Shown: positions 1-32,000 of the stretch, one piece after another
How positions within the stretch are numbered: position 1 is the stretch's first letter
Layout of the letters: each line of letters starts with the position of its first letter
Source: Fibrobacter succinogenes subsp. succinogenes S85
GTDB lineage: Bacteria > Fibrobacterota > Fibrobacteria > Fibrobacterales > Fibrobacteraceae
DNA: 32,000 bases
Reading direction: 5' to 3'
Assembly (NCBI RefSeq): GCF_000146505.1
Contig: NC_017448.1
Span: 1,650,001-1,682,000 of the forward strand
Position numbers and translations under genes: made by a program
The notes under the pieces: model-generated
What the model was told of the DNA's origin: nothing
The model's database searches: none
The model's input: the letters and a program-made list of their open reading frames with translations, nothing else

Positions 1-630
1 GAGCGTAAACACGACCTGTCGTGGCGTCATCACGCGGCGCACCGGGAGCGACTTGAGCGAAAGGATGTTCTTGATGACAAGAGCCTGCTGGCGGTCAATC
101 ACATCTTCGCGAAGCCCGAGACTCACAAGGCTATTGATGTCCTCGATACTCACGTCCTTCTTTTCTTTGTCTTCGTGCGTCCAGTGCTTGGTCAGCGTAA
201 GGCAAAGCCAGATGATTCCCGTCCAGCTGAGGATTTTCGTGATGTAATAAAACGGCACAGCCACGAGCGGCGCACAGACTTTCGCCTGCTTCACACCGAG
301 CGTCTTGGGAGTGATTTCGCCAAAGAGCAAAATGAGAATCGTGAGTATCACCGGCAAGAGCATCGCCGCCGAAGGCGACAAGCGCTTCACCGCCAAGGCA
401 GTCGCCAAGGACGCGCCCACCGTATTCGCGACCGTATTCACCACAAGCACCGAAGCAATGTAGCGGTCGATGTTATCTTTCACGTGTTTCAGGTAACGTG
501 CGGTAAATTTCTTTTGTCGCTCCAAGACTTCCACCGTCGAAGGCGGGACGCTATAGAACGAAGCTTCGGTCACAGAGCAAAACGCCGAAGCACCAAGACA
601 AGCAAGAACAGTAATTACAATTTCAAACAT
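1..630 (-). CDS. DUF21/CNNM-domain membrane protein (HlyC/CorC-TlyC 'hemolysin' family), N-terminal 210 codons; C-terminus lies beyond the window start
   Basis: Absent from the ORF track because it runs off the window edge. My reverse-complement translation from ATG 630-628 is open to position 1: MFEIVITVLACLGASAFCSVTEASFYSVPPSTVEVLERQKKFTARYLKHVKDNIDRYIASVLVVNTVANTVGASLATALAVKRLSPSAAMLLPVILTILILLFGEITPKTLGVKQAK...SLPVRRVMTPRQVVFTL. LFGEITPK and the VRxVMTPR entry into the CBS-pair region are classic DUF21/CorC landmarks. GGAGG lies 9 nt upstream of the ATG. The annotated + ORF 175..672 is its antisense shadow. Confidence 0.85.
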   Translation of the reverse strand, partial: MFEIVITVLACLGASAFCSVTEASFYSVPPSTVEVLERQKKFTARYLKHVKDNIDRYIASVLVVNTVANTVGASLATALAVKRLSPSAAMLLPVILTILILLFGEITPKTLGVKQAKVCAPLVAVPFYYITKILSWTGIIWLCLTLTKHWTHEDKEKKDVSIEDINSLVSLGLREDVIDRQQALVIKNILSLKSLPVRRVMTPRQVVFTL

Positions 631-639
631 ATTTTCGCG

Positions 640-644
640 CCTCC
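640..644 (-). promoter_or_regulatory. Shine-Dalgarno (GGAGG) of the DUF21 gene, embedded in a small GC hairpin (637-649, GCGCC-loop-GGCGC)
   Basis: The + strand reads gcgcc tcc ggcgc at 637-649. On the - strand this gives GGAGG with a 9-nt spacer to ATG 630. The 24-bp gap between the sppA stop (655) and this start suggests co-transcription. Confidence 0.4.
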
Positions 645-654
645 GGCGCAGTTA

Positions 655-2949
655 CTAAAGACCATCAATTAAAGTCGGCTCTATCGCCCAGAACTGTGTG
701 CGTTCCATATCACGAATAAAGTCACCAAACGATTTCGTATTCACAAACGGCACCACAAAAGAATCTTCCGTATTCAACTGCATCAGTTCAATTTCAGTAG
801 ACTTCGGGATATCGGCAAGCTTGCGGACTTCGTCAAGAGCGTCATCAAATCCACCCAAGCTATGCACAAGCCCGGCCTCTTTCGCTTTCCAGCCAACCAT
901 CACGCGACCGCCGCCATACACAGAATCCACCACAGCTTGGTCAATTCCAGTCGCCTGCGAAACAACACCCGTAAAGCGATTGTAGAAGTCATCCATGTAT
1001 TCCTGAAGTGCCGCCTTTTCGGTATCCGTCCACGGGCGTGCAAAAGAGCGCGCATCCGAATAATCATTTGTCTTGACCGGTTCATTACGCAACCCAACTT
1101 TCTGCATCAAGCCAGACGCATCAATCTTACCGCCATAAATCCCAATGCTACCCACAATGGCAAATGGTTCTGCAATTATCTTGTCCGCACCGCATGCAAT
1201 GTAATAGGCGCCCGACGTTCCTGAACTTCCGATACTTGCAACAATGGGGATATCAAAGCGTCTCAAGTTCTTGAGCGCGCCCCAAATTTTATCGGACGCA
1301 ATGGCACTACCGCCCGGCGAACTAATTCGCACAAGCAAAGCCTTTACGCCCATACCTGGCAACCTGCGTAAGTTATCAAGAACAGATTCTTCCATGCGAG
1401 AATCAATCGTTCCGTTAATATTCAACAGCGCCACTTTTGCGCGATGGTTCCAGCTCTCGTCAAAAATTTTTGTATTCGACGGAGCCCAAGTCCTAAAGCC
1501 CGCATAAGGTGCATCAATATCAAAGAACGTCTTTAATGCGTAAGCGGGAACCTGGTCAATGTAAAGCAAAGTATCGGCAAGGCCCGCCTTTTTCGCTCCA
1601 ATCGCAGTAATCACAGGCTTTTGGGCGAGCTCATCCAGTTTTTCCGTATTCACCGGCGCAGTCCCAGTTTTCATGCGAGCGGCAACACGCATACGGACAA
1701 GTTCCCAAATATCCTTGTAAAGCGTTTCAATATTTTCACGGGCATTCACCGACATGGAATCAGCCGTATAAGGTTCCACCGCCGACTTGAATGCGCCATG
1801 GCGCAAAAATTCAACCTTGACACCTAGTTTGTCCAAAATGCCCTTATAGAACGTGATTCCGCCACCAAGCCCAAGCCATGTAAAATGGGCCGAAGGCTCC
1901 ACGACAACGCGGTCCACATTTGCAGCCGCCGTCAACACCGACGGACGGACATCATCCATGTAGGCAATTACGAGACCGCCACGCGCCTTGAGCTTTTTCA
2001 CGTAACGGTTGATTTCTTCAGAAATCGCCAAATTGCCGTTATAGCCCGAAAAGTCAAGAACGACAAGGCCTGCAGCCGGGTCGCGCAACAAGTGTTCAAA
2101 CAAATTGCGCACCTTCATGAGACCGATAGAAGACGGAGCAAAGAACAAGAACTTCTTTTCAACTTCGGAAACTTCCATGTTGAGCGGCACACGCACAATC
2201 TGCGCCGAGCGCGAAGCCTTCGGGTTGCGCGATGCATGGAATCCGATGCTACCACCCTTCGGCAAAAAATCGTCAAACATCTTGATCGATGCATCAACAT
2301 ACCCGCCAAACGAAGTCGATAAAGTCAACATGTATTCGTCATCATCACCGTAAACAGGCATTTTGAATCCAAAGCGGAACCCGGCAAGCGAAAGTTCAAA
2401 TAGCAGACGGTGTTCTTTCCAGTTTTCCACATCGTAACTTGCGCTCAGGAAATCCCCTAAGCGAAGCGTCGCACCCGCATTGTGGATGCGTTCCATCGAA
2501 GTTGGCCCCAAGTACAAAAGGTTATCGCAAGAATAGCCCAGCGATAAAAAGCGGAACGGACGAATCAAGATACCCGGAGAATACGTCCACTCCGTCCCCT
2601 TGAAATCGGCACTGCGAAACGCAGTAACGCGACCGCCCCAAAATGCACTCCGGTCAAAAAGTGAAAATCCATGCGTCAAGTTCCAGCGGGATTCATCCAT
2701 CCCGTCACCATTGAAATGGTATTCAAAACCCGCCCCGAAATGGTCCAAGTTGCCGCCAATGCGGAATTCAGTAACGCCGTCATCATATTGGTACGATGCA
2801 AGAGCGCCTCTGGAATCCAAGGCCGAAAGCCCCGCCGGATTTCCGAAAACACCATGCGCCCCATCAAGCGAAACAAAGCCGGATTCTCCGGGAAGGTAGG
2901 CAAACGCCGATGCTGCCATTGCAAATAGCGATATAACAAATTTTTTCAT
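655..2949 (-). CDS. sppA: Signal peptide peptidase SppA (67K type, tandem S49 domains) with an extra N-terminal beta-rich domain
   Basis: The ORF track gives 655..3009. I place the start at the internal ATG 2949-2947: [17 protein letters not shown]|YLPG is a textbook signal peptide, whereas the 20 upstream codons are not. The C-terminal ~520 aa carry S49 motifs: [39 protein letters not shown] and VGSIGIYGG (Ser nucleophile context). An earlier, degenerate S49 repeat is also present ([12 protein letters not shown]..., VIAYMDD). Confidence 0.85.
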
Positions 2950-2961
2950 CAATGATATAAT
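2933..2961 (+). promoter_or_regulatory. Candidate sigma70-type promoter for the wzc-like gene (-35 ATAACA, 17-nt spacer, -10 TATAAT)
   Basis: A perfect TATAAT at 2956-2961 lies 60 nt upstream of ATG 3022. ATAACA (4/6 to TTGACA) sits at 2933-2938, giving a 17-nt spacer. It lies in the sppA/wzc divergent region. Promoter rules of the host are unknown, so this is weak. Confidence 0.2.
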
Positions 2962-3021
2962 AGAAAAATTGCTATTTTGCTTCACGAGTGTAGGAAACAA
3001 TTTTAACATAGTGGTGGTTAT

Positions 3022-5118
3022 ATGAGTTCATCTTCGAAAAAAGAAGAAACTGACCTTTTTGACTTGTTGAAGGAGCTGGCAAGAAATTGGAAAATCATGA
3101 TTCCGTGCGTCATTGTCGCCGGAATTGTAGGCGTTTTTGTCGCCATGTGGATTAGGCCTGTCTATAAAGTAGACGCATTGCTCCAGATTGAATCAAAGAA
3201 TAACAAGAGCATGGGCATGACAGGCGGCCTCAGCAGCCTGTTTGCCACAACAAGCCCCGCCGAAACAGAAATCGAGCTCATCAAGAGCCGTCACATCATC
3301 GGCGACGCCGTCGAAAAGATGAATTTGCTGTACGTGGCAACACCAATCAACAAACTTGACCGCCTGCTGCATCGTGAAGGCCGCATGGAACTCAGCCGAT
3401 TTGAAAGGCCCGAATCAAGCATTCAAAAGAACAAAAAAATTATTCCATGGGTTGCTGTAGCTACAGACAGCGCCTCCTTTGACCTATACGATCACCATAA
3501 TCAGAAAATCCTCTCGGGAGCCGTTGGTACAACATATCGGTTCCCTTATGCAAACGACACCGCATGCATCCACATTTATCGCATGGATGCCACTCCGGGG
3601 CAGAAATTTGAAATCGTCAAGGAAGAACGCCTCGATGCCATTGACGAATTCAAGAAAGCATTTGATATCAAGGAAAAAGGCAAAAAGACTGGCATTCTAG
3701 AATTCAGCTACCAGGATATCTATCCCGACCGCGCCACAAAAGTTCTAAACGAAATCGCAACGTCCTATTTAAGACAGAATGTTGAACAGCGCAATGCCGA
3801 AGCCCAAAAGACATTGGAATTTTTGGAAAAGCAGTTGCCCGATGTCAAAGCAAAACTGGATAGTTCTCTCCTGAAGTTCAACACCTACCGCAATAAAGTC
3901 GGTTCCGTAGACATTGGCGCCGAAACGCAGCTCATCCTAGAAAAACGCAACAAGTTGCAGCAAAGCTTGCTTGAGTTGCAGCAGAGAAAGCAGAGTGCCG
4001 TCCGCCTGTTCCAGCCGGAACATCCGACAGTCAAGACCTTAGAAGATCAGGAAAACAACTTAAAGCGCGAGCTCGCCAACAACTATGCCGCCACCAAGAG
4101 GCTCCCGAACACCCAGCAAGAAGTCCTGAAGTTGACGAATGAAGTCGACATGAGCAAGCACATGTATACGACCATGCTCAACAACATTCAGCAGTTGAAG
4201 CTCGTGTCCGCCGGTGAAGTAGGTTCAGTGCGCATTATCGACTTTGCCGAAAAAGTCACGAAGCCCATAAAGCCGAAAAAGAGCCTCATCGTTTGTATCG
4301 CCTTGTTCCTCGGTCTGCTCCTTGGAGCTGCAATCGTATCCATCCGCAGCAAGTTCAGCAACGGTGTTCGCGACGCAAGCTTTATCGAACGTGAAACAGG
4401 ATTCAGCGTCTACGCGAAAGTTCCCAAAGGCAACCCCAACGGCACCAAAGGCACTCGCCCACTTGCAGTTGTCGAGCCGGACGATGTTGCAGTGGAATCC
4501 ATCCGTGCATTGCGCAGTTCACTTGAATTCAGCATGGAAGAAGACAGCCGCCCCGTTATCGGAGTCAGCGGGCTTATCCCAGGTGTAGGCAAGAGCTTTA
4601 TTTCCGTAAACCTCGCCGCACTTTATGCAGGTCTCGGCAAAAAGGTCTTGCTTATCGACGCGGACCTCCGCAAGGGCCGCCTGCACAAGGAATTCGGCAT
4701 CAAGCGAGGGAAAGGCCTTTCTCAGATTCTCCTTGGCGAAGCTACTGTAGACAACGTTGTTCAATCCACCGAAGTCGACAACCTGTTCGTCATGCAATGT
4801 GGTAACGTGCCACCCAACCCATCTGAACTGTTGGGTTCCAAGCACTATTCAACAATGATCAGCGAACTGGAAAAGGCTTACGACCTAATCATCGTCGATA
4901 CACCGCCAATCATGCTCGTGACAGACGCCGCCCTTGCCTGCCGTATCGCATCCCAGATCGTCATGGTCATCGAATACAACAAGCACAGTATCGAAGCAAT
5001 CCAGGACGGTATGAAGCAGTTGCTCAAGGGAAATACCACCGCACATGCAAGCTTCGTCATCAACAAGTACGAACACGGGCATAGCGATGGCTACGGATAC
5101 AAATATGGGAAGTATTAA
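3022..5118 (+). CDS. wzc: Polysaccharide co-polymerase / BY-type tyrosine autokinase (Wzc/Etk-like, PCP-2a)
   Basis: N-terminal Wzz-type region has TM1 ([19 protein letters not shown]), a long coiled-coil periplasmic segment ([13 protein letters not shown]...) and TM2 ([21 protein letters not shown]). The kinase domain shows Walker [11 protein letters not shown], Walker A' [11 protein letters not shown], Walker [10 protein letters not shown] and a C-terminal tyrosine cluster GYGYKYGKY. Confidence 0.9.
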
Positions 5119-6137
5119 TTTTTCAGATACAGGACTAAACGGTCAAATATTTTCTGTAACCCAAATCTAGGCTGCCACGCGAGCTTTCTAAGCTTAGCCG
5201 TATCCAGCCTTAATTTGGTTGGAGGAGCATACCCCTGGTTTTCGTCTATTTCAATTTTGACTCGGATATCAGGATTAACTTTTTCGCAAACGAATTCCGC
5301 CATTTCCTTTGCCGATATATACGTCAATTCATTGGCAACATTATAGCATTCCCCATTCCCGCCATTCAAAAGAATGTGGAGAATTGCCGAAATGGCATCC
5401 GTGACATAGCAGTAAGGCCTTGCGGATTCACCAGTCGAATGGAGCACAATATCTTGGCCTAGAGAAGCAAGGCGTGCAAACTGTGCTATTATACGGTTAT
5501 CATCCTTTGCGATGCCAGCCCCCGTCGTCTGGGTCAACCTAGCTACCTTTACAGGGACCCCATATTCTGCAGCATACAGGCAACACATATTTTCAGTCGC
5601 ACGCTTCGCCATCGGGTAGCTGCTACGAACCGATACAGGATCCAAATAGCCCTGAAATCGTTCATCAATAGCCTTGGAATCGTCAAGTGTTTCACCATAA
5701 ACTTCAAGAGAAGACAGATAAACCATTCCCTTGATCTGTTTTTTTTGAGCTAGTTGCAACATTGTTTTTGTGCCATCCATGATAATTTCAAAAGTTTCCA
5801 CAGGATGTTCCACAAAAAATTTGCTCGACGTTGGCGCAGCACAATGGACTATGAAATCAATTTTACCTAGCGACTCATAATCATAGTGCGTGATGTCACA
5901 TTCTATAAAATGGACCTTTTCTATTTGAGAAGCGTCAAACAGTGTTTCCACTTTTTTCAAGTTTCTCACCGGAGCAAAAATTTTCACCTGCTTGTCAAGG
6001 GCCAGCAAGCAACGAATAAGAGATGAACCAATAAGTCCCGTAGCTCCGGTTATCAAAAAAGTCGAATTTTCAAGGCTATTACTTAATTCAAAATTCTTCG
6101 CAAAATCAAGGACGTCTTCGCAAACAATTTTATTCAT
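5115..6137 (-). CDS. NAD(P)-dependent extended SDR (epimerase/dehydratase/reductase family); candidate CDP-ketose/alditol-phosphate reductase partner of the adjacent cytidylyltransferase
   Basis: Rossmann motif ITGATGLIGSSL, catalytic YxxxK (YPMAKRATE), 340 aa. It lies 2 bp downstream of the IspD-like gene. Its stop codon overlaps the wzc stop (TTAA at 5115-5118). Confidence 0.75.
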   Translation of the reverse strand: MNKIVCEDVLDFAKNFELSNSLENSTFLITGATGLIGSSLIRCLLALDKQVKIFAPVRNLKKVETLFDASQIEKVHFIECDITHYDYESLGKIDFIVHCAAPTSSKFFVEHPVETFEIIMDGTKTMLQLAQKKQIKGMVYLSSLEVYGETLDDSKAIDERFQGYLDPVSVRSSYPMAKRATENMCCLYAAEYGVPVKVARLTQTTGAGIAKDDNRIIAQFARLASLGQDIVLHSTGESARPYCYVTDAISAILHILLNGGNGECYNVANELTYISAKEMAEFVCEKVNPDIRVKIEIDENQGYAPPTKLRLDTAKLRKLAWQPRFGLQKIFDRLVLYLKN

Positions 6138-6139
6138 AA

Positions 6140-6862
6140 TTAAAATCCAAATATCTGCTGATTTTCGTGTACTTCAACCATGGCCCTAAAAATAAAGAAG
6201 TCGGTTGGAGTCGTAATCTTGATATTCTCCATCGGTCCAATAGCAGTATTTATCTGGAAACCGTAATGACTCATCATGGTGCAAGAATCAATAAAGTCAT
6301 GGCGATTTTCAGCAATTGCCTTTTCGTGGGCGCCCAAAATGTCTGTCAAGATAAAACATTGTGGAGCTCTTGCAATCAGGGAATTCGCTCGTGACGGGAT
6401 TTCTAAAGATCCATCTTCTTGCTTGACGACAAATGTTTCCGTAGCGGGGATGCAGATAACGCAGTTTCCCTTTTCATTGGTCGTAGCAATGCAGTCCGAA
6501 ATAGTCTTTTCCTTAATCAGGGGGCGAACACCATCATGAATAAGGACATTGCATTCTTCCCCAAGATGTTTCTTAGCGGCAACCAATCCGTTATAAATGG
6601 AATCCTGCCCAGTTGAGCCTCCAGGCACCACCGCCACAACCTTGCTGATTTCAAATTTGTTCAGCTGTTTCTTTAAGAAAGGAATCCAGGATTCGATGCA
6701 CACAACAACAATGCCATCTATCTGCGGATGGTTATCGAACAATTCCAAGGTATAAATAATGATGGGCTTGCCATTCAATTCAAGGAACTGTTTTGGCCTG
6801 GAAACCGTATTCATACGCATTCCAGTTCCACCAGCGAAAATGACAGCAACATTCTTTCTCAT
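6140..6862 (-). CDS. IspD/TarI-family cytidylyltransferase (CDP-alditol synthesis, e.g. ribitol-5-phosphate cytidylyltransferase-like)
   Basis: IspD-family landmarks appear in order: VIFAGGTGMRM, PKQFLELNGKPI, GGSTGQDSIYNGL, HDGVRPL, APQCF, NIKITTPTDF. Length 240 aa. Context is an SDR downstream and a TagF-like transferase upstream. Confidence 0.85.
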   Translation of the reverse strand: MRKNVAVIFAGGTGMRMNTVSRPKQFLELNGKPIIIYTLELFDNHPQIDGIVVVCIESWIPFLKKQLNKFEISKVVAVVPGGSTGQDSIYNGLVAAKKHLGEECNVLIHDGVRPLIKEKTISDCIATTNEKGNCVICIPATETFVVKQEDGSLEIPSRANSLIARAPQCFILTDILGAHEKAIAENRHDFIDSCTMMSHYGFQINTAIGPMENIKITTPTDFFIFRAMVEVHENQQIFGF

Positions 6863-6865
6863 ACG

Positions 6866-7759
6866 TTACCTCATATTCCTACTTTCAAGATATTTTAAAA
6901 CGCCATGCGGATCGTCCGTAAAGAATACACTGAATCCATGGTCTATCAGCCAACCATAACTGGCTTCAACATCGCTCAACGCCAGCTGGTCGTTTCGGCC
7001 ACCATTGCAGCAAGAACCAAGCAAGGTATCAACCCAAAGCCTATTGCCTTTTTTGGAATACTTCTTGACCGCTTTTAAAATGGATAACGTATCCGAAGGA
7101 AAAGCAATGTAATATCCAATGGGTTTCATCTTTCTCTGCAAATCCGAGAAACGCTTTTCGTCGTTTAAGCCATTGCATTGCAGAAACGGAGCATAATTAA
7201 CCTCAGGATACTGCTTTACCAATTTGTATGCATCGGATTCCATATTCGTGGTACCCGCCAGTAAAATTTGTCTGTCCATACCATGTTTATGAACTATTTC
7301 AAGAACCGCTTCTTTATGGTCTTGCCATTTATCCACATAAATAAGGATTTTTCCCTTCGAAAGTTCCAAGATTTCTTCAAACGTGGGAACTCGTTGGTCG
7401 GAAACATAGTTGGTCGGAGTCTTTAACTTGTATTCTTTTATTTCGGCCAAGGTAAGGTCAGAAACCTTTCCCCTTCCCGTCGTTGTACGGTTTATGGTTT
7501 CATCATGCATAATGACAAGGACACTGTCCTTTGTCATGCGAACATCCACCTCAATGGCGTCAAATCCTGTCTTGATGCAATTTTCAAAACCCCTAATCGA
7601 ATTTTCCGGAGCATAGCGCCAGTCACCGCGATGAGCAATAATCATCGCATAGTTGTGCGGCCCCTTTTCATGGAGCTTATTCAGCAAAAAGTCAATCCTA
7701 TCTTCTGCAGCCGAAAGCAACGCAGACAGAGACAACAGCAAAAACACCAACCGTTTCAT
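6866..7759 (-). CDS. Exported glycerophosphodiester phosphodiesterase family protein (GDPD; GlpQ/UgpQ-like)
   Basis: Signal peptide MKRLVFLLLSLSALLSAAED. GDPD catalytic motifs IIAHRGDWRYAPENS and IEVDVRMTKDSVLVIMHDETINRTT. Length 297 aa. Confidence 0.85.
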   Translation of the reverse strand: MKRLVFLLLSLSALLSAAEDRIDFLLNKLHEKGPHNYAMIIAHRGDWRYAPENSIRGFENCIKTGFDAIEVDVRMTKDSVLVIMHDETINRTTTGRGKVSDLTLAEIKEYKLKTPTNYVSDQRVPTFEEILELSKGKILIYVDKWQDHKEAVLEIVHKHGMDRQILLAGTTNMESDAYKLVKQYPEVNYAPFLQCNGLNDEKRFSDLQRKMKPIGYYIAFPSDTLSILKAVKKYSKKGNRLWVDTLLGSCCNGGRNDQLALSDVEASYGWLIDHGFSVFFTDDPHGVLKYLESRNMR

Positions 7760-9130
7760 TTATGCATTTTCCTTCTTTTTCGGCATTTTCAAAGAATCAA
7801 GTAGGTACTCATAAATAGCGACCGAAGCTCCGTTTGGATTTTGCGGACGCAGATACGCATCGACAAAAGCATAACGTTCTTCCTTCATATAGTCATCACC
7901 ATCAATCACGACTTGCTTGATGAACTTCTCGATTTCCTTACCTTTTTCAGAGGTGTAGATGTGATCCAAAATAGCCTTGCCACATTCATTCCAATCACGA
8001 ACTACACCTGGATTTGCAATCAGGAACAGCATCGGCTTATAGGTACTGGTATACTCCGCCGTAAAGGAGCCACAATCCTGAATCATCGCATCCGACGTGA
8101 GGAATAAATCAACATATTCATCTAGGCAAACCTGCGTATTGGGCATTGTCTCCCACAACTTGTAATACGCTTCACGGCGTTCCTTATTCCAGCCGGGGAT
8201 TGCAGAATCCAGTTTCTTGGCAAGCTCTGGATGCGGCTTAAAAACGAACTGAACTTCGTCTGCATATTTTTTAGCCATTTCAACCATAAAGTCGCAAATA
8301 TCCAAAAAATTTGCACAACGATTCTTTTCCAGCATGTGGTGGTGCGGAGCCCAGATAATCCTTTTCTTCTTTTTCTCCTGAGGTTTCCAGACATCAACTG
8401 GAGGCTTCCTCGGGAAAAAGAATTCATCCAAAAGGGGATAACCAGAAGCAACAGCGTTCACCCCCTTGTTGATTGCATGTTCCTTTGCCATCTGGACATG
8501 CAACGGGGTTTCATAAAAGATCTTCCAAAGTTTGTTATGGAAGTCCCTGTTAAAATGTTCAATATAACGGTTGCTGATCATCCAGGCGTAAGGGACGTAA
8601 GCCTGCAAGCAATCCATATTCCGTTCATAGCCAAAGTCCACGAAGCGGCCATATTCATGCCAGCAATTCATATGGAACAAAATATCGGGATTCAACTCCT
8701 TAGCCTCGGCCCTCGACAGGACACGATTTTCTTTTTCGGAATAGGGCAAAAAGACATTGTAGCCGCGGTCCTTGAAATAGCGATAAACCTGTAGCATGTG
8801 CGGAACAAAGTTGCTTTGAATAATAGCACCGGCTGCGTAAGGCACAACCACGATATATGGGTTGAAACGGCTGTCTTTTTCCAGGAGCCGATAAATGCCT
8901 TCATATTTCCACTTGTTCGTTTCCAGGATATAAAAGGCGACATTGATTTTTTCACCACGAGAAGCCTTCGCCTGAACATTCTGCAAGACATTCTCGTATT
9001 TTGCCGGCAAGTCGTCATACTTATGGCGCAACAAAAAATTTCTCAGCAAAGAATAAGCCTTTGTTAATATTATCTTGTTGTAGATGACGATTTCGTAATA
9101 ACGAATCTTATTCTTCAGATTAGACATCAT
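7760..9130 (-). CDS. CDP-alditol/CDP-glycerol polyol-phosphate transferase (TagB/TagF/TarL-like, Glyphos_transf family)
   Basis: The C-terminal half carries the family pattern as I remember it: IIWAPHHH (cf. ilYAPTwR), FKPHPE, and DLFLTSDAMIQDCGSFTAEYTSTYKPMLFL (cf. sD.lITDYSS..fdf..l.kP). ATGA start/stop overlap with the upstream GT (9127-9130), and zero gap to the GDPD gene. Confidence 0.72.
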   Translation of the reverse strand: MMSNLKNKIRYYEIVIYNKIILTKAYSLLRNFLLRHKYDDLPAKYENVLQNVQAKASRGEKINVAFYILETNKWKYEGIYRLLEKDSRFNPYIVVVPYAAGAIIQSNFVPHMLQVYRYFKDRGYNVFLPYSEKENRVLSRAEAKELNPDILFHMNCWHEYGRFVDFGYERNMDCLQAYVPYAWMISNRYIEHFNRDFHNKLWKIFYETPLHVQMAKEHAINKGVNAVASGYPLLDEFFFPRKPPVDVWKPQEKKKKRIIWAPHHHMLEKNRCANFLDICDFMVEMAKKYADEVQFVFKPHPELAKKLDSAIPGWNKERREAYYKLWETMPNTQVCLDEYVDLFLTSDAMIQDCGSFTAEYTSTYKPMLFLIANPGVVRDWNECGKAILDHIYTSEKGKEIEKFIKQVVIDGDDYMKEERYAFVDAYLRPQNPNGASVAIYEYLLDSLKMPKKKENA

Positions 9131-9957
9131 AGCTTTACGCGAGCGGCTCTCTTATTATTCTTTATCTTTGCATGTTTTTTCAAGACAAGCGACACCATCC
9201 ACACCGGCATCAATAAATATACCCACTTTTTCAAAGTCGGCAGATGGAATATATCCTTTCTACAGAATTTTCTCCAGAAATACTGCGCCATCACATCTTC
9301 CAGAACAGGATTTGTACTATGGTCATCACGCCAACTTCCGAGCCCATTATGCACGCAAACGTTGCTGCCATCATACGTGTTTATCGTAAAATAGGAATCG
9401 GGATACACTTTCATGTCAGAAAACAAGATTGGCTTTCCATCATATTTGACAACTTCGTCTTCATAGCCATACATCTTCATAAAGATTTTCGTCACAATGC
9501 AAGGAATCGCCGTTTGGTCAAGGCTTCCATCAGGCAAAATAAAATGTCTATTCTGGTAGTAATCCAGGCACTTTTTTATAAACGGATGCCCCGGTTCTGC
9601 ACCAATCGCATGGGCGGCAATCTGATCCGATGTTTCCACGCCAATAAAAAGCTTATCATCTAAAAACAAGTCAAAATTACCATTAATGGTCACATCTGCA
9701 TCTAGGTAAATTCCGCCATACTTATTCAGGACCCACAAACGGAAATAGTCCGTAACAAAAGCCCACTTTTGTTTAGAATAAGCTTCCCTAGCAAAAAGGA
9801 ATTCCTCATAAGGGAAATTTGTCTTATTCCATTCAACGATCTCATAATCCTTCAAATGTTCGCGCCACGTTGCAAGGCAATTTTCCACAGCCTTAGGCTT
9901 TTGCTCAGACAACCACAAATAATGTATTTTCTTTGGAATAGACATTACACGCTCCAC
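9127..9957 (-). CDS. Glycosyltransferase with DXD sugar-binding region (GT32 / capsule-synthesis Caps_synth-like)
   Basis: IPKKIHYLWLS near the N-terminus and WAFVTDYFRLWVLNKYGGIYLDADV (DxD) match the Gly_transf_sug/OCH1-like pattern. The alternative start at Met5 (ATG 9945-9943) would give a 1-nt TAATG overlap with the GT2 stop. Confidence 0.72.
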   Translation of the reverse strand: MERVMSIPKKIHYLWLSEQKPKAVENCLATWREHLKDYEIVEWNKTNFPYEEFLFAREAYSKQKWAFVTDYFRLWVLNKYGGIYLDADVTINGNFDLFLDDKLFIGVETSDQIAAHAIGAEPGHPFIKKCLDYYQNRHFILPDGSLDQTAIPCIVTKIFMKMYGYEDEVVKYDGKPILFSDMKVYPDSYFTINTYDGSNVCVHNGLGSWRDDHSTNPVLEDVMAQYFWRKFCRKDIFHLPTLKKWVYLLMPVWMVSLVLKKHAKIKNNKRAARVKL

Positions 9958-10850
9958 AACGCCTTAAAATGTTTTCGGGTATTTTTAAAAATATAAGGAG
10001 AAAGCCATATCACACTAATCATAAACTTCAGCAAAAGCGCAACCGTTTTTGACAAGTGCTTCTTGGTAAATCTCACCTTGGAAATTTCAGACTGAATTAA
10101 GGAAAATGCTCCACAAAGAAGGACGTCGTCGGGCCTTTCAGCTCCACCACGAACGAGATGCGCCACGGAAGGTCCTTCAATAATGCGACGGAGCAGGCCA
10201 TCCTGTTTCATGCGGTACTGCATATCGGTTTCTTCAAAATAAAGGAAGAAATTTTCATCAAACAGGTACTTCGGGTCATTTTTGACAAAGAGGTCAGCCC
10301 CTGTCACATAATCCACATTTCCCGTCTTATACTCATTAACAGGCAATCTCTGGTGTTTCCGCATATCAGCACCAAACGCTTTAAACACATTCTTTGCATA
10401 AAAAGAAAAAACATGCAAAACCATTTTTTTCAAAACAAAAAAGGCGGTCGGGAAAGTTCCATACGAATGCGATATCTTTTTTTCGCCATCGACCAGATTA
10501 CAACCAATCGCGCCCAATTTTTCAGTTTCGTGCGCTTTCCAATAATCGTAAAAAATCTTGATAGCGTTGTTCAGCAGCAGGGTGTCGCTGTTCAAATAAA
10601 AGATGAATTCACCCTTAGCGGCGTTCACGCCACGGTTATTCGCAGGGCCAAAACCGAGATTCGCCTTGTTCTCGACCAAGACGACCTGCGGGAATTCCTG
10701 CCGGACCATTTCTACAGAACCATCAACGGACCCGTTATCAGAAACGATAACCTCGAATTCAACATCCTTGGTCTGTGAAAAAACGGAACGAAGACAATTC
10801 CGCAAAAGATCGCGTGTATTAAAATTCACAATTACAACGGACACCTGCAT
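9945..10850 (-). CDS. Family 2 glycosyltransferase (rhamnosyl-/hexosyltransferase-like)
   Basis: VSVVIVNFNTRDLLRNCLRSV, VSDNGSVDGS, NLGFGPANNRG, YLNSDT. Length 301 aa. Confidence 0.88.
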   Translation of the reverse strand: MQVSVVIVNFNTRDLLRNCLRSVFSQTKDVEFEVIVSDNGSVDGSVEMVRQEFPQVVLVENKANLGFGPANNRGVNAAKGEFIFYLNSDTLLLNNAIKIFYDYWKAHETEKLGAIGCNLVDGEKKISHSYGTFPTAFFVLKKMVLHVFSFYAKNVFKAFGADMRKHQRLPVNEYKTGNVDYVTGADLFVKNDPKYLFDENFFLYFEETDMQYRMKQDGLLRRIIEGPSVAHLVRGGAERPDDVLLCGAFSLIQSEISKVRFTKKHLSKTVALLLKFMISVIWLSPYIFKNTRKHFKALWSV

Positions 10851-10852
10851 AG

Positions 10853-12199
10853 TTATTCGTCATCCTCATCAGTTTCGCCGGTTTCAGCTTTTTCCGCATC
10901 TGATTCAGCCTTTTTATCGCAAGCACCATCTTCTACTTTTGCGGGATTCCAAAATTTTGAGATAAGAAGCCAAAATACAATAGCGTACGACAAATCGATA
11001 AACACATCCTGCAAAAAACCATAACCAAAAATGCCCCACAAGACAATGACTCTGGCGTAGTAATACAAAAGGAAATGGGACAAAAGCGGATTACTAATCT
11101 TTTTGGCAAGCCACCCGGCGGCTATAGTCAACAAGGCTACGACAAAAGCCCCGATTGTACCAAACTCAAGATACAAATCCCCAAAGAGAGTCTTGAAATA
11201 ATACATGTTCACTCGGTAGACGTTACTCCAAAATTCTCGGACCGCGTCTACGCCATACTTTGAATCCGGGAGTTCAAACCCACCAAACCATTCCAGCAAT
11301 TTCGGGAAGAATCGAAGCCCATACGTATGGATATCTGTCGAATCCCAATAAACCAGTCCCAAATTTAAGAAGGGTTCCCCAAAATAGCGCATTATTCTGT
11401 TCAACGCAACATCGACATCACCATCGACACGGGCAAAAGAAATGATTATCGCATAAAAGCCCAACAAGCCCAACACGGCAAACGCTATACCATAGATTTT
11501 TTTCTTGATGTCTACAGGAATCTCGTCCTTGAAATTCGTGTAAATATAGACAAGGGCAAAGAAATTGAAAAACAAGGATCCACGGCTTCCCTGTAAAACA
11601 GAGGGTGTGACGGTCGCTCCAAAACCGACAATCAAAAGAAATAACGCCATCATCGATTTTTGGTTCTTTACAATCCGGTAAAACTGCAAATAGAGAAAAA
11701 TCGGCATCACACAGATGGACAAACGTCTAAAAACCTTAGACAGAATCATTTCGATATCGGAACCATACTTTTGCCCCAGATCTCCGGAAACACTCATATG
11801 GTACGCATCGCCCAAGTCACTTGCCGCCCCTAGCTGATACCCTTCCAGGAAAAAGAACAGGTGTCCCAGCATAAAGAAAAGAAAAATCTTTGAAAACAAG
11901 GACACCCTCTGGGCATCCCACCCTATTTCAAATTTGGGAACAACCTTCAACGGGCTCATCACCCCCATCATCATGATAAACATGAGAAAATAGGGAAGAT
12001 AGCTCAAATACTCTAGACTTCTGGAATCGCGTATTTCTTCCTGGTATAAGCCAATATCGAATACATACGCCCCCATGCAAGAAACAACAGCGTACAGTCC
12101 TATAGAAAATAAATAAAAGGCGCTATATTCACTTTTCTGCTTATAGCACCATGCAAACCACACTATATACAGGAATGCATTAGTTAAGAATACTTCCAT
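10853..12199 (-). CDS. wzy: Multi-pass membrane protein, probable repeat-unit polymerase (Wzy-like / O-antigen polymerase-type)
   Basis: 448 aa, hydrophobic throughout with many TM-like segments and no soluble catalytic domain. It sits between the GTs and wzx, as in Wzx/Wzy loci. It has an unusual acidic C-terminal tail (AESDAEKAETGETDEDDE). The family call rests mainly on context. Confidence 0.55.
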   Translation of the reverse strand: MEVFLTNAFLYIVWFAWCYKQKSEYSAFYLFSIGLYAVVSCMGAYVFDIGLYQEEIRDSRSLEYLSYLPYFLMFIMMMGVMSPLKVVPKFEIGWDAQRVSLFSKIFLFFMLGHLFFFLEGYQLGAASDLGDAYHMSVSGDLGQKYGSDIEMILSKVFRRLSICVMPIFLYLQFYRIVKNQKSMMALFLLIVGFGATVTPSVLQGSRGSLFFNFFALVYIYTNFKDEIPVDIKKKIYGIAFAVLGLLGFYAIIISFARVDGDVDVALNRIMRYFGEPFLNLGLVYWDSTDIHTYGLRFFPKLLEWFGGFELPDSKYGVDAVREFWSNVYRVNMYYFKTLFGDLYLEFGTIGAFVVALLTIAAGWLAKKISNPLLSHFLLYYYARVIVLWGIFGYGFLQDVFIDLSYAIVFWLLISKFWNPAKVEDGACDKKAESDAEKAETGETDEDDE

Positions 12200-12286
12200 A
12201 CCGTCATCGTAAAAACAGACTACAACATCCCGTTATCAAGATGTCTAATGTAGCGAAAATATATAAAATATGCGAATCGCTTTTTA

Positions 12287-13744
12287 TCAGCGGCTCTTTC
12301 CGAAATGGATTTTCTGCATCATTTTACGCAGTTCCGTTACCACAAGCTCATTCTTGTTGAATTTCAGGTTTATCAACGCAAAGATACAGGCCATGAGCAA
12401 GCCTTCTACAGCAATCCGTAACCCATACGGGACTTCTAAATAACAGCTAAAAACAATCGGCACCGGGAGATAGCATAACGCCCAGCCGATGTTCTTCAAT
12501 AGGATTTTCGCGTCAAATACAAGGCCCAGGATTTTTTTCACCAGGTACATTCCAACAACAAGAACAGACAATTCAGACAAGCCCCAGGACATCGCAGAGC
12601 CAACGGCCCCCAAACGAGTCGTCAATACAATATTGCCAAGAATGCCAATCACAGCACCGACGGAACTGACTATGAAAATGGACTTGTTCGATGTCGAAGC
12701 CATCAGGAATTGCTGAATAACAATTTGCTCCATTCCAATAATCAGCAACAGGAAAATAACGATTTTAAACGGCAAAATGGCACCTTCATAACCATTACCC
12801 GCAATAATGAAAATAATTTCATCGGCGCAGAACAGGCAGGCAATAATAATGGGCAACGAGACAATGGTCAAAATATTAAATGTATCATCTGCTATCTTTT
12901 GAATTTTTTCGCGATTTCCATCACTCAACAATTCACTAACCTTGGGGACCATCACATTGGTAAAAGCAGTAAAAACACCCATTAGGATACTATACATCTT
13001 CGTTGCTGTTGCAAAGTAGCCAACTTCCTTATCCCCAGAACAAAACCCAAGAAATACCATATTGAACGAAGTATACATATAGGTCAGCATACGATAATAC
13101 CCAAACACCAGAACAGGCAATATGAAGATTCTAAAGCTGACCTGGGATAATGAAAATGTTCTAAATTTTTTCGAATAATTCCAATTCCACAAGGCGTTCA
13201 CAAAAACAGATCCCACTGTCAATGCGTAGTAGATTATAGCATCATCTGGAGAGCGAATAAAGGCAAAAACGCCTACAACATAAAGAAAGCGAACCGCAAT
13301 AGTCCTAAGCGTTATATATTTGAATTCCTGCAAGCCCTCAAAAAGCCATTCTATCAAAAATAAGCTAAAGAATAGCTTTACAAGCCCTATCCAAAGAAAG
13401 TCCCTATATACTTGAAGACTGGGGACATAGAGCGTGCAAAGGACGAGTACCACAACAGCAATAATGGTACCGACAAAGTTAATCGCCATCAGGCTTGAAA
13501 AGGTCTTATTTCTCCGTTCAAGATTACTTTTGCACCTTGCAATTTCGCGAACGCCAAAAGAGCCAACGCCTAAAGTAGAAAAAAGGACGAAATAATCAAT
13601 CAGACTATCGACAAAATTGCATATACCGATATTGCTTACACCAAGAACTCTCGATACATAAGGATATGTAATTAAAGGGAAAAGGTACTTACTTAAAGTA
13701 AGCAACAAGTTATATGCAAAATTCTTTTTGACTGATTTGGGCAT
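12287..13744 (-). CDS. wzx: Oligosaccharide-unit flippase (Wzx, MOP superfamily polysaccharide biosynthesis protein)
   Basis: 485 aa and about 12-14 hydrophobic segments. The N-terminus KKNFAYNLLLTLSKYLFPLITYPYVSRVLGVSNIGICNFVDSLIDYF is typical of PST-family flippases. Confidence 0.82.
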   Translation of the reverse strand: MPKSVKKNFAYNLLLTLSKYLFPLITYPYVSRVLGVSNIGICNFVDSLIDYFVLFSTLGVGSFGVREIARCKSNLERRNKTFSSLMAINFVGTIIAVVVLVLCTLYVPSLQVYRDFLWIGLVKLFFSLFLIEWLFEGLQEFKYITLRTIAVRFLYVVGVFAFIRSPDDAIIYYALTVGSVFVNALWNWNYSKKFRTFSLSQVSFRIFILPVLVFGYYRMLTYMYTSFNMVFLGFCSGDKEVGYFATATKMYSILMGVFTAFTNVMVPKVSELLSDGNREKIQKIADDTFNILTIVSLPIIIACLFCADEIIFIIAGNGYEGAILPFKIVIFLLLIIGMEQIVIQQFLMASTSNKSIFIVSSVGAVIGILGNIVLTTRLGAVGSAMSWGLSELSVLVVGMYLVKKILGLVFDAKILLKNIGWALCYLPVPIVFSCYLEVPYGLRIAVEGLLMACIFALINLKFNKNELVVTELRKMMQKIHFGKSR

Positions 13745-13761
13745 TTTCTCGTCTATACCAA

Positions 13762-14592
13762 CTAATCATCATCGAAGAATCGGACGACAACATTATGCGT
13801 TTGAATTTTGTCATCTTCAGGAACTTTATTCCAATCCCCATAAAGGTCTGTAAGATAGGCATCAACATTACAGGGAGCACAAAACATGGAACCTTCAAAT
13901 TCAATACGCCCTATCGGGAAAATATACTTCTTGTATCTTTTTTCATCCCAAGGCGCTCCATAAGGCAATCTGTAATAATCATTTCTTTTATGGTATATGA
14001 ATCGCAAAAGGGGCGGGATGATTTTTTTTATTACCACATAATTTAACGGCAACAACGGTCTCAAAATTTTTGCAATTATCGAAGATGATAATATAACACG
14101 TTGAACCGCTTTTTCATAACAGAACATCATCTTTTTACAAAAAAAATCGCTTACTTGGTCATCCTGATAAAAAATATCCACCTGCACACCTCGATATTTT
14201 CTCATTTTGTGAAGCGGAGAATCCTGCAAATATTCACTTTTCAAATCACGTAGCACATCCCACGTAGAGTAAAAACCGCTATCAGTTTCATCGCACTGCA
14301 GCACAAACTCTTTACTAGGATTTTGCGTAAGCATTATTTTTTTAAACTTTAGATAACTCTCCCTGGTCATACAAATATCCACATCGTCATCCCAAGGAAT
14401 AAAGCCTCCATGCCTAGCGGCACCCAGCAAGGTTCCGCAATCTAGCCAATAGTCAATTTCATTTTCCAAACAGATGCCGTCTATAAACTTAAGCATTTCA
14501 AGCATCCGAAGTTGAGCCCGACGCAAAATTGATCCATCAGGATTAAAGCGCTTTCGAAATTTAGCTTGCAAATCTCGATCAATCATCAGCAT
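13762..14592 (-). CDS. licD: LicD-family phosphotransferase (transfers a phospho- or phosphono-headgroup, or alditol-phosphate, from a CDP/CMP-activated donor)
   Basis: DYWLDCGTLLGAARHGGFIPWDDDVDICM is the LicD nucleotidyltransferase-fold signature including DxD. Length 276 aa. It lies between the phosphonate module and wzx. Confidence 0.85.
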   Translation of the reverse strand: MLMIDRDLQAKFRKRFNPDGSILRRAQLRMLEMLKFIDGICLENEIDYWLDCGTLLGAARHGGFIPWDDDVDICMTRESYLKFKKIMLTQNPSKEFVLQCDETDSGFYSTWDVLRDLKSEYLQDSPLHKMRKYRGVQVDIFYQDDQVSDFFCKKMMFCYEKAVQRVILSSSIIAKILRPLLPLNYVVIKKIIPPLLRFIYHKRNDYYRLPYGAPWDEKRYKKYIFPIGRIEFEGSMFCAPCNVDAYLTDLYGDWNKVPEDDKIQTHNVVVRFFDDD

Positions 14593-14630
14593 CTCCTCAT
14601 TTGTCCATGTTATTTCAAATGCAGGTGGCT

Positions 14631-15812
14631 CTACTTTTTCGGTGCAAACGGCTCGATGATGTTCTTGATGATAAAGTCGGCCGTCTTCTCGATATCCTCG
14701 AACGCAACGCGTTTCGGCAAGTCGACGTTGAAAGCCTTCTTCACCTTCGCGACGAGTTCGTCGGTATAGACGAGCGTGCCGTTTTCCACATTCTCAATAC
14801 CGTCGCAGTAGATGGACTTGCGGTTCGCGGCACGCATGTCATCCATACTGAAGAGCGTCGTATCGAACGTAACTTCCGCCTTTGCGCCATCGATAAGCAC
14901 CGGGTAGCCGCCGATTTCGCCATTGACACCGGGAGCATGCACCTTGGTCACCGTCTTTTCGCGGAGAGCCGTCAAGATGGAATCGATGATGTTGAAATTG
15001 CTCGAAGCGTTCATCATGTTGCGCTTCTGGTCCACCGGCATCGGGATGGAGCAGGCAGCCAGCACTTCGGTCTGGTCAAACGGCAAATCTTTGCCATCCT
15101 TCTTGAAGTTCAAGAGCAGCGTCTGGCCTTCAGCATGGCCTTCCTTCGAAATCACCACATCGTGGAAATGGCTCACGGCGAGCGTCACATCGATATCGTT
15201 CAAGTTGTCGATGTTGTACTTTTCGGCCATAAAGAACTTCATGCGCGGAATGAGGTGGTTCAGGTTGCCGCTACCAAAATCAAAATATGTCTTACCGGCG
15301 GACTTGAGCCAAGGAATCACTGCGTCGGAATACGAGGTATTGATGGTCACTGCATTGGAGCCCACCTTTTCGTAGGCGGCCATGATATTTTTCGCATAAC
15401 GGATAGAGAGCGGAGACCAAATGCCGTAAGCGCGCAGGTTGCTCCACGAGATGCTTCCGTACTTGAGTCCGGAATAGACGCGGCTGCTGTTCACGATAAA
15501 GTCCGGATTCGCCTTCTTGATTGTCGCGGCGATGCTGTCGACATCGTTCAAATCGCAGTCACCGAGAATTTCAATCTGGCTACGCAGTTCACGACGGATT
15601 GTCGCCGCCGTGCGAACGATGTTCACATCCATCTGCATCTTGGCTGCATTGCGGCCAGCAACCACAATTTTCAGCTGCGGGTCACGGAGACTCACCAAAA
15701 AGTCGAGCAGGAACGTACCGACGCTCCCGAGCCCAATAATCATAATCGTAATCGTCTCGTTCTTTTCGACCTTGGACTTGAGCAAGGCTATTTTCTTGTT
15801 CAGGATTTCCAT
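14631..15812 (-). CDS. NAD(P)-binding two-domain oxidoreductase, saccharopine/carboxynorspermidine-dehydrogenase-like (tentative)
   Basis: N-terminal Rossmann GxGxxG (IMIIGLGSVGTFL) followed by KIVVAGRN. Length 393 aa. No PLP, ThDP or metal motifs seen. The family assignment comes from overall layout and memory only. Coding status is strong: it reads in phase, with tight spacing inside the operon. Confidence 0.5.
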   Translation of the reverse strand: MEILNKKIALLKSKVEKNETITIMIIGLGSVGTFLLDFLVSLRDPQLKIVVAGRNAAKMQMDVNIVRTAATIRRELRSQIEILGDCDLNDVDSIAATIKKANPDFIVNSSRVYSGLKYGSISWSNLRAYGIWSPLSIRYAKNIMAAYEKVGSNAVTINTSYSDAVIPWLKSAGKTYFDFGSGNLNHLIPRMKFFMAEKYNIDNLNDIDVTLAVSHFHDVVISKEGHAEGQTLLLNFKKDGKDLPFDQTEVLAACSIPMPVDQKRNMMNASSNFNIIDSILTALREKTVTKVHAPGVNGEIGGYPVLIDGAKAEVTFDTTLFSMDDMRAANRKSIYCDGIENVENGTLVYTDELVAKVKKAFNVDLPKRVAFEDIEKTADFIIKNIIEPFAPKK

Positions 15813-15815
15813 ATC

Positions 15816-16559
15816 TTACTCCATAAGTTCGCGAACAATGTTGTAGTCCGCAACGGTGTTACAGTTATACCAGGCATCAAACGTGACCACATCATATTCT
15901 TCACGGGAAAGCTTGTTGAAATACGCCTGGATAATCTCGAGATTCGTTCCCTGAAGTTGCTTTTCCGTCAAGGAAGCGACAGCCTCGTGCAGCTTTTCTG
16001 CCGACCGGAACTTCCACATCTGCGCAGAATTGAATACCGCGAGGAACGGCTCCGGAATCGTGAGCGAAGAATGGTTCGTGTCGTATAGGTAATGCGGACG
16101 GCCATCCGTCGATACGTAAAGAGCCACGGCCTTGTTCGAATAAATGGGTTCGCGATTGATCGTGAGCACGCTCTTTTCGCTGTCGTAGACCTTCTTGAAA
16201 TTTTCCTTCAAGAAGAACAGGTCACCTTCAACGAACGTGACATCACCCGGTTCCTTCACGGCCTCGATGCCCTTGTACAGGCTATAGCCCGAGCCGTAAT
16301 CCTTGAAGTGCTCGTTATAGACAAGTTCAATCTTATCGCCATACACCTGAAGATTCTGCTTCACGTATTCTTCGAGAGCGGAATAGAGGTAGCCGCCCAC
16401 GATGATGTACTTGTCGTATTCGCCGCAATTTTTCAAAAGCTGCGGCAAAAGAGCAAACTTCGGAGAATCCTTATAATAAAGGCACTTCAGGGTTTCCTTT
16501 TCGGTATCCCTGTTAAAGCGGGTTGCCGTCCCGGCAACAGTAATAATCAGGTATTTCAT
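15816..16559 (-). CDS. LicC/IspD-fold nucleotidyltransferase (candidate phosphonate or phospho-headgroup cytidylyltransferase, PntC-like)
   Basis: N-terminal IITVAGTATRF is the G-x-G-t-R-f/l NTP-binding loop. Internal NEHFKDYGSGYSLYKG and an acidic EGDLFF motif. Length 247 aa. ATGA overlap with the upstream SDR stop (16556-16559). Confidence 0.62.
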   Translation of the reverse strand: MKYLIITVAGTATRFNRDTEKETLKCLYYKDSPKFALLPQLLKNCGEYDKYIIVGGYLYSALEEYVKQNLQVYGDKIELVYNEHFKDYGSGYSLYKGIEAVKEPGDVTFVEGDLFFLKENFKKVYDSEKSVLTINREPIYSNKAVALYVSTDGRPHYLYDTNHSSLTIPEPFLAVFNSAQMWKFRSAEKLHEAVASLTEKQLQGTNLEIIQAYFNKLSREEYDVVTFDAWYNCNTVADYNIVRELME

Positions 16560-17554
16560 CTTTCAATACTCTTTACGCACATTTCAAGGCCTTCTTCCAG
16601 CGTAACGACCGGTTTCCAGTGCGTACGCGTACGGATCTTGTCTGTGTTGAGCAGGCGGCGTTCCGGGTCGGACTTGCGATAACCTTCGAACTTGATTTTC
16701 ACATCGTCCATGCCCATCTTCTTCGCAATCAGTTTCACGAGATCCACGATGGAAATTTCTTCTTCGGTCGCGACATTATAGACGGTACCGTCGAGCGCTT
16801 CCGGCGATTCCATGAGTTCCATCACGGCGCGGCAGCTGTCGATATTGTGGAGGAACGTACGCTTGTTGACCTTCGAGTTTTCGAGCAGCGTGACCTGCGG
16901 CTTTTCAAGAAGGTTGTTGATGATGTGCGGGATGATATGGTCCGCAAAGCGTTCATGCTTGCTGTAGACGTTGGCAAAGCGGATCGAGCAGCCCTTGATT
17001 TTGCCCTTGTCCACAGCATCCTTCATGAAGAATTCCGTGAGGAGCTTGCCGACAGCGTAGCTTGTGCGCTGGCTGTGTTCTGCTGTGGCCATCACCAGGA
17101 AGTCTGATTCACGAACGCCACCATTCGCATTCCAGGACTGCATGGAATAAACTTCGGAAGTCGAGCAGTTGATGTAGGTATCCGCACCAAGAGCGATCGC
17201 CATTTCCAAGAACGTCTTCATCGAGATGACGTTTGTAAGGAACGTGTGTTCCACTTCGTAGAAATGCTTCGTATGCACGACTGCGGCGCAGTTGATGAAA
17301 ACCAGGCGGCCGGAATAAGAGCCTTTGAGACTCTTCACCTTGTCGGCGACAGCGGCCATGTGTCCGGCATTGTTGATGTCGTATTCAAAAAAGATATAGT
17401 CATCACGACCGACCAAGTCCTTCACCGTATCGATAGAACTGGCAAAGAAGTTGTCAAAACCGACAACGATGTTTTCTTCTTTCAGCAGTTGGTGCGAAAG
17501 TTCACTGCCGGTCATGCCTGTAGCACCACTTATGACATACAGATTTTTCTTCAT
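16556..17554 (-). CDS. NAD(P)-dependent extended SDR (epimerase/dehydratase/reductase family)
   Basis: VISGATGMTGSEL (GxxGxxG), catalytic YxxxK (SYAVGKLLTE), 332 aa. Confidence 0.8.
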   Translation of the reverse strand: MKKNLYVISGATGMTGSELSHQLLKEENIVVGFDNFFASSIDTVKDLVGRDDYIFFEYDINNAGHMAAVADKVKSLKGSYSGRLVFINCAAVVHTKHFYEVEHTFLTNVISMKTFLEMAIALGADTYINCSTSEVYSMQSWNANGGVRESDFLVMATAEHSQRTSYAVGKLLTEFFMKDAVDKGKIKGCSIRFANVYSKHERFADHIIPHIINNLLEKPQVTLLENSKVNKRTFLHNIDSCRAVMELMESPEALDGTVYNVATEEEISIVDLVKLIAKKMGMDDVKIKFEGYRKSDPERRLLNTDKIRTRTHWKPVVTLEEGLEMCVKSIER

Positions 17555-17567
17555 GTTAAGCCTCTGT

Positions 17568-18296
17568 TTAAATTCCTAAAGTCAGACGATCCTTGTAGAA
17601 TACATCTACCTCGTCCGTATAAAGATCCTGTTCCGCCACGATATCGTACGGAACGCAAACATGCTCGTATTCCGTCGTTTCGGTATCGAGAATCCCGAAC
17701 TGCGCGCAGGGATTGATATTCCGCGGCTGCCCGACAGAACCGGGATTAATAAAAACCGTTTTTTTCTTGTTTCTCGTGCTCGGGGAATCCGCCTTGAAAA
17801 GCACCTCGAAGTAGTGGCACACATGGGAATGCGCAGTCAAGACATAATCGAATTCCGCGTATTCTTCGCGAGTGAGTTCCACAGGTGTAAACTTGCCCCA
17901 ATACGGGTCGCCCAAGATGCCATGCACCAGCAGGAACTTCTTGCCGTCAATTTCCAGGGAACAAGTGCCATCGCGATTCATCTTGTTATTGATAAAGTCG
18001 ATGGACTCCTGAGAGAGGCGCTTTTGCGTATAGTGGAGGATAGCGCGCCCGCGGTCTGTCGCGAATCGGGTCGTGTCGTTGTCCATGACAGCCTTCTCGT
18101 GGTTTCCCCAAATCTTCGCAACAAACTTGTCATCCATACCGCGAATCATGTCCACGATTTCGTTCGGGCGCATGCCGTAATTGACAAGGTCTCCCAGCAA
18201 CACGAATTTGTCGACATGGCGACGTCTAATTTCTTCGAGCACCGCATTCAATGCAGTCACGTTCGCATGGATATCCGACAGCAGGGCGAGTCGCAT
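17568..18296 (-). CDS. Calcineurin-like metallophosphoesterase (YfcE/MJ0936-type, Metallophos_2)
   Basis: All metallophosphoesterase motifs appear in order: LSDIH (DxH), LLGDLVNYG (GDxxxxG), WGNHE (GNHE), LVHG, TAHSH (GH-type), NPGSVGQPR. Length 242 aa. 2-bp spacer to the ppd stop. Confidence 0.82.
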   Translation of the reverse strand: MRLALLSDIHANVTALNAVLEEIRRRHVDKFVLLGDLVNYGMRPNEIVDMIRGMDDKFVAKIWGNHEKAVMDNDTTRFATDRGRAILHYTQKRLSQESIDFINNKMNRDGTCSLEIDGKKFLLVHGILGDPYWGKFTPVELTREEYAEFDYVLTAHSHVCHYFEVLFKADSPSTRNKKKTVFINPGSVGQPRNINPCAQFGILDTETTEYEHVCVPYDIVAEQDLYTDEVDVFYKDRLTLGI

Positions 18297-18298
18297 TT

Positions 18299-19426
18299 TT
18301 ATTTCCTCAGGAACTCCATAAGAGCGTTCTTGTTCTCGATAGGCGTCGTTGTCGGACGGCCCAGATCCTTGCGGTTACCCTTCTTCACCTTGACTTCGAG
18401 GAGCACGGGGCCCTTCATGCCCTTGAGCTTTTCGAGCACAGCAGCAAGCGATTCCTTGCTATCGGCGGTCAGAGCATCACGGTATCCCACGGCACGGGCA
18501 ACAGCAGGCAGGTCAATCTTCAAACCTACAGTCGGCTGGCCACCCACGGAGTCGTGTGCGCCGTTGTTGAATACCACGTGGACGTAGTTTGCGGGGGACT
18601 TGCTTGCGACAATCGCCATGGAACCCATGTGCATGATGGTCGCACCGTCGCCATCAAAACACCAGACCTTGCGGTCGTCCTTTTCCATCGCAATGCCAAG
18701 CGCAATCTGCGAGGCATGTCCCATGGAGCCCACCGTCAAAAAGTCACGTTCGTGACCTTCCCCCTTCTGGGCGCGGTATTCAAAAAGTTCACGGCTGATC
18801 ATGCCCGTCGTAGAGACAATGACATCCTTTTCGCCAAGCGAGGCCGCCACCGTCTGGATAGCTTCTTCGCGGCTCATCGTGAGGTCATTTTTCTCGACGC
18901 TCTGGAGTTTGTAATCCTCGAATGTGTCCTTTTCGATGACGAGCGCGTAGACCTCGCCCGTTTCCTTCATCGTCTTGACGGCCTTCGCGATCTGCTTCGT
19001 AGCCTTGTCCTCTTCCTTGCAGAGTACATCGTAGTTCACGCCCATCGTGTTCAAAATCCCGGTCGTCACCTTGCCCTGCTTCACGTGCTGCGGCTCGTCA
19101 TGAACGCCCGGGCGGCCACGCCAGCCAATCAAAAGCAGCACAGGAATGTTATAGACTTCCTTGTCCGTAAGCGATGCGAGCGGATTGATGATGTTCCCTT
19201 CGCCGGAATTCTGCATATAGACAACGCCAATATTACCCGTCGCGAGATGATAACCAGCGGCTAGCCCCACGGCGGCGCCTTCGTTCGCGGCGATCACGTT
19301 GTGCTTCGCGTCCATGTGATCCGCGATATAGGCGCAAATATTCTTGAGCAAGGAATCGGGAACGCCGGCATAAAAATCAATACCGTAAGAGCCAAGCGTG
19401 TCGATAAAAAACTTCGGAGAGATCAT
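18299..19426 (-). CDS. aepY: Phosphonopyruvate decarboxylase (ThDP-dependent)
   Basis: N-terminal FYAGVPDSLLK motif is typical of Ppd/AepY. ThDP motif GDG...NN is present (CFDGDGATIMHMGSMA...VVFNNGAHDSVGGQ). Length 375 aa. It lies immediately (2 bp) downstream of the PEP mutase gene. Confidence 0.9.
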   Translation of the reverse strand: MISPKFFIDTLGSYGIDFYAGVPDSLLKNICAYIADHMDAKHNVIAANEGAAVGLAAGYHLATGNIGVVYMQNSGEGNIINPLASLTDKEVYNIPVLLLIGWRGRPGVHDEPQHVKQGKVTTGILNTMGVNYDVLCKEEDKATKQIAKAVKTMKETGEVYALVIEKDTFEDYKLQSVEKNDLTMSREEAIQTVAASLGEKDVIVSTTGMISRELFEYRAQKGEGHERDFLTVGSMGHASQIALGIAMEKDDRKVWCFDGDGATIMHMGSMAIVASKSPANYVHVVFNNGAHDSVGGQPTVGLKIDLPAVARAVGYRDALTADSKESLAAVLEKLKGMKGPVLLEVKVKKGNRKDLGRPTTTPIENKNALMEFLRK

Positions 19427-19428
19427 GA

Positions 19429-20739
19429 TTACTTCTTCATCGTTCCGGGAATAAGGTTCAAAATCTGCTTGATAGGCATGCAGTAGTCGTTTGAAGCTTC
19501 GAGGCTACGGCTGTGCGTAAGGATGGACTCCGCACACTTCACCATCGCCGGGTATGCAGACCTAAGCATGTGGTTTGCATAGATGACAATGTTGATACCC
19601 CAAGTCGAAAGTTCCTCTTCAGTAAACTGGTTGTAGGTCGTGGGTACTGCAACAATCGGCGTATGAGCGTCCTTCTCGCGGAAACGCTTGCAGAATTCCT
19701 TGATGTCTTCGCCGCTTTTGTCCTTGGAATGGATCATGATGCCATCAGTACCGGCGGCCACGTAGGCATGGCAACGTTCCAAGGCATCGTCCACGGACTT
19801 GCCCGCAATGAGCGATTCGCAGCGGGAGATCACCATGAAGTCGTCCGTAATCTGGGCTTCCTTGCCCGCACGTATTTTTGTGCAGAAACCTTCAATCGTA
19901 TCCTGCGATTGAATAGCATCTGTACCAAACAGAGAGTTCTGTTTGAGGCCAACCTTGTCTTCAATGATGACCGCAGAAATGCCAAGGCGTTCGAGCGTGC
20001 GCACAGTAAAGCCAAAATGTTCGACCTTTCCACCCGTATCGCCATCAAAGATAACCGGCTTTGTCGTGACTTCGAGCGTATCATTCAAGTCATGCAGACG
20101 AGTCGTAAGGTCCACAGCCTCGATATCCGGCTTCCCCTTACTCGTGGAATCGGTGAGCGAAGAAGACCACATACCGTCAAACTCGCGAACGCAGCCGTTG
20201 ATTTCAACACTCGTATGTTCAGCAATCAAGCCCGTAAGGCCATTATGAGATTCCAAAATACGAACAATCGGCTTGGCCGCAATCAGGCGGCGCAGTGAAG
20301 AAAGTCTCGCCTGTGGTGTCGTACCGAGGCTATCCATTTCCTTTTTGAGGCCAGCAGAAGTAATGCCCTTGGTGTAAGGGATTTCAATAACCTTGCCACC
20401 TAAGGATTCCATAACCTTGAACACCTCGTCACGGATATACTTGTCCGGGCCGTAAAGCCAGTCATCACCATGAATGATATAGTCCGGCTTGTACCTCTTC
20501 AAGTTTTCAACATAACTCCATTCATCCTGGGGAACAATCTTTGATACGCCCTTGATGTTCTCGATGACGTTCTTGCGCTGCTCGTAATTCAGATACGGAA
20601 GGCGCTTGTGCGTTGCAATCGCCTTATCCGTAAAAAGTCCAATCATCACATCACCGTACTTTGCGCCTTCATTGATGATGTTGATAAGGCCCGGGTGCAT
20701 GATGTCACCAATCATTCCTAGATATACTGTTTTTGCCAT
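19429..20739 (-). CDS. aepX: Bifunctional cytidylyltransferase-domain / phosphoenolpyruvate mutase (Fom1/AepX-like architecture)
   Basis: Residues ~1-135 form a CTP_transf_like (TagD/CCT-type) domain: GMIGDIMHPGLINII (HxGH position reads H-P-G-L) and YTKGITSAG (cf. RTxGISTS). Residues ~145-436 form an isocitrate-lyase/PEP-mutase fold with the Ppm-diagnostic EDK-X5-NS (EDKVGLKQNS, nt 19933-19962; I verified the codons by hand). Length 436 aa. Confidence 0.92.
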   Translation of the reverse strand: MAKTVYLGMIGDIMHPGLINIINEGAKYGDVMIGLFTDKAIATHKRLPYLNYEQRKNVIENIKGVSKIVPQDEWSYVENLKRYKPDYIIHGDDWLYGPDKYIRDEVFKVMESLGGKVIEIPYTKGITSAGLKKEMDSLGTTPQARLSSLRRLIAAKPIVRILESHNGLTGLIAEHTSVEINGCVREFDGMWSSSLTDSTSKGKPDIEAVDLTTRLHDLNDTLEVTTKPVIFDGDTGGKVEHFGFTVRTLERLGISAVIIEDKVGLKQNSLFGTDAIQSQDTIEGFCTKIRAGKEAQITDDFMVISRCESLIAGKSVDDALERCHAYVAAGTDGIMIHSKDKSGEDIKEFCKRFREKDAHTPIVAVPTTYNQFTEEELSTWGINIVIYANHMLRSAYPAMVKCAESILTHSRSLEASNDYCMPIKQILNLIPGTMKK

Positions 20740-20776
20740 ATTTTACCACTAAAACTTTTTAAACTATAAAAAATCC

Positions 20777-21529
20777 TTATTTTCTAGTCAGCTTTCTCAC
20801 TAAGAACTTAAAGCCCTTCACAATCCAGTTCTGTTTTTCCATGAACATGCAAGGGATTTCCTTATATTGTATAGCGTTCTTTTCCAGCCACACATCCAGC
20901 AGGCGTTCACTCACAAAGCCAAAAACGCGGGAGTCGTTCAAGCTGTACTGAGAAATATCCAAGCGCTTTTCAAGTTCAAACAAGATGTCGAAAAGCCATT
21001 CGCAATAGCGGTTCAACACATCCCTTTTCATGATGAACATGTTAAAGCGGTGACCAATCGTCCGCTTCATGTAATCGTCGTATACAGGGATATACTCCGG
21101 ATACTTTTCCGTAAGGATTTCCCTAGTCGTATCTAGGTCGATTGCATGGTGGGCATGTGCATATTGAGAATAGTTTGTCTCAATAAAATAATCACGAGGT
21201 TTCGGCAAAACGACATCGCAATCACTAAAAAGGGGCATCAGCTCCTTTTCGCTCAAAATTGAGTTCCATTTGTCCTTTTTCGGGCGAATAGAAAAATGCC
21301 TGCGGTAATGGGCTATGCCAAGATAATCGGCATCCAGATTTTTCCAGGCCCAGTACAGCCCAGACAATTCACAATAGTTCTTGTTTTTCAAACTGATGTT
21401 GTCGCCAGTATTATCTCCGATATAGCCAAGAGACGGCTTTCCTTCTGCGCCAACATGAACAGGCACATACATAGGATCCGTCGGCATTCTATACGTTTTA
21501 TGAGTTGCGACAATAACTTTTGCGTTCAT
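20777..21529 (-). CDS. DUF4422-family glycosyltransferase (family often paired with glf; candidate galactofuranosyltransferase)
   Basis: KVIVATHKTYRMPTDPMYVPVHVGA...NKNYCELSGLYWAWKN...YLGIAHYRRHF matches my memory of DUF4422 proteins. The ORF track start at 21574 would overlap the upstream SDR by 25 nt. ATG 21529-21527 (MNAKVIVATHK) gives the typical family N-terminus and a 20-nt spacer. Confidence 0.72.
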   Translation of the reverse strand: MNAKVIVATHKTYRMPTDPMYVPVHVGAEGKPSLGYIGDNTGDNISLKNKNYCELSGLYWAWKNLDADYLGIAHYRRHFSIRPKKDKWNSILSEKELMPLFSDCDVVLPKPRDYFIETNYSQYAHAHHAIDLDTTREILTEKYPEYIPVYDDYMKRTIGHRFNMFIMKRDVLNRYCEWLFDILFELEKRLDISQYSLNDSRVFGFVSERLLDVWLEKNAIQYKEIPCMFMEKQNWIVKGFKFLVRKLTRK

Positions 21530-21549
21530 ACAAATTTCTCTATCAGGCA

Positions 21550-22524
21550 TTATTCCAAGCACTTCTGGTTGCAATCATTCCACCAGTCAGCAAAAGCTTC
21601 TTCCAAGGTAAACTTCAACGGATAGTCCCGTGCAAGTTTCTTTGCTTCAATGTTGGTCGAAACCATGAGCTTCTTTACGCGGGCAGGGCAGATGCCAAGA
21701 CCAAGACCACCGAGCATGCCACACACCGTAGCAGCCGCCATCATGGGCGTTTTCGGAATATAAGGAATATGTCTCTTCATTCCGACAGCCTTGAGCATTG
21801 CATTTGCAATCTGTTCAATCGTGAACGACGGATAATAGCAGCAGTTGTAAAGCTGGACTTTATCAATCTGCGGTTCAACCAAAGACTTCTCGGCCATTTC
21901 AAGCATGACACGTACAAGGTCTTTCACGTAAATGCAAGCCTTGATGGTATCCCTGCGACCGGCATACGCGAACTTGTGACTTTTCAACCCTTTGTACAGG
22001 CGCGTCATATTTCCGTTTTCACCGGTACCGAATACGATTCCCGGACGAACAATGGAAAGCCTATGGTTTTCATTTTCCGCAGCCCATTCGCGATGGATCT
22101 TTTCAGCCACCAGCTTAGAAATTCCATAAGGAGTATTCGGCGTGGGTAACGTTTCTTCTGTTTTCAGCTCTTCAGCAGCGCCATACGGGGCAATGCTACT
22201 GGTAAACACAATATTTTCAATTCCATGCTTGCGAGCAAAGTTGCAGACGTTTTCTGCGCCGCGAATATTGGTTTCGAAGTAGGCATGGTCCGGATGTCCC
22301 GGAGTACGGTGAATAGCAGCAAAATTAAATACAAGTGTATTCTTGCCGAATTTCCCTTGCATTTCAATCGGTTCACGAACATCGACCTTTTGAGAGAGTT
22401 CGGAGCCATCAGCAAGCAAATCCGCGACATACACTTTCGCATCCGGATACTTTTCCCGAAGTAACCGTTGCATATGAGACCCAATGAATCCACATCCGCC
22501 AAATATCACAAAGGATTCAAACAT
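21550..22524 (-). CDS. NAD-dependent extended SDR (nucleotide-sugar epimerase/reductase-like)
   Basis: IFGGCGFIGSHM (GxxGxxG), YxxxK (PYGISKLVAE), 324 aa. It carries an unusual hydrophobic stretch near the C-terminus (MMAAATVCGMLGGLGLGICP). Confidence 0.78.
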   Translation of the reverse strand: MFESFVIFGGCGFIGSHMQRLLREKYPDAKVYVADLLADGSELSQKVDVREPIEMQGKFGKNTLVFNFAAIHRTPGHPDHAYFETNIRGAENVCNFARKHGIENIVFTSSIAPYGAAEELKTEETLPTPNTPYGISKLVAEKIHREWAAENENHRLSIVRPGIVFGTGENGNMTRLYKGLKSHKFAYAGRRDTIKACIYVKDLVRVMLEMAEKSLVEPQIDKVQLYNCCYYPSFTIEQIANAMLKAVGMKRHIPYIPKTPMMAAATVCGMLGGLGLGICPARVKKLMVSTNIEAKKLARDYPLKFTLEEAFADWWNDCNQKCLE

Positions 22525-22527
22525 ATT

Positions 22528-23652
22528 TTACCAAACTTCCTTTTTGGCACATGCAAGTGCTTCAGCAATAACATGGTGCATATCAAAATACTTGTACATT
22601 CCAAGGCGGCCACCAAAAATCACATTTTTCTCCGATTCCGCTAACGCCTTGTACTGTGCAAAGAGGGCATTATTTTTCTCGTCATTCATGGGGTAATAGG
22701 GTTCGTCACCATGTTTCCAGGCTGCCGGATATTCCCTAGTCACCACAGTATGGTCCGTTGCGACCCCACCCTGACATCCAAACTCAAAATGCTTATGTTC
22801 AATAATACGGGTATACGGGATTTCCGCTTCCGTATAGTTCACAACGGCGTTGCCCTGATAGTTTTCTTGCGGCAAATCTTCCGTCTCAAAACGCAGCGTA
22901 CGGTATTCCAGTTCACCGAACCTATACCCGTAGAACTCGTCTATCATACCCGTGAAAACAACTTTCTTTGCAGAGACAACAAGCGATTCACGTTCCTTAA
23001 AGAAATCAACGCCAAGGCGCACTTCAGCACCTTCAAGCATTTTCTCGACAATCTGCGTATAACCGCCAACAGGGATTCCCTGATACTTGTCATTGAAATA
23101 GTTGTTGTCGTAGACAAAACGGACCGGCAATCGCTTGATAATAAACGCAGGGAGTTCCGTACACTTACGGCCCCACTGCTTTTCGGTGTAGCCCTTGATG
23201 AGCTTTTCATAAATGTCGCGACCGACAAGAGACAGCGCCTGTTCTTCCAGATTGGCAGGTTCACGACCATTCAACGCAGCAAGAGCCTCAGCACGTTGCT
23301 CATCGATTTTAGCCTTCGCCTCAGCCGGAGTCTTGATGTTCCACATCCTGCTAAAAGTATTCATGTTAAAAGGCAAATTATACAGTTCATCCTTATAACA
23401 TGCGATGGGGCTATTCGTATAGCGATTAAACTCAGCAAACTGCTGAACGTAATCCCAAACTTCCTTGTTGCTGGTATGGAAAATATGGGCGCCGTACTTA
23501 TGTACGTTGATGCCCCCTACATTTTCTGTATAGACATTGCCTGCGACATGGTTACGCTTGTCTATCACGAGGACTTTCTTTCCTCGCTTGATAGCTTCAT
23601 GTGCAAAGACTGCTCCAAAAAGACCAGCCCCGACAACAAGGTAATCAAACAT
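22528..23652 (-). CDS. glf: UDP-galactopyranose mutase
   Basis: FAD-binding VVGAGLFGAVFA, HKYGAHIFHT, and C-terminal GRLGMYKYFDMHHVI. Length 374 aa. Confidence 0.93.
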   Translation of the reverse strand: MFDYLVVGAGLFGAVFAHEAIKRGKKVLVIDKRNHVAGNVYTENVGGINVHKYGAHIFHTSNKEVWDYVQQFAEFNRYTNSPIACYKDELYNLPFNMNTFSRMWNIKTPAEAKAKIDEQRAEALAALNGREPANLEEQALSLVGRDIYEKLIKGYTEKQWGRKCTELPAFIIKRLPVRFVYDNNYFNDKYQGIPVGGYTQIVEKMLEGAEVRLGVDFFKERESLVVSAKKVVFTGMIDEFYGYRFGELEYRTLRFETEDLPQENYQGNAVVNYTEAEIPYTRIIEHKHFEFGCQGGVATDHTVVTREYPAAWKHGDEPYYPMNDEKNNALFAQYKALAESEKNVIFGGRLGMYKYFDMHHVIAEALACAKKEVW

Positions 23653-23655
23653 TCC

Positions 23656-25026
23656 TTACTCCGCCTTGCCCTTACCGATACTCGTCACTTCAAAGCCGAT
23701 CTTCCTGAGGGCGTCCGCATCCAAGATGTTGCGGCCATCAAATACAAATGCCGGTTTTGCCATCGAACTGTAAATGCGCTTCCAGTCAAGCTCGGCAAAG
23801 CACTTCCATTCCGTGCAAACAACAACGGCGTGGGCGTCTTCGGCAGCCTTGTACGGGTCTTCTTCGAACGAGACCTGTTCAATCACGTCCTTGAGGTCGC
23901 GCTTTGCATCCGGGATAGCCTTCGGGTCGGTCACGACAGGCAGTGCATGTTCGGCGAGCAAGTCACGCACAACGAGGTTCGCCGGGCTTTCGCGGGTATC
24001 ACCGGTATTGGCCTTGAACGCAAAACCGAACACGGCAATTTTCTTGCCTGCAATCGTATTGAACATGGTTTCGAGCATGCGGTCCACCACGCGGTGCGTC
24101 TGCCACTCGTTAATCTTCACGACGCTTTCCCAGTAAGCGGCGACTTCCGGGAGTCCGTAATAACCGCAAAGGTACACGAGATTCAGAATGTCCTTCTTGA
24201 AGCAGCTACCACCGAAACCGATGGATGCCTTGAGGAACTTGGAACCAATGCGGCGGTCCTTGCCCATCACATAGGCGACTTCGTCGACATCGGCACCAGT
24301 GCGTTCGCAGAGAGCGCTAATGGAGTTGATGGAACTGATGCGCTGTGCGAGGAAGGCGTTCGCCGTGAGCTTCGTGAGTTCGGAGCTCCAGAGGTTCGTC
24401 GTAAGGATGCGGTCACGCGGCACCCAGTGGGCGTACACGTCTACGAGCTTCTGGCAGGCTGCGAGGCCCGATTCTGTCTGGTGGCTACCAATGAGCACAC
24501 GGTCCGGTTCAAACAAGTCGTTGATGGCCGTTCCTTCGGCCAAAAATTCCGGATTCGAGAGGACTTCAAAGTGGAGGCCCTTGTCGTTCGAATTCAGGAT
24601 ACGTTCCATGGCCGCAGCGGTGCGGACCGGGAGCGTCGACTTTTCAACGATAATCTTACCTTCGTCAGCAATTTCCAAAATGTTGCGGGCGGTCTTTTCC
24701 CAGTACTGCAGGTCTGAAGCCTTGCCGGCGCCATGGCCAAACGTTTTCGTCGGGGTATTCACCGAAACAAAGATAATGTCCGCTTCCTTGATGGCGGCAG
24801 GAATATCCGTACTAAAGAACAGGTTACGGCCGCGAGCGCGCTTTACAACGTCATCCAAACCTGGTTCAAAAATCGGAAGATTTTCGCTATTCCAGGCATC
24901 AATACGTGACTGGTTGATATCAACTACGGTAACCTTAACATCGGGACACTTATCGGCGATAACGGTCATGGTGGGGCCACCGACGTAGCCAGCACCAATG
25001 CAAACGATTTTAGTTTCGAAACTCAT
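23656..25026 (-). CDS. ugd: UDP-glucose 6-dehydrogenase (long, eukaryote-like type)
   Basis: N-terminal Rossmann [12 protein letters not shown] and catalytic cysteine motif [10 protein letters not shown]. Length 456 aa. Confidence 0.93.
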
Positions 25027-25113
25027 GATACTACAAGATAGAAATTACAATACAACACGATGTACTACGCTTCCAAAACATAGGCTATTTATAAGGTTCT
25101 AGCGCTCTCCAGC

Positions 25114-27894
25114 CTATTTAAAGAGAGCTGAAACTTCACTGACGCTTTCCGGCAGAATCACTCGCGTGGGGCTAGTCTCGCCGTCACTCCAACCTACAAA
25201 AGTACTTCCCATAAGAAGCTCCGCGCTAAGCACCACCGGGAATCCCGTAAAGAAATTCACAGTCATTTCAGGCTCATCAACGGGGAGGTTATGCACAAGA
25301 ATCTTACCAGGGCCATTTACAGACAAGGTTACAGGAGCCTTTTTACCGAGTGCAAAAAAATCCTGCAATTCGTCGTAAATAACACCCGGGCGGTCCATCG
25401 CAAAATTTTTGATGGCGTTAAGCTGTTTTGTCATTTTCGAAGCACTCAGCCCCCAGCGTTTTTGATCGCGAGGAATTTCCGACTGGATTTCTGCCATCAT
25501 CTTCTCGATGCGTGCAAGCACTCGCGAACTTTCAAAATTCATCTGCAAGAGCACCGCCATCCGATTGATAAACGCGGCCTTGAAGCCTTCGTTTTCAAGC
25601 AATCTTCGGAGCAATAATGTGAATTCAGGCCCGTTTGGCCAAGAATCCCCATCTTCTGCCGTAGCAAATTCAAATATGTTATTCGTATATTTGCTATAAT
25701 CATTCCCAAAACCAAAATCAAGATCATACAGGAACCATTTCCACGGAGTTTTGGGGCTTGAACTACGCCACTTTTTGAGATTATTTGCGGGCCAGTCACG
25801 GTTATTTGCAAAAAGCTCCGTATGCATGTAATTGATGAAATTATCGACATCTATTTGCGATGCGATATAAGCATAATTTTCTTCGTCATCCAAATTATTT
25901 GATTCCAGCCAATCCGTCAACGCCACGTAATCAACAGTCGAGCCCGCCGACACGGCATTATCCGCCTTGAGCAAATCTATTTTATCCGGATCAAGTCCGT
26001 AATGCGTTTCAAAATAGTCTGCCGTCGAGCGTTCACGAATGCTGTGGATACCGAAATATTCGCCGTTATAATACACGACTGCAAATCGCCCGCGCTGGTA
26101 ATCAACGCCGAGTCCTTCGCTCACGGAACTTGCCAAGCGGTCGCGAATGTAGTCGTTTCCGCAATTGCTCCCATTATTGCGCAACAGGAACACCTTGAAC
26201 TTGTTCAGCTCCGGGAAATCAGGGAACAGCGGATACTTCAGGTGAGAATCACCATACTTTTCACGGAACGTAATCGCCACCGACTTCTTGTCTTTTTGCC
26301 TGCTGTAATTGCCAAAAATCTTGAGTCCTGCATTCTTCGCAAATGCAGGCGCATCCGTCCCTGGTTCCATCAATTCCACCGTCACGGGGATTTCCTTGTC
26401 AAGCCAGTAATTGGCGCCGTAATGAGGTTCCTTGCTCTGCGCATACGGGCCTTCCACATAAATACCTGTATCCGGGTCAAAAAGCGAATTCGGGTCGGCA
26501 GCAAGGAACACCGCAGGCACAGCAGGCGCACTTTCGAAAACGTAAGTGCGAGTCACCACATTGCTCGGGAGGCTTTGCGGAGCGATTTTTGCACAACGTA
26601 TTACCGTCGTCTTGTTGATTAAAATACTCTTCTGAAATACAGTCTCTTCCGAAGGCAATTTGCCACCTGTTTCGCACACGGCATTATTCGTACTTTCAAG
26701 ATTTAGAACAAAAGGTTCTGTATAAAATCCCGAAGGTGGGAACAGCAAGGTGTCAATATTTTCTTCTCGAGTATAAGCTAGCGTATTTTCCGTATAACCA
26801 TACGGCGAAGGGTCTGCGTAGCCCCAGCCATTTGCATAGCTCCAAGTTTTCCCTAGAGGCAATTCCGGGTAAGATACAGAATCCACAATCGCCGTATCAG
26901 CATTCACCAAGTAAAGCGAGCCGCCTTTTTTCGAAAGCTTGAAACCCGCATGCGGTTCATGGCCGCGATTGCGAGCAATGTAGCTGAAAACCTTAAGAGT
27001 CACTTCTTGCGATTCATTCGCATCGGGGCTAAACCGCGTCCCGTAAATATTCGCCAAATCAGGGAAAGTCGTTCCCGTAGGGAGAGCCATGCGGTAAACC
27101 GTTGAAGAATCCCCCGTCCCTTCAAGGACCATTTCGTAACCTTTCCAGTCATCAATATCAGGCTGTGCCAAGCGCACAGAAACTTTGCGGCCCTTTGTAA
27201 TGTACGCCTGCATCAAGATTTCATTGGCAGCCGAAATATCTAGCACATCCGAGGGGTCGGTGCTCCCCGTCCCAACGAAAAGCGAAATGGACGCCCATCC
27301 AAGTTCCTCGTTTTCACCCAATTGCATCACCGAGCCAATGCGGCGCTTTCCATTTTCGCTAAAGCAATTTTTCTTGTATCCCGGTAACGGATCGGCATAG
27401 CTGTAACCCGGCGGATCGCTTTCTGCATCCGTCCATGTCCAGCAACCAGGCCCAATCATATCAATAGAATCATGCGGCATCACGTAATCGGGATAGTTCT
27501 TCCCCGACAAGAAAATGACCAAAAACGAGCTCGGCGCAATTTTCACATTGCCAAGTTTCCACTTGAAAGGTTCATCTTGCGAGTCCGTCAAGTACATTCC
27601 AGACAAATTCACCGTATCTGCAGACGTATTGAAAAGTTCTACCCAGCCCGCGTCATCGCCTTCGTGATCCTTGTAATCAATGTTAACCGGGTCGACCTCC
27701 GTGAAAATCACAGGGCCACCCGCAAAAGGGAGGTTCGCGCCATCTGCATGACCATTTGCAGAAGAACTACTCCCCGAATCAAAATTCAGCGAACTTGGAT
27801 TATCGTCTGAGCACGATGACAAAAACAGTGCAACAAAAAGAAGAGGAGCAAAAGTCCTACAGATCTGAGACGAAAGATTATTCCAACACACCAT
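25114..27894 (-). CDS. Lipoprotein with lamin-tail domain (LTD) + CotH-type atypical kinase domain + C-terminal beta-repeat
   Basis: Lipobox LFLSS|C (Cys28). LTD-like segment VIFTEVDPVN...GWVELFNTSADTVNLSGMYLTDS. CotH core: FGNYSRQKDKKSVAITF, LLRNNGSNCGNDYIRDRLA, RFAVVYYNGEYFGIHSIRER, NLKKWR, WFLYDLDFGFG. Length 926 aa. Confidence 0.85.
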   Translation of the reverse strand: MVCWNNLSSQICRTFAPLLFVALFLSSCSDDNPSSLNFDSGSSSSANGHADGANLPFAGGPVIFTEVDPVNIDYKDHEGDDAGWVELFNTSADTVNLSGMYLTDSQDEPFKWKLGNVKIAPSSFLVIFLSGKNYPDYVMPHDSIDMIGPGCWTWTDAESDPPGYSYADPLPGYKKNCFSENGKRRIGSVMQLGENEELGWASISLFVGTGSTDPSDVLDISAANEILMQAYITKGRKVSVRLAQPDIDDWKGYEMVLEGTGDSSTVYRMALPTGTTFPDLANIYGTRFSPDANESQEVTLKVFSYIARNRGHEPHAGFKLSKKGGSLYLVNADTAIVDSVSYPELPLGKTWSYANGWGYADPSPYGYTENTLAYTREENIDTLLFPPSGFYTEPFVLNLESTNNAVCETGGKLPSEETVFQKSILINKTTVIRCAKIAPQSLPSNVVTRTYVFESAPAVPAVFLAADPNSLFDPDTGIYVEGPYAQSKEPHYGANYWLDKEIPVTVELMEPGTDAPAFAKNAGLKIFGNYSRQKDKKSVAITFREKYGDSHLKYPLFPDFPELNKFKVFLLRNNGSNCGNDYIRDRLASSVSEGLGVDYQRGRFAVVYYNGEYFGIHSIRERSTADYFETHYGLDPDKIDLLKADNAVSAGSTVDYVALTDWLESNNLDDEENYAYIASQIDVDNFINYMHTELFANNRDWPANNLKKWRSSSPKTPWKWFLYDLDFGFGNDYSKYTNNIFEFATAEDGDSWPNGPEFTLLLRRLLENEGFKAAFINRMAVLLQMNFESSRVLARIEKMMAEIQSEIPRDQKRWGLSASKMTKQLNAIKNFAMDRPGVIYDELQDFFALGKKAPVTLSVNGPGKILVHNLPVDEPEMTVNFFTGFPVVLSAELLMGSTFVGWSDGETSPTRVILPESVSEVSALFK

Positions 27895-27956
27895 AATGTG
27901 GAATATATATTATGCTTGAGTCTTCGGAATGCCAGGCTCGGAATATAAGAAAAAAA

Positions 27957-28820
27957 CTACTTCTTATTTTCAAGTTCCGAATTATTGACTTTCTTTCGGC
28001 GCGGTCTACGAACGATAAAAAGGCATGCGCCAATCAGCACGAGAGTCACCGAAATCACCTTGCCCATCGGGAACGCTTCGTAAAAAACGAGAGCCCCCGC
28101 AAGCGTAGGTACTGCGGCACCGACCGCCGCACTGAACGGGATGATGAACAGCGCACGTCCACGCGAGAACGACACCTGCGAATACAAAAAGGCAATGCCG
28201 TATGTCGCCACATAGCCAAGCGTTCTAAAGTCCATGAGCAAATTTGCCACTGACGAGAACTCGATATGGTCCAAATCAAAATCCATTGCGAGACTCTTGT
28301 AGAATGCCGCCGAGAGTCCAAAGCCAACCCCCATAATGAGCGAATCCACCATTTCGCGGTCTTTCACCCAGAGGTGCGCAATAAGCGTTGCAAAGCAAAG
28401 CCCGCCCGCATAAAGCCAAAGCGTTCCAATATTCTGCACGGCAGTCGATTCACCGAGATTCTCGACGGAATACAAAAGGCCTGCCACGACAAAGCAAATG
28501 GCCACCACAATGCGCTTGGTCAGGACTTCCTTGAGGATGCAAAATCCCATGAGTGCCGTCAGCACCGGATTCAGGACCATCATCGGTTGCACTTGCGAAA
28601 GGTCATACCGCGCCATCGCAATGTAATAGCCGACAGTCGCAAGCCCAGAGCATGCAATGCCAAGCCACCAAAATTTATTAGTGATAACGCCCTTGAAAAA
28701 TTCCCAAGGCCTAGAAGTTCCGCCTGTGCGCTTGCCAACAGTGGACACCCCGGACTTTTCCAGGATGTTTCCACAGGCAAATAAAAACGCAGGACCGATT
28801 GTAAGAAGAAGAAAGAGCAT
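27957..28820 (-). CDS. EamA/DMT-superfamily membrane transporter
   Basis: 287 aa and about 10 hydrophobic segments in two halves, with no soluble domain. The size and topology pattern fit EamA-type permeases. Substrate unknown. Confidence 0.65.
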   Translation of the reverse strand: MLFLLLTIGPAFLFACGNILEKSGVSTVGKRTGGTSRPWEFFKGVITNKFWWLGIACSGLATVGYYIAMARYDLSQVQPMMVLNPVLTALMGFCILKEVLTKRIVVAICFVVAGLLYSVENLGESTAVQNIGTLWLYAGGLCFATLIAHLWVKDREMVDSLIMGVGFGLSAAFYKSLAMDFDLDHIEFSSVANLLMDFRTLGYVATYGIAFLYSQVSFSRGRALFIIPFSAAVGAAVPTLAGALVFYEAFPMGKVISVTLVLIGACLFIVRRPRRKKVNNSELENKK

Positions 28821-28865
28821 GCTGTAATTCAGAATTAGGAATTCGGATTTCAGAAGTACTTATAA

Positions 28866-31169
28866 TTAATTCTTACTTCCTACTTTCGAATTATCATAAA
28901 TTTCTTTGTAGATCCAGTAATTTCCCATGACGCGCTTGACGTAGTCGCGGGTTTCCCAGTAGCTGATTTCCTCAACACGCAAATCCCACGGGAGGCCATC
29001 GCTTTCGGACTGCCAGCGTCTCGTCGGCTTCGGTTCCGCATTGTAATTGCAAAGCACGTACATGTAGTCGTTCTTGTATTCGTCCTTGAGGTCCACCAAA
29101 TAGCGGATACCCAGGCGGATATTCATGTAGGCATTGTACAGGCGCTTCGGATTAAAGCCCGAAATTTCTTCCTTGTCAGCAAGCATCTTGCCCGTCGCAG
29201 GCATAATCTGCAAAAGGCCGCAGGCGCCCGCGGGCGATGTAATCTGGAAATCGAAAATAGATTCCTGACGCATCACGCTATACACAAAGAACGGATCGAT
29301 ACTCGTACCCGAGTGGTAAACAACCGGGTCTGCATACGGAACCGGGAACAAGTAATGCAACACGTCAATCGGCGGTGCCAAGAACAAGCGCCTATCCATC
29401 TTCGCCTGGAACTGGCGAGCAAGCCTGTAACCGGCAGCTGTTTCGCCCATTTCATAGAACAGCTTTCCGTATTCGTACAAGAAATCCATTCGCTTGAAAT
29501 TCTTCTTCTTGATTTCGTCATAGAGCCTAAACGCCTCTTCTTCAAAGCCGTACAGGAAAAGCTTCTTGATGCGTTCGTAACGTTCCTTGCTGTACGAGGC
29601 ATCCGGCTTTCCGAGCTTGTTCACAGAACGGATCCAGTCCATCGTCGCCGCATGGGACATCGCCACGCCATGAGCATACGGAATCTTGTCTTCCGGCAGC
29701 AAGCGTTTTTCCAAAAGCTTGGTGCGGCTGCGATGAGCATAGTACGAAAGCGGGAAATCCTTGATGCAATCAAGATACGCTTCACGTGCCAAGGAATCCT
29801 CCCCCATCTTCATGTACGTATCGCCAAGGAACATTCTAGAGGCGCTTCCACTCCAGAGGAACGGATCCTTTGTCGCATCGCGGAAGTATGCAGCCGCTTC
29901 AACCCACATGCCACGCTTGAAATAGCAGTAGCCAATGCGGAATCTCGCCCACTGGCGTTTCAGATTGCTTTTGAATCGCTTATGGATGAGTTTCTTGTAG
30001 CAGTCAATCGCTTTGTCGTACATGAGCTTCTGCTCAAATTCAAAACCGCGCAGCCAGAGGTTGTTGGCATTTTCGGTGCTGAACTGGCTCACATCCTGCA
30101 AAAGCGAATCATACATGTGGATTTCTTCGTCAAACAGCCCTGCCGCTTCCTTGCGGTAAAGCTTGAGGATAGCCTGAATCCACGACGGGCGCGGTTCCAC
30201 ATTTTCAATCAGATTGCGATACTGTTCAATAGCATCTTCATTGCGGTTCAGCGAACGGAGCGCTGCCGCACGTTTTTCCCACAGGACAATTCGCGTATTC
30301 AAGTCAAGCGTACTCTTTTTCAAACGAGCATAAGCCGGGTCATCGAGCACCACAACCGAAGCGGGATTCTTCTGGGCCTGCTGGGCATCCATAATCTGGA
30401 TGGAATCAAGCAATTCAAGGCAGCTCTTCATCTCGTCCTTCGTGCAAGCCATCTTCGCATAGGCGACTTTTTCGGCAAGCGATTCCGGAGTGCCAAAGAC
30501 TTCCCTCAGGCGGCGTACAGAAGCATAAGCAGAATCCTTGTACGATGTACGGCTCGTCAAAAGCTTCATGTACATGCGCTTAGCCTGCCTGAGCTGGTAA
30601 GAATCTTCCAAATAGCGGGCATAGCGGTACTTCAACGGGTCCACATCATCGCCGTCCGGGTTACCATTCAGATAGACCATCAGCGAATCCGCACGAGCAA
30701 CATCGTTCAGCGAATAATCCGCCATCGCAGCCTCGATTCTCAGGCGGTCAGCCGCATCGCGCCAGGCCCTGTCATTTTCCAGGCTCTTTTCCAGGCGAAG
30801 CGTCTCGCGCATCTTCGCAAACTGTTCCTGCTTAAAATTCGCCTTTGCCATGCGAAGGATTACCGTTCCCTGCAATTCAGGTTCACGCTTGCGCAAGGAA
30901 TTGTAAGCGGCATAGGCGCTATCCCACTGGCCACTGTAATAGTAATAGGCGGCGCGAGCAAAATCACGATGGTTCTGCGAAACTGCAATATCGTTCATTG
31001 TCTTCTTCGCACGGGCGGCACGGATTACGGCATCCTGGAACTGGTCCGGAGCAATCATTTCCTGTTCCGCAAACGGAGACTTGTACGTGGAATATACAGA
31101 GCCATCCACCTGAGCATACAAGGCGGCTGTGCAAGCAAACAATAAAGAATAAAATAATTTCATCGCCAA
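28866..31169 (-). CDS. slt: Soluble lytic murein transglycosylase (Slt70-like: helical-repeat N-domain + SLT catalytic domain)
   Basis: Signal peptide MAMKLFYSLLFACTAALYA|Q, then ~550 aa of TPR/superhelical repeats. The C-terminal SLT motifs are VMRQESIFD (catalytic Glu), SPAGACGLLQIMPATG and CNYNAEP. Confidence 0.85.
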   Translation of the reverse strand: MAMKLFYSLLFACTAALYAQVDGSVYSTYKSPFAEQEMIAPDQFQDAVIRAARAKKTMNDIAVSQNHRDFARAAYYYYSGQWDSAYAAYNSLRKREPELQGTVILRMAKANFKQEQFAKMRETLRLEKSLENDRAWRDAADRLRIEAAMADYSLNDVARADSLMVYLNGNPDGDDVDPLKYRYARYLEDSYQLRQAKRMYMKLLTSRTSYKDSAYASVRRLREVFGTPESLAEKVAYAKMACTKDEMKSCLELLDSIQIMDAQQAQKNPASVVVLDDPAYARLKKSTLDLNTRIVLWEKRAAALRSLNRNEDAIEQYRNLIENVEPRPSWIQAILKLYRKEAAGLFDEEIHMYDSLLQDVSQFSTENANNLWLRGFEFEQKLMYDKAIDCYKKLIHKRFKSNLKRQWARFRIGYCYFKRGMWVEAAAYFRDATKDPFLWSGSASRMFLGDTYMKMGEDSLAREAYLDCIKDFPLSYYAHRSRTKLLEKRLLPEDKIPYAHGVAMSHAATMDWIRSVNKLGKPDASYSKERYERIKKLFLYGFEEEAFRLYDEIKKKNFKRMDFLYEYGKLFYEMGETAAGYRLARQFQAKMDRRLFLAPPIDVLHYLFPVPYADPVVYHSGTSIDPFFVYSVMRQESIFDFQITSPAGACGLLQIMPATGKMLADKEEISGFNPKRLYNAYMNIRLGIRYLVDLKDEYKNDYMYVLCNYNAEPKPTRRWQSESDGLPWDLRVEEISYWETRDYVKRVMGNYWIYKEIYDNSKVGSKN

Positions 31170-31180
31170 ACCAACTGTTT

Positions 31181-32000
31181 TTATTTTTCGACCTGTCCCA
31201 CAAATCCAGATATACCAAGTTCCATGATGGTTTGAGCATACTTTTTATGCAAAAACTCATTTACACTCTCGGCATCATCCATTTGCAAGACAGTCAAAGC
31301 AGCATCACGAACGTCTTCAAAGTTGATAGAACGGATAATCTTCTTCGTGGTCATTACGCTCCACGGAGTCATCGAAAGTTCATCAACACCAAGTCCAACC
31401 AGCAAAAGCACGCTCATCGGGTCCGTACACATTTCACCGCAAACAGCCACCGGAATTCCTTCACGGTGCGCAGCGACCACAGTCTGGTAAATCATGCTGA
31501 GCACGGCCGGATGGTGCGGCTGGAACATGTCGGTAATAAGTTCGTTCGTACGGTCAACGGCAAGCGTAAACTGTATCAAGTCGTTTGTACCCAGGCTAAA
31601 GAAATCCACTTCCTTAGCAAGTTTATCCACAATCATCACTGCAGCAGGGACTTCAATCATCGAGCCGATCTTAACGACCGGGAGCTTATGCCCTTCATCC
31701 TCAAGCTGCTTGCGGGCTTTCGCAATGCAAGCCTTAGCACGGCGAAGCTCCGTCATGCTAGAAATCATCGGGAGCAAAATGCGCAAGTTGCCCTTCGTAT
31801 TTGCAAGCAACAGCGCACGCAGCTGCGTGATGAAAATATCTTCGCGGTCAAGGCACACGCGGATAGAACGCCAACCCATAAACGGGTTCGATTCGTTCAC
31901 CGCAGAGACTCCCGAAACAAGCTTATCACCCCCCGCATCAAGCGTACGGATGACAACCGGATACGGGTCCATCTTCTCGAGAATATGCCTGTAAGCGCTC
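31181..32000 (-). CDS. ptsI: Phosphoenolpyruvate-protein phosphotransferase (PTS Enzyme I), C-terminal PEP-utilising TIM-barrel domain; N-terminus beyond the window end
   Basis: VIRTLDAGGDK, NPFMGWRSIRVCL, LRILLPMISSMTELRRAK, IGSMIEVPAA, FFSLGTNDLIQFTLAVDRTN, VAVCGEMCTDP. The reading frame stays open upstream of Met 31972 to position 32000 (...SAYRHILEKMDPYP), so the gene is truncated by the window. Confidence 0.85.
   Translation of the reverse strand, partial: SAYRHILEKMDPYPVVIRTLDAGGDKLVSGVSAVNESNPFMGWRSIRVCLDREDIFITQLRALLLANTKGNLRILLPMISSMTELRRAKACIAKARKQLEDEGHKLPVVKIGSMIEVPAAVMIVDKLAKEVDFFSLGTNDLIQFTLAVDRTNELITDMFQPHHPAVLSMIYQTVVAAHREGIPVAVCGEMCTDPMSVLLLVGLGVDELSMTPWSVMTTKKIIRSINFEDVRDAALTVLQMDDAESVNEFLHKKYAQTIMELGISGFVGQVEK

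Follow-up and report, generated by a model that had tools for sequence, protein, structure and literature searches.

Which enzyme consumes phosphonoacetaldehyde (PnAA) at a phosphonate locus that lacks an aminotransferase? In the aepX-aepY-aepZ and PntC-LicD pathway of Bacteroides fragilis and Treponema denticola (Tde1415), PnAA arises through Ppm, which frequently carries a fused cytidylyltransferase-like domain, and through Ppd, and a LicD-type transfer delivers CMP-activated phosphonate to cell-surface glycans (Rice et al., 2019; PMC6697681). We analyzed a 32,000-nucleotide stretch of the genome of the rumen bacterium Fibrobacter succinogenes subsp. succinogenes S85 (the window) that shares these features, but in which four other enzymes take the position of the class-V PLP aminotransferase. 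Previous work describes F. succinogenes as carrying ppm-ppd with PF12850 and PF16363 proteins, lacking AEPT and bearing a glycan with N-(2-hydroxyethyl)-AEP, and proposes reductive amination (Li & Horsman, 2022; PMC8942020). That mention, as an ‘unclassified post-Ppd’ neighborhood, was the only one in the literature searched, where no paper characterizes the pathway delimited below, in keeping with the initial annotation, in which the gene combination had not been recognized as a described pathway.

A phosphonate locus without a PLP enzyme

Seven tightly packed ORFs occupy the locus, and the coordinates and gaps of the initial annotation were reproduced (Table 1). Starting from ppm, the spacers are 2, 2 and 13 bp, followed by an ATGA overlap and 3 bp, with 38 bp ahead of the LicD gene. 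The Wzx and Wzy-like genes beyond it mark an acceptor polysaccharide pathway.

Table 1. Genes of the phosphonate cassette and its polysaccharide neighbors in the window.
Feature	Position	Strand	Evidence and remarks
Ppm with N-terminal CTP-transferase-like (PF01467) domain	19429..20739	-	TIGR02320, 403 bits; PF13714 and PF01467 match; cassette gene 1
Ppd, phosphonopyruvate decarboxylase, ThDP-dependent	18299..19426	-	TIGR03297, 523 bits
Metallophosphoesterase, Metallophos_2 superfamily	17568..18296	-	PF12850, 69 bits
Extended SDR, nucleotide-sugar epimerase/dehydratase/decarboxylase type	16556..17554	-	PF01370 (Epimerase) and PF16363 (GDP_Man_Dehyd)
DUF6564 nucleotidyltransferase, LicC/IPCT/PntC fold	15816..16559	-	PF20202, 311 bits
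Orphan NAD(P)-dependent oxidoreductase, 393 aa, LDH/MDH-like fold	14631..15812	-	Last gene of conserved cassette
LicD-family phosphotransferase	13762..14592	-	PF04991, 106 bits; outside conserved block
Wzx flippase	12287..13744	-	Polysacc_synt, 105 bits
Wzy-like multi-pass membrane protein, 448 aa	10853..12199	-	Several hydrophobic, probably membrane-spanning, segments (hydropathy); no Pfam match

As judged from their sequences, Ppm and Ppd are genuine, as had been claimed. Both exceed the equivalog cut-offs of their models (320 bits for TIGR02320, 312 bits for TIGR03297) and their motifs are intact, EDKVGLKQNS at residue 260 of Ppm and the ThDP motif GDG-x26-NN at residue 259 of Ppd. The window is nearly fully coding, with no non-coding gap above 87 bp outside its first 654 bases, and scanning every sizeable ORF confirmed that no PLP enzyme is encoded within the 32 kb.

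Six genes form a conserved and widespread unit

Fibrobacter strains share a common DNA block of exactly 14632-20739, while LicD and the other flanks differ. Because the conserved block stops at 14632, we left LicD out of the conserved unit. The seven-gene cassette first described therefore stands for its six genes from Ppm to the oxidoreductase, but LicD is better seen as a variable partner tied to the individual locus, whose role would be to pass the activated phosphonate on to the glycan; elsewhere, other LicD paralogues or sulfatase-type or TagF-type transferases are found in its place.

All six genes are present in 52 of the 62 loci with enough flanking DNA, the other five lying beside the oxidoreductase gene. 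Carriers of the full cassette comprise Fibrobacter, Bacteroidales, Clostridia, one spirochaete and Methanobrevibacter, with one gene order shared by Fibrobacter and Bacteroidales, a second by Clostridia and the spirochaete, and a third in Methanobrevibacter. An oxidoreductase subfamily of about 33% identity is accompanied by the same six genes in Elusimicrobia and in a flagellar glycosylation island of C. tetani, where a methyltransferase and sugar genes are added. The G+C content of the module follows that of each host. Recurrence of the combination across several phyla and Archaea is far beyond chance, and together with the shared Fibrobacter block it upholds the earlier proposal that the four extra genes belong with ppm-ppd. 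We read 14631-20739 as a self-contained cassette of six genes with the capacity to pass from one genome to another.

These observations bear on whether the four genes act on nucleotide-sugars or polyol phosphates only, as mere neighbors of ppm-ppd, in which case the phosphonate would either be attached in unmodified, PnAA-derived form or not be attached. The closest characterized relatives of the SDR are indeed nucleotide-sugar enzymes, and DUF6564 has a further likeness to nucleotidyltransferases for sugar phosphates and inositol phosphates. Nevertheless, the four genes travel with ppm-ppd, and with no sugar pathway, in loci for capsules, flagellin glycans and archaeal cell walls that are otherwise unrelated, and ppm-ppd by themselves would leave reactive PnAA without a consuming enzyme. 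We consider this explanation very improbable.

The unclassified post-Ppd families of Li & Horsman comprise GCF 60 (F. succinogenes), GCF 599 (C. botulinum/C. tetani) and the archaeal GCFs 869 and 685 (PMC8942020). Like them, the cassette combines ppm and ppd with PF12850 and PF16363 proteins and lacks all seven known branch-point enzymes; it was matched to GCF 60 by description, and the C. tetani and Methanobrevibacter loci were found with the same six genes. Whereas those authors listed separate families and named two accessory domains, our analysis defines the boundaries of a single shared six-gene module. It also identifies the two members that had not been named, DUF6564 and the orphan with the LDH/MDH fold.

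The cassette anticorrelates with AepZ

In a census of 81 loci, a genuine AepZ seed used as query found genuine AepZ at one locus, a strong anticorrelation of the kind that the gene-neighborhood census first proposed was meant to look for; an Fe-alcohol dehydrogenase (Fe-ADH) occurs at two loci. The single AepZ (TIGR03301, 462 bits) lies between Ppd and the metallophosphoesterase in an Odoribacter MAG (L034). One Fe-ADH belongs to a separate second Ppm and Fe-ADH pair of the 2-hydroxyethylphosphonate (HEP) type adjoining a full module (L057), and the other lies about 5 kb upstream of a module (L071). The separate HEP genes of L057 and the AepZ inside the L034 module argue that the product of the cassette is neither plain HEP nor plain 2-aminoethylphosphonate (AEP). 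Other PLP ORFs detected in the loci are sugar aminotransferases, with two single exceptions: a class-I aminotransferase adjoining a second Ppd (L002) and an FrbH-like NTase-Aminotran_1_2 fusion 2 kb from a reduced module (L070).

Plain AEP might still be made by an AepZ/PhnW-type aminotransferase elsewhere in the genome, with the four genes tailoring it afterwards, for instance by N-alkylation to N-hydroxyethyl-AEP via condensation of an oxo acid with the amine. L034 shows that AEP synthesis is compatible with the presence of the four genes, the aminotransferase of L002 sits beside a second Ppd, and a 2-oxo acid partner would suit an LDH/MDH-type site. We nonetheless regard this scenario as unlikely. 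AepZ is missing from 80 of the 81 loci, and a complete Bacteroidales capsule locus, with the module, Wzx, LicD, Wzy, glycosyltransferases and Wzz, encodes no PLP enzyme. The cassette's own Ppd would make PnAA on site, so that an unlinked enzyme would be needed across several bacterial phyla and Archaea, and AEPT is absent from the F. succinogenes neighborhood (PMC8942020).

Reduced modules also exist. L070 and L078 retain Ppm, the oxidoreductase, Ppd and LicD and resemble HEP-type clusters, and L011 lacks both the metallophosphoesterase and DUF6564. The existence of these three modules runs counter to the explanation that we favor below.

An orphan oxidoreductase with a lactate/malate dehydrogenase-like fold

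The 393-residue oxidoreductase had been taken for a saccharopine dehydrogenase-like enzyme, an identity that we rejected. Only a generic Rossmann N-terminus is shared: the match to Sacchrp_dh_NADP covers just the N-terminal part and scores 23.5 bits, under the cut-off of 25.1, and the Pfam scan returned neither a Sacchrp_dh_C domain nor an Ldh_1 match. The protein has no sequence relative in the PDB. Its predicted structure (pLDDT 88.9, pTM 0.91) has a two-domain fold for which the best 50 Foldseek matches are all LDH/MDH enzymes (E about 1e-9, TM-score 0.56-0.66 on the target).

Throughout its small superfamily (474 representatives), R54, D163, G180, G182, N183 and H215 are invariant, a GxGN motif included. 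In a single local hhalign alignment with MDH, which was not significant, H215 and GxGN line up with the catalytic His and the LD..R region. From this alignment and the fold similarity, with TM-scores of only 0.5-0.65, the active site appears to map onto that of LDH/MDH, the invariant His and GxGN being placed as the catalytic His and ‘GxGxxLD..R’, with Asn-His seemingly standing where the catalytic His would have its Asp partner. Arg54, which follows strand beta-2, suggests an NADP(H) cofactor. Unlike members of the LDH/MDH superfamily, the cassette enzyme is longer (393 versus about 310 residues), has no significant sequence similarity to them, carries an NADP-type Rossmann motif and is set among phosphonate biosynthesis genes. 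We propose that it is the branch-point enzyme consuming PnAA.

To our knowledge, LDH/MDH-fold enzymes are carbonyl reductases and not reductive aminases, and the simplest reading of the predicted fold is that the oxidoreductase would reduce PnAA to HEP. As a non-orthologous reductase it would then replace Fe-ADH, DUF6564 would form CMP-HEP and the head group would be free of nitrogen; the SDR and the metallophosphoesterase would serve oxygen-type tailoring, for instance towards dihydroxyethylphosphonate, or another purpose. Carbonyl reduction fits the fold and the conserved catalytic-type His, and the cassette has no recognizable nitrogen-handling enzyme. The comparison with HEP-type clusters (PntC-Ppm, Ppd, the PnAA reductase Fe-ADH, and LicD or a TagF-like transferase), as on Fulvitalea axinellae pFA2 and a Segatella copri plasmid, is also suggestive. 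Their Ppm fusions share its architecture and are 66% (Fulvitalea) and 51% (Segatella) identical to the window's Ppm; Ppd, a single hydride-transfer enzyme acting on PnAA and then a transferase follow; and the minimal L070 and L078 modules mirror their layout. The cassette differs in lacking Fe-ADH and having instead the orphan oxidoreductase, the metallophosphoesterase, the SDR and DUF6564. Against a HEP product, the Fe-ADHs beside the full modules of L057 and L071 would be redundant, no role would be left for three additional enzymes that are strictly co-inherited, and N-(2-hydroxyethyl)-AEP occurs in F. succinogenes, whose published ppm neighborhood has these accessory domains too (PMC8942020). 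A HEP-type pathway is thus a tentative possibility, and we doubt it.

The remaining enzymes suggest chemistry on a CMP conjugate

The AlphaFold model of DUF6564 (pLDDT 93.9) matches IPCT (4jd0), LicC (1jyk), KdsB (2y6p) and PntC-AEPT (6pd2) in Foldseek, with E values of 1e-12 to 1e-13. It thus has the LicC/PntC fold, yet forms a Pfam family separate from the nucleotidyltransferase of the PntC-LicD pathway. In the PF01467 domain fused to the window's Ppm, HxGH has become HPGL, the second His having been lost in this lineage, whereas HPGH is retained in the HEP-type AepX of Fulvitalea, whose cluster has no other nucleotidyltransferase. With that His lost, DUF6564 is probably the working CTP:phosphonate cytidylyltransferase of the cassette, and not the ‘second’ nucleotidyltransferase of its initial, LicC-like description.

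The SDR aligns with human UDP-xylose synthase (4lk3) at GxxGxxG, DNFF after strand beta-2, STSEVY and YxxxK, and its binding site is of the NAD+ type. The resemblance extends over the whole length and is weak (phmmer E about 1e-12); none of the NCBIfam models reached its equivalog cut-off. The likeness to decarboxylating SDRs of the UDP-xylose synthase/ArnA type suggests NAD+-dependent oxidation, decarboxylation or elimination, and reduction on a nucleotide-linked substrate, presumably a CMP-linked phosphonate rather than the UDP-glucuronate of UDP-xylose synthase. The metallophosphoesterase falls under the cut-off of the YfcE subfamily model; its motifs (DIH, GD, GNHE and AHSH) are present, and its best PDB relatives are 3rqz and 3qfm (Ap4A hydrolase/phosphodiesterase). 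It probably hydrolyzes a nucleotide-linked or phosphoanhydride substrate.

Such an assembly recalls FR-900098 biosynthesis, in which FrbH is a nucleotidyltransferase/decarboxylase, tailoring occurs on CMP conjugates and FrbI is a nucleotide hydrolase. In both cases a nucleotidyltransferase, enzymes that would act on nucleotide-linked phosphonates and a phosphodiesterase-type hydrolase lie in one cluster. DUF6564, the SDR and the metallophosphoesterase have no relation to FrbH, FrbG/F and a Nudix hydrolase, the analogy is mechanistic only, and the product of FR-900098 biosynthesis is a free antibiotic, whereas that of the cassette would be a glycan decoration.

A proposed aminotransferase-independent route

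Our preferred reading, to which we assign a probability of roughly 0.5, is that the cassette encodes an aminotransferase-independent route from PnAA to a tailored head group that is CMP-activated and transferred by LicD to a surface glycan. By family-level assignment, Ppm would convert PEP to phosphonopyruvate and Ppd would convert this to PnAA. The oxidoreductase, in the position of AepZ in AEP clusters or Fe-ADH in HEP clusters, would consume PnAA by hydride transfer, either by condensing it reductively with a donor (an amine or an amino acid) or by reducing it to HEP. DUF6564, alongside the degenerate motif of the Ppm-fused domain, would form the CMP conjugate, and the UXS-like SDR may remodel the CMP-linked side chain through a cycle of oxidation, decarboxylation or elimination, and reduction. 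In the least certain step, the metallophosphoesterase may hydrolyze an intermediate or by-product that is nucleotide-linked or phosphorylated. At the Fibrobacter locus, the CMP donor would give up its phosphonyl group to the Wzx/Wzy polysaccharide in a transfer catalyzed by LicD.

The idea first put forward for this locus, that NAD(P)H-dependent chemistry processes PnAA, is a plausible one and is favored by what has been published on the F. succinogenes glycan. The cassette probably builds an unusual phosphonate decoration, and its product is most likely an N-substituted AEP, such as N-(2-hydroxyethyl)-AEP, rather than plain AEP or HEP.

Results

A phosphonate gene cluster in a polysaccharide locus

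The window, coding end to end, carries a polysaccharide locus on its minus strand. Pfam and NCBIfam scans bore out the seven phosphonate-related genes listed in the initial annotation, and the intergenic distances reported there (2, 2 and 13 bp, an ATGA overlap, 3 bp and 38 bp) proved exact. Both the Ppm fusion and Ppd exceed their equivalog cut-offs and carry the expected motifs, which qualifies the cluster as one of the Ppm/Ppd-dependent phosphonate type. The remaining genes encode Wzc, Wzx, a Wzy-like membrane protein, glycosyltransferases, Glf, Ugd, a DUF4422 protein, a TarI/TarJ-like pair, a TagF-like transferase, a GDPD protein and a CotH kinase protein.

Coordinates of features in the window and in related loci (L numbers)
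Feature	Sequence	Positions	Strand	Evidence
CTP_transf_like + PEP_mutase fusion (Ppm)	window	19429-20739	-	TIGR02320, 403 bits (cut-off 320); EDKVGLKQNS at residue 260 (EDK-x5-NS)
PF01467 domain, N-terminus of Ppm fusion	window	20650-20739		
Phosphonopyruvate decarboxylase (Ppd), ThDP-dependent	window	18299-19426	-	TIGR03297, 523 bits (cut-off 312); GDG...NN motif
Metallophos_2 phosphoesterase	window	17568-18296	-	Pfam/NCBIfam scans
Extended SDR	window	16556-17554	-	Pfam/NCBIfam scans
DUF6564 protein	window	15816-16559	-	311 bits; nucleotidyltransferase match weak only
393-aa oxidoreductase	window	14631-15812	-	sole match sub-threshold, Sacchrp_dh_NADP profile positions 1-77
LicD	window	13762-14592	-	PF04991, 106 bits; DxD motif as WDDDVDI
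Block shared with Fibrobacter loci	window	14632-20739		blastn
Putative polyol-phosphate gene group	window	5115-9130	-	
926-aa CotH kinase protein	window	25114-27894	-	
Displaced Ppd with class-I aminotransferase	L002	3689-6200		
AepZ	L034	4813-5937		TIGR03301, 462 bits
Second Ppm with Fe-ADH	L057	9333-12470		
Reduced module among flagellin genes	L070	2219-17356		
Fe-ADH	L071	1052-2167		
52-aa ORF (C. tetani)	L085	11095-11253		
52-aa ORF (Elusimicrobia)	L089	9101-9259		
Distant oxidoreductase relative	L087	8001-17173		
Distant oxidoreductase relative	L088	6504-9122		

A second non-sugar substituent pathway lies elsewhere in the window, made up of a TarJ-like SDR, an IspD/TarI-like cytidylyltransferase, a GDPD + DUF4996 protein and a TagF-like CDP-polyol phosphotransferase; the polysaccharide probably carries polyol-phosphate as well as phosphonate. 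Directly adjoining the polysaccharide locus is the CotH kinase gene, whose product also has a lamin-tail domain. Two plus-strand open reading frames (14601-16088, 495 aa; 22711-24717, 668 aa) were rejected as antisense shadows overlapping minus-strand genes; such shadows cluster across loci only because the opposite coding strand is conserved. A promoter and terminator scan returned sites no more numerous than in shuffled sequence.

Six genes form a conserved and widespread unit

A pattern search based on the 393-aa oxidoreductase family, covering a single genome for each species, confirmed 225 loci, of which 80 were kept. The nearest, with 95-99% protein identity, come from MAGs of rumen Fibrobacter, which places the origin of the window in a rumen Fibrobacter. 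When the window was compared with these Fibrobacter loci by blastn, a single common block aligned at 84-92% nucleotide identity, while its flanks, LicD and Wzx included, gave no alignment. The boundaries of this block therefore define a conserved unit of six genes, running from Ppm to the oxidoreductase, with LicD as a locus-specific partner. The block has a G+C content of 0.51, against 0.41 in the neighbouring glycan genes.

A tblastn search of the 80 loci with the seven proteins showed that Ppm, Ppd, the phosphoesterase, the SDR and DUF6564 all adjoin the oxidoreductase in 52 of the 62 loci with enough flanking DNA. Gene order differs between lineages: Ppm-Ppd-phosphoesterase-SDR-DUF6564-oxidoreductase in Fibrobacter and Bacteroidales, phosphoesterase-SDR-DUF6564-oxidoreductase-Ppm-Ppd in Clostridia and one spirochaete, and Ppm-phosphoesterase-SDR-DUF6564-oxidoreductase-Ppd in three Methanobrevibacter MAGs. 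Module G+C ranges from 0.30 to 0.53 and tracks that of the host, so these are resident genes rather than contamination. Contamination was likewise rejected for the Methanobrevibacter loci, given that the three MAGs have a distinct order in common and a module G+C (0.33-0.38) in line with that of the flanks. The gene combination noticed in the window is thus real and highly non-random.

In a de novo clustering of all open reading frames, LicD was the only family to accompany the module in more than about 30% of loci; the commonest of the remaining flanking families are GT2, DegT sugar aminotransferases, Wzx, an ATP-grasp protein and a hexapeptide acyltransferase. Carriers include rumen Fibrobacter, Bacteroidales and Clostridia of the human and animal gut, C. 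tetani and Methanobrevibacter, and several are cultured isolates. In a very common Bacteroidales variant the whole capsule locus consists of the module, Wzx, LicD, Wzy, glycosyltransferases, an initiating transferase and Wzz; one Bacteroidales variant alone accounts for 208 blocks of the assembly collection. An oxidoreductase subfamily of about 33% identity to the protein of the window occurs in the same six-gene set in C. tetani and on an Elusimicrobia contig, both with a sulfatase-type transferase in place of LicD. The C. tetani copy lies in a flagellar glycosylation island with NeuB, a Maf/MptE-like protein and a CMP-nonulosonate synthetase. In both loci a 52-aa open reading frame, 52% identical between the two, follows the oxidoreductase gene; the window lineage lacks it.

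The oxidoreductase has a predicted lactate/malate dehydrogenase-like fold

Close homologues of the oxidoreductase number in the thousands, none bearing a name, and the superfamily is small: a library clustered at 50% identity yields 474 representatives when the threshold is E ≤ 1e-3 and 58 when it is E ≤ 1e-30. Neither the protein nor its family profile retrieved a sequence relative from the PDB in HMM searches, matches to PPR repeats being spurious. For an AlphaFold model (pLDDT 88.9, pTM 0.91), the best 50 Foldseek matches in the PDB were all lactate or malate dehydrogenases (probability 1.00, E of 1.7e-9 and weaker, target TM-score 0.56-0.66), so that the modelled protein has a two-domain LDH-like fold. 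The Sacchrp_dh_NADP profile (PF03435) scores 23.5 bits, below its cut-off of 25.1, Sacchrp_dh_C (PF16653) has no match, and distant family members match Sacchrp_dh_NADP at the Rossmann N-terminus only, never in the C-terminal domain. Because the profile matches are confined to the N-terminus and the fold matches are LDH/MDH, with no saccharopine dehydrogenase among the best 50, the earlier label 'saccharopine-dehydrogenase-like' fails at the level of both family and fold.

Eight residues are invariant across the superfamily (G27, G29, R54, D163, G180, G182, N183 and H215). The protein has no Ldh_1_N or Ldh_1_C Pfam match, and an hhalign comparison with E. coli Mdh that was not significant (probability 0.2%) placed H215 opposite His177 and GSGN-LNHLIPR opposite FGVTTLD--IIR. 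By our reading, N158..D163, G180-S-G-N-L-N-H and S-H215 would correspond to the LDH motifs SNPVD, GSGxNLD and GEH, in the register of that hhalign comparison. The Asp position of the catalytic His-Asp/Arg constellation of LDH/MDH would be Asn here, and Arg54, which follows strand beta-2, suggests use of NADP(H). Such a fold favours the main rival to the pathway we propose, namely that phosphonoacetaldehyde is simply reduced to 2-hydroxyethylphosphonate (HEP).

Distant relatives, 28-30% identical to the P0255 subfamily query, occur in amine and amino-acid contexts (Aminotran_3, alanine racemase, M20 peptidase). Among a pair of these (L087 and L088), one lies beside alanine racemase, 4.5 kb from a phosphonolipid cluster of Ppm, aminotransferase, NTase and CDP-OH-transferase, and the other directly downstream of a class-III aminotransferase.

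Predicted activities of the accompanying proteins

The DUF6564 model (pLDDT 93.9) matches the CTP:inositol-1-phosphate cytidylyltransferase IPCT (4jd0), LicC (1jyk), KdsB and the phosphonate-specific PntC-AEPT (6pd2) in Foldseek, with E of 1e-12 to 1e-13 for 4jd0, 1jyk and 6pd2. VAGTATRF and EGD are invariant, and the model has a LicC/PntC-type nucleotidyltransferase fold with a G-x-G-T-R-type loop and an acidic metal site. The Ppm fusion itself begins with a PF01467 domain, in which each lineage among the 80 loci has lost one of two signature motifs: HPGL stands for HxGH in Fibrobacter and Bacteroidales, whereas Clostridia and Archaea keep HxGH but have YTYNENV in place of the second signature, of (R)TxGISTT type. 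AepX of the HEP-type comparator from Fulvitalea keeps both signatures, and its cluster has no other nucleotidyltransferase. This difference suggests that the cassette relies on DUF6564 for its cytidylyltransferase activity.

Motifs DNFF, STSEVY and YxxxK of the SDR align with human UDP-xylose synthase (4lk3), and it can also be aligned with 4gll; opposite its STSEVY, dTDP-glucose dehydratase has STDEVY. It falls below every equivalog cut-off, including those for dTDP-glucose dehydratase (95 bits against 365, its best NCBIfam match) and the UXS type (31.6 against 294). The UXS-type T-S-E, Y-x3-K and DNFF motifs suggest that it oxidizes a nucleotide-linked substrate with NAD+, a step coupled to decarboxylation or elimination. 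The phosphoesterase has all metal-binding motifs, and its closest solved relatives include Ap4A hydrolase/phosphodiesterase.

Two loci (L070 and L078) are reduced to Ppm, the oxidoreductase, Ppd and LicD; in L011 the phosphoesterase and DUF6564, and no other member, are missing; and L015, L045 and L054 lack an intact SDR. By these variants, the oxidoreductase acts like the core enzyme of the branch point, DUF6564 and the phosphoesterase like a pair, and the SDR like a separable tailoring step. The two minimal loci also favour reduction to HEP.

In L070, three LicD genes, the oxidoreductase, Ppm and Ppd lie among flagellin genes, which make the contig's Muribaculum label doubtful; an FrbH-like NTase-Aminotran_1_2 fusion is 2 kb away. 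Some genomes carry two copies of the module: L036 and L039 share contig CAMHAM010000004.1, and L011 belongs to the same Fibrobacter MAG (RUG10152) as the full copy L014.

The module occurs almost entirely without AepZ or Fe-ADH

Profile scans of the open reading frames of the window, 32 kb coding throughout, upheld the earlier observation that it encodes no PLP-dependent enzyme. It thus has neither the AepZ/PhnW (TIGR03301/TIGR02326) of 2-aminoethylphosphonate (AEP)-type clusters nor the Fe-ADH (PhpC-type phosphonoacetaldehyde reductase) of HEP-type clusters. The Bacteroidales whole capsule locus, too, has no PLP enzyme whatever.

We searched for AepZ with NCBIfam on 117 flanking-ORF cluster representatives, reading Pfam on the same set as the best 25 matches; a second batch of 90 representatives was covered by a phmmer census rather than a profile scan. 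The single true AepZ among the representatives scanned was that of an Odoribacter MAG (L034), and as a phmmer seed against the 2453 open reading frames of the window and 80 loci it matched itself only, which places AepZ in 1 of 81 loci. Within these loci, the anticorrelation of the gene set with the aminotransferase is real. Plasmid ppm matches, tried as a source of a reference AepZ, gave HEP-type and unrelated clusters and were kept as comparators. In L034 the gene is an insertion that separates Ppd from the phosphoesterase, accompanied by a 277-aa open reading frame and a hexapeptide acyltransferase; this locus combines the AEP route with the four-gene set in a natural hybrid.

Searches seeded with four further PLP families retrieved 26 open reading frames, mostly LegC/PseC/RfbH/DegT-type sugar enzymes, with two non-sugar exceptions: the FrbH-like fusion of L070 and a class-I aminotransferase in a Fibrobacter MAG (L002). 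In the latter the Ppd slot of the module is empty, and a 50%-identical Ppd lies upstream on the opposite strand, 17 bp from the aminotransferase.

Fe-ADH is present in the HEP-type comparators (L081 and L082) and in only 2 of the 81 loci, both times outside the six-gene module. One copy lies about 5 kb upstream of a full module (L071). The other (L057) accompanies a second Ppm (663 aa) directly beside a full module, so that two phosphonate pathways stand side by side, and a separate Ppm/Fe-ADH set next to the module argues against the module itself making HEP.

Discussion

DUF6564 is not mentioned in the literature we searched, nor is the gene set characterized there. Li and Horsman (2022; PMC8942020) found Ppm and Ppd in the F. 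succinogenes neighbourhood (GCF 60) but none of seven known branch-point enzymes, and noted that the organism's exopolysaccharide bears an N-hydroxyethyl derivative of AEP; to them, the lack of AEPT speaks for a reductive amination with ethanolamine. They also describe archaeal families (GCFs 869 and 685) with PF12850 and PF16363 proteins in common with F. succinogenes, and GCF 599, from C. tetani and C. botulinum, with methyltransferase and sugar genes (PMC8942020). Our C. tetani locus matches GCF 599, the window has the features of these unclassified post-Ppd families (GCF 60, 599, 869 and 685), and the C. tetani and Methanobrevibacter loci have the same module. A precedent for phosphonate on the flagellin glycan of a clostridium comes from C. 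difficile (PMC8861647). The cassette is an uncharacterized, widely distributed variant of phosphonoglycan head-group biosynthesis, present in the literature only as 'unclassified'.

The initial interpretation was partly right: Ppm and Ppd are genuine and the locus has no PLP aminotransferase, but the saccharopine label and the inclusion of LicD in the cassette do not stand. At the level of family assignment, PEP would be converted to phosphonopyruvate and then phosphonoacetaldehyde. The LDH/MDH-fold, NADP-type oxidoreductase would consume the aldehyde, DUF6564 would make a CMP conjugate, the UXS-like SDR would remodel it, and LicD would pass the phosphonate to the glycan. That the F. succinogenes phosphonate contains nitrogen speaks against plain reduction to HEP, and the product is probably an N-substituted AEP.

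A bolder reading, to which we give a probability of roughly one in four, is that the role of the cassette is PLP-independent placement of nitrogen on the phosphonate. The oxidoreductase may use NADPH to condense phosphonoacetaldehyde reductively with an amino acid, for example serine, giving an opine-like N-(2-phosphonoethyl) amino acid; DUF6564 would attach CMP; and the SDR would strip the carboxylate by oxidation, decarboxylation and reduction to yield CMP-N-(2-hydroxyethyl)-AEP. Transferases of the LicD, sulfatase or TagF type could then place the group on capsules, flagellin glycans and archaeal cell walls. Speculative as it is, this serine route is chemically economical and employs every enzyme except the phosphoesterase.

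Surface phosphonate decorations are usually put down to three genes, encoding Ppm, Ppd and a transaminase; the cassette would be a second, widespread solution. If the serine-type reading is true, the LDH/MDH fold would gain a new type of reaction, DUF6564 its first function and phosphonate biosynthesis a new branch point. A solved pathway would assign functions to DUF6564 and an orphan dehydrogenase family, explain the synthesis of N-(2-hydroxyethyl)-AEP and add a branch point to phosphonate genome-mining schemes. It would also identify a phosphatase-resistant surface epitope, which may affect host, phage or immune recognition.

Follow-up and report, generated by a model that had tools for sequence, protein, structure and literature searches.

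Which enzyme of Fibrobacter succinogenes carries phosphonoacetaldehyde onward, and how does nitrogen enter its phosphonate head group? Seven known enzymes take phosphonopyruvate or phosphonoacetaldehyde onward, and about 13% of ppm neighborhoods fit none of them; F. succinogenes (GCF 60) is among the neighborhoods that lack a known branch-point enzyme (PMC8942020). The same article, in the passage where Li & Horsman 2022 cite Vinogradov 2001, records an N-hydroxyethyl derivative of AEP in this species, which agrees with the N-(2-hydroxyethyl)-AEP that an earlier sequence-only reading of the DNA analyzed here had named. The absence of AEPT is said there to favor reductive amination (it 'favours the reductive amination ... 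with ethanolamine'; PMC8942020), a scheme proposed in 2022 with no enzyme named. The sequence-only reading had regarded the step as one without an assigned enzyme. This is so in print, but reductive amination with ethanolamine had already been proposed; the reading is plausible and was in part anticipated. Our search of the literature found no characterization of the gene described below, of DUF6564 or of a phosphonate-linked saccharopine-dehydrogenase-like enzyme.

The gene in question lies in a 32,000-nucleotide stretch of genomic DNA, the whole of which is called the window. Its product is 100% identical to ACX74593.1/ADL26937.1/WP_014545726.1 of F. succinogenes S85, and by this identity the strain of the window is S85, whose glycans, according to the source as cited, bear N-(2-hydroxyethyl)-AEP. 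The entry WP_014545726.1 is a 'hypothetical protein' at NCBI and a 'saccharopine dehydrogenase NADP binding domain-containing protein' in UniRef. A protein database search returned 3010 homologs at E≤1e-3, the best 120 of which are 66 to 96% identical to the query and include none with a functional name, and when a profile was run exhaustively against 1.8 billion cluster representatives, only 473 reached E≤1e-3. The gene is real, because it has these 3010 homologs and is kept at 56 to 99% identity across 78 genome loci. A GGAG sequence sits 6 nt 5′ of its ATG, which begins 3 nt past the stop codon of the preceding gene. A spurious reading frame was considered and rejected, given the thousands of homologs of the minus-strand ORF; a longer antisense ORF (14601–16088, plus strand) has nothing to back it, unlike its minus-strand counterpart.

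Table 1. Genes of the phosphonate operon and further activation genes, with positions in the window.
Feature	Position	Strand	Description
Gene of interest	14631..15812	-	393 aa, ATG-to-stop ORF; predicted orphan NADP-type two-domain oxidoreductase
LicD-family phosphotransferase	13762..14592	-	PF04991; low GC; variable part of locus
DUF6564 protein	15816..16559	-	LicC/PntC-like nucleotidyltransferase fold (weakly LicC-like)
Extended SDR	16556..17554	-	Invariant GxxGxxG, STSEVY and YxxxK motifs; UXS/ArnA/UDP-GlcA-epimerase type
Metallophos_2 phosphoesterase	17568..18296	-	DIH/GD/GNHE/HSH metal motifs all intact
Phosphonopyruvate decarboxylase (Ppd)	18299..19426	-	TIGR03297, 523 bits
CyTase-Ppm (bifunctional)	19429..20739	-	N-terminal Fom1-like cytidylyltransferase, C-terminal PEP mutase with EDKxxxxxNS
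IspD-like gene and SDR	5115..6862		Further activation genes

The gene is the seventh of eight co-directional, closely packed genes with intergenic gaps of -4 to 38 nt, encoding in order a DUF4422 glycosyltransferase, a PF01467-PEP mutase fusion, Ppd, the Metallophos_2 phosphoesterase, the extended SDR, the DUF6564 protein, the protein of interest and LicD (Table 1). As the sequence-only reading had held, it is the last biosynthetic gene before licD and is GC-rich like the ppm/ppd block: its GC content is 0.52 and its GC3 is 0.72, within a range of 0.59 to 0.72 for the cassette genes from ppm onward, compared with 0.36 for licD, about 0.40 to 0.51 for the other flanking glycan genes and about 0.45 to 0.48 for the Wzx/Wzy/glycosyltransferase genes downstream. 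The wider locus is a large polysaccharide cluster that holds further activation genes.

The operon contains what marks a cluster for the tailoring of cell-surface phosphonates (Pnt), namely a Ppm with EDKxxxxxNS, a Ppd, a nucleotidyltransferase and a LicD-type transferase. The PEP mutase domain scores 403 bits against TIGR02320 and keeps IIEDKVGLKQNS, and the PF01467 domain fused to it is similar to the cytidylyltransferase of Fom1 (PDB 5x3d, E 3e-44). The closest solved relatives of the phosphoesterase are 3rqz and 3qfm. The PDB matches of the SDR include UXS1 and a UDP-GlcA epimerase, and its STSEVY and YxxxK motifs are invariant in 70 orthologs. The T-S-E triad of the first motif is the signature of the UXS/ArnA/UDP-GlcA-epimerase type, 4,6-dehydratases carrying T-D-E instead. 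In UXS-type extended SDRs, NAD+ stays bound and the substrates are nucleotide-linked. LicD is presumed to transfer the activated phosphonate head group onto the glycan. When the operon genes were scanned with Pfam and NCBIfam, no aminotransferase, Fe-ADH or aldehyde dehydrogenase was found, in keeping with the transaminase-free route of the earlier reading; specifically, PF00266, PF00465, the aldehyde dehydrogenase family and the HMGL-like family match neither the protein of interest nor any other gene of the operon.

To place the gene in a genomic context, we took one genome per species and obtained 78 loci with an ortholog at 56 to 99% identity, the ORFs of which were searched with the proteins of the window. 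The loci come from 16 Fibrobacter, about 33 Bacteroidota, 17 Methanobrevibacter and 7 Clostridia, as well as from single Treponema, Arcobacteraceae and Thermoguttaceae MAGs. Six genes (CyTase-Ppm, Ppd, Metallophos, SDR, DUF6564 and the gene of interest) constitute the cassette, which is complete in 62 of the 78 loci, most exceptions being contig ends; the co-occurrence with ppm/ppd that the sequence-only reading had proposed to check across genomes is thus strong. Within the cassette, Metallophos, SDR, DUF6564 and the gene of interest form a block whose internal order is constant wherever it is present, with the DUF6564 gene always directly upstream of the gene of interest. The position of the block varies: Methanobrevibacter and Lachnospiraceae have it between ppm and ppd, Hoylesella has it ahead of both, and in one Lachnospiraceae MAG (L051) it occurs by itself among unrelated genes, without ppm/ppd. 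A Fibrobacter MAG (L011) has a second, reduced copy consisting of Ppd, SDR and the gene of interest. An AEP transaminase lies beside the cassette in a single locus, that of an Odoribacter (L034), where a class V aminotransferase and a PntC-like nucleotidyltransferase accompany it, and the other 61 of the 62 complete cassettes lack an AEP-forming enzyme. In bacteria and archaea of the rumen and gut the gene accompanies those for C-P bond formation, and horizontal transfer has carried its family through the microbes of these habitats, methanogens included. PF12850 and GDP-mannose-dehydratase-type domains have been described as common to archaeal families (PMC8942020).

More distant relatives fall into two classes in a diverse alignment of 73 full-length representatives (A2). 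Relatives of class I, to which the F. succinogenes protein belongs, are again found in phosphonate clusters at 30 to 35% identity, in all four informative contexts (L079, L080, L083 and L084). One of these consists of CyTase-Ppm, Ppd and the relative (L084) and another of Ppd and the relative in a mobile-element-like stretch (L080), the relative being about 35% identical in both cases. A third holds Ppd, an Fe-ADH and, after further genes, SDR, DUF6564 and the relative (L083), and the fourth LicD, Metallophos, the relative, a class V aminotransferase and NTP_transf_3 (L079). Elsewhere the same four-gene block is kept at 32% identity (L095), or the relative occurs with Metallophos (L096). In L080 and L084 the relative comes directly after ppd and none of the other tailoring genes is present; thus, phosphonoacetaldehyde itself is indicated as the substrate of the family. 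Class II relatives adjoin an aminotransferase and a HAD phosphatase, or a transaldolase-family gene, in non-phosphonate contexts that suggest an ancestral alcohol/ketone chemistry.

The family to which the protein belongs is less readily named. Its sole Pfam match, to PF03435 (Sacchrp_dh_NADP), covers residues 23 to 111 and at 23.5 bits falls short of the 25.1 cut-off, and no family was matched in NCBIfam or PHROGs. Among the 73 relatives, PF03435 is found at E<0.1 in 54 (best 6e-9), PF16653 (Sacchrp_dh_C) in none, and neither they nor the protein itself match PF02317 (the Octopine_DH C-terminal domain) or the Pfam domains Ldh_1_N and Ldh_1_C. A single-sequence search of PDB sequences gave no match, and one with a shallow profile gave only PPR repeats, which we judged spurious. 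With the diverse A2 profile, the best PDB matches are 8deb (1e-7) and 4ina and 4rl6 (3e-6), over profile positions 5 to 115 only. Likewise, hhalign relates the protein to Bacteroides CASDH at 96% probability over residues 21 to 112 only. The A2 profile also matches L-lactate dehydrogenases in the PDB with whole-sequence E-values of 6e-6 to 1e-3, for which the per-domain E-values are 0.1 to 0.5 and the positions about 123 to 300. These LDH matches disappear with a profile made from class I only (A4), and we therefore do not file the protein as a member of LDH/MDH; hhalign against the single E. coli MDH gives a nonsignificant 0.5% probability.

An AlphaFold model of the protein (pLDDT 86.5, pTM 0.89) was compared with the PDB by Foldseek. 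The best 50 matches to the full-length model are all malate or lactate dehydrogenases, at E 6e-9 to 3e-7 and a TM of about 0.5. A model of residues 124 to 393 alone (pLDDT 76) matches MDH/LDH and one GH4 at E≥0.02 and TM 0.3 to 0.4, and SDH/CASDH-type structures are present neither in the best 50 matches of the full model nor in the list for the C-terminal domain. On these predictions the protein consists of an SDH/CASDH-like NADP-binding half-domain and an orphan catalytic domain whose nearest fold is, weakly, LDH/MDH-like. The remaining approximately 280 residues match no family at the level of sequence, and on the features that define the SDH/CASDH and LDH/MDH families we assign the protein to neither. 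The saccharopine-dehydrogenase likeness proposed by the sequence-only reading therefore stands for the first ~90 residues, where the hhalign match and the sub-threshold PF03435 match lie, and fails beyond them, where Sacchrp_dh_C is missing and no SDH structure is among the best Foldseek matches. That reading had named an unrelated fold as evidence against itself, and this description applies to one part of the protein: the catalytic part is nearest to MDH/LDH, and the NADP domain is still SDH/CASDH-like. The protein is not a true saccharopine dehydrogenase, as the likeness ends at about residue 115 and PF16653 is absent.

Conserved residues are distributed over both domains. A GLGSVG Rossmann motif occupies residues 27 to 32, and the G-R-N at 53 to 55, which follows strand 2, aligns with the S-R-T of carboxyspermidine/saccharopine dehydrogenases. 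The superfamily core in the alignment of 73 sequences comprises GxGxxG, Arg54 after strand 2, W132, N158, D163, G182-N183 and H215 (present in 71 of the 73) and, further toward the C terminus, H292-P-G, GGYP at 301 to 304, N330 and D337-G. Class I adds R111, K117-Y118, H186, R190, C254 and R264-N265, all of which class II lacks. Judged from the alignment, the cationic residues R111, K117, R190 and R264 would be suited to an anionic substrate. The segments 114 to 120 and 218 to 227 are modeled with low confidence and are invariant in sequence, and these are probably mobile active-site loops.

The comparison with characterized systems can be summarized as follows. The protein resembles the carboxy(nor)spermidine dehydrogenase/saccharopine reductase family (PF03435 plus PF16653; 8deb, 4ina and 4rl6) in the first ~90 residues of the NADP domain, in the basic residue after strand 2 that is found in NADPH users and in its length of about 400 aa, and the chemistry of that family (aldehyde, amine and NADPH) is the reaction that we propose below; it differs past residue ~115, where PF16653 is missing, and in scoring below the gathering threshold of PF03435. 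The LDH/MDH superfamily provides the best structural neighbors of the model and of its C-terminal 270 residues, and in the A2 alignment YSD161–163, GSGN180–183, R190 and H215 fall on the NPVD, GSGT, Arg171 and His195 of LDH, with the invariant low-confidence loops recalling the mobile LDH substrate loop. However, the protein is about 80 residues longer, its TM to these enzymes is only about 0.5, R190 is conserved in class I only and the position equivalent to Asp168 of LDH varies. With AEP transaminase (PF00266), the Fe-ADH PhpC/FomC (PF00465), the PhnY aldehyde dehydrogenase and the RhiG aldolase the protein shares a pathway position, that of the gene after Ppm-Ppd in a surface phosphonate cluster that also holds a cytidylyltransferase and LicD, but no sequence kinship. 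The early steps of fosfomycin biosynthesis (Fom1 CyTase-Ppm, Fom2, FomC and FomD, with transient cytidylylation) offer a further parallel, since here too CyTase-Ppm and Ppd are followed by a (predicted) reductase and a metal-dependent hydrolase is present, although the reductase and hydrolase families are unrelated, and the presence of LicD and of a second nucleotidyltransferase suggests that a glycan is decorated and not that a diffusible antibiotic is made.

Phosphonoacetaldehyde must be consumed by one of the cassette enzymes, and S85 also needs an enzyme that creates a C-N bond without PLP. We propose tentatively, and at somewhat less than an even chance, that the protein described here uses NADPH to condense phosphonoacetaldehyde reductively with an amine and in this way consumes the aldehyde. 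In this proposal, Ppm and Ppd would furnish phosphonoacetaldehyde, as expected from their families, and the protein with NADPH would join it to an amine, forming, with no PLP transaminase, the C-N bond that makes N-(2-hydroxyethyl)-AEP a secondary amine. The product would then be cytidylylated and transferred by LicD to the glycan, by analogy with PntC/LicD systems. The protein would be the founding member of an NADP(H)-dependent two-domain oxidoreductase family dedicated to phosphonate head-group biosynthesis. Reductive condensation is favored because the NADP-type Rossmann domain is related to that of aldehyde-amine condensing enzymes, because relatives can be the sole enzyme after Ppd and because class I has additional cationic residues fit for anionic substrates. 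The other oxidoreductase of the cassette, the UXS-type SDR, is a less natural free-NADPH reductive aminase, since SDRs of this type normally use bound NAD+ on nucleotide-linked substrates.

The amine could be ethanolamine or, more likely, a precursor that bears a phosphate or carboxyl group (for example phosphoethanolamine, serine or phosphoserine), because the phosphoesterase and the UXS-type SDR are co-conserved with the gene. The ethanolamine scheme falls short as a full account: free ethanolamine leaves the co-conserved phosphoesterase, SDR and DUF6564 protein without a role, whereas a phosphorylated and/or carboxylated amine gives every gene one.

Several observations speak against condensation. 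The catalytic 280 residues are unlike the C-domain of saccharopine dehydrogenase, the nearest folds (MDH/LDH) are those of carbonyl-to-alcohol reducers, and to these are added the class II contexts and the close homology of the Ppm-fused CyTase to Fom1, whose known substrate is 2-hydroxyethylphosphonate (HEP), which it cytidylylates (PMC6697681). The family is found with an AEP transaminase in L079 and L034 and is therefore not needed there for nitrogen supply, and L083 holds an Fe-ADH as well as the relative.

The main alternative is that the protein is an atypical phosphonoacetaldehyde reductase that, in place of the Fe-ADH PhpC/FomC, uses NADPH to make HEP; the Fom1-like domain would then make CMP-HEP, and any nitrogen would enter later, for example through transient oxidation of CMP-HEP by the SDR. 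We consider this doubtful, but a serious contender. The structural matches, confined to MDH/LDH for the full-length model and to these and one GH4 for the C-terminal domain, agree with it, as do the placement of H215 and R190 on the catalytic His and Arg171 of LDH, the 3e-44 match of the Ppm N-domain to the HEP cytidylyltransferase of Fom1 and the alcohol/ketone-type surroundings of class II. Yet there is nitrogen in the S85 head group, as reported in the source cited, and no transaminase among the cassette genes. Reduction of the aldehyde followed by its reoxidation for amination is not parsimonious, and this alternative calls for an unprecedented late amination. Moreover, the LDH signal is weak (C-domain E≥0.02, loss with the class I profile, 0.5% by hhalign with E. 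coli MDH), and in L083 an Fe-ADH is already present together with the relative.

It is less probable, and in our view unlikely, that another enzyme takes phosphonoacetaldehyde first and that the protein acts at a later step, either by alkylating AEP reductively with a 2-oxo acid or aldehyde (hydroxypyruvate, phosphohydroxypyruvate) or by tailoring a CMP-linked phosphonate. Such a role would account for relatives alongside an AEP transaminase and PntC (L079 and L034), for an LDH-like pocket whose Arg171 equivalent would suit a 2-oxo acid, and for the movement of the four-gene block as a unit, apart from ppm/ppd in L051 and intact at 32% identity in L095. It is opposed by the 61 of 62 complete cassettes that have no AEP-forming enzyme and by the two loci (L080 and L084) in which the relative is the only candidate after Ppd. 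Last, the protein might be no more than a neighbor of the phosphonate genes that supplies the same polysaccharide with some other activated building block, a polyol or a sugar, as the size of the polysaccharide cluster, its other activation genes (the IspD-like gene and SDR) and the one four-gene block without ppm/ppd (L051) would allow. This we regard as highly improbable, as linkage to ppm/ppd extends over at least three bacterial phyla and archaea with differing flanks, Methanobrevibacter and Lachnospiraceae have the block inserted between these two genes, and distant relatives stand directly after ppd in L080 and L084.

The reductive condensation that we prefer can be extended to a route in which all cassette genes take part, leading from phosphonoacetaldehyde and serine to N-(2-hydroxyethyl)-AEP without PLP. 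The protein, as an opine-type synthase, would use NADPH to couple O-phosphoserine or serine to phosphonoacetaldehyde; the metallophosphoesterase would take off the phosphate, and a nucleotidyltransferase would then make the CMP conjugate. The SDR, with its STSEVY and YxxxK motifs, might next oxidize the serine β-hydroxyl, after which the carboxylate would be lost and the aldehyde re-reduced to give the hydroxyethyl arm, and LicD would move the head group to the glycan. In this complete form the route is distinctly unlikely to be correct in every step. If it is true, it would be a new early phosphonate branch point and a non-sugar use of UXS-like oxidative decarboxylation, common to rumen and gut bacteria and methanogens.

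The protein is thus the best candidate for the transaminase-free step to the N-hydroxyethyl-AEP of Fibrobacter surface glycans, and a concrete, testable lead, with a candidate function, to a new family of phosphonate branch-point enzymes. The cassette is one of the orphan ppm neighborhoods, and it is tractable: the strain, so far as the cited source describes it, has a chemically defined unusual product, and the head-group genes number only six and retain 56 to 99% identity among Fibrobacter, Bacteroidota, Clostridia, Treponema and Methanobrevibacter. If the protein acts on phosphonoacetaldehyde, it would be the eighth branch-point enzyme and a structurally new one. Assignment of its reaction would add a branch point and an oxidoreductase family to those known, would explain how a phosphonate with a secondary amine can be formed without PLP, and would allow surface phosphonate decoration to be predicted in many gut and rumen organisms, methanogens included.

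Cassette architecture varies among the loci that carry homologues of the 393-aa oxidoreductase gene. In one Odoribacter MAG (L034), Ppd is separated from the four-gene block (Metallophos-SDR-DUF6564-oxidoreductase) by inserted genes for a class V aminotransferase, a PntC-like NTP_transf_3 protein and a hexapeptide acyltransferase, so that the orphan module shares a single locus with the classic route to AEP. ORFs of the hexapeptide type, about 240 aa in length, occupy the position equivalent to that of the acyltransferase in three further loci (L017, L020 and L073). The four-gene block is also found on its own, in a Lachnospiraceae MAG (L051), where ppm, ppd and LicD are all absent within 7-10 kb and the flanks carry an ABC transporter, glutamate-synthase-like genes and MoxR/BatA genes. 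Two complete cassette copies separated by about 20 kb (L036 and L039) are present on one Prevotella MAG contig. The Fibrobacter MAG RUG10152 likewise carries two copies (L011 and L014), of which L011 is cut down to Ppd-SDR-oxidoreductase and adjoins CotH kinase genes. Genes of the CotH type are common to the flanks of this reduced cassette and the window, where a secreted protein of this kind is encoded.

Coordinates of the features discussed
Feature	Sequence	Positions	Strand
Second activation set: extended SDR + IspD-like cytidylyltransferase (TarIJ-like), secreted GDPD-DUF4996 protein, 456-aa protein	window	5115-9130	-
Composition step	window	13762-21574	
Antisense ORF (TTG start, 495 codons) spanning the entire oxidoreductase gene	window	14601-16088	+
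Secreted protein, 926 aa, lamin-tail and CotH kinase domains	window	25114-27894	-
Inserted genes, Odoribacter MAG	L034	4786-7485	
Stand-alone four-gene block	L051	7330-11173	
Locus with one cassette copy, Prevotella MAG (L036)	CAMHAM010000004.1	22349-43470	
Locus with one cassette copy, Prevotella MAG (L039)	CAMHAM010000004.1	43455-64564	
Stretch with a relative after Ppd	L080 (Logan SRR30173070)	1-12575	
Apparent cassette junction	L083 (JGI 3300051196)	4455-11089	
Class II member with its neighbors	L089	245-3779	
Class II member with its neighbors	L090	6902-9218	

Among the more distant relatives, the one in L080 (35% identity) directly follows Ppd. The stretch around it resembles a mobile element or phage and also encodes a helicase, a radical SAM protein, DUF1848 and HAD_SAK_2. 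Relatives in L085 and L095 are likewise located among small or phage-like (gyrase B-like) genes, but there is no match to any PHROG family. The L083 locus resembles a meeting point of two alternative phosphonate cassettes. One part comprises Ppd, Fe-ADH and a truncated NTP transferase; in the other, SDR, DUF6564 and a relative of the oxidoreductase come after a Ppd fragment. A B12-radical SAM gene lies in the vicinity, as does a methyltransferase. Class II proteins, which are distant members of the superfamily and lack the conserved Arg/Lys set, neighbor either an Aminotran_1_2 protein and a HAD phosphatase or, on an actinomycete chromosome, a transaldolase/FSA gene. These class II contexts hint at alcohol/ketone chemistry on phosphorylated substrates.

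Within the window locus itself, a second activation set is present, whose 456-aa protein has no Pfam match. The antisense ORF exceeds the real oxidoreductase gene in length but has no support; the high GC3 of the minus-strand gene probably gave rise to it. Base composition changes abruptly at the cassette, with GC3 values of 0.59-0.72 in its six genes and 0.36-0.51 in the adjoining LicD and Wzx/Wzy/glycosyltransferase genes. The conserved head-group module therefore looks distinct from the variable, low-GC glycan part.
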